The translations under genes and the position numbers were made by a program. The notes beneath the pieces are model-generated. The model was not told where the DNA came from, did not search any database, and saw only the letters and a program-made list of their open reading frames with translations. A stretch of DNA of 63,187 bases, filler included, from Sphacelaria rigidula (Eukaryota): assembly GCA_964200075.2 (NCBI GenBank). It is 8 parts of 8 records of this genome, joined end to end, with 100 filler letters (N's around TTAATTAATTAA, not from the genome) between each part and the next. Parts side by side here need not be neighbours in the genome. Positions count along the whole stretch, not along the records: positions 7,913 to 15,724 come from CAXNAA020013376.1; 7 more parts are not named here. The stretch is one strand, 5' to 3'. Below, piece by piece: positions 1 through 63,187 of the stretch (within the stretch, counting starts at the first letter, position 1; each line of letters starts with the position of its first letter).

Positions 1-81
1 GCTTTTTTCATTTGGATTTACGTGAAGATTTTGCCTCCCAAAACCATGCACTTTCGTGGGGGGGGCTATCGTAGAAATTGT

Positions 82-289
82 CAGCCATAGGAGCAGAGCG
101 TAGTAATGGCCCAGGGTAGACCACGGCAAGGGCAGTTACTGATTCAGGGTGGCACAACGTCTTGTGGCGAGGCCGAAACAATCTCAACTAATGACAAAAG
201 CAAACGCGATAACAACGCGTCACGGAACTCAGGGTCTACGAGCAGACCCGCACAGCCTATATCTTGCAACGCCTCTGAGCTTCATCACA
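82..289. repeat. Truncated LTR fragment (same family as 24625-25081)
   Basis: Shares CAGCCATAGGAGCAGAGCG...ACAACGCGTCACGGAAC.CAGGGTCTACGAGCAGACCCGCACA...GCCTCTGAGCTTCATCACA with 24864-25081 and has the same ATCACA end. Confidence 0.65.
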
Positions 290-1304
290 ATCCCCCGTTG
301 TTCATGGGTGTCCAGGGCTCGCCGATCTTCTCTGCACGCACTCCCGGATGTTTAATTTCCAAGTGTAGCTTTGACACTTCCATCTCTGCTAGCGAGAAGG
401 TCAGGAGTGGGGCACTCACCTGTGGATAGACAAGAGCGCGCCGACAAAACGCAGTTTGTTCTCAAGACATACACATGAAAACAATATAGCATTTCCCAAC
501 TAACGACTCGAGTCGTTTGGGTACGTCCGACAGTACAAAAAGGGCATTCATGTGGGACCTGAATGTAGTAGCCGGCAAGGATTGATCCAGGTGTCTTGAT
601 ATGAGTTTATGTCTGCGTGGGAGGGCAACAGCGCGTCTGCATTCAAGGGAGGAGAACGAAAATGCTCGGTAAAGCATAATGGCTGTATTTCTTATAATGT
701 ACTGCGCGTGACATGCAGGTGATGTGTGCGATACCCGCGATGAACGCTCGACATACACTATCCAGATTCTTCAGTTCTGGAACGTTTGATTCAGCTTTTC
801 CACCCGAACAACGAACGATCAAGTTGTAAAAAAACAAACAACTTCCATTATTTTTGGTAACTTGATCGTTTTGATTGATTCATTTCATTTTGACTTGATT
901 TGACTTGATGCCGCACTTTACCCGACCCCCCAGGGGTCCAGCCGTGGCCGCATGATAGACGTACCCAAGAAAAATAAAACTGAAACACTCGCTGAAAAAA
1001 GGAAGGGATATACAAAAAAAAAGTCGGACAGGATGCTATTGAAATGCAAGCTTGGCCAAAACTGCAGCCACCATGAAACGCAAAGATGCCCAGGAACGGT
1101 CTCAGCGAGATAAGCACATCATTCCAAGTGATGACATCCGCCTGCCCCCCCTTTTGTATGCAAAACGACGGAGAAGGCCCAAAAACGCACACAGGCGAAG
1201 TACCTAGTTGCGTTTCTCATGGGAAACAAAACTAAAAATCTGGGCAACAGCCTTTTTGGAGCTTCTGCGTTGTTTACGCCCCAAGAGAGAGCTACGCAGA
1301 TCTT

Positions 1305-1801
1305 TGTCAAGAGGTTAGGCCGCGTGTATAGGGAACATGAGTCGCTATGCAATACTCAGTCAGTAGACAAGACAAGAGCCCGACAACGGACTGGAGCAAT
1401 CAGCAGAGTGCACGAGGCTGTAACTCTTGTTGATGTGTCCAATACAATATTTTGATCTCACGTGTAGGTTTAGAATATCTCTTCGTTAAATGCGTGGTCT
1501 CAACCTTCTGCTTATCCAATATCTCACGTTCAATCTCTCACGTTCACTCAATAATCTCACCAATGCTTAGCTTCCTTGCAGAGAGCTTAGGTGGCAAGTA
1601 GTAGTACGGAACGATGGGGAGGTGCTCGGGGGTCGGAAGACAGGCACCCCCTCGCTTTATACCCGTTCATACTCGTATCGACCATCTCTAAACAGACCTG
1701 CAGTCTTCGAGATACCCTGAACGAATAACTGTCTAGACTCATGGACGGGTCTAAGCGTGATAACAGGCTAATATGCTAGACTAATATGCTCCTTCATGAC
1801 A
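1305..1801 (-). repeat. 3' LTR of the Gypsy element (497 bp)
   Basis: Ends TGTCAAGA...TCATGACA (7/8 inverted match). Minus-strand CTGGGTGGGTTAG PPT-like tract abuts at 1802-1814. TATAAA-like box on the minus strand near 1660. Confidence 0.65.
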
Positions 1802-2165
1802 CTAACCCACCCAGACGAACCGTTATTACAGCTGCGATAATATATCCTCAAAGGCAGCGAAAACTGAGGTTTTTCTTTTTTCGTGAAGTCATGAGTGGCC
1901 AATACTAGTAAAACACGCCTAAGGAAATACTCCCGACTCACTCCCACACTTCCGAATAAAGAAAGCAGAAACTAAAGTGCTTTAAAACGCGGAAGCACAA
2001 AACTGCTGCCGCGTGCTAGAAACCAACAAAGAAGCACACAATGCTTCGGCGTCCTAGCAAAACGAGGAAAAAATGGGGGGGGGTACAATAGGGAGCAAGC
2101 TGCGCCAGCTTCGACCTGGGGGATTCCAAAGGGACAACAGGGAACAAGCTAGGCCAGCTTCGACC

Positions 2166-3508
2166 AGCTACTCTCACCGTGACTGGGCTCGCGAACAAAA
2201 CGCAGAACCGCTACGACGCGCAGCCGCCCGATACTTAGAGCTCGACTGCCCAGTCCCTCTCTCGCCCGAACGTTTGGCTCCTGTTGGCACACTGCCACCA
2301 CCATATATCTCCGAGGTATATGAACTCGTGCGTAAAGACACGATTTTTACCACGGGCGAAGGTGTGCAACTACTCGTGTGTCGACCCACGCCTTTAGCAG
2401 GCGCAATTACTACCTCCACCACGGGACGCCACGCACGACTACTCGATGACGAACCCACGCGCATATATGTTCCGTTATTAATGCGCCCCTGGGTAATGAA
2501 ATGCTGTCACACAGACTTGTCATGTCATCTTGGCGTCACCCGCACCCTAGCGCTCTTGGAACGCTTTTACTGGTGGGTTGGCATGGAAATTTCTACCCGC
2601 TTTTGGATCCGGCGATGTAAAGCTCGAAAGACTTCACGGCAGACAGTCCGCTGGCCAGTCATCTCTATAGGACTCCCCAACGCGCCCGGGCCACCTTGTG
2701 TCCTTTGACTACTTGGACCCTCTACCGCTCACAGGTCGCGGCAACAGCTACATCTTACTCTTCACTGACCGCTTCAGCCGTCACGCGTCCATGTACGCGG
2801 TAACCGCTGCAGATTTCACTGCCACAGGAACGACCGACATATTGGTCCACGACTACATCAAGCACTACCGTTGCCCGAAACGACTTCTTTCAGACAACGG
2901 TCAACATTTTTGCTCAGATCTTTCTGGGGAGCTTTACAAGCTCCTGGGCATCCGCAAATTTGCCACGAGCGCCTACCACCCTAACGGCAACGGTGGTACC
3001 GAACGAGTTAGTCACACCATAGCCCAAATGCTCTCTGTGGTCGGTAACGACCGCCAAAATGACTGGGACCTACATCTCTCGCACACTATGTTGTCCTACA
3101 ATAACTCGGATAATGCCCCCACAGGACTTTCTCCGAACGAACTCCATCTTGGACGTTACGCCCGGCTACCCATCACCATGTTTAAAAGACACACGTCCGA
3201 TGGCCACCAAGGCTTGGATCAGGATCATATATCCTACCATGAGGTAGCGCATTCACGACAACGAAAAGCGTTTACCCTCGTGCGCGAACAACACGCTATC
3301 AATGCCTCGCGCCTGGAGCGATCTAACACTGCTCTCTTCAACCTAATGCACAAACGCCCCAACTGGAAAGTTGGTGATTGGATTTGGGTCTACAACAGTC
3401 TATCGACCACCCGCCAGGGTACCAGCAAGGCAGCCGACGAAACAATTCTGAAGGCAAAATTGTCCCTCAATTGGACAGGATCTTTCAAGATTCTGACAGT
3501 CGGTCCCA
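2166..3508 (+). pseudogene. Gypsy integrase (HHCC zinc finger, DDE core, GPY/F-like motif), frameshifted near 2700, inverted relative to the element
   Basis: HTDLSCHLGVTRT..RRCKARK, FDYLDPLP, LLSDNG, AYHPNGNGGTER and WTGSFKIL in ORFs 2073-2708 and 2698-3561. Confidence 0.9.
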
Positions 3509-6071
3509 AATCGACAACATCGGAGGTTGTGGGTTTTAACCCCCACAAGACGGCGTGGTAGGGCAGAGGGCGAGGTCCGCCCATGTGCATACCAGTTCCT
3601 GGACATTGAAGGTCAAGGGCGTAGACTGGCGTCGAAAAACGTCTAATTGGGTAAATCCCAGGTTCGTCGGGTTCCGTTAGACGGCAAGCCGGGCTGGAAT
3701 CTGCGGCTGTAGGCGGCAGGGGTAATCGGGAGAGAAGATCAGCGTACCCACTGGTTTGCCTGGGCGAGGCTTAATGGTATACTGGTATGCTGTTAGAAAC
3801 TCCAACCAGCGTTGTGTTCGCCGACCTTGGCGAGTTGCTCGAGTGCCTCATGATCCGTGTAGATTTCAAAGGGCACGTGAAACAGGTATTGTCAAAGGCG
3901 CTTAATGGCCCAGGTGATAAGTCCGCCTTCTAGTTCTAACGGGCTCCAGTTGGCCTCATTGGGCAAGGTGGCGCGACTGCTGTAGAGGAGAGGTCGAACA
4001 GAGCCATCAGCCTGAGGTTGATTCAAAACTCCTCCGAATCCATCTGTGCTAGCGTCGGTGTGGAGTTGAAAAAGGCGAGAGCCGTCTTGTATTGCCTCCC
4101 AATCAGGGAAACAGAGGACCGGTTTTTCGGTAAGGGTTTCCAGCAATTCGCGGGTGATGTTTTCCATCTCGGTGGTGAAAGAAAACACGGCTCCTTTCTT
4201 GAGTAGCTCGGTGAGGGGGCGTATCCGTTTAGATAAATTCGGCAAAAATTGCGGTAGCAAGATAGCCCGTCCAACAATGAGCGAATTTGAGAGATGTTAG
4301 TTGGCATCGGTAAGTCAGTCATAACCCTGACTTTGTTCGTATCCGGATGTAGGCCAGCGGGCGAGATGGAGTGCCCCAAACAATCCAAGTCAGTCGCACC
4401 AAGGCGAGCTTTGGATGGGAGCAGTTTCAAATCGTGAGTTCGTAGTCGAGAGAGAAATTCTCGTAGAGTGCGGACATGTGCAATAGGTGATGCATCAAAA
4501 ACGACAGCGTCATCTAGGCACATGATGATGCGTTCGAGGCCCTCCGTAACGCGTTGCATTAAGCGTTGAAAGCATCCTGGAGCGGTGGCAGCACCTTGTG
4601 GCACTGGAAGCCATTCATGAAGCCCGGACGAGGTACAAAAAGCCGTAAGTGGGACTGTGTTAGGGTGGATAACATTCTGGAAGAACCCAGAAGCGAGGTC
4701 GAAGATGCTGAATATCTTTCCTTCACCTAAGGATTCGAAGACTGCATCAATGCGGGGAATTGGAAGCTTACCAACCACGGTGACGCGGTTCAACCGTTGG
4801 TAATTCACGGTGGTGCGTATGTTTCCATCCTTTTTAGGAACAACCACAAGTGGCGAGGCCCAAAGAGAGGAGGGATGTTGTATTTGTCCTGCTCCCAAAT
4901 ACGCATCCAAGATGACGTCAACCTTTTTGGTAAGGATTGGGTTCGTCCTGTATGGTCGGGAAGAGATCGGCGTGACGCCGGCTTGGAGGGTAACCTCAAA
5001 GGGCAGTGTTTTGCAATCCCCAAGATCCGTTTTGGATCGGGAAAATCGGTCTTGGTACTGTAGCAGGACATCACTGAGTTCTTGGATGACTGCCGGTTCC
5101 CAGCCGGGCCCATGAAGGTCAAAATTGATATCGCGCATGTGTGGCGGCAGTTGGTTCCACATGTGCAAGAAACTATTCCGAGAATCTGACGATAAGCGTT
5201 GAAGCACTTCAGCAGGAGAATCAGAATTTGACTGTGCAGGATCCACGGTGTGGACCTGGGGTGGAGTCGCGGAAGCGAGGTCGAAATAGTGTTCATCGAC
5301 ACAATGGACTGACTCCGCCGGAGATGTGGCGTTTGGCGCGGCAGGCTCTGTGACGCACGTCTCGAGTGGGATGTGCATCAGGGGAGCAGCGGCGATTCCT
5401 AAAACATCGCCGGGTTCCAAGTTAGTATGGCCCGTAAGAGGGAGGAGTTGTTGTCCCGCCGACACAAAATGTTCAGTATCGGCGGGTGCGCCAATACGGG
5501 GTAAAATTTCAGCAAGATAATGGCCCGTAAGTGCTGGCATGCCATTTCGGCGAACTAGTAGTGCAACTTCAAGAAGTTGGGGGTCGTCGGAGAGTGTAAT
5601 ACCCACGCTACCGTTATATCGTAGGTGGTAAGCAGCTCCAGTTGCTTGAAGATTCTTCTGATAAGCCAGGGCGCCGTGGAGAGTATCGAAGTGCTCGAGG
5701 TTGAATTCTCCACGCGGCGTCGAATGTGGCGTTAGTGGTGAAAGCGTGCGGTAGGTTCGTTTATTAAACTGCATATAGCTATCTCTGCCCAATAATATGG
5801 CGTGATGCATTGTGTTGTCGGGGACAACGTATGCCCAGACTGCCAGGCTGGCAGATCGAGTGGTGTTGTGAAATAACTGTACACTGAGACGTACGGATTT
5901 TCGTGTCGTCAGTGGCGCGACAGAATCACCTAAACCGCCCCACACGCGAGGGTTTCGCAAGCTGCAGTAGGAGCGCCAGTCTGTTTCATGTGTTTCCATG
6001 TTGATTCTCGAATAAATGTTTGCGGGCTGCCGCTGTTCAACAAAGATACGCATTTCCGGCATGGATCGCAA
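3509..6071 (-). pseudogene. Gypsy pol: aspartic protease, reverse transcriptase and RNase H (frameshifted)
   Basis: LLNSGSPQTFI (degenerate protease site near 6030, alternative frame), ILLGRD, WASPLVVVPKKDG, FDLASGFFQ, PQGAATAP, CLDD (YxDD site), LHTDASTDGFGGVL, ELEGG, ADLLSRLP. Confidence 0.92.
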
Positions 6072-7049
6072 CGCGAGTAGTGAAAGTGGCCGGATCTACA
6101 GACACTTTGCCGCCGACAAGATCCGGACCGTGTTCCGGCAAGGTAAACTGGTCAGGATCGGCGTGGCTAACAGCAAAAAGAGAAGGCGGTTGATCCGCCG
6201 GTGGGTCAGATTTCTCACCCAAGAAGGGGGTGGACGGTTTATTATTTCCAGGTGTGGCACGGTTAGGGTGACCATAAGCGATTTCATAAATGATCGTCGT
6301 TGGTTGTCAGGGATCCCCGTCTAAGGCAGATCCAGATTATATGTGCCTGGAGTCGTCCATTGAACAAGAAGAGGCGTCAGAAATATCTGATTCCGTTTTT
6401 TCCATGATACTTGATAGGGCTGTCGAGCTCAAAGCCGTCGCATTTTGGAGGGATTGAGGTCGAGGACTTCGGCTCGAAAGAGGTGTACGTAGTAATGCGC
6501 GCGCGTCGTTGGGGGCATGCTTACGGGGCTTTCTCTTTCGCCGTGACAAAGGGCGGGGAATTTCCAAAGCATTTGGGGATAAGACCACAACTACGTCCAG
6601 TCGGGTGGATGGGATCAGCATCGGGGCATGATGGGGCGAAACTTGTGGACTGCTTTCCGTAGGCAAGCTTCGCGGGGGAGACATGGCCGAAGGTAGTCTG
6701 GGGCGGTTGTTATTTAAACCTGCCAAAGGTAGTTTTGCGCGGGTTGAAAATCGCAAGGAAGGAGCTCGATCCAACTGATTGAGGATTACATGGTCCGATG
6801 TGATCAAATTCAAATCAGCAACCCTGGGGTCAGCTGGAAAAAGCTTGTGACTACCTGTTCGTGCGGTCGCTGTGGGAAGCCGTTGCCTCAGAGACTGGCG
6901 GTTGGTCTTCCCACACCTCAGACTTACACTCGGTACTAAAGGACCAAGTTCAGGGCCGGGTGTAGGTGTGAGTCGCGGATTGACACAACTGTTACGCGGT
7001 GTGCGGAGGGGTGAAGACGGGGGTCGAAATGAACGGCCGTCGGTTGCGC

Positions 7050-7260
7050 TGTAATGCGTGAGAGGACCGCGTGCTTAGAGGACCGCATCGGATTTTGAGC
7101 ACCCCTATGGTTGGGGTTAGGGTTAGTGTTAGTATTGGGGTTAGGGTCAGGGGCGTGGTACCTGCAGGGACTGACCCGATTGGTTATGAAAAACATCGGT
7201 CCTGAGGTATTTCGAACTACGGCGCGGTCCTCTAAGCACGCGGTCCTCTCAAGCATTACA
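7050..7260. mobile_element. 211-bp MITE with 37-bp TIRs, GCGC target-site duplication (TSD) and internal TTAGGG-like repeats
   Basis: TIRs 7050-7086 and 7224-7260 differ at one base. GCGC flanks both sides. The paralogous uninterrupted site TTGCGCTCCTGTAT is at 7376-7389. Confidence 0.9.
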
Positions 7261-7812
7261 GCGCTCCTGTATATTGCCGGGAGAGCCGGGCGAACACTCT
7301 TAGTCGCGGGCTCTGCGGGCTGTGTTGCAAAGTGTGTGGAGGTTGGAGACGGGGGTCGAAGTGAACGGCCGTCAGTTGCGCTCCTGTATCGTGCCGGGGG
7401 AGTCGGGTGAGAAATCTGAGTCACGGACTCCGCGGGCAGTGTTGAAACAATCTTCGGAAGTGCTGTCGGCGGCGCCGAAGACTTCAAAACGCCGGCGTTG
7501 TTGCGTCATGGGTCTAAGCGATCCGAAGTGAAGGTACCAGGGTTTCTGGTGTTGGGGTTCGAGCTATGTGTCGGTCCCGTCCGCTGATGTCTATCAGCGG
7601 GAGCTATGACTGGCGCGAGATGTATGATCTCGATGGCGAGTGCCAGAACCGTGATTGGTGTTTTGTCAGCGCGCGCGATTAGAGTGATTGTTGCCGCGGT
7701 TGTTCGAATGGTTGCGATTATTACCACTTGGAGCACGATAATCGCGTATTCGTTTTTGCCAGCGGCGCCACGCGGGTTCACTGCCCGGTAGTTCAGGATT
7801 CATGAGGTCGAA

Positions 7813-7912
7813 NNNNNNNNNNNNNNNNNNNNNNNNNNNNNNNNNNNNNNNNNNNNTTAATTAATTAANNNNNNNNNNNNNNNNNNNNNNNNNNNNNNNN
7901 NNNNNNNNNNNN
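7813..7912. other. Artificial 100-bp contig spacer (also 15725-15824, 23637-23736, 31548-31647, 39458-39557, 47368-47467, 55278-55377)
   Basis: Identical N-run/TTAATTAATTAA/N-run structure, with stops in all six frames. Confidence 0.98.
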
Positions 7913-9519
7913 CGATTTCACGGAAACACTGTTGGACTTACCGGCAGGATTTTGCACCAATGTGCGAGGTAAGCGTTTTGTCCATTAATGATGCAGAGAC
8001 TCTCCGCCGCTGATAGCCATCCAAAGCTTACTCTCAATCATATCATCTACTCTCAATCTCACGAAAACGAAGATTCGCGCCCGGAGGGCTGATCGCGGGA
8101 ACCGGCTAGTACCTGCGGTCAGGGGCGAGGATGTTAAGTAATCCGTCAAGATACAGAGTACGTAAACATGCCTCTTACATCTGGTTGAATCCGATTTTTT
8201 CTAGGAATCAGTGCAATGCGATGATGCCCTGGTGTTCAGAACTCCTCGAGCAGGCTCTGGTTTCAACACTACCAAGGAACTAAAGGAATCGAATCACCTG
8301 AAGCTGTGAACAAGGATATCCTGACGATCGAAGTGTACTGTACTGCGTTGGACTGTCTCCCCACGTGCTGTGAGCCTACGATTGTTACAAGAATAACGGT
8401 GAGACGGTTTGGAGCTCGAGTACTTTATGAACAGATTTGAAAGGATCGACCTGTAGTAAATGAATATGAACGAACTCATGCACAAATGGATGACAGTCAA
8501 AGAATAAGAAGAATAAAAGATCCCGCCCGAAATAGTGAAATTTCGTACTCGTTGACCGAAGTTTTGTTACTTGCCTAGCTCAGTGATCAACCTGCACTGT
8601 AGAGTTAAGCAAATACTGACAACAACTGGAGACTGCCGTTTGTTTGTATCATGGTGCTTCCAACCGGGACTATTGTGTTCGATCATATCATCTGCGGTGC
8701 TGCTCAAGCCAGGAGAGGCAAAATGTTCAGGAAGATGTTCACTGAGATATTCAATTTTCTTATTAATCAAGATTGCAAAACATGTGCGTTTCACCACCTC
8801 GCCATAAGTTAGTAAGGACCTCACGTGACTAAACAAAGAATCAGCCATCATGATGGGCGCTGGGTGATGCGCGCTGGGAGCGACGCGCTCGTGCTCACGC
8901 TTACGACGACACAAAGGTAATCAAGCAACGGAGACCGCTATAGTGGTTCCCACCGCGTTTGAGGTAAGGTGAAGAAACGCAATCTGTCGAATTATGAAAA
9001 AAATCAGTGTACTCTTGACCATGACAAGTACCCCGCAAAAATAACTGCGAGATACACAGCTGCTCAGGCGGGAGTTTACGTTCGTCGTGCGTACTGCTGT
9101 AATGAGCGGAGATTGTAAATGCGCCGCCAATGACGCGAGTCAGTGGACCCATACCCATATAAATAACAGTATGATCTCGGGATATTGTATGTCGACTGAG
9201 ACTCAACCGAAATATGAATTGATACATGAGCTGAGGCTACGAGATGAACCTCAAGACTAAGGTCCATCCCGGGGTGCTTGCACCGCTTGAAGATGCGTGT
9301 CCACCACGTAAGCGTAGCGATATCGCTCACAGCCTGACTTCGGAGGTGGCTATGCGCTAGTCCTGTGCGCGATGCCATTTGAGTAAAGTAAAATGGCGTG
9401 CCGCCCACGCAGTTCGATTCGAGCTCTTACAGTTCAGAGTCAGAATCTTCAGCTATTCTTGATTGAGCAGGAAGCGCGGAGTCGATGTCGGAAGGCATGA
9501 GTCTCTACACGTTGTATCC

Positions 9520-9972
9520 GTTAAATGCAACAGCTGCACGCACGAGTTTTGACGCGTGATACATGTGGCAGGAGCAATGTAGCGCTGCATGCACCCATTA
9601 CCTTGCACACTGTATTGTTACACATGAACGCCGCCCCGGGTAAATACACTATGCCCCACATAATTACCGTTCGCTAATGCGCGACACTGGCACATTGGGT
9701 CGATGTTACATCGAATGTTGCCAGAGATTGTTGGCACCGCTCGTTGTCTCCTTTAAATGCAACACAGCTGCGCGCACGATTTTTGACGCGTGATACAGCT
9801 GGCAGGAGCAACGTGGCGCTGGCTACACCCATTTGCAAAAATTGTATTGTTGTACGTGAACGCCGCACCGGTTAAATTAACTATGCATCGCCGAATCGCT
9901 GTCCGCTAATGCGCGACACTGGCCCAGCGGGTCGGTGTTACCTCGAACGTCATCAGATTTTAGTGGCAGCGA
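9520..9972. repeat. Diverged tandem duplication, about 232-bp unit, two copies
   Basis: TTAAATGCAACA..GCTGC..GACGCGTGATACA..GGCAGGAGCAA..CGCTAATGCGCGACACTGGC occurs at about 9520 and about 9753. Confidence 0.8.
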
Positions 9973-10806
9973 TGGGGCGAAGAACCGAAACAATCAGGAG
10001 GGTATTCACAACAAACAACTGCTGATGTGAGCTGTTGATTGGGAGTTATGAGCGCCGATGTGTGCGTTACACACCAAGCCGATGCTGCTGTAATACCCTC
10101 CCGTTTGGTTTTAGCGGGAAAACCGAGATGCCGCACCTCGCTTCATGCTTTGAGTGACACGACTGCTACTTCGAGCAAGAGCCGGATCCAGTGGTATGGA
10201 TTGTTTAGACAGGTCCCAAATGAGGATGCTTGGATCTTTATGCCGCTGCACCGGTTGTCCAATTCACCCCCCGCCACAGCTGCGGTGCGCTCGGTGATAG
10301 CTGCGCGATGTAAATTCTAGGAGCAACGTTGTGTTTTCTTTAGCCATCAGGTTACGGTCACGGTGAGATACCTGTAAATCTACGATAGCGCTCGAACGAA
10401 ACAGGGATCACGGGAAACAATAAAACAAAATGAGGGTATCTTCATCAGTACGGTTACATTATTCCGAAATGAGGGGTGGTGATGTCAAATTTATCCTTTC
10501 TGCAGACTGCACTGACTGTCGCAACTACAGTACAGTACAGGTGCCCAACGCACGACACTAGCACGACAGAACGTTGTTTGTCTCACCGAAAACGAAAGAG
10601 TCCACATACCCACGAAGTTTTCAACAAAAGTGCAGACAGCACTGCGTGCGACTAAGGTTGTTTTCGGTAGGGACGAGCACAACAACAGTATTACTGCTCA
10701 TCCAATCCAAAACAGTGTGCGTGATTCGTGAATACTCCGCAGCAGAACGGACAGGAAAAGCTTCGACACCTGAGAGGGCTTGAAGGCTTTTGCTGTGAGA
10801 CAGTAG

Positions 10807-11065
10807 GGAGCAATGCTACGGTAGGGGTGCACTTTTTTCGCGAAATTTTGTCTGGTTCAGGGGCTCCTAAGGATTCGAGACGCACAAGAATACGGGTCAC
10901 GGCATCCCCGTTCGCACATATATTCTGGATATCCCCAGCACATTGGAATAGTAATCCTGGCATACTCTCGCATATTTTTATAAGTCGTGTTTTGGATGAG
11001 ATCAGGGGCCCCTAACAATTCCAATCTCAGAAATTATTTCTGTACCCCTACCGTAGCATCACTCT
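10807..11065. mobile_element. PIF/Harbinger (Tourist-like) MITE, copy 1
   Basis: TIRs GAGCAATGCTACGGTAGGGGTGCA and TGTACCCCTACCGTAGCATCACTC, with TAG flanks. Internal similarity to 39754-40093. Confidence 0.75.
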
Positions 11066-12654
11066 AGGGAAACAAGATGTTCCATGGTTTAGTCCTCCAG
11101 CTGATTGTGGAAGGGTCTTCCAATTGAAGCCAACGCCAAGTGAACACTCCACTATAGCCGCACTTCTTTCCATTCACCTTGGGTTGTTCGGATCGGTTTT
11201 GAGAAGGTTGACGTGAGATGCGAGCTTCACACGCTAATTAATTAAGCAGATTCGGGCCCGGTACATCTTCGGTATGCCGACTTGTGTACACCAAACGGTC
11301 AGACCTCTGTCAATTACCCAACACTTGCATCTGGGCAAACTGATTATGTATACAGGACCATCCCCATGTTATCACATGATAATTGAGTGACTGAGCTGTA
11401 TTGAAATGCACTGAAATTCGGTACCGCTGCTTCTGTATAGCTTTACGACAAATACTGTAGCGCATCCAGGCGGGCAGTCAGGCTGTGGTGACGCTACATC
11501 AGCTATTCACCAACGCCAGCCATGCTTGAAGGGCCGTACTTCAAAACCTGACATGTTGACCGTGATGCGGCTTCACAACGCCGCCGCGTACCGTTACTCG
11601 TCATGTACAGGCAGTTTCACAGTGCTACCGCGTGTCTGGCAAAAATGATGTAAAGAAGGTGGCGGTTAAAACTAACGATGCGCGGAATATCGAAACGTTC
11701 CGTCTATCAAACCCTAAACCTTATCACGACCTACCTTAGCGAGTCTCTATAAAATTATGAATTACGCCTGCCAACAGACTGAGCAGACAATTGTCATGAA
11801 CAGGAAGTTGCGAAGTTTGAATGGACAAAACACAGCACCCCCCGGTCAGGGGGGGCAGGTCATTGATATTCGTGAGGTTTACTATTATGAAAAATGGATG
11901 TAAACCCCTCGCAGTTCTCCCTGCTGGATAGTTCGAGAGCTGGGGGATATCTGCCCCGATACTAAATAAAACCAGACCCAACCGTGTAGTTCAGTTATGT
12001 TCACAACTTTTGAAGAAAACCCAGCAAACAATAATAGTTTATGGTCCGCTATATATATGAGGGTTGAGAGGTGAACGTTTCCGTTCTAAAACGGTCGACA
12101 GTCGAACGTGAAGCTCCTGTCGCGCGACCAGTGGGGAGTGCAACTAGCCCTTGCTGGCGCACATTGTACTAGTGTGTAGCAATTAGGACAGTATCTACTA
12201 GAATGTGCACACCTTTTCGATTACCCGCTCCATATTATCGAAAGGATATATCACGGTGGATCAAGAATGATCCACCATCAGTCATCAATAACTCAAGGAA
12301 TGGGACCATTTACCCATGTTCATCCTGGCTGGGGTGATCAACTCAATACTGTCACGATTGGGCAGCTACGGAGAGTGCTTCGAGACAAGATATCTGCACG
12401 AGGCCACCAGACGGACACTACACCATCTCCCGTTGTCCATCTACTCTGCGCCTATCGACAATCCAATTCCAACGCGGTTTGTCTGTCCGTGCATGCTATG
12501 ACTACCATCAGACAAGGCTGCGTTCGTCTGGGCAGTGCTTCTGGTCTTGAGGGTCTACGGGTTCCACACATTCATTTTGCCGAGATATATCGAGAAGAAA
12601 CCGACCAGGCGGTTTGCTGATACTGAAGAACGAAAGTAATAATTGTGGACATTA

Positions 12655-13212
12655 TGCACTATGCTAGCATGGAAGCCAGACAACGTGTGAATGAATTGAT
12701 GAATGCGCGTGAGTCCGGAGTATGCGTGCGTTATACAGTAGGCTCACCCACAAGCAGGCAGGAAATCACTACATACAGGGAAATGAAGGAAGGCGAAGAC
12801 CCAAGATAACAAGACCGTGCTTAGCCGAACAGGTTTATAGGAGCCATATTTCCCCTCGCGTGCCCTTGCAGGTTGACAAGAGGCCGAAAATTGGAGGAAT
12901 ATCCCCGACTATTCCCCATGAAGGGAAATCTGAGCCGAATGCTCACATGAACCTGTCATGTGATCAAATTTGCTGCCATGTTTTCCTGTTTCCCTGTTCC
13001 ACCCCTGTTCGTCTTCCCTCTTTGATGTCCACGCTCATATCATGAGGAAAGTTGATGCTGTCAGTTTACCCCATCGTGTCTTCTCACCGTTGATGAGTTG
13101 AGAACGTCCCCAACCCCATTTTTCCAGGAACACTTAAGAAGGAGTAAGGTACTGCGTTAATCATATGAAGTACGTTTAACCGGTGTTATTATACCCATGA
13201 CATATACGTGCA
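12655..13212 (+). repeat. Putative 5' LTR upstream of the Gag-like ORF
   Basis: TGCAC...GTGCA inverted ends, followed by GGTTATC (PBS-like) shortly before the ORF. No clear second LTR, so boundaries are tentative. Confidence 0.35.
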
Positions 13213-13250
13213 GGTTATCGTTCCAAGTACCGCATAGCCAACGCGAAATA

Positions 13251-15383
13251 ATGAGTGGAAACCCTCTAAACCCGCAAGCTCAACCGTTCTACCCAGATGG
13301 ATCAGCTCAACAGTCGCAACAGCCTTCAGTGCAAGCCGCACAGCAGCAGCAACCTGTCGTCCCTGTTCAGCAACAACAGGCTGTCGCACCCCCTCAGCAG
13401 CAGGTTGTTGGCCCCGTTCAGCAACAGCAAGCTGTCGCACCTCCGCAGCAACAGTTTGTTGGACCTGTACAGCAACAGCAGGCTGCCGTACCCCCTCAGC
13501 AACAGGTTGTTGGACCTCTTCCGCAGCAACAAGTAGCCGCGCACCCTCATCAACAGATTGCTGCGCCCATCCTGCCACAGCAGGTGGTGGCGCCGCCGCA
13601 GCAGCTAGCTCTACAACAACAACAGCAAGGACACCTTGGCCCGATGCATCCGCATGTCCCGTTGTCCGTTCCTCCGCCTTCTCAGCCGGCAATTCCATTC
13701 CCTGCGCCCCAGTGGGCCCCTCAAGCTCCGGCCGCCGGGAATCTTGCGTATTCCCAGCTTCCACCTCCGCCGCCGTTGCCCCCGCAGCGCCGCTCTAGGT
13801 ATGTGGTTGCACCGGACCCAATCAGTCTATACTGCAACCCGTTCTATGGATCCCTAAATCCTTCGGGTACAACACCAGCCGCCCAGTCAAGATTGGACGG
13901 GCTGACGCCGTATGGAACCACGTACCCCCGTGTTCCCGCACCACCTGCACAGCCATTTAACCGCGACTGGTCAGCAGTACTAAGACACAGGGAAGCGGTA
14001 TCCCGTCAGGCAAACACCTTAGCCAAGAATCTAGGCTCCAAGGACGCTGACGCCGTGGTGTACAAGGGGCAATCGGTAGAACACACTGCAGAGTTGACGT
14101 ATCGCAACTCCGCAGTCTTGTTTCTAAATCATTTCCGTACCACACTAGCGGCGTACGAAGGGGGGGGTTGGAGGGTACCCACTGACGCACATATGACAAG
14201 CAAGCCGTTGAAACCCCAAGCGGACCAATACACGGATAGACGTAGAGACCTATTAATGCGGGTGATGTTGCAAACTTCTGCGACATGCACAGAGATGACC
14301 AGCTGGCGGGAGTCGCAGGTTACGGTACTCGGGGTAACAGGAGATACCATGCGCGTACCATTTGGGGATTTAACCGTCCTAGAGTGGCTCAGGAAACTAG
14401 TTATCGAGGAAGCAAGAATGGGCACACGCCATGCGGCAGCTGCACTGGTAAACGTAAAGCTGATCAAGAACGAGAGTTACGTAGCGGCAGCCCACCGTCT
14501 AGTTTTGTTGACCATGGCGGCCACAGTCTCCCCAGCTTCACCACACCTCGCGGAAGAGGAACATTTTTGGAGGGCGGCTTCGGAAGATCTAGTCTTGCGG
14601 TTGTGTGGGATCTTCCATAAGTTGGTAATCCCCAACACGGCGGCACAGCTAGTATCGCATACTCTGCTACAGATACCCAACAAGGCCTTGGAGGACGAAG
14701 TCCGTTCGACACCATTTAACCACGGAGATCCGTGCAGCCCCGCAATGAAGAGGCGAGGACGCATTACGTATCGCATATATAGTGAGTTCGTATCGGCCAT
14801 CCAACGCCACTGTGAATGTACCCGGACGACAGCGGACATGATAAATAGCGCTACAGCAGCTCTAACCCGCCCGACACACAAACCTACATATGCGGGGTTA
14901 GTGGAGACCAAGAAGCGACTCTTGAGGAAAGCGGAGGGAGAAGCCCTTGAAGAAGACTTCAACTCCATCGCCGCCTTCAGTAACCAGAAGGCGTCAACGC
15001 CACGCGGCGGCACGCCTTTCGGGGCATCCCCGTCGACTCGCGAAGCGCGGAAGCGTCCGCGAGAAGAGTCAGGAAAGCAGAACAAGCGTGTCAGGTTCGA
15101 CACGCGAGGAGATGCACCGGCGACAGGTTTCATTCCCGCCCAAGATGCACCCAAAGGGGAGCGTGACGTCGCCATACGTCTTCTGGGCGTGTGCTTCAAC
15201 CATGCGTATGGGCGGGACTGCAGCAGCAACGACACAGGGAGCTGCAAGTTTTCCCATCACAAAGGCCTCATCCCCTTCGGCTGTTACAAGCAGCCGGGGC
15301 AGTCCCAAGCAAAGCCCAAGGCAAGGAGAGATAAACTGATGAGCCTACAACTGGGGGACTTGTTCGGGCTTATCGACAATTAG
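13251..15383 (+). CDS. Gag-like protein: N-terminal PAM2-like motif, Q/P-rich repeats, C-terminal CCCH-type zinc finger
   Basis: Intronless ORF of about 710 codons. LNPQAQPFYP at 13266-13295, 17-aa Q/P repeats, and C-x8-C-x7-C-x3-H at 15192-15257. An in-frame protease motif lies downstream. Confidence 0.7.
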   Translation: MSGNPLNPQAQPFYPDGSAQQSQQPSVQAAQQQQPVVPVQQQQAVAPPQQQVVGPVQQQQAVAPPQQQFVGPVQQQQAAVPPQQQVVGPLPQQQVAAHPHQQIAAPILPQQVVAPPQQLALQQQQQGHLGPMHPHVPLSVPPPSQPAIPFPAPQWAPQAPAAGNLAYSQLPPPPPLPPQRRSRYVVAPDPISLYCNPFYGSLNPSGTTPAAQSRLDGLTPYGTTYPRVPAPPAQPFNRDWSAVLRHREAVSRQANTLAKNLGSKDADAVVYKGQSVEHTAELTYRNSAVLFLNHFRTTLAAYEGGGWRVPTDAHMTSKPLKPQADQYTDRRRDLLMRVMLQTSATCTEMTSWRESQVTVLGVTGDTMRVPFGDLTVLEWLRKLVIEEARMGTRHAAAALVNVKLIKNESYVAAAHRLVLLTMAATVSPASPHLAEEEHFWRAASEDLVLRLCGIFHKLVIPNTAAQLVSHTLLQIPNKALEDEVRSTPFNHGDPCSPAMKRRGRITYRIYSEFVSAIQRHCECTRTTADMINSATAALTRPTHKPTYAGLVETKKRLLRKAEGEALEEDFNSIAAFSNQKASTPRGGTPFGASPSTREARKRPREESGKQNKRVRFDTRGDAPATGFIPAQDAPKGERDVAIRLLGVCFNHAYGRDCSSNDTGSCKFSHHKGLIPFGCYKQPGQSQAKPKARRDKLMSLQLGDLFGLIDN

Positions 15384-15497
15384 GACGGAGATCGGGGATT
15401 CGACCACACCCTGGACCAACCAGGAAATGACGCGGAAGAGGACGTCGAGACGGTGGATGCGCTGAGCAACCGGTTCGACGCCACAGGCGAGGAATGA

Positions 15498-15662
15498 AGG
15501 TGCGCCCTGGGGCCGCAGTCCCCGGGGGACAGCGTAGAGGCGGATAGATTAGCAGTAGTGAAAAGGGTTGATGCACAGCAATTGTGGGTGCAAGCTAGAG
15601 TTTGGCACCACAGTACAAGTGGCCTCGGTTTACCAGTAACGGTGTTACTGGACACCGGGGGG
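15498..15662 (+). pseudogene. Start of retroviral-type aspartic protease (pol), truncated
   Basis: VTVLLDTGG (D codon at 15651) in the same frame as the Gag-like ORF. Protease-like sequence stops right after the G-run. Confidence 0.65.
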
Positions 15663-15824
15663 GATGTACTCATGATCATGCATGCCATAGTCATAAGACC
15701 ATTGACCTCGCATCCCTACAATGCNNNNNNNNNNNNNNNNNNNNNNNNNNNNNNNNNNNNNNNNNNNNTTAATTAATTAANNNNNNNNNNNNNNNNNNNN
15801 NNNNNNNNNNNNNNNNNNNNNNNN

Positions 15825-15901
15825 TTGTATTTTTTCTTTATTATTCTGTTCTATTTTTGCTGCTCCTGACCACGGGCTGGATTGTTGCAATCAGCTAATG
15901 T

Positions 15902-15932
<31 letters not shown>
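15825..15932 (+). mobile_element. 3' end of a non-LTR retroposon with an (AATC)n tail
   Basis: TTTGCTGCTCCTGACCACGGGCTGGATTGTTGCAA..TGTG.GATAA followed by (TCAA)n. Second copy at about 41720-41784. Confidence 0.7.
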
Positions 15933-16193
15933 GTACGAAATTCTTGTTGCATCTCGGTCAACACTACAACCGTAGTGATGCCAAACTTCAACTCGCTCGA
16001 GTACCGATGTCGCGAGGACAAGCGGAAGCTTACATTGGTGGAACTACTGTATCGTTCCACTAGTAGATCTGCTAGGTAGCTGAGATGTGGGGCCACATTC
16101 AGCCCAGAAGTAGCAATTAATGAAAGTACCACAGCGCTCGGTCGCACGAGAACGATTGTCGTTACAGCAAGCTCTTCTCGGTCTGTCTCTCAC

Positions 16194-16934
16194 CATGTCA
16201 TTGACAATGATGGCCACGGATAAGCCTTCCGCCTTTGCCTGCCGCAGCGCATTACGCATTAGGGTAGTCTTCCCTGCCCCAAGAAATCCCGACAGCAGCG
16301 TCACCTTCATCATTTTTTCACCGCCATCACGACCATCTACCGCCGCCGGAACGGCATCTTGCAACAACTCCTCTACTGTGCCAGTTTCACTCACGCCCAT
16401 CGGTCCAGCTGCAGCGTTAGCAACGACGGGAGTAGAAGACGAACCTATCCTACGCGTACTGTAACTGCGACTATTACCAGATGCCACAGCGATAGGGCTT
16501 GCGTTGTAGAACGAGGGCTGACGCGATCTTCGGCCACGGTCGTTGGTTTGTTCGTTCGATGACCAGCGCGGAGCAGGCAACGGGTGTATCCTGTTGGTGT
16601 GACTGCGAGTGCGAGATACGCTCCTGGTGTTCATGTTGCCCCATTTGGATGGTGAAACGGATGTAACATACCCTGTCGTGATCATAGCAGCAGAAGAAGG
16701 AGGGACTGCGGAAAACTTCCACCGGTTACTATAGCTTCTGCCGCTGCCGCCACCACTCATGGCTGGTGGTACTGCTACTTCTCCCACGAGGACGGCAGCA
16801 TGCAGCTGTCGTCGATATCCTGCTGCATGGTCGGCTGACGTAATGGTTGCGAGGAAGACCGGTGGTGGCCTTCGTGTCGTCCCAGCGACCGCGTTAACAA
16901 GAAGGGCACAGCATAGTGATGATCTTGGTGACAT
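16194..16934 (-). CDS. First exon of a CobW/COG0523 (G3E P-loop GTPase, metallochaperone) gene with a long N-terminal extension
   Basis: KVTLLSGFLGAGKTTLM (Walker A) and VAIIVNDM, followed by a GTGAGA splice donor at 16193. Hydrophobic N-terminus. No further exons recognised in this contig. Confidence 0.85.
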
Positions 16935-18667
16935 TCCCCTCCTTCCAGGTAGAGGTTGGAAGGTGGAGATGGACGGTCAGTGCCAGGGAGCTAGACGACG
17001 TGATGGTTTGCGTATATTTGTATATGACCCATGCCTCAGCGTTCAGACCCGAAATCGTTCCGAAACTCACAACCATTGCGTGATCATAGATGTTAAATTA
17101 ATGTCGATAATTGTACCTCATTTGAAAAAGGCCCAGAACAAAGCTTGATAGATACATAGATATCATATAGTACTGATTTCCACTGAAAAAAGAACAACAA
17201 AGTGTCATGATCATAATAGACGTGTGGTCCTACCTCCGACCAACGGGACTGGAAATGCTTTTTTGGCTCGAACCAGCCCAGGCGCGGTATCACGCACCTG
17301 CCGGCCCTACGACATGCGCGTGTCTAGATTGCGGGAGCGACAATAGGTGGGTGGATTCTCGTCTATTCCTTAGTGTTTATTCCTATGTATTTTTTTCGTG
17401 GAGTGAGATGTGAAGTGCTCTGCTGCTGTGCATACGAGTCGTTTCGTTTTCATACAAGAGTAGTACCAAAACACGGGAGCTCTTCAGCATTTTGAAATGA
17501 TCGACTACTGTATTCGTGACGGTGTTTAACACCCTGTATGATGAGTTTTTCGTCGTATATTATCTCGACAAAAGAAAAAGACCCTGAAGTCCCCGGAGAC
17601 CTCGTTTGCCGAATATATCCCGAGTAAATCTTCCCAACAACACGAAATTGGGGGGCATCGCTGTTGCAGATTCTGAGAAAATCGGGCTCGAAAATCTCCT
17701 TCACGTGAGAGTGCAGCACTCTGATCTACCTTCATCTGCTCAAACAGTTGCAGTACATGTAGCCGAACATTTGTGACGCGACGAAGCCGCATTGCAACAC
17801 GGCATGCTTGTGGATGCATCATCGCATCGTCTTGCATCGCTACCACTACCTATGCTCCACCTGTGTATCGCCAGAAGGATGGTAGAGCTGTAGCGCTTGG
17901 CTTTATCTGTAGCACCTGCTGGTGCCGGTGCTGGTGCTGGTGCTGGTGATGCTACTGCGCTACTGCTGCTGCTGCAGCAGCAGCAGCAGTACAGGAGCAA
18001 TTGACAATTGACAGTTGACATAACCCATCTGTTCTTCAACTGGCTTGACCGCTGGGTTTTCTTTTGCATACTATACAGAAAAACCGGCCACAACATGTAA
18101 AATCGCTTTCACGGTGCCGGGATAACAACAAGTGCCCCCTCTGCAACCTCATCGCATGTCATTTTTGCACGCGCGCCCGACGACGGAGGAAAAACGCACG
18201 TGACAGGTGAACGCTCCGCTGTGTCGAATTGTGTGTTCAACTTGACACCCTTCCACGATCAAAATCCATTCTCCGGCGGTCCCCTGTCATCTCTATTTTG
18301 ATCCCTTTGTATTATTTTTTCCCCTAGGAAGATCTTTGGTTGGGATCACATTTCACAGTAATTACTTGGTACAATACTTGAAGTACAACGGAGTGCGGTG
18401 TGTGTTCTGCGATCATTTCACACATCGGACAGATCAGCTTGTGACAGATCCGGGTCAACTCATTTCAGGCATAGATCGTGTTATGTCCGAGGTGTGCTGT
18501 CACCCGTGCACGCTTGTCCGATGGTGCTCTGTAGGACCCGGTTGACCCGTATATGTTTGCCGAGCGACGAGCTGTACTGCCCGCTTCACACACACTTTCG
18601 TGTACAATTGATCTGCAAACCCCTTCAGCCCCACGTCTCCCTGCGACATTTTTCATATTCGAAAGCT

Positions 18668-19232
18668 TGATGAGATAGTGCGATGTTTTCACCTCAACGT
18701 TCACCTTCGACGAGGGCGAGATTCGACCTTCGACCCAAGCTGTCAGTGCCTGAAAGTATGCGCGCAATGGGCAATACGCGGAGCCCTGATGATGGATCTG
18801 ACACTTTGATTCTGAAAAACGGAAATCTGATTCTGAAAAACGGAAATACACGATGAACACAGGAAACACCGGAACGCAAGAAGAGCGTCTCTGTTTCCTT
18901 CGGGCTAAAGTTTTCTTTGGACCACGTTGCTGTGTATGTGTGGCTGTATCGTGCACAACACACGATAACGTAATGCTGATCAGATAGTCCAATGATTTTC
19001 CATCACCGTTCACCTTTGACGAGCGCAAGATTCCACGTTCACCAAAGCTGTTAGTGCCTAAATATGCATGTAATTGGCCATACGCGGAGCCCTGATGGTG
19101 GTCCCGACGTTTTGATTTTGAAAAACGGAAATACACCAAAACGCAAGAAAAGCGTCAATGTTTCCTTCAGGCTGGAGTTCTCTTTGGGCCGTATATGGCT
19201 GAATATGTGCAACACACTCACGTTGAAGCGGC
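18668..19232. repeat. Diverged tandem duplication, about 310-bp unit, two copies (probable TE interior)
   Basis: AGATAGT..CGTTCACCTT.GACGAG..ATACGCGGAGCCCTGATG..TGAAAAACGGAAATACAC occurs at about 18670 and about 18980. Confidence 0.8.
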
Positions 19233-20697
19233 AACACGATTAGTTTTCCTTACAGCGTAGGCGTCCAATCAGTGAGAGGGTAAGCAAGAACAATGAAAAC
19301 CTGCAGCTTACCACCCGGCGCTTTTTCGCAGGCCTTTCTTTGCTTCGATTTCTCGGAGTTCGGTGAATTTTTTGAGTCGCAGTTTTTTTGTTTCTTATCT
19401 CTTTCTGGGTTGTTTATTATTTGGCAACCGCAGCTTTTATTGTTCATGTGCAACACATGACGTTCAGACGGTAACGCGATTATATTTCCTGGCACCATAG
19501 GCGTCTGACTCGTGTGAGCGCGACATATGCGTGCGTGATATCAATACGATTTCAATCAACAAAAATAATAGATGCTGTGTTTGTTGCCTGTTTGCAGGCT
19601 TCCGCACGGCGCTTTTTTCGTCGGCCGTTCTGTGTTCCTTAGATTCGATTTCCCGGGGCTCGGGGTTCGGTGAATTTAACAGCCGATTTGCCGCGGTTCG
19701 GTGAATTTTGGAGCCGAATTTTATTGTCTCTGTCCCGGACGTCTATGCTGTGTGACACATTCGGGTGTTCCGCGTTCTCCACACTTTTGAAACGTACAAC
19801 AAAGTTCAGTGTGTTTCATCCACCATCCCACGCTCTCAACGTTTGCGTTCCTTGATACCAATCATGCCACACCCATGCCGGATCTTCCTTCTTCTACTCA
19901 TCACGTATAACACAGTTTCATAACCGAAACACTCATCAAATCTCTGGTTCAACCTCTCGGTAGGAGTCATTATCTTTACCGTCGCCCAAATTAAATTCTT
20001 CCCTTTCCACGCCTATTGTGGAGGACGGGGCCGCCGAGAGGCGGCCTCTTTCGATCCTTGTATGGTATAATAAAAGCTGCCCTTACCCGTGGAATCCGAA
20101 TGTAGAAACAAGAAACAGTTTCCCGCTCCCGTAAGATCCGGATCAAGTATACATGAAAACTGAAGAAAACAGTGTTCAGTATTCCTCACCTGCTAACCTA
20201 TATGGTCCGGATGCAATGCATGTTCACAAGTCCGTAGGTTGACTGTGGCAGCCCGGCTCATGGAACCCGAAGTACGTATATTTATTTCGAGTGGTTCCAC
20301 GGTAGGGGTGCACATATCCCCCTAAAGCTGTGCACTGTCGAAAACAACATGCCAGCGGCAGTATGGACGACTGCTTTGTTATTTCCTTGGTCAGGGTGCA
20401 CACTCATGCGTGACTGGAAAAAGAAGGAACAAGATACAGCTTCGTATATGCTCAGTTGACTCATCATGACCTTGTTCGGGAAGCGTCTGACGAAAAATTC
20501 CGTACAAGAGTCATCGACATGGACATTGCCGGCGTTCATGGAGCACGGGTACCCCCCGCAAGCCTGCTCGACGATCAGCCGTATGGCCTATGCGATCTGC
20601 GATTAATCTCTATCTGCATGGCCTGCTCAACCTTGAACACATTTCTCGTGTGGTGACCTAAAGAACCCGGTTGCTCTGCACCCTTGGCGTGATGAAT

Positions 20698-20797
20698 GAT
20701 CTGTATGACCCGTGTGATTCGTACAAGTCTGCCTGATGATGATCTATATGACCCGCGTGATTCGTACAAGTCTGCCTGATGGTGATCTGTATGACCC
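20698..20797. repeat. 43-bp minisatellite, about 2.3 copies
   Basis: GATCT.TATGACCCG.GTGATTCGTACAAGTCTGCCTGAT units start at 20698 and 20741, with a partial unit at 20784. Confidence 0.85.
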
Positions 20798-21631
20798 GAG
20801 TATTAATGCAAACCTGCCATGGGTGATTTGTATACTCTGTTCATCCGCACATCACCTCCTTGGGCACACCTGTGTAATCCGAACCAGGTGTACTCGAAAC
20901 GTCGAAAACAACCTGTGTACCCTCATAACTTGTACAAGATACCTACTTTCCTCGTGATCGATGATACCCGGAACATGAGGACCGTTCCAGAAGTAGTTGC
21001 ACTGTGTCATTCGAATCGTGTACACAAATGTGATCACGCTCCACCTGTATGACCTGGGTTCCATAGAAAATGATATTCCCGACGTGTGGATCCTTTCTAC
21101 GAGTACATCCATCATACTTGGAAGCGTAAGTACCTACAGCGCCTCGAAATAGCCAGAGTAGTTTTCAACTGCCCCGTTAAACCCGTAAAGTTCCGACGGA
21201 GCTCAGGTTGGCTGACAACGCATGTCGTGCTGCAGACGCTTTGAGGCCCGTGCCGTTGGTACATACTTTTAGTGGCGTGCTGATACTGTATTTATTTGGC
21301 AAGCAGAGGGTGTCCCTGGGGTCCGCTTAGTCCTCGGGCCAGCGAAATCGATATCCGACCCGCACACGCGTATCTCAAATGTGAGCAAAAATGACAAGCC
21401 ATTCATTCGTTGAGGGAGCAAGTCAACAGCCTTTCGGTACGTTGCGTTCAGGGGTGGGTGGCGTATCTCACGATTGTTCCCGTCCTTCCGTGTAAAAATA
21501 ACTTCGCCTCGGCGGTGTGTTTTGCAGGATTTTGCTACTTTCGCAACGTTCTTTGTGTTCTTTCCCCTTTCGCAACTCCGCCGGTGTGTTGAAACCCAAA
21601 ATGCTCGCTATCAGATCAGCTGAAATGTTGC

Positions 21632-21991
21632 TGTGTGTTATCATCCCATCTATTATTCTGGACACAAGTCTACACCTTTCGGTATAAGACGATTCAGCCG
21701 GGGGGTTACCCAGGAAGGCCAACAAAGGAGTTTTTCTTTGTCTTCTTTTTATTTGCTTTAGTTTTCCACGCTCCTTCTGCGGTGCTTGCCTTGTTTTCGA
21801 TCGCGAAAGGGATCCAGCGGTCCCTATCCCTCGTCGACCGTGAAGTTGTATTTTGTGTACCCACGACATGATCGCTCTCCACTGTTGGGCATGGTGTGAA
21901 AAAAAATCCCAGATCGTGCTACTGCACCAAGATTCGAACCCACGACTCAACCGTCAGAATTTTTCGAGGTTACCAGCTGAGCCACCGGGGC
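21632..21991 (-). mobile_element. tRNA-derived SINE, full-length copy (about 360 bp)
   Basis: Head GCCCCGGTGGCTCAGCTGG (A box) and GGTTCGAATC (B box). Body shared with 41401-42023. (CA)n tail. Confidence 0.85.
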
Positions 21992-22445
21992 GAACGGCTT
22001 GAAAGTACTGCAGTATCTTCCCTCCAGCGCTCTTCGTCCTGCTAATATTGGGATGAAATGAGGTCCTTAGCCCCGCCGGCGCCCTCGCCCAGACTTTCGC
22101 TCCCGGCACTTGGGGGCTCACCCATACTTCTCGTTTCCTCCGCCGTCACGCGTATTTTTATTACTGTTGAAAGTCGCCCGGGAGAGATGAGATGACTCCT
22201 CGAGACCACGGACTCGTCCTGAGGAAGGAGAGGGGTTCAAAGTGCGACAAAAAAAGTATTTTTATTGCTACATATCCATTTTATAGGTATTACTGCTCAC
22301 TCCCCCCATTGCCCGCGAAAGGATCTTCATATATATATATATATATCGCCCAGAAGTCATTTTTTTGCTAGATCTAGGTGTGCTACTGTAATAGGTTGTT
22401 GGTGTCCGCGTATTCTGCTCCTGCGCTCGCCAATACCCTTGCCCC

Positions 22446-23520
22446 TTACTCTTTTTGGCGCAACGTTTGCCTTACATATCTACGTGCTGTCCTTCTCGAT
22501 TTCCACCCTATCCCCGGCATAACCGCCGCCACAACCTGCCCTGCTATCGTTCGCGCCACCGCCACCGCCACTCCCTCTCTACCCGAATGCGTCGAAAACT
22601 TCTCATCCCCAAACCCGGCCCTCTGCGCATGCTTTTGGGCGTAATCGCGGTATCACCCTTAGCTTGCCTTATATCCTCTGGTGCTCCCGTGTCTGGGAAG
22701 AGGAAACCCTGTCTGCCCTGCAAGCCACGTGATTTCATCGCCTGACTGTGCAAATCCAGCGCCGCTACCACGCACGTGTGTCCGTCATATCTCGATCCGG
22801 CGCTACATGGCACATACGTGTAAAACTCTCCCTCGGCGTTTTTTGTGAAGAGGAAATGCGAAGCTATTCCTTGTATCGTCCGGCAGGCGCAGAAGACTGC
22901 TTGTCATCATGTGCGCGTCATATCCCCCGCTCGACTTGCCGTTCTAACACGCTACCGTGAACAAGGCCATGTCCTTGAGCAACGCAATCCTTTCCCTCGG
23001 CTGCTCACTTGTGTGTTCTGTAACTGACCACTCGTCAGCGTTAGCCAGTATCTCCGTGTACGCGTAGCACAGTATTGATACATGTAGTGCTTGTTTAGTG
23101 ATGCATGCGCATACCGCTCCGCACACCCAAAGCCTAACCCTTGACGTTGCTCCAGCCCGTCCGCGGCTACCTCCGGGCATTGCGTATCATGAATATGTAG
23201 ATGCCAAGCAATCAACCACTTGCTCTGCCGTCGCGCTTTGCGCACCCTATGGCGCCTCCCGAACGTTGCCTGATGAAACTATCAAGATCATCCGCCACAA
23301 CATTCGTGTGCCTGTGCTGTTCCTTAGCTTCTCTCGCTGTGGCAAAAGCTGCGAATCTCTCATTATTCCAAGTAAAAACATCATCAACTGTCAAAGGTCT
23401 CTCCCCTTCGGGCCTCGGTGCGGGCCGCGCTGTTTCTGCCGGCACTCCGCAATTTTGACAGAACCTGTACTTCCCATTATATTGCCCCAGGAACGCCTTG
23501 TACAACACTGCTGGCCCCCG
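22446..23520 (-). pseudogene. Tyrosine recombinase of a DIRS/Ngaro-like element, frameshifted and internally deleted
   Basis: Manual translation of 22610-22446 gives FSTHSGREG...IGWKSRRTARRYVR (HxxR, W, catalytic Y). Upstream are GFLFP, LLRLPDD, RIALLKDMALF and an N-terminal YRFCQNCG zinc ribbon. Confidence 0.8.
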
Positions 23521-23573
23521 ATCCGCGATTCTGGTAGCTTCTGGATGCGCTCCACGCGATATTCCGCCCGTAC

Positions 23574-23636
23574 GCCCCGGTGGCTCAGTTGGTAACCTCG
23601 TAACCTTCTGATGGTTGAGTTGGGGGGTTCGATTCC
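23574..23636 (+). mobile_element. tRNA-derived SINE head, cut by contig end
   Basis: GCCCCGGTGGCTCAGTTGGTAACCTCG...GGTTCGATTCC. Confidence 0.8.
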
Positions 23637-24164
23637 NNNNNNNNNNNNNNNNNNNNNNNNNNNNNNNNNNNNNNNNNNNNTTAATTAATTAANNNNNNNN
23701 NNNNNNNNNNNNNNNNNNNNNNNNNNNNNNNNNNNNCTTTGCGTCACGTCCGAGTTGATAGTCGCAGTCGATCGTGTGGAAACCATCCTTCCGTGTGACG
23801 TTCACACATTATTGATGGTAGATGGCACATACCGCACACAAGGCACACAGATGCACACCCATGTTGGCTGCCACACACCATGCCGTGCGTCCACGGAAGC
23901 GGTACGGCAGCGATTAGACTGCTGTATTCTTGTAGGAAGACACGAAGGACGCGGGCAAGGACCTTGTGGTCGGGCATGGGTTCCCCGGTGCCGTCGTCGG
24001 CGACAAGCGTACGGGTAGCCATGCCAACTTTCAAAACTAGTTGGCACCCGAGGACAAGCGAAACCGCATTCCCTCACTGAACTGTTTCGGGCGAATTGTC
24101 GAAACCCCCCTAATAGGTTCAACCCCATTTTATTGTTGAACCCTAAAAAATAAAATCGGCTGTT

Positions 24165-24624
24165 ATACAGTAGGGGGCGAGGACCGCCCATGGGCGTACC
24201 CGTCTCTGGGCAATGAAGGTCAAGAGCGTACGTAAATGGGCGTTGAGGAACGCCAGATAGGGTACACACCTGGTTCATCGGGTTTAGTTAATCGACAAGA
24301 TGGGGTGAAGTCTACGGCTGTTGGAGGAAGGGGCAGGCTGGAGAGAAGATCAGCTTTCCCATTTGGGTTTGCCTGGGCGGTGTTTGACAATGTACTGCTA
24401 AGCTGCCAGGAACTCCAACCAGCGTTGCACACGCCGATTCTGTTCGCCAACCTTAGCGAGTTGTTCAAGTGCTCCGTGATCCGTGTAGATCTGAAAAGGC
24501 ACGTGGAACAAATATTGTTGAAGGCGCTTTATGGCCCACGTGATGATCTTGCCTTCCAACTCCAGTGGGCTCTAGTTGGCCTCGTTTGGCGGGGTGGCGC
24601 GGCTGATGTAGAGGATGTGTCGAT
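24165..24624 (-). pseudogene. Gypsy RNase H C-terminus/linker fragment (relative of 3560-4000)
   Basis: NGKADLLSSLPLPPTAVDF..PDEPGVYPI and YALDLHCPETG..MGGPRPL are paralogous to the element in contig 1. Confidence 0.8.
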
Positions 24625-25081
24625 TGTGATATGGAGGAGAATAGCTAATGCATTGGCTGGGGTCTCTCAGTATGAGCACCAGGGGATACCATGGTCCCAG
24701 CTAACTAAGCTCCCAACGTGAGCACATCATGCAGACCAAGCTTATACATCATGCACACAACACAGTACGTTCTTCATTTATACTGCTGGAAGATTGGAGA
24801 CTCACATGTTCATAGCATCATATTTTACCTCCAAGCAGCTCTCGAACCCAGTACAGCCGAAGTGCAGCCATAGGAGCAGAGCGTGGCGATGCGCCAGTGT
24901 GGCAAACGTAACCAGGCAAGCGAGCAAGGGCAGCCAACAAGTGACACAGACAGGGGGTGGCTCGCCCTATTTCACCACAACAATGAAAATGATAAACTCG
25001 ATACAACGCGTCACGGAACCCAGGGTCTACGAGCAGACCCGCACATCCCAATATCTTGCAACGCCTCTGAGCTTCATCACA
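24625..25081. repeat. Solo LTR-like element (457 bp)
   Basis: TGTGAT...ATCACA perfect 6-bp inverted ends. 3' half matches 82-289. No TSD seen. Confidence 0.6.
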
Positions 25082-26442
25082 CCAGACCATCCTAGACTCG
25101 TCCTTATTATCCAGTTGAATGAACATCACCTCGGCACGATATAATTGCGCCGAGCAACTTCAAAGTTTCACGAGAAAGGGCTCTTCTGCACTCGTACAAA
25201 AGTATGAAGCGAAGAAAAAAATAAAGAACTAATAAATTCTTTCTCACACCTCTATGGGCGAGCATCGCTGCGACCCGCCACAAGAAAGGTTCAATCCACA
25301 AGAAGAAAACGTTGTGTATCTACGTGACACTCACTACCTATGTTGAACAAGACAACGCACACGCAAGTTCATCTAGAAAGTAAAGCACTAAATGCTATGC
25401 ACGCGTAGACTTTATACACCTACGAACCAAAGAGGGAATGCCGAACAATACGGGAACAAGGGAGGGAAAACGCAGTTGCGGCGTAGCATCGCAGCAACTG
25501 CTTCGGTCGGACCCAGATCCTCGCGGCTAAGTCTTCGTCCTCGAGGTATGCTCTGGTTGGCTGACCTGTCAGCCTGGTGGTCTTGTGTTGCTTGATCTCC
25601 TGTTGAGTCTTCGCTTTCGATGACGCCGCTCCACCGCGCGCCCCCGGACTCGTGATATTCTATACTATCAACTCTACCCTGTAAAACAGTTTGTCTGAAC
25701 TGTACCTCCCTAACTAGATAAGTCAAAATGGCTCATCATGTTCTCAAATTGATTTGCCGGTTCATCAACCCTCTCTACAGGAGAGGGAGCAGCAACATCG
25801 TTCCAGCCATACTTGCCCAATCGATTGATCACCAGTGTATTCCTTGGCTCAGGCACAGGGTAATGTTACATATATATATATATATAGGGAGCACCCAAGT
25901 AATACTGTGACTCGAGAGAGTGCTGAAGAAGTGGGGAAGCCGATGAGAGTGGTTGGGTAGGGGCTGCGTGCACCCCGGTTTCCGTACTGTACCACATTTG
26001 CACACACTTGACTGCCAGTACTCGTACGTCACACTTGACGGCCACTACTCGTACGTCACCCCTGATTCATATTGCCGTTTCCTTCGTTCCCCACGCGTGA
26101 GTGTATCTTATCCGGTCGCATGCCGTTCCCTCTTTTCCCCGCGCGTGATAGTGCCTTGTCCGGTAGTACGCCGTTCCCTTTTGTTCCCTACGCGTGGGCG
26201 TGCTTTCTTGTACGTTTGCTGCCCCCTCTGTTGTATGGTGCGATTCGCGTGTTTACTCCTTCGGTATCGTTTACCTTGTTTCTTTGAATATTTTCCCGGT
26301 GCACAACTGCTTTTGGCCTGACTACCCTTGTGGTGGATAAACGATGTTCAGCCCTTTTCCCCAGCGGGACAGCAGTCTTCCACGTCCAACGCAGTACAAT
26401 CGCATGCAGTTTTGTACATCTCCTTAACAGTAGTTACTGATA

Positions 26443-26736
26443 CACGGGTGGCCCCTGGGGTCTGTAACCTGGCCATTTTGGGACCTTATCCACATTTGGT
26501 AAGGTCTGTGGATTAGGTGGACAACTGAAGAGCATTCGTACAGCTCGGACAGGTTCGAAACAAAGCATGTTCCAGTCTACAGGAGAGTCACCCGCCTATA
26601 GACTGGGACATGTTTTGTTTCGATCCTGTCCATGCTGTGCGAATGCTCTTCAGTTGTCTACCCAACCCGCGGACCTTACCAAAAGGTGGATAAGGTCCCG
26701 AAATGGCCAGGTTACAGACCCCAGTGGCCACCCGTG
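26443..26736. mobile_element. TA-flanked foldback MITE (Tc1/mariner-like), about 140-bp arms
   Basis: TA|CACGGGTGG...CCACCCGTG|TA. Arms are near-perfectly complementary with a loop of about 11 nt. Confidence 0.85.
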
Positions 26737-27344
26737 TAGTTTCTCTTCATGCTCCCGTGAGCCTGCAGCAACAAGCTGCTCAATCGGTGCACTAGACCCA
26801 GTCAGATATGCACTTCGCTTCGAGCGCATGCCATCTCGGGGTTCGAATACCGCAGGCGAATTTGTCAACTGTTTCCAGCCACTTGTTTCGCAGCCGGTCG
26901 TTTCTTTGCTGAGTCCACGTTGGCAGTCCATCCCGAGCTCGGCGCAACCACCACGGAATGACGCTGGGGGGGAGTTCACTTCGGAAGGGAGTCGATTATG
27001 TATGCCAATGGATGAGGATGATATCAAGTGATGGTCTGTCAGATCACCCCCGTGGTTAGGGGACGGTAGAGGATAGAAGATGCAGAGAAGATAACGACTT
27101 GGCCAAGTCGTGATCTCGTGAAGGAGTGCTAACGTCGGTTTTGCACGGAGAGTAAATTTCCTACGTGGTCTAACGCAGCATAATGATCATCACAATGGGC
27201 GACTCTCCAAGACTATGGTAGGATTGGTCTGCACGGCGTTCAGATTCCCTTCGTGGTCTAACCCGGCAGAGTGGTCATCAAGATTGGCGACTGTTCAAGA
27301 CTATGATGTGATCGTTTCTGCTCGGTGTTCAAATTCCTTACGTG

Positions 27345-27676
27345 CACACGCGGTCATTTGGCTACCTCCAAAATTCCTCCAGGTGGGTGTACGTTTCGAG
27401 CCTTAAACGGAATGAAACGTCTCCAGAGGGGTGCGCGGTCCTCCAGAGGAGATTGTTTTGTTTCCTCAGAGGGATTAAACGCCTCTGGAGGCTTATTTTT
27501 ATCTCTGGAGGGCCGCGCATACCCCCAAATTCCTCCGGAGGGGTGCGCGGCCCTCCGAGTCGGTAGAGTTTGGTCTCCTCCAGAGGAATTGAAGACCTCC
27601 GGAGGCTTGTTTTCCCCCTGGAGGGCCACGCATCCCTCCGGAGGCATTTTGGCGTGTAGCCAAATGGCCGCGTGTG
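27345..27676. mobile_element. MITE with CACACGCGG.CATTTGGCTAC TIRs, inserted in an 87-90-bp tandem repeat
   Basis: 21-bp TIRs with TG/TA flanks. Internal CTCCAGAG/CTCTGGAG repeats. Uninterrupted units (CGTGGTCTAAC) at about 27165 and 27253 show the empty site. Confidence 0.8.
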
Positions 27677-29205
27677 TAGTCTAACCCGGCAGAGCGATCA
27701 GCAAGATCGATGGCTTACTCAAGATGACGTCGACTGCATGAGGAAGGTGAACATGATGACGCGGCGATATCGTCGAACCACATTCAGGCCGAGAGCCTGT
27801 GGGGGCGTGTTATGGATCGCCGCGTAGTGGTTATAGGGCAATACGATGATGAGCGAGTCATTACGATGAAATAGTGCCCGGAGGGCTGACTGCGTGAACT
27901 GGCAAGTGTCGCGGTGAGGGGTGAGAATGTTTAGATCCGTTCGAGACAGTTACAGAAACATACCTCTTTGCATCCAGCTTGGATTCGGTTTTTTTCGAGA
28001 ACTGAATCTCTTGTTGAGCCCCTAGTGTTGGTACTCTGGATGAGTCCGAAGTAAAGCTCGTGAACTGAATCCGAGCCATTAAAACCACCAACCGAACAAA
28101 AAAAACTGAATCGCATCTTAAACTGTGATCAGCACGCTCTGACATTCAGCACGGAACAGCAAATATAACAAAGGGAGGTTGTACGATGAAATGAGCTTTA
28201 AGCGCGAAACAGTGCTTTCCCCATACTTACAGCGATGGTGCCTTATGACGTGCATCTCCCGCTGGCCGCACTTTCATTTTTGGCAAACACGGATTTTCCA
28301 CAAAAAACGGCCAAGCGATGAAAAAACAGGGGGACATTATGATCACCTGGTCGTTTTTCACTGAAAACCCATGTATGGCCTCATTTGGCCAAAAACAAAA
28401 GTGCGGCTAGCGGGATATGCAAAGTTGCCCTAGAACGATCACAACGAGTAGAGTATTTCATTCCGAGGCCTCAACATCTGCCTAGCCCTCGTTTCGGGCG
28501 TAAACCGATGGAGAAGGGCTCAAAAGGCAGTTTTCACGGAGTTGGCTTTAGGCCGACAAAGCGTCGTCGGGCACCATCGCGGATTTTTGACGAAACAAGT
28601 CAAATGAGAACCGGGGGAAGGCGAGAGGTGCAATGACGGCAACAGCACGCGAATAGACGAGCGTCTTCAGGCAGGGCGACAATCAATCCGTGGCCCGTGG
28701 CGAAGGATAGACAGCTTTACCTTTTGTTCTATTGAAAAGTGCCTTGACAGAGTCGATCCTGTGGTAGAGGGATCAATGGAGTGAGGGCAGACGGCAGGTT
28801 CGCAGTCCGCCCGAACATGGTGCTGTAGTCACACACACTTGACTACCAGTACCCGTGCATCAGCTAAATCTATCTGCACATGTGCATGTTCAGTCAGTGT
28901 ACCAATTCACATGAACACCCCGTCTGAACCGATACATCAGTCGTCGTGGCTATCTCCCACAAAAAAACGTTTCAAGGGGGAAAACCCGGCCATCCGAGCA
29001 AAGACCTCGTCCCCTCAACTGCTTGTGTTCCATCAAGATAATCCATGGACGCCGGTCGAGGCAGGTACACGCCTTGTCAGGAAACGCCCTACAAAATCCA
29101 CGCCCCTCAAAGTAGCGTGGGTGGCTCAACCCAATATGCGCATAAATGCATCACTAAGATCTGAAAATACCCGGAGCTAGTACAAGGGTACACACAAAAA
29201 CTTGT

Positions 29206-29765
29206 TTATTTTTCACCTTCCAAGTTGATCAAAAACCCTCTGTGCCTCGCAGATAAGTTGATCGAGAAATGCTTCGTCAAAATATCAGCATGGTGCCACC
29301 CTGAATCTACATGTACAACCCTGATCTTTCCCGTTCCCACCAGCTCTCGAATGAAGTGATACCTCACGTAGATGTGCTTCCTCCTTTCGGAACTGAGGGG
29401 AGTTTCGGCCAGAGCCTTCGCTCCCTCGTTGTCCTCGTAAAAAACAATATCGTGGTCCTCCCTACATCCCGACACAAGCTGAGGTCGCAGGAACGTCAGC
29501 ACTGCCTTCACAAACAGTCCCTCCTTCGCCCTCTCGGCCATTGCGACATACTCTGCCTCCGTGGTTGATAAAGTCACACAATGTTGCGTGCCGTTCGCTG
29601 CCGACATTATCACACCACCGTACATCACGGCTACCTCTGAGACTGAACGCCCATCTGCTTCCTTCTTAGCGTAGTCTGCATCGCAGTAAACTTGAACCTG
29701 TCATGATCTCTCTTGAACGTAAGTCCAAACCCCTTCGTCTTATTGAGATACTTCAGCACCTTTAC
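29206..29765 (-). pseudogene. Ty1/Copia RNase H fragment
   Basis: VYCDADYA..DGRSVS, VTLSTTEAEYVAM, YEDNEGA, KHIYVRYHFIRE, ADILTK. Confidence 0.92.
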
Positions 29766-29766
29766 C

Positions 29767-30830
29767 TGTAGACTCCACCCACCATTGTTACCTAAGGTTG
29801 GGGACATTCTGCAGGTGGAGTTGCGGGTCTGATTGCAGAACTCTGCGATGGGTGACCTCCATGACGAGAGATCCTGATTTTGCTACTCTGGTGGAGAGAG
29901 GCTATGGTCCTGTTCTCCTGTACTATGCCGAGGGTTAATATATGAATAACTAAAGCTGCTGACGTCCATGTGCCCGTGATGGGAGGACTCCACATGGCGA
30001 TCTGGTCTTGAGTGACAGAAGTCTATACTGAACGTTCATTAAGTCCGCTGATGGCGGTAGATCCGCTGAAAAGCAGCTGCCACTTCAAGACAGGGAAGTC
30101 TGCAAGCCTGATCAGTTTGCAGCAAACAAGACCAGCTCAAGGCGTGTTGACGTCGTAAGGAGTTGGAGAAGTAGAGCCGAGGAGGTTCTGAGGCCGTGCT
30201 AGGCCGGCTGTGGTATCGCTCGTGCGTGAGGTGCGGGGGGTTCATCGACAGCTGGCGAGTCCGTGAGTGTTCCAGAAAAGCGACGCAATTACTGCCTGGT
30301 GGAGCCAGCGAGAGTTGCTTGTTCCACGCTTGGTCAGGTACTGTCAGGAAAAGGAGTCTAAGGACTTCAAGCACGTGGTGAGACCTGCGTGAGGAAGAGG
30401 CACTGTGGCCATTGTCGTTGTAACGTGGTACAGCGCGTCTCGGTGTAAGGAGAGAGCTGTTGTTCCTGTGAGTGGGAGGCGATTTCGTCTTTCAAAAAGG
30501 CGGTGTGGAGTGCTGTACTGCTGACCGAAATGAATGAGGCGCAGGAATATGCCATCGTCGATGGTCGTGTTGTTCCTATACCTGCGCTGGAAAGGCCGTA
30601 CTACGGCCGCAAGTTTTCGAGCGAGAAATCGGCCGAGTTTTTACGCAAATACAATAAATATTTGCGAGAGGGAGATCAGGTGAACGCGCGGTGGACAAAC
30701 CTCTTTGAGGTGGCAGCAGTTTCTGATCCCATGCCGAAACATATTGCGAAATGTCTGCATGACACGTTCTTGAATCATGCTCATGATGTTGAGGACGAGC
30801 AGCTGCTTTTCACTTTGCGCAAGCATGCAT
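29767..30830 (+). mobile_element. Probable 5' LTR, PBS and Gag N-terminus of another LTR retrotransposon
   Basis: TG start where Copia homology ends. TGGTGAGACC (PBS-like) at about 30375. The ORF with AEFLRKYNKYLRE resembles a Gag N-terminus. Boundaries are uncertain. Confidence 0.45.
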
Positions 30831-30847
30831 CATCGAATGGGGTGCAT

Positions 30848-31040
30848 GGCACTGTAAAGGCCGAGCAGCATGTGGGTGCCCGAGGGGACAGGCACGACAG
30901 TGCACCCGCCGAACGTGCAGTAGGTGGTCCACGTTTGGAACAACGATACAGGGCAGCTGCTTGCACTGTGAAAGCCAAGAAACATGTGTCTGCCCGAGGG
31001 GACAGGCACGAGAGTGCATCCCCCGAACGTGCAGTCGGTA
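30848..31040. repeat. About 115-bp tandem duplication
   Basis: GCACTGT.AA.GCC.AG..CATGTG..TGCCCGAGGGGACAGGCACGA.AGTGCA..CCGAACGTGCAGT occurs twice. Confidence 0.85.
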
Positions 31041-31053
31041 GGGCGCGTCTTAA

Positions 31054-31320
31054 CACTTTTGGAAACGTTGATGGAAAATTGACGATTGACATTATTTGAC
31101 GTTTTTTCGGGCAAGAAATGGTTGTTTTTCTACAGCTTTTGAGCAAACGATCCGCCCAAAGTGTGTTTTTCAGACCTGTGCGAATAGATTGTGGAAGAAA
31201 AAAAGGTTCGAAGGTCCTCTATTTTACGGGTATGACGAATTATTCGACCCGTCGGTGTTTTGTAACCTCGGCCAGAGTGCACGGCTGACTCTCCGTGAAG
31301 TAATCTTCACGCCGCACATT
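31054..31320. mobile_element. Terminus of a piggyBac-type non-autonomous element (second copy)
   Basis: TTAA|CACTTTTGGAAACGTTGATGG. Reverse-complement homology to about 44150-44400. Confidence 0.75.
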
Positions 31321-31647
31321 CAGTAGATGCTTTGCACCGCATCATAGCAAGCTTGCGCCTTAGTTGAAATAACAAAGGCGAAACCGACGGCACATTTACC
31401 TCACTTATGCCCCCATCTACTGTCTGTATTTGCAGACACCCACCGGCAGGCCCGGTGGAGATGTGTACACCTGCTCCTCTGTACTGCGTGTGATCATGAT
31501 ATTTTGAGCTCATGTCAACGGTACACTCATGCCGTGCACGCTACTGTNNNNNNNNNNNNNNNNNNNNNNNNNNNNNNNNNNNNNNNNNNNNTTAATTAAT
31601 TAANNNNNNNNNNNNNNNNNNNNNNNNNNNNNNNNNNNNNNNNNNNN

Positions 31648-32539
31648 TGGCGAACGCCGCAGGCACGAACATCACGGCCTCGGGACGGTCTGCGCTGTTG
31701 ATGTCGGAGCTGGCCTCGTCGATCGACACGTTGGTGTCCGCGAGAGTGGTCTTGACCAGCGGAAACACTCCGCTCGAGCCCTCGAACTGCTGATTGGTTA
31801 TACCATCCAGCAGTCGGACTGACACAGTGGTCCCGGTGGTCACGACTGTACCGCTCCCGTTTCGTTGCACGATAGCTGTGTATCCGTCGGCAGCCACCGA
31901 CACCTCGAGGCCTCCATCAATGCCGGACGCCTCAATTTCTGTTGCGTTGATGGATGTGAAATTCGGTGGAAACTCGATGACGATATGACCGTCGACCGGT
32001 AGAGGGTTGGACACCGTGAAATTGATGTCAGCAGCACCGGTAGCTCCCGCACTATAGGTTGCAAGTTCGACGAATGGCTCGATTCGGAAGGCTCCTGGCC
32101 ATATATATAGGCCCACGGGTCGATCTTCACTGTTGAAGTCTGTACTGGCCTCATCGATCGGCGTCTCCCCATCAATTTCCATGGTCTTGAGCACCGTGAA
32201 TGTGCCGGTTGGTCCCTCGTGCGGAGGATTGGTCACACCTTCAATCTGGAGGCTGACAAGTGTCCCTGCCGGAATATCTGTCGTTGACTCCGACAGTGAC
32301 ATTACTACACCGAATCCATCTGCGGAGGCTGTGATGTTTGCGTCAGTACCGGTGATCACAGCTATCGCCGGCGAATCGGCGACAGAAGAGAAGGTAGAGG
32401 GTAGTTCGAGGTAGATGCTTGCGGTAGCTGGAACCGTGTGCTGGCAAGTGAAGTTCAGCAACATGGTGCCACTGGCCCCAGCTTGAGATGGGCTTAAAGA
32501 TATTGCGGACGACGTAATTCTGCCCGGGTAAAGAAAGAC
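31648..32539 (-). CDS. Exon of a large surface protein: tandem ~150-aa beta-sandwich-like repeats (runs off the contig)
   Basis: CAG acceptor at 32540, phase 0, open for 297 codons. Two repeats share AGA.G...NFT, GxTN...EG..G.F...KT and IDEAS.D.NS.DRP. Confidence 0.85.
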
Positions 32540-33416
32540 CTGCCGTAAGGTGCGATTGTGGGGAAGAACGGTTGGGTTTCAGTTCTCACAACTCATGTAC
32601 ATACGTTTAGGAGAGGGTGATATGCCACGTTTTTTCGACCTGGCATGACACCCGTTCCAGCGGGAGCCTTTTGAGCGGCATTTGTCGCGTGTGTATGCTT
32701 ACACCGGCTAGCAAACGGTTGTTTTGAATGTAACATCTGTGCGCTTCTCTTTTATCAAGAACTCTCATGCGTAACTGTGAAGTTTCCTCACACGAACAGA
32801 TGATCAGATTGACTCCGTGTAACCAAAATAAACTGTTCTGAATGAAACGCCAAACAAAATGCAGCAAATTTTGTTAATGTCACGGCCACATGTCGGACGA
32901 CGGTAATGAGTCCCTCTTGTCAGACACGCTACAGTAGCCTTTTAACCTCCATGCAGGAAGAAATCACGTGCGACGACATGAAACATGTGCACGGGACTGA
33001 ACAGACGAACGCGGTCTACGTTTGACAGAGCGTCATGCACTATGCCTTTGCACTGGTGTAAACTACAAAGAATATGTAGCTTCGTCATATATTCTACCCT
33101 CCCTCCCTCCCTCCCTCCCTCCCTCCACTTCTGTAGGACTCAACGAAACGAACAATCTCCCCACAGGTACTCGCATGACAATTTCTCACCAAGCATTAGA
33201 TTCGCAATACCGCAGCTAGTCGGGTTTTTCATCGAAACCTCGAAACCTTGTGCTTGCTTACTCACGTCCTCAAACGCTTCCCGACCACGGAATCCAATGA
33301 TACGATCACATCCTGGAATTTGAACCCGCAAAAATCCGCTCAAAGTAGTACGTTGGTGGAGAAGTTCGACTACTGGATCGCGGCGGCTCTCAAGATGCTT
33401 AGATGTATTTGCTCAC

Positions 33417-33712
33417 CTCATCACTCGCCACGCTACTAGCCCCAGCACCTACCCCATTGATCGCGCGCACGAAGAACATGTAACCCGAGGCAGTTGTGAG
33501 ACCGGTTATGTTCACGGAGGTAGGGACCGGGCTTCCTGTCGCGTTCACAGTCCCCGCCGAAACCGCCGCCACCCCTGTACTATTGTACGTCACCTCGTAG
33601 GCGGTGATGGTGGAATTGTTGTCATTAGGTTCAGTCCATGAGAGCCGAACCTGCCCCGTCAATGATGTTTGAACACCATGCAAGTCGGTGGGCGCGCCCG
33701 GGACTGCTGTGT
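33417..33712 (-). CDS. Fibronectin type III domain exon (same gene)
   Basis: PGAPTDL..VRLSWTEP..ITAYEVTY..ITGL..YMFFVRAINGVGAG. CAG acceptor (phase 1) and GTGAGC donor (phase 0). Confidence 0.9.
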
Positions 33713-34232
33713 CTGAAGAGAACGTTGCACATGGGAGTGGGGCCGGAACTCGTTGGTCACTTCCCGCCAAATTAGCATTTTGCATGAGGTAATCAACCCC
33801 TGAGCACGCGGGCCAAACGGCGAACCTCAGGTGCCAAACAATCAGATTGTGGTGGAGAGTTAGCGATGTCCCCTTTACCACTGCGATCCTCCCACACCCG
33901 CTATCCCTATTGCCATCCCATCTCCAGCTCTCCAATCCTTGCCAACAGGTCCTCTGTCTCGTGTCTGTGCATCTTTCGTCTGGTGGCACTACTCGGTGCG
34001 ACCTGCCACTCCCTCATCGGGTGCGTTCAGTCAGTGAGTGCTACACAACGCAGATTGTGTTTAGTGCTGAGATCATTAACGCCGTGATGGATTGCACCGG
34101 ACTCTGTTCTCTGTGACCGAGCAATAACTTGGAGGATCTTCAGAAAAGCGTACATACTTCCACATCTGTGCACAGAACTGGTATTCACGTGCACGTTAGC
34201 GTGAGGTACGGTCGACGGAGGATAGTGTGCAC

Positions 34233-34369
34233 CTGCGAGGCGGCGTTGAATGGGTCGCTCAGAAAAAGCTCCGTCACCAGCGGTGCTGCCCGTGGTCCGT
34301 AGCACTGCTGCCACAGGGTGAGGTTCTCCGACGTTCAATGAATACTTGCCGATGGAAATACCTTCCGTC
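34233..34369 (-). CDS. Exon ending QRRLA (same gene)
   Basis: CAG acceptor (phase 2) and GT donor (phase 1), compatible with both neighbouring exons. Confidence 0.65.
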
Positions 34370-34571
34370 CTGCGTAGACAAGCAGCAGCGCCATGTCGTA
34401 CTCAGTCGTCTTGTAGTATCGTTCATCGACATTGGTTGCGAGGGATTGCCACTTGTCTCCTTCTAGTTGAAAATGTAGGGGGAGTTTCTATCCGTCTTCC
34501 ACTTTTCCGCTGCCACCGCGATACTGCTGCACTGTTGCATCCCTGATGTACGCGGTGTCAGTGTCACCGTT

Positions 34572-34985
34572 CAACAGTGTATTCTCGAAAACGGGATTGA
34601 AAACAAGTGAGGTTCAACTTAAAAGCCGTGCTTTCCTTGACCTAAAGTCATGAAAAATGGCTTTCATATGGACGAAGTCATCCCTGCCGACCTCCCTGAA
34701 AGATTTCTAGCCTTGCGTTCCCCCAAAGGGTGTGTGCGAAAGCACACTTTTGCCTCGATTTCAGGGTGAAGAAACGACCGCGTTTTGGCCCAAAAATCAT
34801 GCTTTCGAACATACGCTTTGGGGGAACGGAAGGCTGGAAATCCGTCAAAATAGTATTAGGGAGGTCGGGACGGATGAGGTCGTCTATTTGAAAGTCATAT
34901 GTCATGAATTTAGGTCAGGGAAAGCACCGCCTGTGATTTGAACCTCATTTTTTGTTTCAACCTCATTTTCGAGAATCCACTGTTG
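34572..34985. mobile_element. Intronic foldback element, about 170-bp imperfect arms
   Basis: Complementary pairs include CAACAGTG.ATTCTCGAAAA / TTTTCGAGAAT.CACTGTTG and GTGCTTTCC.TGACCTAAA.TCATGA / TCATGAATTTAGGTCAGGGAAAGCAC. Confidence 0.8.
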
Positions 34986-35520
34986 TTTCATGGGATGAAT
35001 GTGTTGTAACTGTCCTGTCGTACTGTGCCCATCTAGCACACGTTTTCCCTCCTGTACTGAAGTTTTCTCAGCCCTCCCGGAATATTCGGCGATCGATTCA
35101 CTATTGGTGCATTCTTGATGTCATTTTCGCTCTGTTAAGTGCTATGCACACACAATATGCCACAATAGTCCCGACACAGATGATCGGTGACACGTTTAGG
35201 TGAGGCAAAATGATCTTTAAAATGAGTGAGGCAACAATCACAGGCTTCCTGGCAATTGCTGTAAGCAATCATTTCAAACTGTAACCGAATCGTAGCAGCT
35301 TGAATTTCGTAAACATGGTTGAACCCCTGACGCACCCCCGGGTGGAATGTCCACGGAACCCGGAGACAAACTATGCGGGCATCCTCGTTCCTTTCATCTC
35401 GAATTTCGTGCCCCCATAGAATGGAGATGGAAATTTTAACCGGTTATACCGATAGCGAACCAATCTGGGCCGTATCGGGATCCGTGCGAGTGAACTAAAA
35501 TGACACGGGGAAAGTCTTAC

Positions 35521-35729
35521 TTCGACGCGAGAACAACAACACGTGCGGGATCCATCGCAAAGGAAAAGGGCAGCGAATAAGACGTGTGGTGGCGTTCAAA
35601 AGGCCCCCAATGAGAAGTCGTGTGTGCAAAATCGTTGAAATATCCAATCCACGGTGGCACTCCTGCACATGCTGCCACATCATGTCTTCCATGAAATATT
35701 GACAAGTGCGTAATATGATTCGTCAAGAA
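35521..35729 (-). CDS. His-rich exon FLTNHITHL...VVVLASK (same gene)
   Basis: Pyrimidine tract and TAG acceptor (phase 0). GTAAGA donor (phase 2) matches the next exon. Confidence 0.6.
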
Positions 35730-35940
35730 CTAACAGAGAAGAACGATTTGGGGGAGATTTGCAGCAGACTTGGCAGGGAAGGACAATTTGGGGTGGCGAT
35801 AGAGAACAGCGAGATAGTGTACATTAGCCTACCAGGCCCACACCAACGACCTCTTCACCGATCTAGTTGGCGATGCATGCAGTAATACCCAGTCGTGACA
35901 AGACGTGGAGAACCCAGGTGAGGAGCTCGACGAAAGGTAC

Positions 35941-36033
35941 CATCGTTCGAAGACCCACCCTACCATTAGCAGTCATGCACGCAGCATACGAACGAGCCAA
36001 ATCGGCATCGGGGCTATCGGCAGAATGATGCCG
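35941..36033 (-). CDS. 93-bp exon RHHSAD...GLRTM (same gene)
   Basis: Long pyrimidine tract, CAG acceptor, GT donor, phase 0/0. Confidence 0.5.
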
Positions 36034-36240
36034 CTGCAAACTACACGACGGAGTCAGACGGGGAGAAAAAAACGGAAGGAAGGCGGGAGGGAGAAGGAGA
36101 AGAAACAAAACAACTACCACCAGGTGCTCCATGTCAACAAAGCATTCTACCCAGTGTTGCTCAGCTGCTGCAAACTCAACACAACAGTCGGCTTGAACTC
36201 CGCAAAATCAAAAGTGGGACGGACAACGAAAAGTAAACAC

Positions 36241-36324
36241 CTGCGTTTCCGACAGCGCCGGCGGAGGGGTTATTGACTGGCACGCACTATGCGAAACGCC
36301 TCCGATAAACTCGTCGCTTTCCCA
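36241..36324 (-). CDS. 84-bp exon WESDEF...SETQ (same gene)
   Basis: TTTTCAG acceptor, CAG|GT donor, phase 0/0, no stops. Confidence 0.5.
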
Positions 36325-39300
36325 CTGAAAATAGTATCAGCTATACTGACCCCAGCGATTTAACACGTCTATCGATTGGGGATAATATACTCGTACACAA
36401 CCCAGTGTAGTACAGGTGCTTGGATGCACAGACTGCAAGCGTTCCGCAAAAGATGCAATACGGCGATGCGAAGTAAAAAAGACGTCACCCCGCATTCAAC
36501 CCCACGGCTTTGGACGTAAGCCTGTGAGACAATCTCAACAGGAAGTCATGTGCACCATACGCCCGAAGGAGATATGTACATCGACGCAGACAGGGCCAGA
36601 CGTATATCACACGCAAATGGACTCTCGATGTCAGCACCCCCAAAGCTCCAACCGTACATCAATTAACCCTGACAACAGGTGGTATTCCTGAGGCGACTAA
36701 AACACGCGGGTCAACCTCAACCATGGAGAGAAATTCCTGCAGTTTCTCACAGACTGTGGCAGATTTATCTGAGTAGCTTCGACATGCCACCCATACCTAT
36801 GAAAACTCACTTACTTCCGCAGACTATTTGTTACACTGACGCCGCCGCAAACTACCTAACGCTCAAGACACTCGAGCACCCACCGGACCTCCTGAGCCTT
36901 TCACCTGATGGACAACATATAGTCATCACTAGAAACATCATCCCACCGCACTTCTATGGGAACACGATAGACGATACAGAAATAACGCAAATATATGAGG
37001 AAAAAATGGAACTCCCCCTCATATTGCCATATGATGGTACAACGCAAGATGGTACCTAGACGGCAATGACAAGAGCTATTAAATGCCTGTTTAGCGCTCA
37101 CGTCAGGCGATGCTGAACCTCTAGACAGGTTTCCGATTACAATTCGCTAAACAGTTATCCGATGAAAATTCGTAGACACGGTAGTCGAACCCGCAACCCC
37201 GCCTGCTATTGGCATTTGTGGCGACATTGGCATGCAAACATTGAACATTACCCAATGGATGTCTGAAATAGAAAATCGGTTGGGGACATCCAGCTAGAGA
37301 CTAGGATCGGGACGGATCGATTCCCACACTGCAGCTAGAATATTCAAGGAACTCCTCGAGAGTGCAGTCACCACCATTGTCAATCAGAAACAAAACTAGT
37401 GCTCACTCGGAGAAATAAACGGTGAAAAAGCCAAAACACAGGAAGAAACACTGAAATAAGAAAATGAATCAACCAAACGATCCGTGACATATCCTACCCA
37501 ACGCTGGGTTACATATGAAAAACCCGACAGCCACCAGAGGCATTCCATCATGTTTTACAGCAACTAGGTCCGAGATGTAACCACAGTCGACGAATGCCTC
37601 ACTGGAGTACTACCACTAGCATATGCGATGCAGGGAGACAAAGCCAGGAAGATCGGGCTACAAACAGATGAATGCTGTGTCACCAAGGGTAGTCGAAAGC
37701 CCGTGAAGGTAATGAACAGCGGAGGCATGAAAACAAACCTCTGGAGACAAAACAAGTAAAGACTTCCACCACTCGATTTTCAAATCGATCTGCATTGACA
37801 TACAAGCAGCGTACCTGAACCAGGTTACCCGACAGCTTTTAGAAATGATGTGTGAGCATCAAGCGAAACATAACTATGAACCCACGTACTTTGGCTTTTG
37901 AATAACCGAAGAGAAAAGGAAAGAACACACGTGGCGAAGTAAGGGACTCTGCAAAGCACAGGCTAGTCGCTCATCCTTTCCCTCGGATTCAAAACTTGGT
38001 AATTATGGGAGGGACCGAGCGGGGGTGGGTGGGGGGGAGGGATATTGAAACCAGTGGGCGTACACCATACAAAACCCGCGTGGATTTAAGCAATTCTGTA
38101 CACGAGCAGTTATTCTGCTACATTCTGAAACTAACCAGGAAAAGACCGTACGAAACCCAAGTAGTTTGACAAGGCTACAAATCCAAGTATTGATTTTTTG
38201 TGCAGCTACATTCTCCTCTCGTGGGACTGTCTTCTATGCTTCGAGAAGAATCCATCCCAAAGAAGACTACTCGGGCGATTCAGGGTCAATGTTCGCCGGA
38301 GGTTTCCTCGGAGAACCCTCAGAAATATACTTTTTCTTTCCGGTTTGAAGAATCAGTTATCCGGCCAAAAGTCAAACTGGGCGCATGAAAGCTCGGGGAA
38401 GTGCGCTAGAATACTCTGGGAGAGTACATCAAGTATCTCCGAGGTAGCACATTCCGCCAAACCCCGTATCCCAGCGAAAGTCGGCACTGAATTTCTCAAA
38501 TAGGCTTTTGTATAGAGACTCTCTTGAACAGCAATAGAAGCTGCCTGAAAAGCCAAATTCTTCGTGTTTGAAGCAAAGTCAAAGGTTACCTTGGTCTTTA
38601 TTGGACACCTTGTGTCGCATGTGCTTCAAGCACGAGTGAAAACTACGTACGTGCTTTGCACTGTACGCCACGGACATACCAGCCACACGCAGCGACAGAC
38701 TTAGCCACCAGAATGATCAAACACACCGCCGAAGGTTTTTTTTCTTGAAAAGTTCGGAAATGGCTGTCCTACTCCGTCGGTATGCCCGGCACCCGGAAGC
38801 CTCTCGGCTGCTGAGTTTATTTTGCCACGAACGCTGGAGTAGGATATCTTCATACTCGACCTCTACAGGGATGAGACTATGTCGTCGTCTGTGCGACAAT
38901 TCCAAAGGGCCGGAAGGTCAACGTCGCAAAATCTTAGCTGTTGTACGTGTGGATAATACGAGGATAACATGTAGAACGTGTTTAAAAAGCACTGGCTGGG
39001 AACGTCGCTCAGTCAATTGCGGTGTAAAAGCAGCCACCAGTTCGGGGGGGTTACCTCCTATAGAGGTTGTACTGCACCGCGCAAATTTTATGTCGGTGCC
39101 GCATTTGTGGAATACGTGACGTCCCTGGCAAAAGGGCGGACGAAATCGCTCTTTGCATCTGCGGAGTTCCTTGTCGCGGTTGGCTTGCGAAAATCCGACG
39201 CTGTCGCTTGCTACTTCCAGGTATCCTTGGCGATTCGACTGCAGCACGGGAGGAACAGAAGACGATTTCAGATACATCCACTGGGTCAGTCGTAACCAGG

Positions 39301-39557
39301 TGTCCCGTCGTCTCGGCCGCTCGGATGATCGCGTTTGGGGCAGTTCATACTTCCTCTGTCCCATGATTAAAGTCCGTTATGACAATTTCTACGATAGCTC
39401 CCCAAAAAAACCAGCTCAAAGTGTCACGAAAAAATGGCCATACAGCGCCTGATGTTCNNNNNNNNNNNNNNNNNNNNNNNNNNNNNNNNNNNNNNNNNNN
39501 NTTAATTAATTAANNNNNNNNNNNNNNNNNNNNNNNNNNNNNNNNNNNNNNNNNNNN

Positions 39558-39649
39558 TGGTGTAAGAAAAAATCCCAGATCGCTCCGGGAATCGAACCCC
39601 ACAACTCAACCACCAGAGGGTGACGAGGTTACCAACTGAGCACCAGGGC
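39558..39649 (-). mobile_element. tRNA-derived SINE head, cut by contig start
   Basis: Reverse complement reads GCCCTGGTGCTCAGTTGGTAACCTCG...GGTTCGATTCCC...GATCTGGGATTTTTT. Confidence 0.8.
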
Positions 39650-39753
39650 GACCGGCGCTAGGGGTGTGCGAAACAGAGGGTCTGGAAGTGTGTAAAATAT
39701 ATAGCACAGGTAAAATCCACGAAAAAAAAAGAGGCTGTTTTTAGCTTGGGTTA

Positions 39754-40093
39754 AGAGCCATAATACGGTAGGGGTTGCACCTTTGGGCCCAGCTCTTCTT
39801 CGTTCAGAGGCTCCCAAATTTAGGAGCAACGCGATATGGCTCAGGACATTCCCGTTTACATCTTTTTTTTGTCGCATTTTGAACTCCTCCCCTTTCTCGG
39901 GACGAGTCCGTGGTCTCAAGGGATCAAACCATCTCTCCCCGACAAGTCCATGCGGGATTTCCGTAGCCCACTGTACAAGTCCATGCGTGCTGTGTCACAT
40001 ATTTCATACGTCGTTTTTTGGATGAGACGACGGAGGGCTCCTAAAATTCGAACCTCAGAAAATATTCGTGCACCCCAACCATAGCACCACTCG
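39754..40093. mobile_element. PIF/Harbinger (Tourist-like) MITE, copy 2
   Basis: TTA TSD on both sides. TIRs ..ACGGTAGGGGTTGCAC and GTGCACCCCAACCATAGCACCACTC. Confidence 0.78.
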
Positions 40094-40096
40094 TTA

Positions 40097-41390
40097 TCGT
40101 AGATGCGCCGCATGACTTTTTGTACGTTGTGTATGTGGACCTCGAGTAGTCGCCGTGTGCATCGAGTGCAAAGCCGCGGTGATGGCGGACAGAGCGTATT
40201 TCGCAGGCCACACGGAGGTTGAGAAGACATGCCGAGGCGACTTGAGAGGAGTTGAGAGAAGATGTGCCCCCCCCCGGACTAGCTACCCGCATCTACATAT
40301 CAAGTTGAGATGCGTGCAGCAGCCCTATGCCGTAGTGGACTCTTAAGGGGGCTGGTCGTCCAGCTGACTACAATAGAGATATGTTGCTCAGCTTAATCGG
40401 TATCATACGCACGTCCTCAATGACCCATCAATGAAGGTATCTCAAATTCGGCTTCCGGTATCCTGGTTTGTTTCGTTCTATTTTTTTCATGTGAAATTGA
40501 TTCATCAGATGATGAGACCCGTTGACCGCCAGGTCAGGTCCTTCTATGATTCGCGATCACTTCCACTTGATAAAATAGTACACCACTCAGAGCCAGCGAA
40601 TAAACCAGGATACCGGGAGCCGAGTTTGAGATACCTCTAATAACAGTCGTTGCCGTCCGTCAGCGAGGCCTCAGTCGGTTAACCAAGAATCCTTTCAGCG
40701 CGACTTGAGCGACTTCAGATTGGACCTGGCCCATGGGAATACACAAATCTCATGGTACGCCCATATATCGCCGCAACCCCCCCTCCCCATCGATGGTCTT
40801 GCGCAAAACCATGAGTACACGCTACCGACCCATTTCCTTTTCCCGTCTCGGAAACCAGAAACAAACATTTCACCTTCAACACAGCTGACATGGGACCGAA
40901 GTTACTGATTTACTAACTTGACCACAAAAATTGATCGAAGCCAAGGCTTGCAATGACGATAGAAAACTGAGCCTTGGGGTGAACAACGTGCCTCATTCAG
41001 AGAGGCTGAGATTTGACGGCCTGGATGATGGGAGATGGCCGATGTTTTGTGACGATTTCATCACGAAATCAAACGCGATGAGGATGTCGCATGTGCTACA
41101 CGACGGTAGAGACATCGCAGTGCATCACACCAGTGGAAAACAGATTCTGAAGGAAGGGTTGAGTGCTGCAGAGATGGTGATGTTCAAGACTGTATGGGCA
41201 ACGCCCATGAGCTCAATCTAAAACAAGGCAACCAACAGCTTGTATTCGTGTAAGGCGTTGGCCACGGCGTGGAAGTCACTGCTCGTAGAACATACCTACG
41301 CCTCAACGCCTGGGGGGGGAACAAATATCGCTAGCAGGAAAGTTCTTCACTGCAATATGTATGTCTTTGATGGACCGTTTTTGTGGGGCA
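40097..41390 (-). pseudogene. Heavily decayed non-LTR retrotransposon ORF (CRE/R2-like RT and zinc knuckle)
   Basis: Remnants PPGVEA, ..ICFPLV, WAYHE (YxDD-like position) and LDAHGD...HN occur in the expected order. Many stops and frameshifts. Confidence 0.4.
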
Positions 41391-41400
41391 TATGCCGCTC

Positions 41401-42023
41401 GCCCCGGCGGTTCAGTTGGTAACCTCGAAACCTTCTGACGGATGGGACGTGACTCCGAACCTCGGTGAAGTCACACGATCTGGGGTATGTCAAACACCAT
41501 ACCCAACAGTGGAGAGCGACTACGTGCTGTGTTATTTGTGTGTTTGTGTTTGTTTGTAGTACGTGCTGTGTTGTTTGTGTGTTCGTGTGTGTTGTTGTTA
41601 TTGCTGTTGTTTTTTGTTGTTTGTTGGTGTCGCTACTTCCTTTCTTCTTTCATTTCTGTGGCTGTTGCTTCTGTCTCTTTCTGTTCCCTTCCTCCTATAT
41701 TTCTTGTACTGTTTTTTTTTTTGCTGCTCCTGACCACGGGCTGGATTGTTGCAACCAGTATATGTGAGATAACCAATCACTCAATGTTGTGGACAGACCA
41801 AGTTCGACTTCACGGTCGACGAGGGAAAGAGACCGCTGTATCCTTCTTATCGCGATAAAAAGTGAGACAGAGCACCGCAGAAGGAAAGTGAAGTTATATA
41901 AAAAGAGAAACGCAAAACTCCTGTGCTGGCCTTCCTCCTGTGTGACCCCGGCTGGTCTGTTCACATATACTGAGAGGTGTCGGCTGGCGTCCAGAATAGA
42001 TGGGACGACAACACACACACACA
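41401..42023 (+). mobile_element. tRNA-derived SINE interrupted by an (AATC)-tailed retroposon fragment (about 41521-41784)
   Basis: Aligns with 21632-21991 on both sides of the insert. Ends GTCCAGAATAGATGGG..(CA)n. Confidence 0.85.
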
Positions 42024-43180
42024 TATGTTTTCATGGTTTGCAAGTGGTGCACGCTGGCAGCCACTACTGCGCTGATGCAAAAACAAATAATTTCGTCCGA
42101 TGATTTCGCAGTCTTCGTACTTTCGAAAGACATCTAGCACACGTCAAGCATTCTTGATATTGCATGCATGCCATAGAGTGACAAAAAACTTAGTAAATGT
42201 GACTTCATGCTGTCTGTACTGCTGCTGCCGTACCGTATAACAAGCACGACTGTCTTCATCAACGGCTCAATACAGCAGTATGAAAAAATCAGCATGACAA
42301 ACCGTACAGTTTCCTTGACAAGGCAAAAGGAGCCAGGCAAGCAGTTAAGGCCGAGCACGGATCAGAGATTACTTCCTTTTTCCGTGTGCTGCAATGCTCG
42401 AGCGGTCGGTACGCAAATCATAGTCCATTACGACTAGGCTGCAAGATGGGCGTTCTGCGGGTGTTACGTCGAAAAAGATTATGGCCAAATTGACAATCTA
42501 AACACAGTGCTCAGGCAGTGTGTATCACACGTGATTGCCCCGATAAAGACCAGCGTTCAGTCTTATCGAGAAGCAGTTTTGTCCAGATCGAAACCCAGAT
42601 CTGCACACAAGTTCAGAAGTGCGGCGGTTCTGGAAGTGATCGTTAGCCCAACATCTCTGTACTGCTGCAGACGAGACGCAACAAGGCGAACTTAACACCT
42701 ACAGTATATACCGAGTCCGGTAAAACCATGACGGGAAATCACCACTCACGCGCATTAGCTCCAGCGCAACCTCTCGCTCGTCTACACACGACAGTCATTT
42801 TTTTACGGAAATCCGTCTACTACTGGATAAAAGGCGCTCGCGTGCGCCTCAAAATTCAAACGAGAACCGAAAACGTGCCATTGTCCACCGTTTGTGAGCG
42901 TATGCCGTGCGCGCGTGTCACGTCAATCATCGTTCTTCACGGAATTCTCGACAGATTTGAGCAAGGTCACGCACAACATGCTCAGCTGAGGAGCAGCTAT
43001 GGATCGAGCTGTGCGTTCTTGGTTTGCGGGAGCATCACGCTCCTGAGGTTTGAGGTTCAAGTCTGATTGTGTCGGGTTGTCTGTCAAGACTTCGCTTCTG
43101 CTCCTGTCAACGGGATATCTATGTTCTCGTTCAAGGTGCCTTGAAAAATTGATTATAGAAACTGTTCTTTGATTTCTTAA

Positions 43181-44400
43181 CCCTTTTGGAGCCCTCCCCT
43201 CCCGTTCCCGGGCCAGACGCCTCATTATTTCAAATTGTGACGAAGAAGAAAATATGTGAACAAAGAAGACCGACGGCAACCATTTTTACTGTGGAAGACC
43301 GAAGAAGATTCCAGAAGCATACGTCATGGATGTACCGAAAATGAAACCCCAGGGCGGTTGGGTTGGGTTTGTCCAATGATATCACGCGACGAGCGAAGTG
43401 TGTCCAATTGTATGCATCGACAAAACTCTCGCGAAACAGTACAAACTCCCATATATGTGATTTTTGTCAGTGGGAATCTGTGAAATACCTAAATTCGAGT
43501 TCGGTGCGCGAATATGCCACATCAGTATACTTGAACTTAGAGTGGCGCACTATTATACTTAAAATTAGAGCGGTGCACCATTTTGGTGGGCTGTATCTTC
43601 AAGAGTTCATGAGTATAGGAAGCCACACTATACGGCGGCGACAATGATATGACGGAGCAAGTGGAAATCCCGTCGCCACATGTGGAAGGGCTGAAGAGCG
43701 ACCCATACGTAATTCACGTTCAGCTGGAATGGTGGCTGAGAAGCACTGCCAAGACGCTGACAGGCGTCTCGCTGAAAAGGCTGCAAGAGCGGTTGGGGCA
43801 GCCCATTGCTCCCCGGCGAACACCGCTCCCCCCCCGCTCGCTTACCGAACGTCAGCAGAGTAACCGCAGCAAGAGACAACGCTGCGAGGCACACAGGATT
43901 ATGTCTTCCACGACGGAGTACAGCAACATGCATGACGTGAGTTTACACTTGAAATAAGCTGAAAATATCGTGATCATACGCAGTACAAAGGAGTAGGTGA
44001 AAACATCCCCACAGGGCCTGACGGTGATCGTCTCCGAATACAGACAGTAGACGGGGGCCTCACTGAGGTAAATGCGCCGTCGGCGTCGTCTTTCTTATTG
44101 TAACTTAGGCGCGGGCTTGTTATGATGCGGCACGAAGCATCTACTACAGGTGGGGCGTGAAGATTGCTTCACGAAAGGTCAGCCATGCACTCTGGCGGGG
44201 TCAGAAACCACCGACGGGTCGAACAATTCGTCATACCCGTTATTAGATAATCTTTTTTTCTTCCACGTCGCATTCGCACGGGTCTGAAAAACACGCTTTC
44301 GGCGATTCGTTTGCTCAAAGGCTGTGGAAAGATGACATTTTTTTGCCCGAAAAAACGTCAAATGTCAATCGTCAATTTTCTATCAACGGTTCCAAAAGGG
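43181..44400. mobile_element. Complete 1220-bp non-autonomous piggyBac-type element
   Basis: TTAA|CCCTTTTGGAGCC ... GGTTCCAAAAGGG|TTAA (13-bp TIR, one mismatch). No transposase ORF. Confidence 0.88.
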
Positions 44401-45179
44401 TTAAAACCACTTCAGCAGACAGGATTTTGGGACCCTATTTTTTGGGGCGAGGGGGTGATGTCGCAGAGATCAATCACCGGCCATTGTTTTTTCCAAAAGT
44501 GATATTTTGTAAAGTGACATTAATAATTACCGTCAATAGGAACCTGCCCCACTCCACTCTCTTCGGATACGGCGTCAAACTCGGAATTTTTCTCAGGAAA
44601 CTTCCAGGTACACATGATTGGTATTGAACGAGAGCTCTTCGGTTGATCTCGTAACGGGTACTCACCCCCTGGGAAAAAAGACACCCAGCCCTCCGCCAAC
44701 CCAACGCATACTGAGAACCCTCGGGCAAGGGAGGTAGATACATGGGATTCGCTAGGCAAAGTGCGGCCTTGATGGACCCAAAATCGGCGCCTGTGGCGCC
44801 GATTTGAACGAAAACGCGTGTTACGCACGCGAGGAGAACACGGGACTGTCAGCCCCACTAAGAATCAGATTTTCGTTGTGGATACCAAAATCGAGTAATA
44901 CCAACCATGGATCTGGAGTAGCCCAACGCCGGTCAACTCTACTGCTCGGCTCGACACCGTGGATGTCCCTGAACCGTCAGCCGGCGAAACTGTGCTCGTT
45001 CCGACGCGAGGCTTGCATCGTCAGGGGTTCGCTGTGGTCTACTGGAAAGGAATCGCCAGAACCAGATGGCGACTACTGCAGTAATACCAGTCGTCTCGCG
45101 GTCGTCTTGCGGTACTGTAATGAAAAACTGAAGTCATCAGGTGTCTCTGCAATTCAAGATTCTCGGTGGTGCTGTCTGT

Positions 45180-45253
45180 TCAGGAATCGAACAGGTTACC
45201 CATTGAACCAATGAGCGCTCACCAGTTCAATGGGTAAATTGTTCGATTTCTGA
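45180..45253 (+). other. 74-nt stem-loop with a 29-bp stem (pre-miRNA-sized)
   Basis: TCAGGAATCGAACAGGTTACCCATTGAAC pairs with GTTCAATGGGTAAATTGTTCGATTTCTGA, with two G.U pairs and one mismatch. Confidence 0.55.
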
Positions 45254-45605
45254 TTATCCCTCCCTTGGGATGAGGGCCACTCCAGCAAATTCCAAGCCGA
45301 ATTCTTCATTCAAGGATGCACCGTTGTTGTAGACTTACTTATGGATACGTTCCGAAGTGATTCACGTTTCTACAAGAAGTACTCCGAAACCACAGGCACG
45401 TTCGCCGCTGCGGTAGAGTGCAATACAGTAGCACTACAACTTACCGCCTAGCAGCAGGGGACAAAAGTCGCGTTGCTATTGTCGGAGGGGAACAGTTTCC
45501 TGGGCCGAGTTTCTTCAACACTTGACACGTATCAATCAACCCGCAACGCGGGACACATCAGCTCCTGAAAATGATCAACTCAAATATAAAAAGTAAAGCA
45601 CATAC

Positions 45606-46128
45606 CTGAGAACAGTCCAGTCCCATTTTTTCCAGGTAACACTCCTCCCCCAGAAGCCGCACGTGGCCTGTCGAGATCATCCGAAACGCATCGTCGAACG
45701 GGATCTCTCGACTTGCGAGGATACCCGCTTGAGCTGGTAGCCCCCACGTGACGAGGCGAATGTGACGGAGGGCTGAGAATATTTGGGAGACCTCGCCCGA
45801 AGCCCTTGCCCAGGGAAGTAACGGGTATCGTTGATGTTGGCGAGTGGGCATTGCCGTTGCTTTCCATTATCATCAGATACTGCAGCGCGCGTAGTGGCGC
45901 CTTGGAGAGCCGATCTAGAGTGATCTTACCCTTGCCCGTGTCGGCGCACGGTGGTAATGGTTGTTGTGAACGTACCGGTGAGGTCATCTTTTTTGGGCGA
46001 TGGTTGTTGTTGTTCTTTGTCCACGACAGGATGGCACTCTTACCGTTGCTGTGGTTGCTTCCGTGGTTATTTTTGCTATTGTTGTTGCTGCTGCTGACCA
46101 TGCTCTGCAAAGGTGGTTGGTGTTCCAT
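45606..46128 (-). CDS. Probable first coding exon of an unknown, disordered S/N/P-rich protein
   Basis: Lies within a 260-codon ORF. AAC/AGC triplet low complexity. CAG|GTATGT donor. Possible last exon at about 45407-45370 (ANVPVVSEYFL*). Confidence 0.45.
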
Positions 46129-47859
46129 GATGTGTTGTAATGGACAGGCCGCGTGTACACGGCACCGCCACAGGTGCCCCAAGAGGATACAGGCTGTGAA
46201 ACGTGGCGAACAGTGACCGGATCTAAATTCGCTTTCAAAATAGGTCATATTTCGTGGGATACGTTTATCGCGGGTCTGCCAAGCGCCTGGCGGGAGAAAA
46301 ATACTTGGAAGAAAACAGGTCGCCGCGAGAGGTACAACTACTGTTGTACCACACCACACCAATGCTCAGGCAGGAGGGCATCGCACGACTGACAGCACCG
46401 TACATTTCTAGATTATTTGACTAGGTGATTCGGCTTGGAAGTTATTCCCCAAAGCTCTGCTGCTCTCTTTGCGGGTCAACGAAGAAGCTGAAGCTGTGCG
46501 TTGAACATCAAAAGAACATTCAGAATCAGAACACAAGAGCCGAGATTGCTCCATCACCAATTGCACCGCAGTCACCACTGAGCGGCTACTTTACGCATAC
46601 CCGCCAACTGTAGCACCCACGTCGCTTGCGATTACGCCACCTCGCCGTTCTGTGGGAAATAATAAACATCCTCGGGGGAGTTATTTGGTAAACGAGACCC
46701 TCGAAGGAGGGTAGTTCATGGTCCTCCTCGTGAAAATATCCCTTTCTAAGCGGTGGGGGGGGGGGTGCTATATCCCGTCATCGCCGGCGTGATCAGGGGA
46801 GCGGTGGCGCTCAGTGTGTAGCGGCCGGGAGCAGCAACCATGTATAAGCGGACAGTTCCTGGCAAAGGGAAATCTTCTGTATACGGAAGGAGCGATGGAT
46901 CTGGAGACTCACTGCAACGCCTCAAGCGTCTGGATATTTACGCCAGGTACTCATCTCTACATGAACAGTACAGTACAGTACAGTACAGTACAGGTAGAGC
47001 AGAAGAGTGCGGTGCCCAGTTGCTACAGACAGTAGGTAATCTACTGTATGCTGTCTATTCGCAAGTGTCCATCCAGGTGACGAAGTACTCTACATATCTC
47101 AGTAACAGTAAGACCACTTATCATATTCTGAAAACGGACTCTTTGAGAACTTCTGTTCTTGAGCCTTTCATCACGGAGTTTTCGCGGAATACGGGCCTTT
47201 GCGGATTGGGCCTCCTCGGAAAGATTTGCTCGTGTTTTTCACGAGGGTTCTAGCGATTTTGACCTTTTCCCGACAGCTGGACGATTTTGGGGGCGACTGA
47301 GAATATCCAGACCCGACCAAAAGTAAAACTGGGAACCCGGCCAAAAGTAAGACTGGGCGTACGAAAGNNNNNNNNNNNNNNNNNNNNNNNNNNNNNNNNN
47401 NNNNNNNNNNNTTAATTAATTAANNNNNNNNNNNNNNNNNNNNNNNNNNNNNNNNNNNNNNNNNNNNCCTTGCTCTGCCTATATTGTTCCGCTGTAAACT
47501 TCCCAAACACTTATGGTTTACTCCGTGAGCTTCGGCGGTGGTCTGCGTACAGACCCCCCCCCCCCCCGACCACTGGAAACCCCTGGATGCCTCGGGACTA
47601 TCCGCTTGTACAACTGTTCCGAGGCGACGCTCGTCGTCTAAGGGTTAAGTAGTGTTTTAACGAAACAAGGAAAATGAGAGTCATTTCGTGATAGTGATAC
47701 GAAGTGAAGTGACGGTTCACAGCTTAATTATCACGAGAAATCACACACCGTTTTTGTCGAGTATGGTAAGGTGGGGAACAAGTTATACGGAACCGGTGAA
47801 ACAGCACGCGAACAGACCAGCGACTTCAAGGAGGGCGACAATCATGCGCAAGGGGGTAT

Positions 47860-48600
47860 GGGTATTGTCGCAGGTCAAAACGCGGACCGCCTTCCGCACG
47901 AGAAGAAGAAACAGCAGCAGTATCAGCAGCATCGTTATTGGCAGTACGTGTACGCGGCTGGGGGGGGGTCTAAATCAGCCGGTGCCGATACTGCTGCTGC
48001 TGCTGCTGCTGCTGCCGTTCTTGCTCATGAGAGAAACGGTCCGCGTTTCGATCGTGCTACAACCCCCACGCACCTCGCACGTGATATCCACGGTGCTGGA
48101 AAGCGCTGGTCCTTACTACCCGTCGATAGGTCTATGCTTGCTCACTAGGCTAAGTGTTAGTAGATATAGCTGTGCGCATCTCTGTGTGCGAGCTGTGCAC
48201 GTCGGGTATGTCTCGCACGCGTGGCTGCTGCTGCTGATGGGAATGAAGCCAGCGTCCAATACAGGGGAAAACAAGTGATATGTACTCGTACTGAAAATGC
48301 TACTACTGTCTGTATGGGGGTAACAACAAATCATAGTCTACTTTGAATAATACTGTACTCGTATTGGGGGCAATACCGTGCCAGGTCATGGATATTGCCG
48401 CACGTCGAAACGCGGACCGCCTCCCGTACGAGAAGCAGCAGCAGCAGTATCTTTGTTGCCAATTAATGTGTACGGCCAGGGGTGAGTCTGAATCAGCCGG
48501 TGCCGATACTGCTGCTGCTGCTGCCATTTTTCCTCACGCGAGAGACAGTGCACGTTTCAATCGTGCTACTACGCCCACACACCTGGCGCGTGATCCGTAC
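47860..48600. repeat. Diverged direct duplication with CAG/CTG tracts (about 47860-48090 and 48395-48600)
   Basis: AAACGCGGACCGCCT..ACGAGAAG..AATCAGCCGGTGCCGATACTGCTGCTGCTGC occurs twice. Confidence 0.8.
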
Positions 48601-49185
48601 TGCCCGCTTATCTATCCCGAGATATGGCGCACATAAGTTTCCATACTAAAACCAATATATTACGAGCAGAGGCACTAGATGCCCTTAATCTGGACATTGC
48701 GTCTCATTTTTTAGGGTTGTTCGATAAAATTTCGTGTAGTGGACCGCTAGTGCATAATAAAATAAAATAAAATGGCTTGCTACCTTTTCTCATTTTTTTT
48801 TCATTTTTTTTCGTGTTTTTAGTGGAGTTTTGAGGGAAAATTAACGTTGCTCTTAAGCCTTATCGCACTGTTGTAGCTCAATTTCTAGAATTGTGATTTG
48901 AAAATTAGCATGGGGAACCACAATAGTGTGCCGAAGAAAAAAAAAATGGGCCTTCATTTTTTTTTTTTCATAGAGGTTCGGACGTTCTCGTGAAAAATTG
49001 GTCCTGACCATAGTAGAAGGCCCTGAACCAGTGAATATAATAAAAAAAAGGAACCTGACCCACTTTTTTTGTTAATTATGCCTTAGAGAGCGCCCACACC
49101 AAATTTCAATACACGAAAACCAAACGTGGGCCGGTGAGTGGCCTGCAAAATACTGTTCCGAATTTATACCGACCCGATTTTTGAT

Positions 49186-49466
49186 AGGCCCATGCTCTTT
49201 TATACATTCAGAGTTGGGCCCTGAAATTTGGTATGGACAGTGCATAGGGCATAAGAAAAAAAAATACTGAAGTACCAAAATATATATATATATATTTTCA
49301 TGAGTCAAGGGCAATAATCGGTTTTCAGGTATCACCAAAATGCCCTTAACTCATGAAAAAAAAAATAACTCTTTTGGTACTTCAGTAATTTTTTTTCTTA
49401 TGCCCTATGCACTGTCCATACCAAATTTCAGGGCCCAACTCTAAATGTATAAAAAAGCATGGGCCT
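49186..49466. mobile_element. Foldback element, about 125-bp arms
   Basis: AGAGTTGGGCCCTGAAATTTGGTATGGACAGTGCATAGGGCATAAGAAAAAAA is exactly inverted at about 49390-49442. Confidence 0.85.
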
Positions 49467-52400
49467 GCAAACTTCAAATCCGCTTCTAGGCTGGCCCAGC
49501 TCGTATACTGTTGCATGCATGCGTGCCGCAACACTGATATTGTTCGAAGAGAATTGGCGCATGCAACAAAGGGGGGAAAAGCGGCCCACCCCGACCACAA
49601 AAGGCTGTGTGGCAAGGTGATGAGGACAAACGTTTTATCCAAAGCCACGAGAAGCGGGCGGCCCGCCGGTCGCCGCATCCTGTTGGAAGCTCTCTACCGC
49701 GACCCATACTGCTTGCTACATCATCAGATGTACACCATTGAACCTGTGCACCTGTAAATAGACTGGATGAAACTTTCGGTCTTCGTCATAACCCTGCGAT
49801 TACCTACACGGATTTTCAAGCAACACGCCACTGTTTCGTGCAGACGCCAGACACGTCATTCCCGACCAGCCTCATTGGTCGTTCTGGGGGCCCGGTCCCG
49901 AAAGGGTCAATCCGAAGGTGGGAAACAAATACACATGGCGTACATGTACAAGCCATTCATGCCTTAATTGATTTAGAAGGGTTGGCTGTATGAATTACAA
50001 GTGATGTGCGAACCGTATGATTTACTCGTTGAAATGATGACTCTGGGTTGACTCACGAGTTGATTTGTCTTAGCCGTGAAAAAGTAAAGAAAAATAAGGT
50101 GGATACTAACGCGTGAAGGAGGACAATTAACACAATTGTACAGTTCGGTGGGGGTCATATCACCTGTTCACATTGGTGACACTACGAGAGGAATCTAACA
50201 TTGTGTTTTGTATAGATGAGGTTAACCCGAAAGTAGGAGATTTTTGGTTGGCATACCAAGCCATGCCTGATTTTTCTCAAGTTTTCACAACTCGTAATTG
50301 TTGCAGTTTCGAGTTTTTCTTGGGTATCATTCTGCATACTACTTGGAAGTGCTAGCGCCGGTCGATTGAGGGGGAAAGTGTTACCGCGCTTAAACGGCAG
50401 TGCTCAAGTTTGTTCTTTTGGGGCGGTACGGACTTGATACCCCATTTATCAGGAGGGTGTTATTGACCGTTTTCGACCCAACTAAAACAGTTTTCCGGCT
50501 TTTCTGCAACGAAAGGATTAATGTTTGGATGAATGAAGACATATACAACTCTTCACGATGACGATCGAGATCGTGTTTCCCTCCTATATACACGTGCTCC
50601 TCGATCCCGATACGGTTGGCCCTCCGTAACTTTCGTTTGCGGTTGAGGATAAGAAAAGTGAAGGCATCTCCGAAACGCCCGCGGCAAGGCACGTTAGACT
50701 AGGGAGGTCACAAGGAAAAAATGTGCAAAAGTTGTCCGGAGGTGGTCTCGAACCCGCGACATGGGCATCAATCAGCCCATTTTGTTTTTTGGTTCTCTTT
50801 TTTTCTCCATGCATTGATACTTCTGCGAGCACCCCATGCCCGCATCGGTGATGACACCAAGCACCACTGCCACTGCAAAACCCATCGTGACTCACTTGCG
50901 TTCAAATACAAAAGAAGACGCCCGAAACCAGTGAAAAAATTGTATCTTGTTTTTTTCGGGTTTTAGCCCGGCACCCGAAAGCCCGAAACGACACTTTTTA
51001 GCACGAGTTCTCAGCGTAGATTTCGTTCCGACATTTGTTTTTCACAGCCGCCGTGGGGGCCTTGCAAATCGACAATTTGTAATTTCTACCAGCTACCCCG
51101 CACAGCTTCCGAGAGGCATTACTCGCGAGGTAGGTATGTTGTGAAAAAAGAAAATGCCCGCGATCGAAAGCTATGGTTCTCAGCTTTCATGTGATATATA
51201 GTTTGCTTGGTTTGATGCCGGGATAGATTGAGAAAAGAAGCAAGTTGCACTGTATCTGGATCGTGGAGCACGTGCAACTAATACAGCACAGACCTGTCTA
51301 GCATTTTCCGCAGATGGCCCCTGCTCTGTTTTTTTTCGCATCACATTCTTCATGAGCACTCGGAAGTGTAAGCGTCGATGGTTTTGACAAAAGAAGCAGA
51401 CCGTGCTCGAATCACAATGCCCAAGTTGGTGTTGTGGGGGCGATGCGCAGTGAAGATTCCTTTTATCACAAAGGTGTTACTGACCGTGAATGGTCCATAA
51501 AATTTAAAATAAAAAACATTTTTCAGTCTTCACCTATATAATCGGGATCGAGTCGGTGGACCCGAAATACCGAGAAGCTAGATCCTGGGGTTGCACTTTC
51601 GCAGGACCCCCGTAGATCGGTCAAGCCTGTAAGTCACCCAATATTGATCGCAGATATTTTTTTTCTTTCAACTTTTGTCGAGAGGATCAAAATAACTCCA
51701 GATGCCCATTTCTTGTCATCCAACTGTCATTGTGATGAGCCGTGGCAAGCGGAACAAATTTGGAAAACTAGGAAATTATGAATTCTGCATACTTCTGACG
51801 CTGACTACTGTATTTCCGCACATCAGTCCGAGCTCTCGAACCCGTGGTTACAGATGTAGGCTCGTCTTTCCAGTGCCGACCCCAGACCGAAAACGAAAAC
51901 AAAAACAGTCTAACAAAATATTCATCAAAACGAAAGACGAAGAGAGACGCCAAGAAAACAAGTGAAAAATGGCGCCCCCCGAGTTCATCGGATCGAAGGA
52001 GGTAAAAACGAACCCCCTAGATCTGCTGAATACTCTCACCAGAAAAAACAAGGGGAGAAAAGACGAAACAGGGAACGGCAGATGAGAAAATGATATTAGC
52101 ATGGCCACCAGGCAAGGGCCAACTCGACATCCCTCGGTACCCTCATACACGACCACGAAAGCTGTGGGGAAGGCGGCTGATACACTAGCGAGTGTACTAC
52201 GCGACGGGCTGCTGGTTACTTCTCGGAGGTTCTCGGCAGGCACTGGGGGAACTTCAGTGGTAGCACAGCAAACAATTTCTCAGCATTGCGTGCTTCGGAA
52301 TGTGTACCGCGCAAGGTATCGAGCCCCCTGTCTACTACTCCGGTACAGTTTCGGGAGGATATTTGCCGATAAAACACCTCTTCATTTGTCGCAGGTTAAG

Positions 52401-52614
52401 CTCCTCCGCTTCCTCGGGACGAGTTCGCAGTCTCGAGGGATGAACTCATTCCTCCCCCGGTACACGCCTTGCGTTTTGATCTCGCGGATAGAGCCATGAC
52501 TGTCAGCACTCCCTCACTGCGTCAACTCACGTCGAACAAACTCAGTGGACTACTAACAACGTTTTCGTGAGTTCGAGAGTAGAGCGCTGATTGTGAGAGT
52601 AGCTTCGATGATTC

Positions 52615-53203
52615 GCTGTAATTCAGGCCGGTGATGAAGGCGAAGAAAAGCACACAGAATGAAAAAGTGGCTAAGCTCGGGAAGTTTTGGCCCACGGATT
52701 GTTCACTTTTGGGGCGTTCGACCCACTTTTTGACTCCTCAAACGGGAAAATCGCCAACACACGTCCCGGACACTTTGCATCACCCTACAGAGGGGAGCCT
52801 GGTCTGCTTTTCAGATTTGCTTGGCTCCGAGGTTTCGAGATTGGCCTCTAAACAAAACTTCGTGTGCAAAATGTGTGCTTGCAGACCCCCACCAGTTTGC
52901 TCAAAATCTGTAGAGATCGCCGTAGATTTTACTGCACACGGATTATTGTTCCGCCGCCGCTCTCAAAACCATGGAGCCAAGCAAATCTGAAAAGTGCGCT
53001 AGGCTCCTCTCTGTGGGGTGATGCAAAGTGTCCAAGACGTGATCTGGCGATTTTCCCTGTCCGGTGGTCGAACAGTGGGTCAAACGTCCCAAAAGATCAC
53101 AATCCGTTGGCCGAAACTTTGTGTGCCATAACAACCGAGCTTAGCCACCTTTCCAGTCTGTGTGTGCTTTTCTTCGCCTTCATCACCGGCGGGTGCTTAC
53201 AGC
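52615..53203. mobile_element. Foldback element, about 225-bp imperfect arms
   Basis: GCCGGTGATGAAGGCGAAGAAAAGCACACA, GGACACTTTGCATCACCC and TTTTCAGATTTGCTTGGCTCC each have inverted partners. Confidence 0.85.
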
Positions 53204-54566
53204 TACACGTCGATATTCTTCCAAGGGATATCAAGGGCCATGGTGGTAGGGTGCCACGGAAAGCATATTGGGCCTCGGAGAGGGGCACTACGGAACTGAA
53301 ACGATTCATCCACCGATTGACCGCTTTTCATTCTCAATCGTATTCTCTACTCTTCATCTCACTAAAGCACTGTTTGGTCTGTTTACTCACGTTCTCACGC
53401 TCTCCACCGTGGAAATCACATACTACGAAGGAAATTGTTGATACACCCTGCAGAACACAGTGTTGGGGGGGATCTTATCAGCTCACGTCTTCACGTTTTG
53501 GTCTTTCGAATTCTGGGTCTTGCAATACCGTCGCGATGGCAAGCAAATGAAGAACATTATGCAGCGAACAACAAAGTAGAATGGAGGGGAAGATGGGAAA
53601 TGTGGTGAGTGTCTACTGGGTAGCGAACAGAGTCCACAAAACGCACGGAAAAAAGTCTTCCGCGGATATTGTTGGCCTGGCAACTCAGTACATACGAACG
53701 GCGTGTTCAAAAACGGTGCACATATGACGCTATCAATGGCAAGCAAAGAGGGCGAATTCATACTCACCGTGTCGCCAGGACGCAAGAGGCTCCTACGAAA
53801 GGGAGGGGGGGGTGTGGGGGTAGATGTTACCGCGAAGAACGGGGAAGTCCACACGCAAGTGTTTCTCGAAATTTCATCATCCTCTTGTGGAGACGAAACA
53901 GAAACACATGCTAGTGTGACAGAGGGGCGAACCAGACTCGCGAGTAGGGTTGCTCGTCAACTTTTTCGGGGCTTGGTTTGATCCTTGATTATTTCGTCCA
54001 AATCTGGTCGATATAATCATGATTGTTGAGTATTTTTCAAGCTTTTGAACAGCGGGCAAGCCACAGGAGCTGATCCTTCGGTAGATTGCATTCACCGCGC
54101 ACACCACGCATGCGCACGCTCAGAGCAGCAGTTCTCGGTTCAATATCCCAGCTGCGTGGGCATCACGCGCTTTGTCTGTCTCCGGTCGTTGTGTTGTACT
54201 TCGTGTGCTGTTCGCCTGGAGCAACATGTTTGCAACATCAAGAAGGCTACACGTATCGGGTTCTCGTGCCTGTGTGGTGTACCACTTTTCTACCTCATCG
54301 TGAGTGCCGAAGTGTCAAATCGTGGGCCCGTACGTGCGCAGTGCGCAGAAGTACACCTACTACCACACTCCCACCACATACGTACATGCCCACTAGACAT
54401 CTATGCATCTATGAAAACCACTCGTATTCCAATATGTAAGTCCAGTGTGCTGCTGCAAGTGATGATGTGCTAATAATATGCAATGAGTGTAATCAGTGCG
54501 TCGTGAACAGAAACGTTCATGTTCCAGAGCCCAGCAGCAGTCTCCACCAGGGTAGCGGTTTGATTT

Positions 54567-55135
54567 CTACCAGAGATCATGTTTCATGCTTCCGTGGAGG
54601 ACGACGATTTCTTCCACCCGGTCCCCACTAAGGCGGTTTCGGGCCTTCGTGAGCACGGGTCCGCCTACGGAGAACACAAGCTCGGATGCAGCAGATGAAC
54701 CTTGAACCGCGAGGTACTTGCGAGCCAGGGTAGCAATATGGGGATATGCCCGCGGCTTTCGCCCACCACCCCAGAGCACCGCCTGCTTCGACCACATCAT
54801 CCGCCGAAACCTCTTCATCCTTGTAGAGGCCTCATTCAGTCATGACCTGCATCCTCTTCGGAACGACTGTCTTTTTCGTCCTCTTCCTGGTTGGGCTAGG
54901 GACGGCTACATCCGCATCGGCATCCGTCATGTCCATGTCTTTTGTAGCCTGCTTCCTTGCGGCTGCCTGCTCCATGAGGCCCGTGATCGACAACTCGCCA
55001 TGTTTTTCTTTTGTCGTTTTCGCGCCCGGGACGGCCACCGCCACGACTTCTGGCGGTGGAGGTGGCTTGCTTTGTTTCGCTTCCTCCGCGCTGATGACAC
55101 TTTCCAGCTGGTTCTCTACCTCGCCGAAAAATAGA
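54567..55135 (-). pseudogene. hAT transposase C-terminal dimerisation domain fragment
   Basis: YPHIATLARKYLAVQGSSAASELVFSVGG..TKARNRLSGDRVEEIV. Frameshifted upstream. Confidence 0.88.
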
Positions 55136-55232
55136 CTGGTTTGGGAAGCAAAAGATGGGGAGCACTCGATCAGTCATCATGTGCAAAAAACACTACAAAA
55201 ACGTTCGAATTATCGCTGACACAGCCGTGGTC

Positions 55233-55277
55233 GCCCCGGTGGCTCAGTTGGTAACCTCGTAACCATCTGATAGTTGT
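55233..55277 (+). mobile_element. tRNA-derived SINE head, cut by contig end
   Basis: GCCCCGGTGGCTCAGTTGGTAACCTCGTAACC. Confidence 0.75.
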
Positions 55278-57039
55278 NNNNNNNNNNNNNNNNNNNNNNN
55301 NNNNNNNNNNNNNNNNNNNNNTTAATTAATTAANNNNNNNNNNNNNNNNNNNNNNNNNNNNNNNNNNNNNNNNNNNNTGCACTGGAGCACGTGGTTTTCG
55401 TGAACGTCCCTTAGAGGGAAATGTGAACGGCAGAGGGAAATATGATTATCGTTCCTCTGGCGGAGGGACCGTCTATGGCCTCAAAGGCATTTGTTGCGTC
55501 TCCGGAAGACATTTAGCCGTGCAGTATCCTCCAGCGTGTACATCAGCATTTATGTACTTGTGTCGTATAACTGCTTCCAGGGGAACTTTGGGACCATCAC
55601 GCCATGAAAAATATATGTATCACCCGCCGTTCACAGATTGAATTGCAAACCCGACAACACTTATCCCAAGCTATAATACCACCACGATAACCCTGCAGCA
55701 AAGAGCACGAGTTGGCCACAGGGATATAGATACACACTGCAGTAGTTGAGCATGATGTATGTCTTGTTGATGGAAGTTTGAACTTGAGCAGCGGGGTATG
55801 GTGCGAGCAACAACCGGCGGTTCACTGCACACACACCCATGAACAGTGCAGGCAGAAAAAGCTGCGCACACTGTTCAAGTCCTTTTCACGTTGCACTGTG
55901 AGCAGAAGACATACATATGGTCCTGCGCTGTCTGTACTGTACTTTGTGCCCTTCCCTTTCACGTCCTACGGACTGCAGCGGTGAGCACGCTGCAAGAACG
56001 GGCATCGTGTATACTCAGTGGATCACGGTATATAACACCCCCATGTACCCAAAGTCACAGGCATCCACTTTGTTTAACCACACGTGGCGCATATGCCGCG
56101 CTAAGTCTGCAGTATATTGTACAGCACGTATATAAGCACGATATGGTACTGTCCTACACGGTATTGTACTGTCCAGTACCGCATCAAACCATGGTTATTG
56201 TTGTGATGATCCTATATATCACCATCAACGTACAGGATAAACCGCGATCATAATTTTTCGCGTGTTCACTCGAAAAAGTGCTTCACTTTGGTGCTCGAAT
56301 GGTGAACACCGGACCACGGGGTTTTCAAGCTTGTATGTTTAGATGAATGAGGTTCATACAGGATATCCATCATAACCACAAGCTAAAGCTACTTAGCATG
56401 GCTGCGTATACATAAATTCGCAATCGGTGTATGGGATTTGAAACCAGTGGAAGCTGTTAAAGAGTTCGATCCGCTTGCCCAAGATATGAAATGGGGGGCA
56501 AGAGGATGAGTACTTAACGACTTGTGCTGTCTCTCGACTCTCATCCACCGATACCGTGTCGTATGTGGGACTTGAACAGCAAAAGCTGCTCGCAAAAAAG
56601 AGTCTGTTCTTGTCCAATTCAAGGTATTGGTGGGCAAAATGAGGATTCTTTTCGAACAGTTTCTGGTGTACAAATTCCATTTGCGAGTGTATATGGGATT
56701 TGCACGACCTCTGCTGTTCGAAATAAATCCTTTGCGCCTGATTCTAATAATTTGGAATCAGGACTTATTCCGAACAGCTGTGAAAATTCCAGATTTCCAT
56801 AGCACGTGTGCCTCCAAAAACAAATCAGGGAATTTTAATATTGACACAGACCTTCAAGGGCCCCAACATTGAAAATTCTCTAGAGGATTACGAATACCCA
56901 AGATCCTCTAGGGGGGATTTTTAACAGACGGAACCGAGGATGACGTTTGAAAATTCCTCTACGAGGTAGCCGAATGGTCGCGTGTGAAGGGAATGCATAG
57001 CATGATGGCTTTTGCGGTATAAGTGGATCTAAGAAAACG

Positions 57040-59625
57040 AGTACGCACCCAAGAGGTGAAGAGAAGGAGTAGTCAACTTTTTAGAAAAAGGAGACAAGGC
57101 TGACCCAGGGAATTATAGAGGGAAACCGCTACAAAGCATGGAAGGGAAAACATGATGTACGATTCTGAACGATAGAGGAGGAACGATGCTAGAAAAGGAA
57201 GACAAATTCAGCGAGGGGCAAGCAGGTTTTCTACCAAACCATGGATGCGTAGACCATGTGTACACACTACGTAAAATTATTCAGGGTAGGAAAGATACCG
57301 GACTGACAGCGTACTGTTTCTCTCTGGACGTGCGAAAGGCTCATGACACAGTATGGATAAATGGGTTGTGGGGAAAGCTGTGGGAAACTGGGATTAGAGG
57401 AAATATGTGGAGAATGGGGAAGAAGATGACAGAATGTGCCAAATGTGCTATGATGATAAACGGGGAAATATCGAAATATTTCGATGTCCCACAAGGACTT
57501 GCAGGAGGATATACGTTATCACCCACTCTGTTCAAGGTATTTATTGATGACCTGATACCAGCAATAAAAACTTCAAAGCAAGGCGTCAGGGTGGGTAAAG
57601 GTATGTTATCAGAATTGATGTTTGCGGATGATTTCGTGGGGACTTCAGAAACAGCAGAATTGTTACAGAAACAGATAGACAAGGCGCTAGAATACACTAG
57701 GAAATGGAGAGTGGCAGCGAATGTTAACAACTGCGCGGTACTCTTTTGTAATGACGATAAGAAGAATCTGGTCGAGTTCAGGTGGAAGTGGGGAGAAGAG
57801 GAACTGCCAACCGTAGAGCAGTATACACAGCTTGTCGTGTAGATCTAAAAACCTGTGACTGGAATCCATACATAAACAGAGTAATAGAAAAGGGTAAGCC
57901 ACAGATAGTAAGGATAGACGTGGTCCTCAGAGACGCGCATCTGGACACTGGGATTAAGATAATCATCCTGATAAACGTGATCGTACCAAAGTCGGAATAT
58001 TCAGGAGAAGTATGGGAGGGCAGCGTGAAGTTGGTGGAGAAGTTGGAAACAGTACAGATGGCGGCAGCTAAGTAAGAAACAGTACAGCTTTGAGAGCAGA
58101 GTCGGGAATGTAGTTCTTACTTGAAACAAACAGGGACATGAGAAATCGAGGTGGTAATATGGGGTAAAGAACGTGCAGCTAATAGGTTGCCAGCTATAGT
58201 TGATAGGGCTGTATGGGAAAAAAAGTACAAAAGGGAAGCCTGGAATAAGGTGAGATAGTGAAGTGGAGAGAGTATGGAAGGAGATAGGAAGAAACCAAGA
58301 CAAAGTGCTGTCCACAGGTGAAGGCGCGGGGTACCAGACAAATTTAATAGACATGATAAAAATGAGGGAAAAAGGAGCACTGAAACACAAAGTAGACGAG
58401 GAAGAATACCTTGAAATATACGGGGGTTTGAGAGAGAGGATGGGGATAAACACATGTCTGCATGGCCCAATGGACGCTGCGCAAAATCTGAAATTGCGAT
58501 TTCGGGTGGGGGACCTGAACCTGCCAGAAAGAAAAGAAATATATACCAGTAGTCAAGAGGGAAAGAGAGTAGATGCACAGAATTGTCCCTGTGGCAAAGT
58601 GTCATGGTATTTGCAGGGGCTGGTCTCGAGATCTGTAATCTCGGGCATACATGCCTCGGAGTAAAGCAACGTTTGGATATGAATCTTTGTTTTGGCCATT
58701 GAGAGATGCCAGCTTGTCGGAAGATCCAAGTCGATGTTCTGAATAAGTACTCGATACGAGATACAAAGTGTATGATTGTTCTGCGGCGTATAGAATGTTC
58801 ATGTGCACAACAGATGGTGTTCCCCGAACGTTCGTTGGATGGAGGATTCCTGTCCTACGCTTTTCGGTTCTGTATCATGACTGGACAGGGATATAAGTCA
58901 GGGTAGGGTAGGTATATGTCGGAGCGAGTGCCTCCCATTATAACTCACTCTATTTTGGGCCCAGGACATCATCAGCTTTGCCGCCGTTGCTCTGAGTTCC
59001 AAGTGAGTTCTCACCAGTGAGCTTTATAGTCGTGGGGAAACTGTTGGCTCTGGTTCGTATTGTAAAATACAAGGAGATAATCTAATTTATGAGAACAGCT
59101 GGATTGAATTGCTACTACTGTGATTTGGATCTGTATTGATTCGCTGCATCCAGCGGTGCGCTGCACGGGCACACACGACTCGAGCCTCTGTTCGTGAGAA
59201 CATAACAGAACAAAGGTGTACTGAGGCTGCCTTCTCCAAGGCGTTTAGGCCAAAGTTCATATTAAAAGCAATAGAGAGCAGAAGTCATGTAGTGGCAAAA
59301 TATGAACAATACAAGGGGGAACGGGACGTGCCATAGGGGGAAATGCAGGACGTGAGCGAAGGTGGCATGAAATCGGATGATGCACTAGACAGTAGCGAGC
59401 GAGCGATGGCTATACTAGGGGAGAGATGGTGGCCACAGATGGCGAAAAGGATGGGGATAAGATATGTGAAGTTTATTGTGTAATGTATGGAAGAAACGTA
59501 ATGTCACCTGAATATTGGAGATGTCTTTGTTAGGAGTAGAAAGAGTGCCCCGTCTCGAAAGGGATGCGTGGTCGATAGTCAAACAACGAAGGTAAACAAC
59601 AAATGAGTATCCCCCCCCCTTCCCG
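57040..59625 (+). mobile_element. 5'-truncated LINE (RT, C-terminus and 3' end), degenerate, interrupted by a solo LTR
   Basis: KGDKADPGNYRG, SEGQAGF, SLDVRKAHDTV, TLSPTLFKVFIDDL, LMFADDFV. Collinear with the second copy at 61610-63165. Confidence 0.92.
58600..59264. repeat. Solo LTR (665 bp) inserted in the LINE
   Basis: AAAG|TGTCATG...CATATTA|AAAG. LINE homology resumes exactly after the insert. Confidence 0.7.
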
Positions 59626-59849
59626 TCATTGTACACCTCTTGCATTTCGGTCTCACGGATTGGATCATGACTCTCGGCACTTCTGCACCACGTCAACTCC
59701 GTCAGGTACTTTTGACCTTCTCACCTACATCCGCGTTGGACGATGTAAATCAGATGCTTTGAAGAAAACTACCGGGGCCGAACTCACATTGTCTCCATGA
59801 GACCACCGGGGCTCAGTGTGGTTCACACTTGTCAGACAATGACTGTCAG

Positions 59850-60260
59850 CCCGTGATACAGTCCACAGCTTGCGGTGGCGTTCACTAATCCCAATTATGG
59901 ACTAAATGGTGTGGTCCAAGCAAGTCGTGGTCCCGTTGTTTACACTACTGTATACTTACTACTTTGGTGTTCCAGCACTTTCAATTCAATCAACTGTAAT
60001 AGCAGCTAGTACAGTGTACTCCAACGATAAGTGGTGTGCCCCTTTTTGTGGGATTTCATTGCTGTACACCCACCACGTAACCCAGTGACCACAATACACC
60101 ATTATATGTTCCTCTCGCACTGCTGTAAACTGTCGCGATATGGTTTTTGTCAAGGGCTCTTCGAGGTACACTGCAGCAAAACGATTGTTGTTTGAACGTT
60201 TTCCGGGTGAAATAAACCGAAACAAATCAATGACTTTGTGGAGACGCGAACTTCAAGCAA
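59850..60260 (-). pseudogene. Possible decayed LINE AP-endonuclease fragment
   Basis: FAAVY and GTTTCLDHTI resemble APE motifs. Multiple stops. Confidence 0.3.
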
Positions 60261-60784
60261 ACAGCCCTCTACCCCCTCAATGCCCCCCTTGCATCTTGAG
60301 ACCCCCGTCCGAGACAAAATTGCCGCCTAGCAGTCCCGTGGACGATTGGGAGGGTGAATGTTCTTCGATAACATCGAAGGTATGCTGAAATTAGAAGAAA
60401 AAAATATGGTTAAAACAAAAGCACCTTTATTTTGATTACCTGCAGGCGCAAAAACGTCGGTTGTGCTGCCGTGAAAATCGATGCAAGCTTGAAACATCAC
60501 GGAAAAGCGAGGAAAAGAGAAAACGGAAATTGTGGTCCATGAAATCGACACAGGCTTAGTTCCCTTTTCCTACCGTTCACCCTAGTTTATGATAGTTTGT
60601 GAACTAGCGCCCAGATACGCAATGTTGAGATGTTCGAGAAGCACGGACTACTAATACAGGCTCTGTCTCTGTCTTTCCTTGACCACAAAGGCGTGCTCTG
60701 CTGCTGTTGCCTCTGTTGGCGGCATCCTGAGCGCCCTCTGTCCTCAACGAGAAAGACTATGTGTCCCCTGTGCAGCACGCGGTT

Positions 60785-61146
60785 CTACACAAGGCGACAA
60801 CCCGTGAGGATAGATGGCGTACAAGCTGACGATCTGTGTAGTTAGGCTCGCACGAACTGCTGCGCTTGTTCGAACTTGAGTGTTAGCGAAGATGAGATTG
60901 ACGTAGATGGGGTACTGTACCGTGTATTGCCAAGCCAAGCCAAACAAGGTGACGCAGGACAACGCGTACCGTACCTGTATCGAGCAAGCAGATATCGGTA
61001 CTTCTCAGTGCTCTTCTCCCACACGCTGTCCTCGCCCATGCTCTCCGTGCTTCTCAGCTCCAAGCAGACGCGCTTGCTTGGCTGTTGGCCACGCGATCTA
61101 CTCGCGATGGGAAGCAGCAGTGTCTGTGTACACATTGGCCTGTGAC
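60785..61146 (-). CDS. Possible last two exons (61146-60975 and 60833-60785) of an unknown gene
   Basis: CAG|GTACGG donor, CTAAC branch site and CAG acceptor, phase compatible. No recognisable domain. Confidence 0.3.
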
Positions 61147-61599
61147 CTGCAGTTGCTCCTATAGGGACCCCGAAGCTGAGGGCGTCATGTTGCGGATTAA
61201 CTTTTACAAGGTGAGAACCTCGTTTCGTAAGTTTCGCAGGTATTGTGTATTATCGCACTAGACTTTACTTCGGTCCGTTGAAACGTATGCGGACGACCAA
61301 ACTAAGCAACAAGTTCCCGTTTCTTCCTTCGCTTCGAGTGCGGTGATTTGGCGTGTGTTCGGAGTCTCTCACACGTCGCTATCGACCATTGAAGTACGCC
61401 CACCTGTACGTACGATTCCGTTGTTACGCAAGCTAAATAGCACCCCCCCCCTACCCCGCCCCCCGCCCCCTTGTTGCGCTTGATGATTGAGTGCGAGCCT
61501 TGTTTGGCGAAAACCCGGCGTGCTCCGGCCCGCGTTTGTAGGGATTCGAGATCAATGATCTGATGCCTATGGCATGCAAGAGCATGAGCCCCCCCCCAT

Positions 61600-63165
61600 A
61601 CTGTTACTCTATTCAAAATATTTGTGATTGACCCGATGATAGCAACAGAAGCAGCAAGAAAGGAGTCATGGTGGGTGAGGATACGGCATCAGAATTGATG
61701 TTCGCGGATGATCGCGAGAAGGTATCAGAAACACCAGAAGGATTGCCGAAGCAAACAGAGGAAGCGCTAGAGTACACTAGGAAACAGAGAGTGGCAGCGA
61801 ACGTAACGAATGCAGGATCCTTGTTTGTAGTGAAGATAAGGAAAACCCGGTGGAGTCCAAATGGAGGTTGAGAGAAAAGGAGCTGCCGGTCGTAGACCAG
61901 TATACATACCTTGGCGTAGAGATATCAAAACACTGTTCTTGGGATGCGCATATGAATGTAGGAATAGAAGAGAGTAAGGCACATATAGGCAAGATGGACG
62001 TGATCCTACGAGATTCAAATATAGATACCAGGAGTAAAATATGTATTCCGATGAATGCGATTGCACCAAAGCTAGAATATGCAGGAGACACATGGGAGGG
62101 GAACGTGAAGTTGGTGAGGAAGTTGGAAACAAAACGGATGACAGGAGCTAAGGAAATACTTGGATGTTTGAAAACGACGAGTAATACAGCAGTGACAACG
62201 GAGTTAGGATTGTATCGACTAAAAACAATTAGAGACATGAGAAACTAAAATGACACTATAGCGTGAGGAGCATGCCAAGAAAGAGATTACCAGCCATAGT
62301 TGATGGGGCCGTACTAAAGAAAGTGACAAAAGGGCAGACTTGAATAAGGAAGGATAGCGTAGTTGAGGGAGTATGGAAGGACATGAAAGGAAACCAAGAC
62401 GAAATATTGTTCATACATGAATGCATCGGGTACGAAGCAAAAGTAAGAGAAGTTATCGGAAAAAGGGAAAATAAGTTCTCAGACGCAAAATGGACGAGAA
62501 AGAACACCTGAAGATATACCGGTGGTTGAGAGAGGGGGTGGAGATGAAAACATATCTGCATGGCCCAATAGACTCAGCGAAATATTCGAAACTGCGATTT
62601 TGGGTGGGAGATCTGGACCTGCCACGAGGAAGGAAGAAGTATACCAGTAGTCTAATGGAGATCTGCATGGCCCAATACCGCTCAATGTTCGGAACTGCGA
62701 GTTCGGGTGGGAGATCTGGACCTGTCACGAAGAAGGAAGAAGTATGCCAGAAGTCTAGCGGAGGAGGACGCAGATGCACAGGATTGTCGCAGTGTCAAAG
62801 TGATAGATAGCAGAACTCCTACGAATATAGTAGCAGAATATGAAGTACTTTATACAATGAGGAACAGGACTTATTGGACGGGGAAATTTGGAAAGTATAC
62901 GAAGGTGCCATGAAATTGTTTGATGAGTTAGACAGTAGCGAGAAAATGGTCACTATACTAGAATATAAAGGGTGGCCACAGACGGCGAATGATGAAGGTA
63001 ACAAGACATGTGAATGGTTTTTGTGTAACGTACGGAGGTGTCTCTACTAGCATTAGGTGCAGTGCTCCGTGTCGAAAGGAATGCGCAGTCAATGGTCAAA
63101 CGACTGGGTAGGCAACAAATGAGCATTCCGACGCACGGCCCCCGCCGACCCCGCCCCCCCCCCCG
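61600..63165 (+). mobile_element. Second 5'-truncated copy of the same LINE family
   Basis: ELMFADD, YTYLGVEI, PKLEYAG, YLHGPID. Internal duplication of about 108 bp (ATCTGCATGGCCCAATA twice). C-rich end. Confidence 0.9.
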
Positions 63166-63187
63166 TCGATGCGTGACAGCGTGGGTG

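Follow-up and report, generated by a model that had tools for sequence, protein, structure and literature searches.

A retrotransposon Gag in Sphacelaria rigidula with a CCCH motif, a Q/P-rich N-terminus and a PAM2-like peptide that may dock on poly(A)-binding protein

A retroelement has to deliver its capsid protein both to its own polyadenylated transcript and to the foci where assembly takes place, and, to our knowledge, how this is achieved has been little described for LTR retrotransposons outside yeast and plants. Poly(A)-binding protein is a hub that also controls translation and deadenylation. A prion-like domain in Gag is already known for Ty1 (Beckwith et al. 2023, 10.1101/2023.02.27.530227), and granules have been described for the GAG of Arabidopsis EVD (PMC12252137); both elements are copia-type, and the consulted portions of these reports tie a low-complexity, prion-like region in retrotransposon Gag to cytoplasmic particle-assembly foci and report no PAM2 motif. 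Canonical host PAM2 motifs, including the PAM2w variant of LARP4/4B, bind the MLLE domain of PABPC1; their consensus, as given in the consulted portion of the source, is LNxxAxEFxP, with Phe as a main determinant of binding (PMC7356810). A retroelement protein that directly engages cytoplasmic poly(A)-binding protein is found in LINE-1, through its 'PABPC interacting and essential' element (PMC7617806; 10.1101/2025.10.09.680815). LINE-1 is, however, a non-LTR element, the predicted contact is with RRM1 of PABPC1 and not with MLLE, the element is not a PAM2 motif, and the consulted portion of the preprint does not describe the carrier as a capsid protein (10.1101/2025.10.09.680815). A CCCH motif in a gypsy-type Gag already has a precedent in Saci-2 of Schistosoma mansoni, and the Gag of CsRn1 bears a CHCC motif, as stated in the consulted portion of the source (PMC2582038). 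Among the publications surveyed, no title or abstract opening described a PAM2-type motif in a Gag.

The window analysed here is a stretch of 63,187 nucleotides from Sphacelaria rigidula, consisting of eight pieces of approximately 7.8 kb joined by linkers (N44-TTAATTAATTAA-N44). The gag-bearing piece ends at 15724, and pol sequence past 15724 is therefore not visible in the window. The ORF of interest starts with MSGNPLNPQAQPFYP (translation of 13251-15383, +) and encodes a protein of 710 residues, P0001, whose first residues are MSGNPLNPQAQPFYPDG; a second in-frame ATG lies upstream, at 13197. The ORF is a real Gag. Our main reading, to which we assign a probability of roughly 45%, is that it encodes the Gag protein of an LTR retrotransposon of the Ty3/gypsy type, belonging to a sizeable family without a Pfam Gag match, and that figure covers the CCCH, Q/P and PAM2-PABP mechanism set out below. 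The features of the locus are as follows.

11828..13250, + strand: upstream region, possibly the 5' LTR and leader, with raised summed depth
13251..15383, + strand: gag ORF (P0001), 710 codons plus a TAG stop, stop-free in translation
13266..13295, + strand: PAM2-like motif LNPQAQPFYP, residues 6-15 (Pfam PF07145, consensus match)
13353..13607, + strand: five 17-residue Q/P units, residues 35-119, within the N-terminal low-complexity region (residues ~1-235)
13962..14876, + strand: capsid-like helical core, residues ~238-542 (AF2 model, VIA-align), including a CTD-like lobe at residues ~392-529
14970..15020, + strand: linear motif AAFSNQKASTPRGGTPF, residues 574-590, conserved in alignment A2 and lying within a linker of low confidence
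15192..15257, + strand: single CCCH motif CFNHAYGRDCSSNDTGSCKFSH, residues 648-669, with all four ligands
15384..15497, + strand: in-frame spacer between the TAG and a TGA (15495-15497)
15498..15656, + strand: retropepsin-like protease start of 53 codons, ending in PVTVLLDT and cut off there (lead-grade Atlas match)
15657..15724, no strand: very high-copy repeat with a poly-G start, foreign to the element, truncating the protease

Relatives of P0001 were gathered by an exhaustive protein search with P0001 as the query and by a search with P0005. The exhaustive search gave 101 matches at E<=1e-3, 43 of them at E<=1e-10, and removal of P0102, a C2H2 zinc-finger protein judged by eye to be a false positive, left 100 relatives. 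Word-indexed protein searches with P0001 returned no match in the range of 390-1243 residues, no Gag family occurred among the Pfam matches of the 100 members at E<=0.1, and sequence searches of PDB chains found none for the N-terminal peptide or for the A3 profile. Alignment A2 gave 165 pattern matches in metagenome contigs and 40 in viral contigs, none of which was confirmed as a relative.

The initial annotation had proposed a retrotransposon Gag and an AlphaFold check of its central region for a capsid fold. In the AF2 model (mean pLDDT 81.4) this region is a confidently predicted capsid-like core, most of its blocks exceeding a pLDDT of 90. Of the 50 VIA-align matches listed, 14, ranks 1-4 included, were to capsids of retroelements or to proteins derived from Gag, and comprised Copia, MLV, the Ty1-derived Drt2, PNMA2, MOAP1, PEG10, Arc, PFV, and RSV. 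The Copia capsid (8vvw_A) was matched with Z 7.1 and rmsd 3.1 over 92 aligned residues, and MLV CA (6hwx_A) with Z 6.9 and rmsd 5.8 over 203 aligned residues spanning 9-313 of the model; all capsid matches have Z below 8, a modest score, which VIA-align itself grades as middling when the model is helical. A Foldseek search of the PDB returned no match at E<=0.001, whether with the model that contains the core or with a 91-residue model of the CCCH region. The identification as a retrotransposon Gag is upheld by the capsids at fold ranks 1-4, by a relative, P0073, in which the core is fused to RVT_1 (E 3.6e-14) and RT_RNaseH_2 (E 5.9e-9) in Pfam, and by the diverged copies described below.

Compared with Ty3/gypsy (Metaviridae) and gammaretroviral Gag, P0001 shares a two-lobed helical core (best matches Copia, MLV, Drt2 and PNMA2, Z 6.7-7.1), a zinc-binding module C-terminal to it, a protease-like start after it and, in P0073, the fusion to RT and RNase H. 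It differs in matching no Pfam Gag model and, by sequence, no PDB chain, in having CCCH in place of a CCHC knuckle, in an N-terminal low-complexity region of about 235 residues, and in a gag and protease that occupy the same frame and are here separated by stops. From front to back, the proposed architecture of the protein is a disordered Q/P-rich N-terminus, the two-lobed capsid-like core, a disordered linker with the conserved motif AAF..N...S.PG..GTPF, a CCCH finger flanked by basic stretches, and finally a short tail. In the linker, whose pLDDT is below 50, A574, A575, N578, S582, P584, G587, T588, and P589 are invariant in alignment A2. Given its predicted fold, the core would be expected to assemble particles.

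The CCCH motif (CFNHAYGRDCSSNDTGSCKFSH, C-x8-C-x7-C-x3-H) had been placed at the end of the ORF; the motif is present, but it lies 41 residues ahead of the stop. All four ligands are intact in 31 of 35 aligned C-termini, the third Cys being lost in three close relatives; P0004, P0025, and P0051 are closely related fragments in which a zinc ligand has been lost. A CCHC knuckle (C-x2-C-x3-4-H-x4-C) was found in none of the 105 proteins examined, P0001 included, so that the initial description of a CCCH motif without a CCHC knuckle extends to the whole family. The module is modelled with a pLDDT of 91-97. Pfam zf-CCCH gave no match to the window protein at E<=1, zf-CCCH_12 was matched marginally by two of the 100 members (best E 0.0014), VIA-align with the 91-residue model gave no match, and in the nearest ESM Atlas clusters zf-CCCH is present in 13-44% of the members (scores 0.85-0.88, lead only). 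The second spacer of a CCCH finger is usually 4-5 residues, and that of P0001, at 7, is longer. In line with its conserved ligands, the module probably takes the place of the CCHC knuckle normally found in nucleocapsids and serves in RNA binding. Saci-2 and CsRn1 likewise combine a gypsy-type Gag with a zinc motif other than CCHC, a likeness drawn from their description alone in the consulted portion of the source; unlike P0001, they reside in flatworms (PMC2582038).

Translation confirmed the stop-free ORF with five 17-residue Q/P units and a Pro-rich tract that the initial annotation had reported. The units occupy residues 35-119 in register (PVVPVQQQQAVAPPQQQ / VVGPVQQQQAVAPPQQQ / FVGPVQQQQAAVPPQQQ / VVGPLPQQQVAAHPHQQ / IAAPILPQQVVAPPQQL), and Tandem Repeats Finder recognises 13362-13560 as 3.9 copies of a 51-nt period with 80% matches. 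Residues 1-135 are composed of 34% Q, 18% P, 13% V, and 12% A, residues 136-260 contain 22% P, and residues 1-200 include only 3 K+R and 2 D+E, a Q/N-rich, charge-poor makeup that is prion-like by composition alone. The number of units varies between copies, since runs X2 and X3 each include a contig from which 48 nt are missing here (13396 to 13445). Low-complexity regions are common at the N-termini of the family, yet they are interchangeable: most clades carry other modules (RS-rich, G/Q/P repeats, or APAP-Y repeats) and no PAM2-like motif. Set against the prion-like regions of Ty1 and EVD Gag, that of P0001 is Q/P-rich with 17-residue tandem units, and its family swaps in unrelated low-complexity modules. 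By analogy with the Ty1 Gag prion-like domain, we infer that this Gag could form condensates, and we see an even chance that its Q/P region gives rise to foci resembling retrosomes by multivalent self-association.

Within this region, LNPQAQPFYP (residues 6-15) agrees with five of the six fixed positions of the PAM2 consensus (L, N, A, F, and P). It shares with canonical PAM2 motifs the spacing of these residues and a disordered-type composition near the N-terminus, as described for LARP4B in the consulted portion of the source. It differs from them in being carried by a capsid protein of a mobile element and in having P instead of E at position 9. The PAM2 motif of eRF3 also has P at this position. 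PAM2 (PF07145) is the sole Pfam match of whole P0001, at 15.4 bits (E 0.015), below the cut-off of 20; an isolated 30-residue peptide from the window protein, picked after the motif had already been seen, scores 20.4 bits (E 3.9e-4), at the cut-off. Motif peptides from two relatives also match PAM2 and no other Pfam family (P0105, 16.1 bits, E 0.0093; P0005, 14.1 bits, E 0.039), those from P0007, P0011, P0024, and P0103 do not match it (four of the seven tested), and control peptides from relatives lacking the motif gave a PAM2 match in none of nine cases.

Five of 27 N-terminal regions contain the pattern L.P.A..[FY].P, and not one of 2000 composition-preserving shuffles of these regions attained that number. 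Twenty-nine relatives have 40 or more residues N-terminal to the core; the motif is present in 5 of them, degenerate in 1, and absent in 23. The L, A, aromatic, and P positions recur in relatives that are only 26-31% identical overall, and their spacing is kept where the surrounding low-complexity sequence does not align. In the relatives, S stands where the turn-forming Asn would be, and the key Phe is mostly replaced by Y, P0105 (LSPHAMPFVP) having Phe. Motif-bearing relatives cluster in one clade and most other clades lack the motif; the counts are not independent, because the motif-bearing relatives share ancestry. The tree places the window lineage outside the motif-bearing clade, and a single clade is not rejected (p-AU 0.175). 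As judged from sequence, the PAM2-like motif in P0001 is more than chance. The PAM2 reading of the initial annotation accordingly stands in part, through the recurring L, A, aromatic, and P positions and the Pfam PAM2 matches of three peptides; of the two motifs whose conservation it had proposed to check, CCCH is conserved (31 of 35), and most clades lack the PAM2-like one. Other readings of the peptide, as a late domain (PPxY, YPxL) or as an NPF ligand of EH domains, were weighed by eye and set aside, as the spacing neither fits nor is conserved.

The same observations can be read in another way, in which P0001 is the same retrotransposon Gag and its PAM2-like peptide is not a PABP ligand. 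The peptide would then be a chance look-alike in a P/Q-rich region or a docking site for some other host module that recognises proline/aromatic peptides (SH3, WW, GYF, or EVH1 type, or with a late-domain-like function), and the whole N-terminal region would be a generic low-complexity assembly module only. The whole-protein PAM2 score below the cut-off, the lack of a PAM2 match in three of the initial five motif peptides (in four once all seven are counted), the replacement of Asn by S and mostly of Phe by Y, the other, motif-free N-terminal modules of most clades, and, in the P0005 clade, a motif adjoining another block, PYVPSIQGPY[DE]NP, which is likewise conserved but does not resemble PAM2, all speak for this alternative, which we place a little short of an even chance. 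It accounts less readily for a spacing kept amid unalignable flanks, for the shuffling result (0 of 2000), for PAM2 as the sole Pfam family matched with no match among nine controls, and for the Phe of P0105.

Returning to the PABP-docking reading, LNPQAQPFYP would bind the host's poly(A)-binding protein at its MLLE domain, a step that we regard as plausible, if rather tentatively, from the motif sequence. Docking would tether Gag to polyadenylated RNA, the element's own transcript included, and possibly compete with PAM2-bearing deadenylation adaptors. The likeness to the LINE-1 element, as far as its sources were consulted, would then lie in a retroelement protein directly engaging cytoplasmic poly(A)-binding protein, for which P0001 is a candidate by sequence only. 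A broader scheme, in which Gag particle assembly is coupled to polyadenylated RNA and a constant capsid-plus-CCCH chassis carries swappable N-terminal disordered adaptors (PAM2 plus Q/P, RS-rich, or G/Q/P repeats) that each connect to an RNA-granule system of the host different from the others', appears to us rather unlikely as a whole. If docking is true, the host-type PAM2 peptide of this Gag would offer a simple and testable example of short-motif mimicry linking a mobile element to PABP. Either way, the analysis delimits a family of Gag proteins, at least 100 in number, with no Pfam Gag match, a conserved CCCH motif, and swappable low-complexity N-termini, which is useful for repeat annotation in algal and other protist genomes.

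Downstream of gag, a protease motif 'LDTGG' had been noted. A protease-like start is indeed present in the gag frame (VTVLLDTGGDVLMIM), only past the TAG (15381) and the TGA (15495), but 'LLDT' alone belongs to the element: the very high-copy repeat starts at the poly-G run 15657-15663, and 'GG' was therefore read from the abutting repeat. The nearest ESM Atlas clusters of the protease start contain RVP, RVP_2, or Asp_protease (scores 0.76-0.87, lead only), and Pfam gave nothing for the 53-codon fragment at E<=1. In the close fragments P0004 and P0025, similarity runs in frame through the position of the TAG (...DRGFD...). Summed word depth in run X2 is 858,664 in the bin 15482-15724 as against 178-272 in the gag bins, and 321 (run X2) and 798 (run X3) loose ends occur at 15657. 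Because two in-frame stops precede the protease and the repeat cuts it after 'LLDT', this copy is dead as an autonomous element.

One could go further and regard P0001 as a decaying, non-functional copy, its ORF open by luck and its motif and repeats the products of slippage without selected function, as the truncated element, the stops in the pol frame, and a Q/P tract that is a 51-nt tandem array of varying unit number would allow. We consider this very unlikely: a stop-free frame of 2.1 kb with the family-invariant residues and four zinc ligands intact is not expected of an old dead copy, and the motif recurs in distant relatives. Domestication into a Gag-derived host gene (RNA-granule or RNA-binding), no longer mobile, like Arc, PNMA, and PEG10, is also highly improbable. 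It would fit an undamaged 710-codon ORF followed by a pol that two stops and a repeat insertion have disrupted, as well as the presence of PNMA2, MOAP1, PEG10, and Arc among the fold matches. Contigs of runs X2 and X3 over the gag stretch, however, show 85-100% likeness with 0-39 differences per contig (0 to 32 among the run X2 contigs listed over 13317-14174), and gag is not a single-copy host gene, since several diverged versions share the same sequencing runs. The fragments P0004, P0025, and P0051 with a lost zinc ligand resemble decaying copies, the protease-like start is in frame, P0073 is fused to RT and RNase H, and the repeat-rich setting likewise argues against domestication.

The whole gag-bearing piece is a mosaic of repeats. 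Summed depth in run X2 rises to 1452-2399 in bins 11828-13393, compared with 178-272 inside gag; no second LTR to pair with 11828-13250 was found within the piece, and inspection of 12900-13250 by eye revealed neither a primer-binding site nor the end of an LTR. Nested insertion was considered from joints between 8068, 10808, 11064, and 15657, whose sides are shorter than 30 letters and were not taken as evidence. Rfam gave nothing in the gag-bearing piece at the gathering score. Runs X6 and X7, RNA by guess, yielded low-depth contigs over parts of the stretch, with nothing firm on transcription. The high-copy repeat that truncates the protease also occurs at 61536-61600 (-).

The window consists of eight pieces of approximately 7.8 kb each, joined by N44-TTAATTAATTAA-N44 linkers (7813-7912, 15725-15824, 23637-23736, 31548-31647, 39458-39557, 47368-47467, and 55278-55377); it is not a single locus, and features cannot be traced across the joins. 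Sequencing runs in which the stretch occurs are labelled 'algae metagenome' or with a coded organism name. The gag ORF lies in piece 2 (7913-15724), where 710 codons run without interruption from 13251 to 15383 (+), beginning MSGNPLNPQAQPFYPDG. A second in-frame ATG is present upstream, at 13197. Between the two ATGs, one variant contig of high depth has insertions of 6 and 11 nt; 13251 was therefore treated as the start that is conserved, and in this numbering the PAM2-like motif (LNPQAQPFYP) occupies residues 6-15. Translation and repeat analysis agree with the initial annotation, which described an ORF of this length with about five 17-residue Q/P units: five in-register units occupy residues 35-119, residues 1-135 contain 34% Gln and 18% Pro and are followed by a Pro-rich stretch, and Tandem Repeats Finder reports an array of 51-nt period (3.9 copies, 80% matches) in the 5' part of gag.

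We identify this ORF as the Gag of a gypsy-type LTR element with a probability of roughly 0.85-0.9, a call drawn from capsid enrichment and context rather than from any single structural score. Word-indexed protein searches with the window protein found no relatives. Residues 230-710, used as the query in an exhaustive HMMER search, recovered 101 proteins at E<=1e-3 (43 at E<=1e-10), one of which, P0102, was set aside by eye as a C2H2 zinc-finger protein, and the family definition is solid. None of 100 family members matches Pfam Gag models at E<=0.1, and a PDB sequence search with the family profile found no chain. Modelling of residues 230-710 with the family alignment (AlphaFold2, mean pLDDT 81.4) yielded a helical core (>90 in most blocks) that is followed by a disordered linker and, at the C-terminal end, by a small module predicted with confidence. 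Foldseek returned no match to this model at E<=0.001. In an exhaustive VIA-align search retroelement capsids took the top ranks, as the earlier suggestion to look for a capsid fold anticipated, and capsids or Gag-derived proteins made up 14 of 50 among the matches listed, all Z values being <8, which the tool rates as middling for helical models.

VIA-align matches to the Gag model
8vvw_A, Copia capsid: Z 7.1, rmsd 3.1, 92 residues aligned
6hwx_A, MLV CA, over model 9-313: Z 6.9, rmsd 5.8, 203 residues aligned
9rxy_A, Ty1-derived Drt2 CA-CTD: Z 6.9, rmsd 4.1, 85 residues aligned
8rb3_A, PNMA2: Z 6.7, rmsd 6.4, 140 residues aligned

The context also fits the original assignment to a retrotransposon. 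In one relative (P0073) the Gag core is joined to RVT_1 and RT_RNaseH_2, and the gag stretch is present in several divergent versions within the same sequencing runs, each contig showing 0-39 differences. Further support for a Gag comes from the close relatives, which are fragments missing a zinc ligand, and from the repeats that surround gag in piece 2.

The window copy of the element is truncated. Downstream of gag, the same frame continues through TAG (15381), 37 open codons, TGA (15495), and 53 open codons to …GLGLPVTVLLDT, where it meets a very high-copy repeat recognized by depth, contig ends, and a second copy.

15657-15724: very high-copy repeat, beginning with GGGGGGG at 15657-15663
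61536-61600 (-): second copy, in piece 8, likewise behind a poly-G run

Summed word depth reaches 858,664 in the bin 15482-15724 versus 178-272 in the gag bins (sequencing run X2), and hundreds of contigs start matching at 15657, preceded by unrelated sequence ending in poly-G. An Rfam search of piece 2, this repeat included, found no match at gathering score. Since the poly-G belongs to the repeat, the LDTGG protease motif reported to follow gag is half element and half repeat: a protease-like start is present in frame, but its 'GG' is contributed by the abutting repeat. The 53 residues ahead of the repeat still look like a retropepsin start. They have no Pfam match, and in the ESM Atlas the clusters closest to them contain RVP, RVP_2, or Asp_protease families at scores of 0.76-0.87, lead grade only by the tool's own rating. 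In two close fragments, P0004 and P0025, similarity goes on in frame past the position of the window's TAG (…DRGFD…), so that gag and pol have a common frame in this lineage. The TAG may be either a leaky stop or a mutation private to this copy.

At the C-terminus, residues 648-669 (CFNHAYGRDCSSNDTGSCKFSH) form C-x8-C-x7-C-x3-H, and no CCHC knuckle was found in the window Gag, both as initially described. The suggested check of whether this module is conserved among relatives bears it out: the four zinc ligands are intact in 31 of 35 aligned C-termini, the exceptions being three close relatives without the third Cys and a sequence that is cut off. Close relatives of the window Gag are fragments missing one zinc ligand. 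The alignment shows a conserved pattern, CF.HA.G..C…C.[FY].H and then …P.G.Y, and the module is modelled at pLDDT 91-97. Curated CCCH models barely match it, and small-domain fold searches gave no matches, which makes it only a candidate member of the classical CCCH families; the most natural interpretation is a putative role in zinc binding, like that of a nucleocapsid.

N-terminal regions were compared among 26 relatives whose core is preceded by 40 or more residues, plus three from a second search. Many are of low complexity but of unrelated kinds (Q-rich, P/Q-rich, G/Q/P repeats, APAP-x-Y repeats, Arg/Ser-rich), which makes the disordered N-terminal module an interchangeable family trait, and it appears to have been swapped between lineages. 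In P0049, P0053, P0074, and P0082, Arg/Ser- or Arg/Asp-rich N-termini resembling splicing SR proteins replace the Q/P-rich ones. Outside the core and CCCH module, the most conserved sequence in the family alignment sits in the predicted-disordered linker, where it may serve as a site of protease cleavage or as another docking peptide.

14970-15020 (Gag residues 574-590): linear motif AAF.N...S.PG..GTPF

The canonical PAM2 consensus is LNxxAxEFxP, in which position 10 Phe is a main determinant of binding and Asn stabilizes a turn, with Trp tolerated in LARP4/4B (PMC7356810). The window motif agrees with 5 of 6 fixed positions. Run against Pfam, the whole protein matches PAM2 alone, at 15.4 bits (E 0.015), below the cut-off of 20; the isolated 30-residue peptide, picked once the motif was known, reaches 20.4 bits (E 3.9e-4). 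Conservation of the PAM2 residues was borne out in part, in that five relatives repeat the spacing but most clades lack the motif.

PAM2-like motifs in relatives of the window Gag
P0005: LSPFAPPYVP
P0007: LSPSAIPYVP
P0011: LSPYAAPYVP
P0024: LRPFAPPFPP
P0105: LSPHAMPFVP

In a further relative, P0103, the motif is degenerate, and P0104 lacks it. PAM2 is the only Pfam match of the P0105 (16.1 bits, E 0.0093) and P0005 (14.1 bits, E 0.039) peptides and is absent from those of P0007, P0011, P0024, and P0103, as well as from all nine 60-residue controls (taken from low-complexity regions of motif-less relatives). With shared ancestry ignored, five proteins bearing L.P.A..[FY].P were observed among 27 N-terminal regions versus a shuffle mean of 0.04, and none of 2000 shuffles of each region reached five. 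The motif-bearing relatives are 24-31% identical overall to the window protein, with unalignable low-complexity flanks. In a quick tree of 51 cores they form one clade (SH-aLRT 99; 81 with P0024), and the window protein and fragment P0002 form a long branch apart from it. As forcing the two together is not rejected (p-AU 0.175), the motif either arose early and was lost repeatedly or was acquired on two occasions. Besides its patchy distribution, the PAM2 reading is weakened by the replacement, in relatives, of Asn by Ser and mostly of Phe by Tyr, and by the fact that no relative with an N-terminus, among those compared, is >45% identical. We propose a real interaction between the N-terminal peptide and PABP-MLLE only tentatively; the idea is easily testable.

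From the observed sequence features, predicted folds, and conservation we infer a mechanism in which the capsid-like core would assemble particles and the CCCH module with its basic flanks would take the part of a CCHC nucleocapsid in binding RNA. Multivalent self-association of the Q/P region may give rise to retrosome-like foci, by analogy with Ty1 Gag, and the N-terminal peptide would dock on PABP, bringing Gag to polyadenylated RNA, the element's own included, and perhaps displacing PAM2-bearing deadenylation adaptors. Prion-like Gag domains and CCCH Gags already have precedents, the former in Ty1 Gag (10.1101/2023.02.27.530227) for the Q/P-rich region and the latter in Saci-2 of Schistosoma mansoni, whose Gag is described as CCCH, that of CsRn1 being described as CHCC (PMC2582038). 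LINE-1 is described as reaching PABPC via an element predicted to contact RRM1 (10.1101/2025.10.09.680815; PMC7617806), a route different from PAM2-MLLE docking. A literature search largely outside subscription journals found no report of a PAM2 motif in a Gag.

Other coding remnants in the window are as follows.

2058-2705 (+): Integrase_H2C2, piece 1
2671-3558 (+): rve, piece 1
3895-4296 (-): RT_RNaseH_2, piece 1
4026-6095 (-): RVT_1, piece 1
16047-16976 (-): ORF with CobW/HypB/UreG nucleotide-binding domain, piece 3 (E 7.4e-10)
33402-34013 (-): ORF with fibronectin type III domain, piece 5 (E 1.3e-14)
57156-57839 (+): RVT_1 fragment among broken frames, piece 8 (E 2.8e-16)

The piece 1 domains are parts of other gypsy-type elements, and the window Gag family has no match in that region (2058-6095). 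By eye, the piece 8 fragment looks like a non-LTR element; the CobW/HypB/UreG frame probably represents one exon from a host gene for a GTPase. Around gag, piece 2 is a mosaic of repeats, including adjoining 230-bp direct copies (9510-9739 and 9742-9971, 78% identical) and a 257-bp MITE-like element (10808-11064) with 24-nt terminal inverted repeats that are 88% complementary. In the sequencing runs the latter is extremely abundant, its bin reaching a summed depth of 537,014 in X2, and loose contig ends fall exactly on both of its borders.
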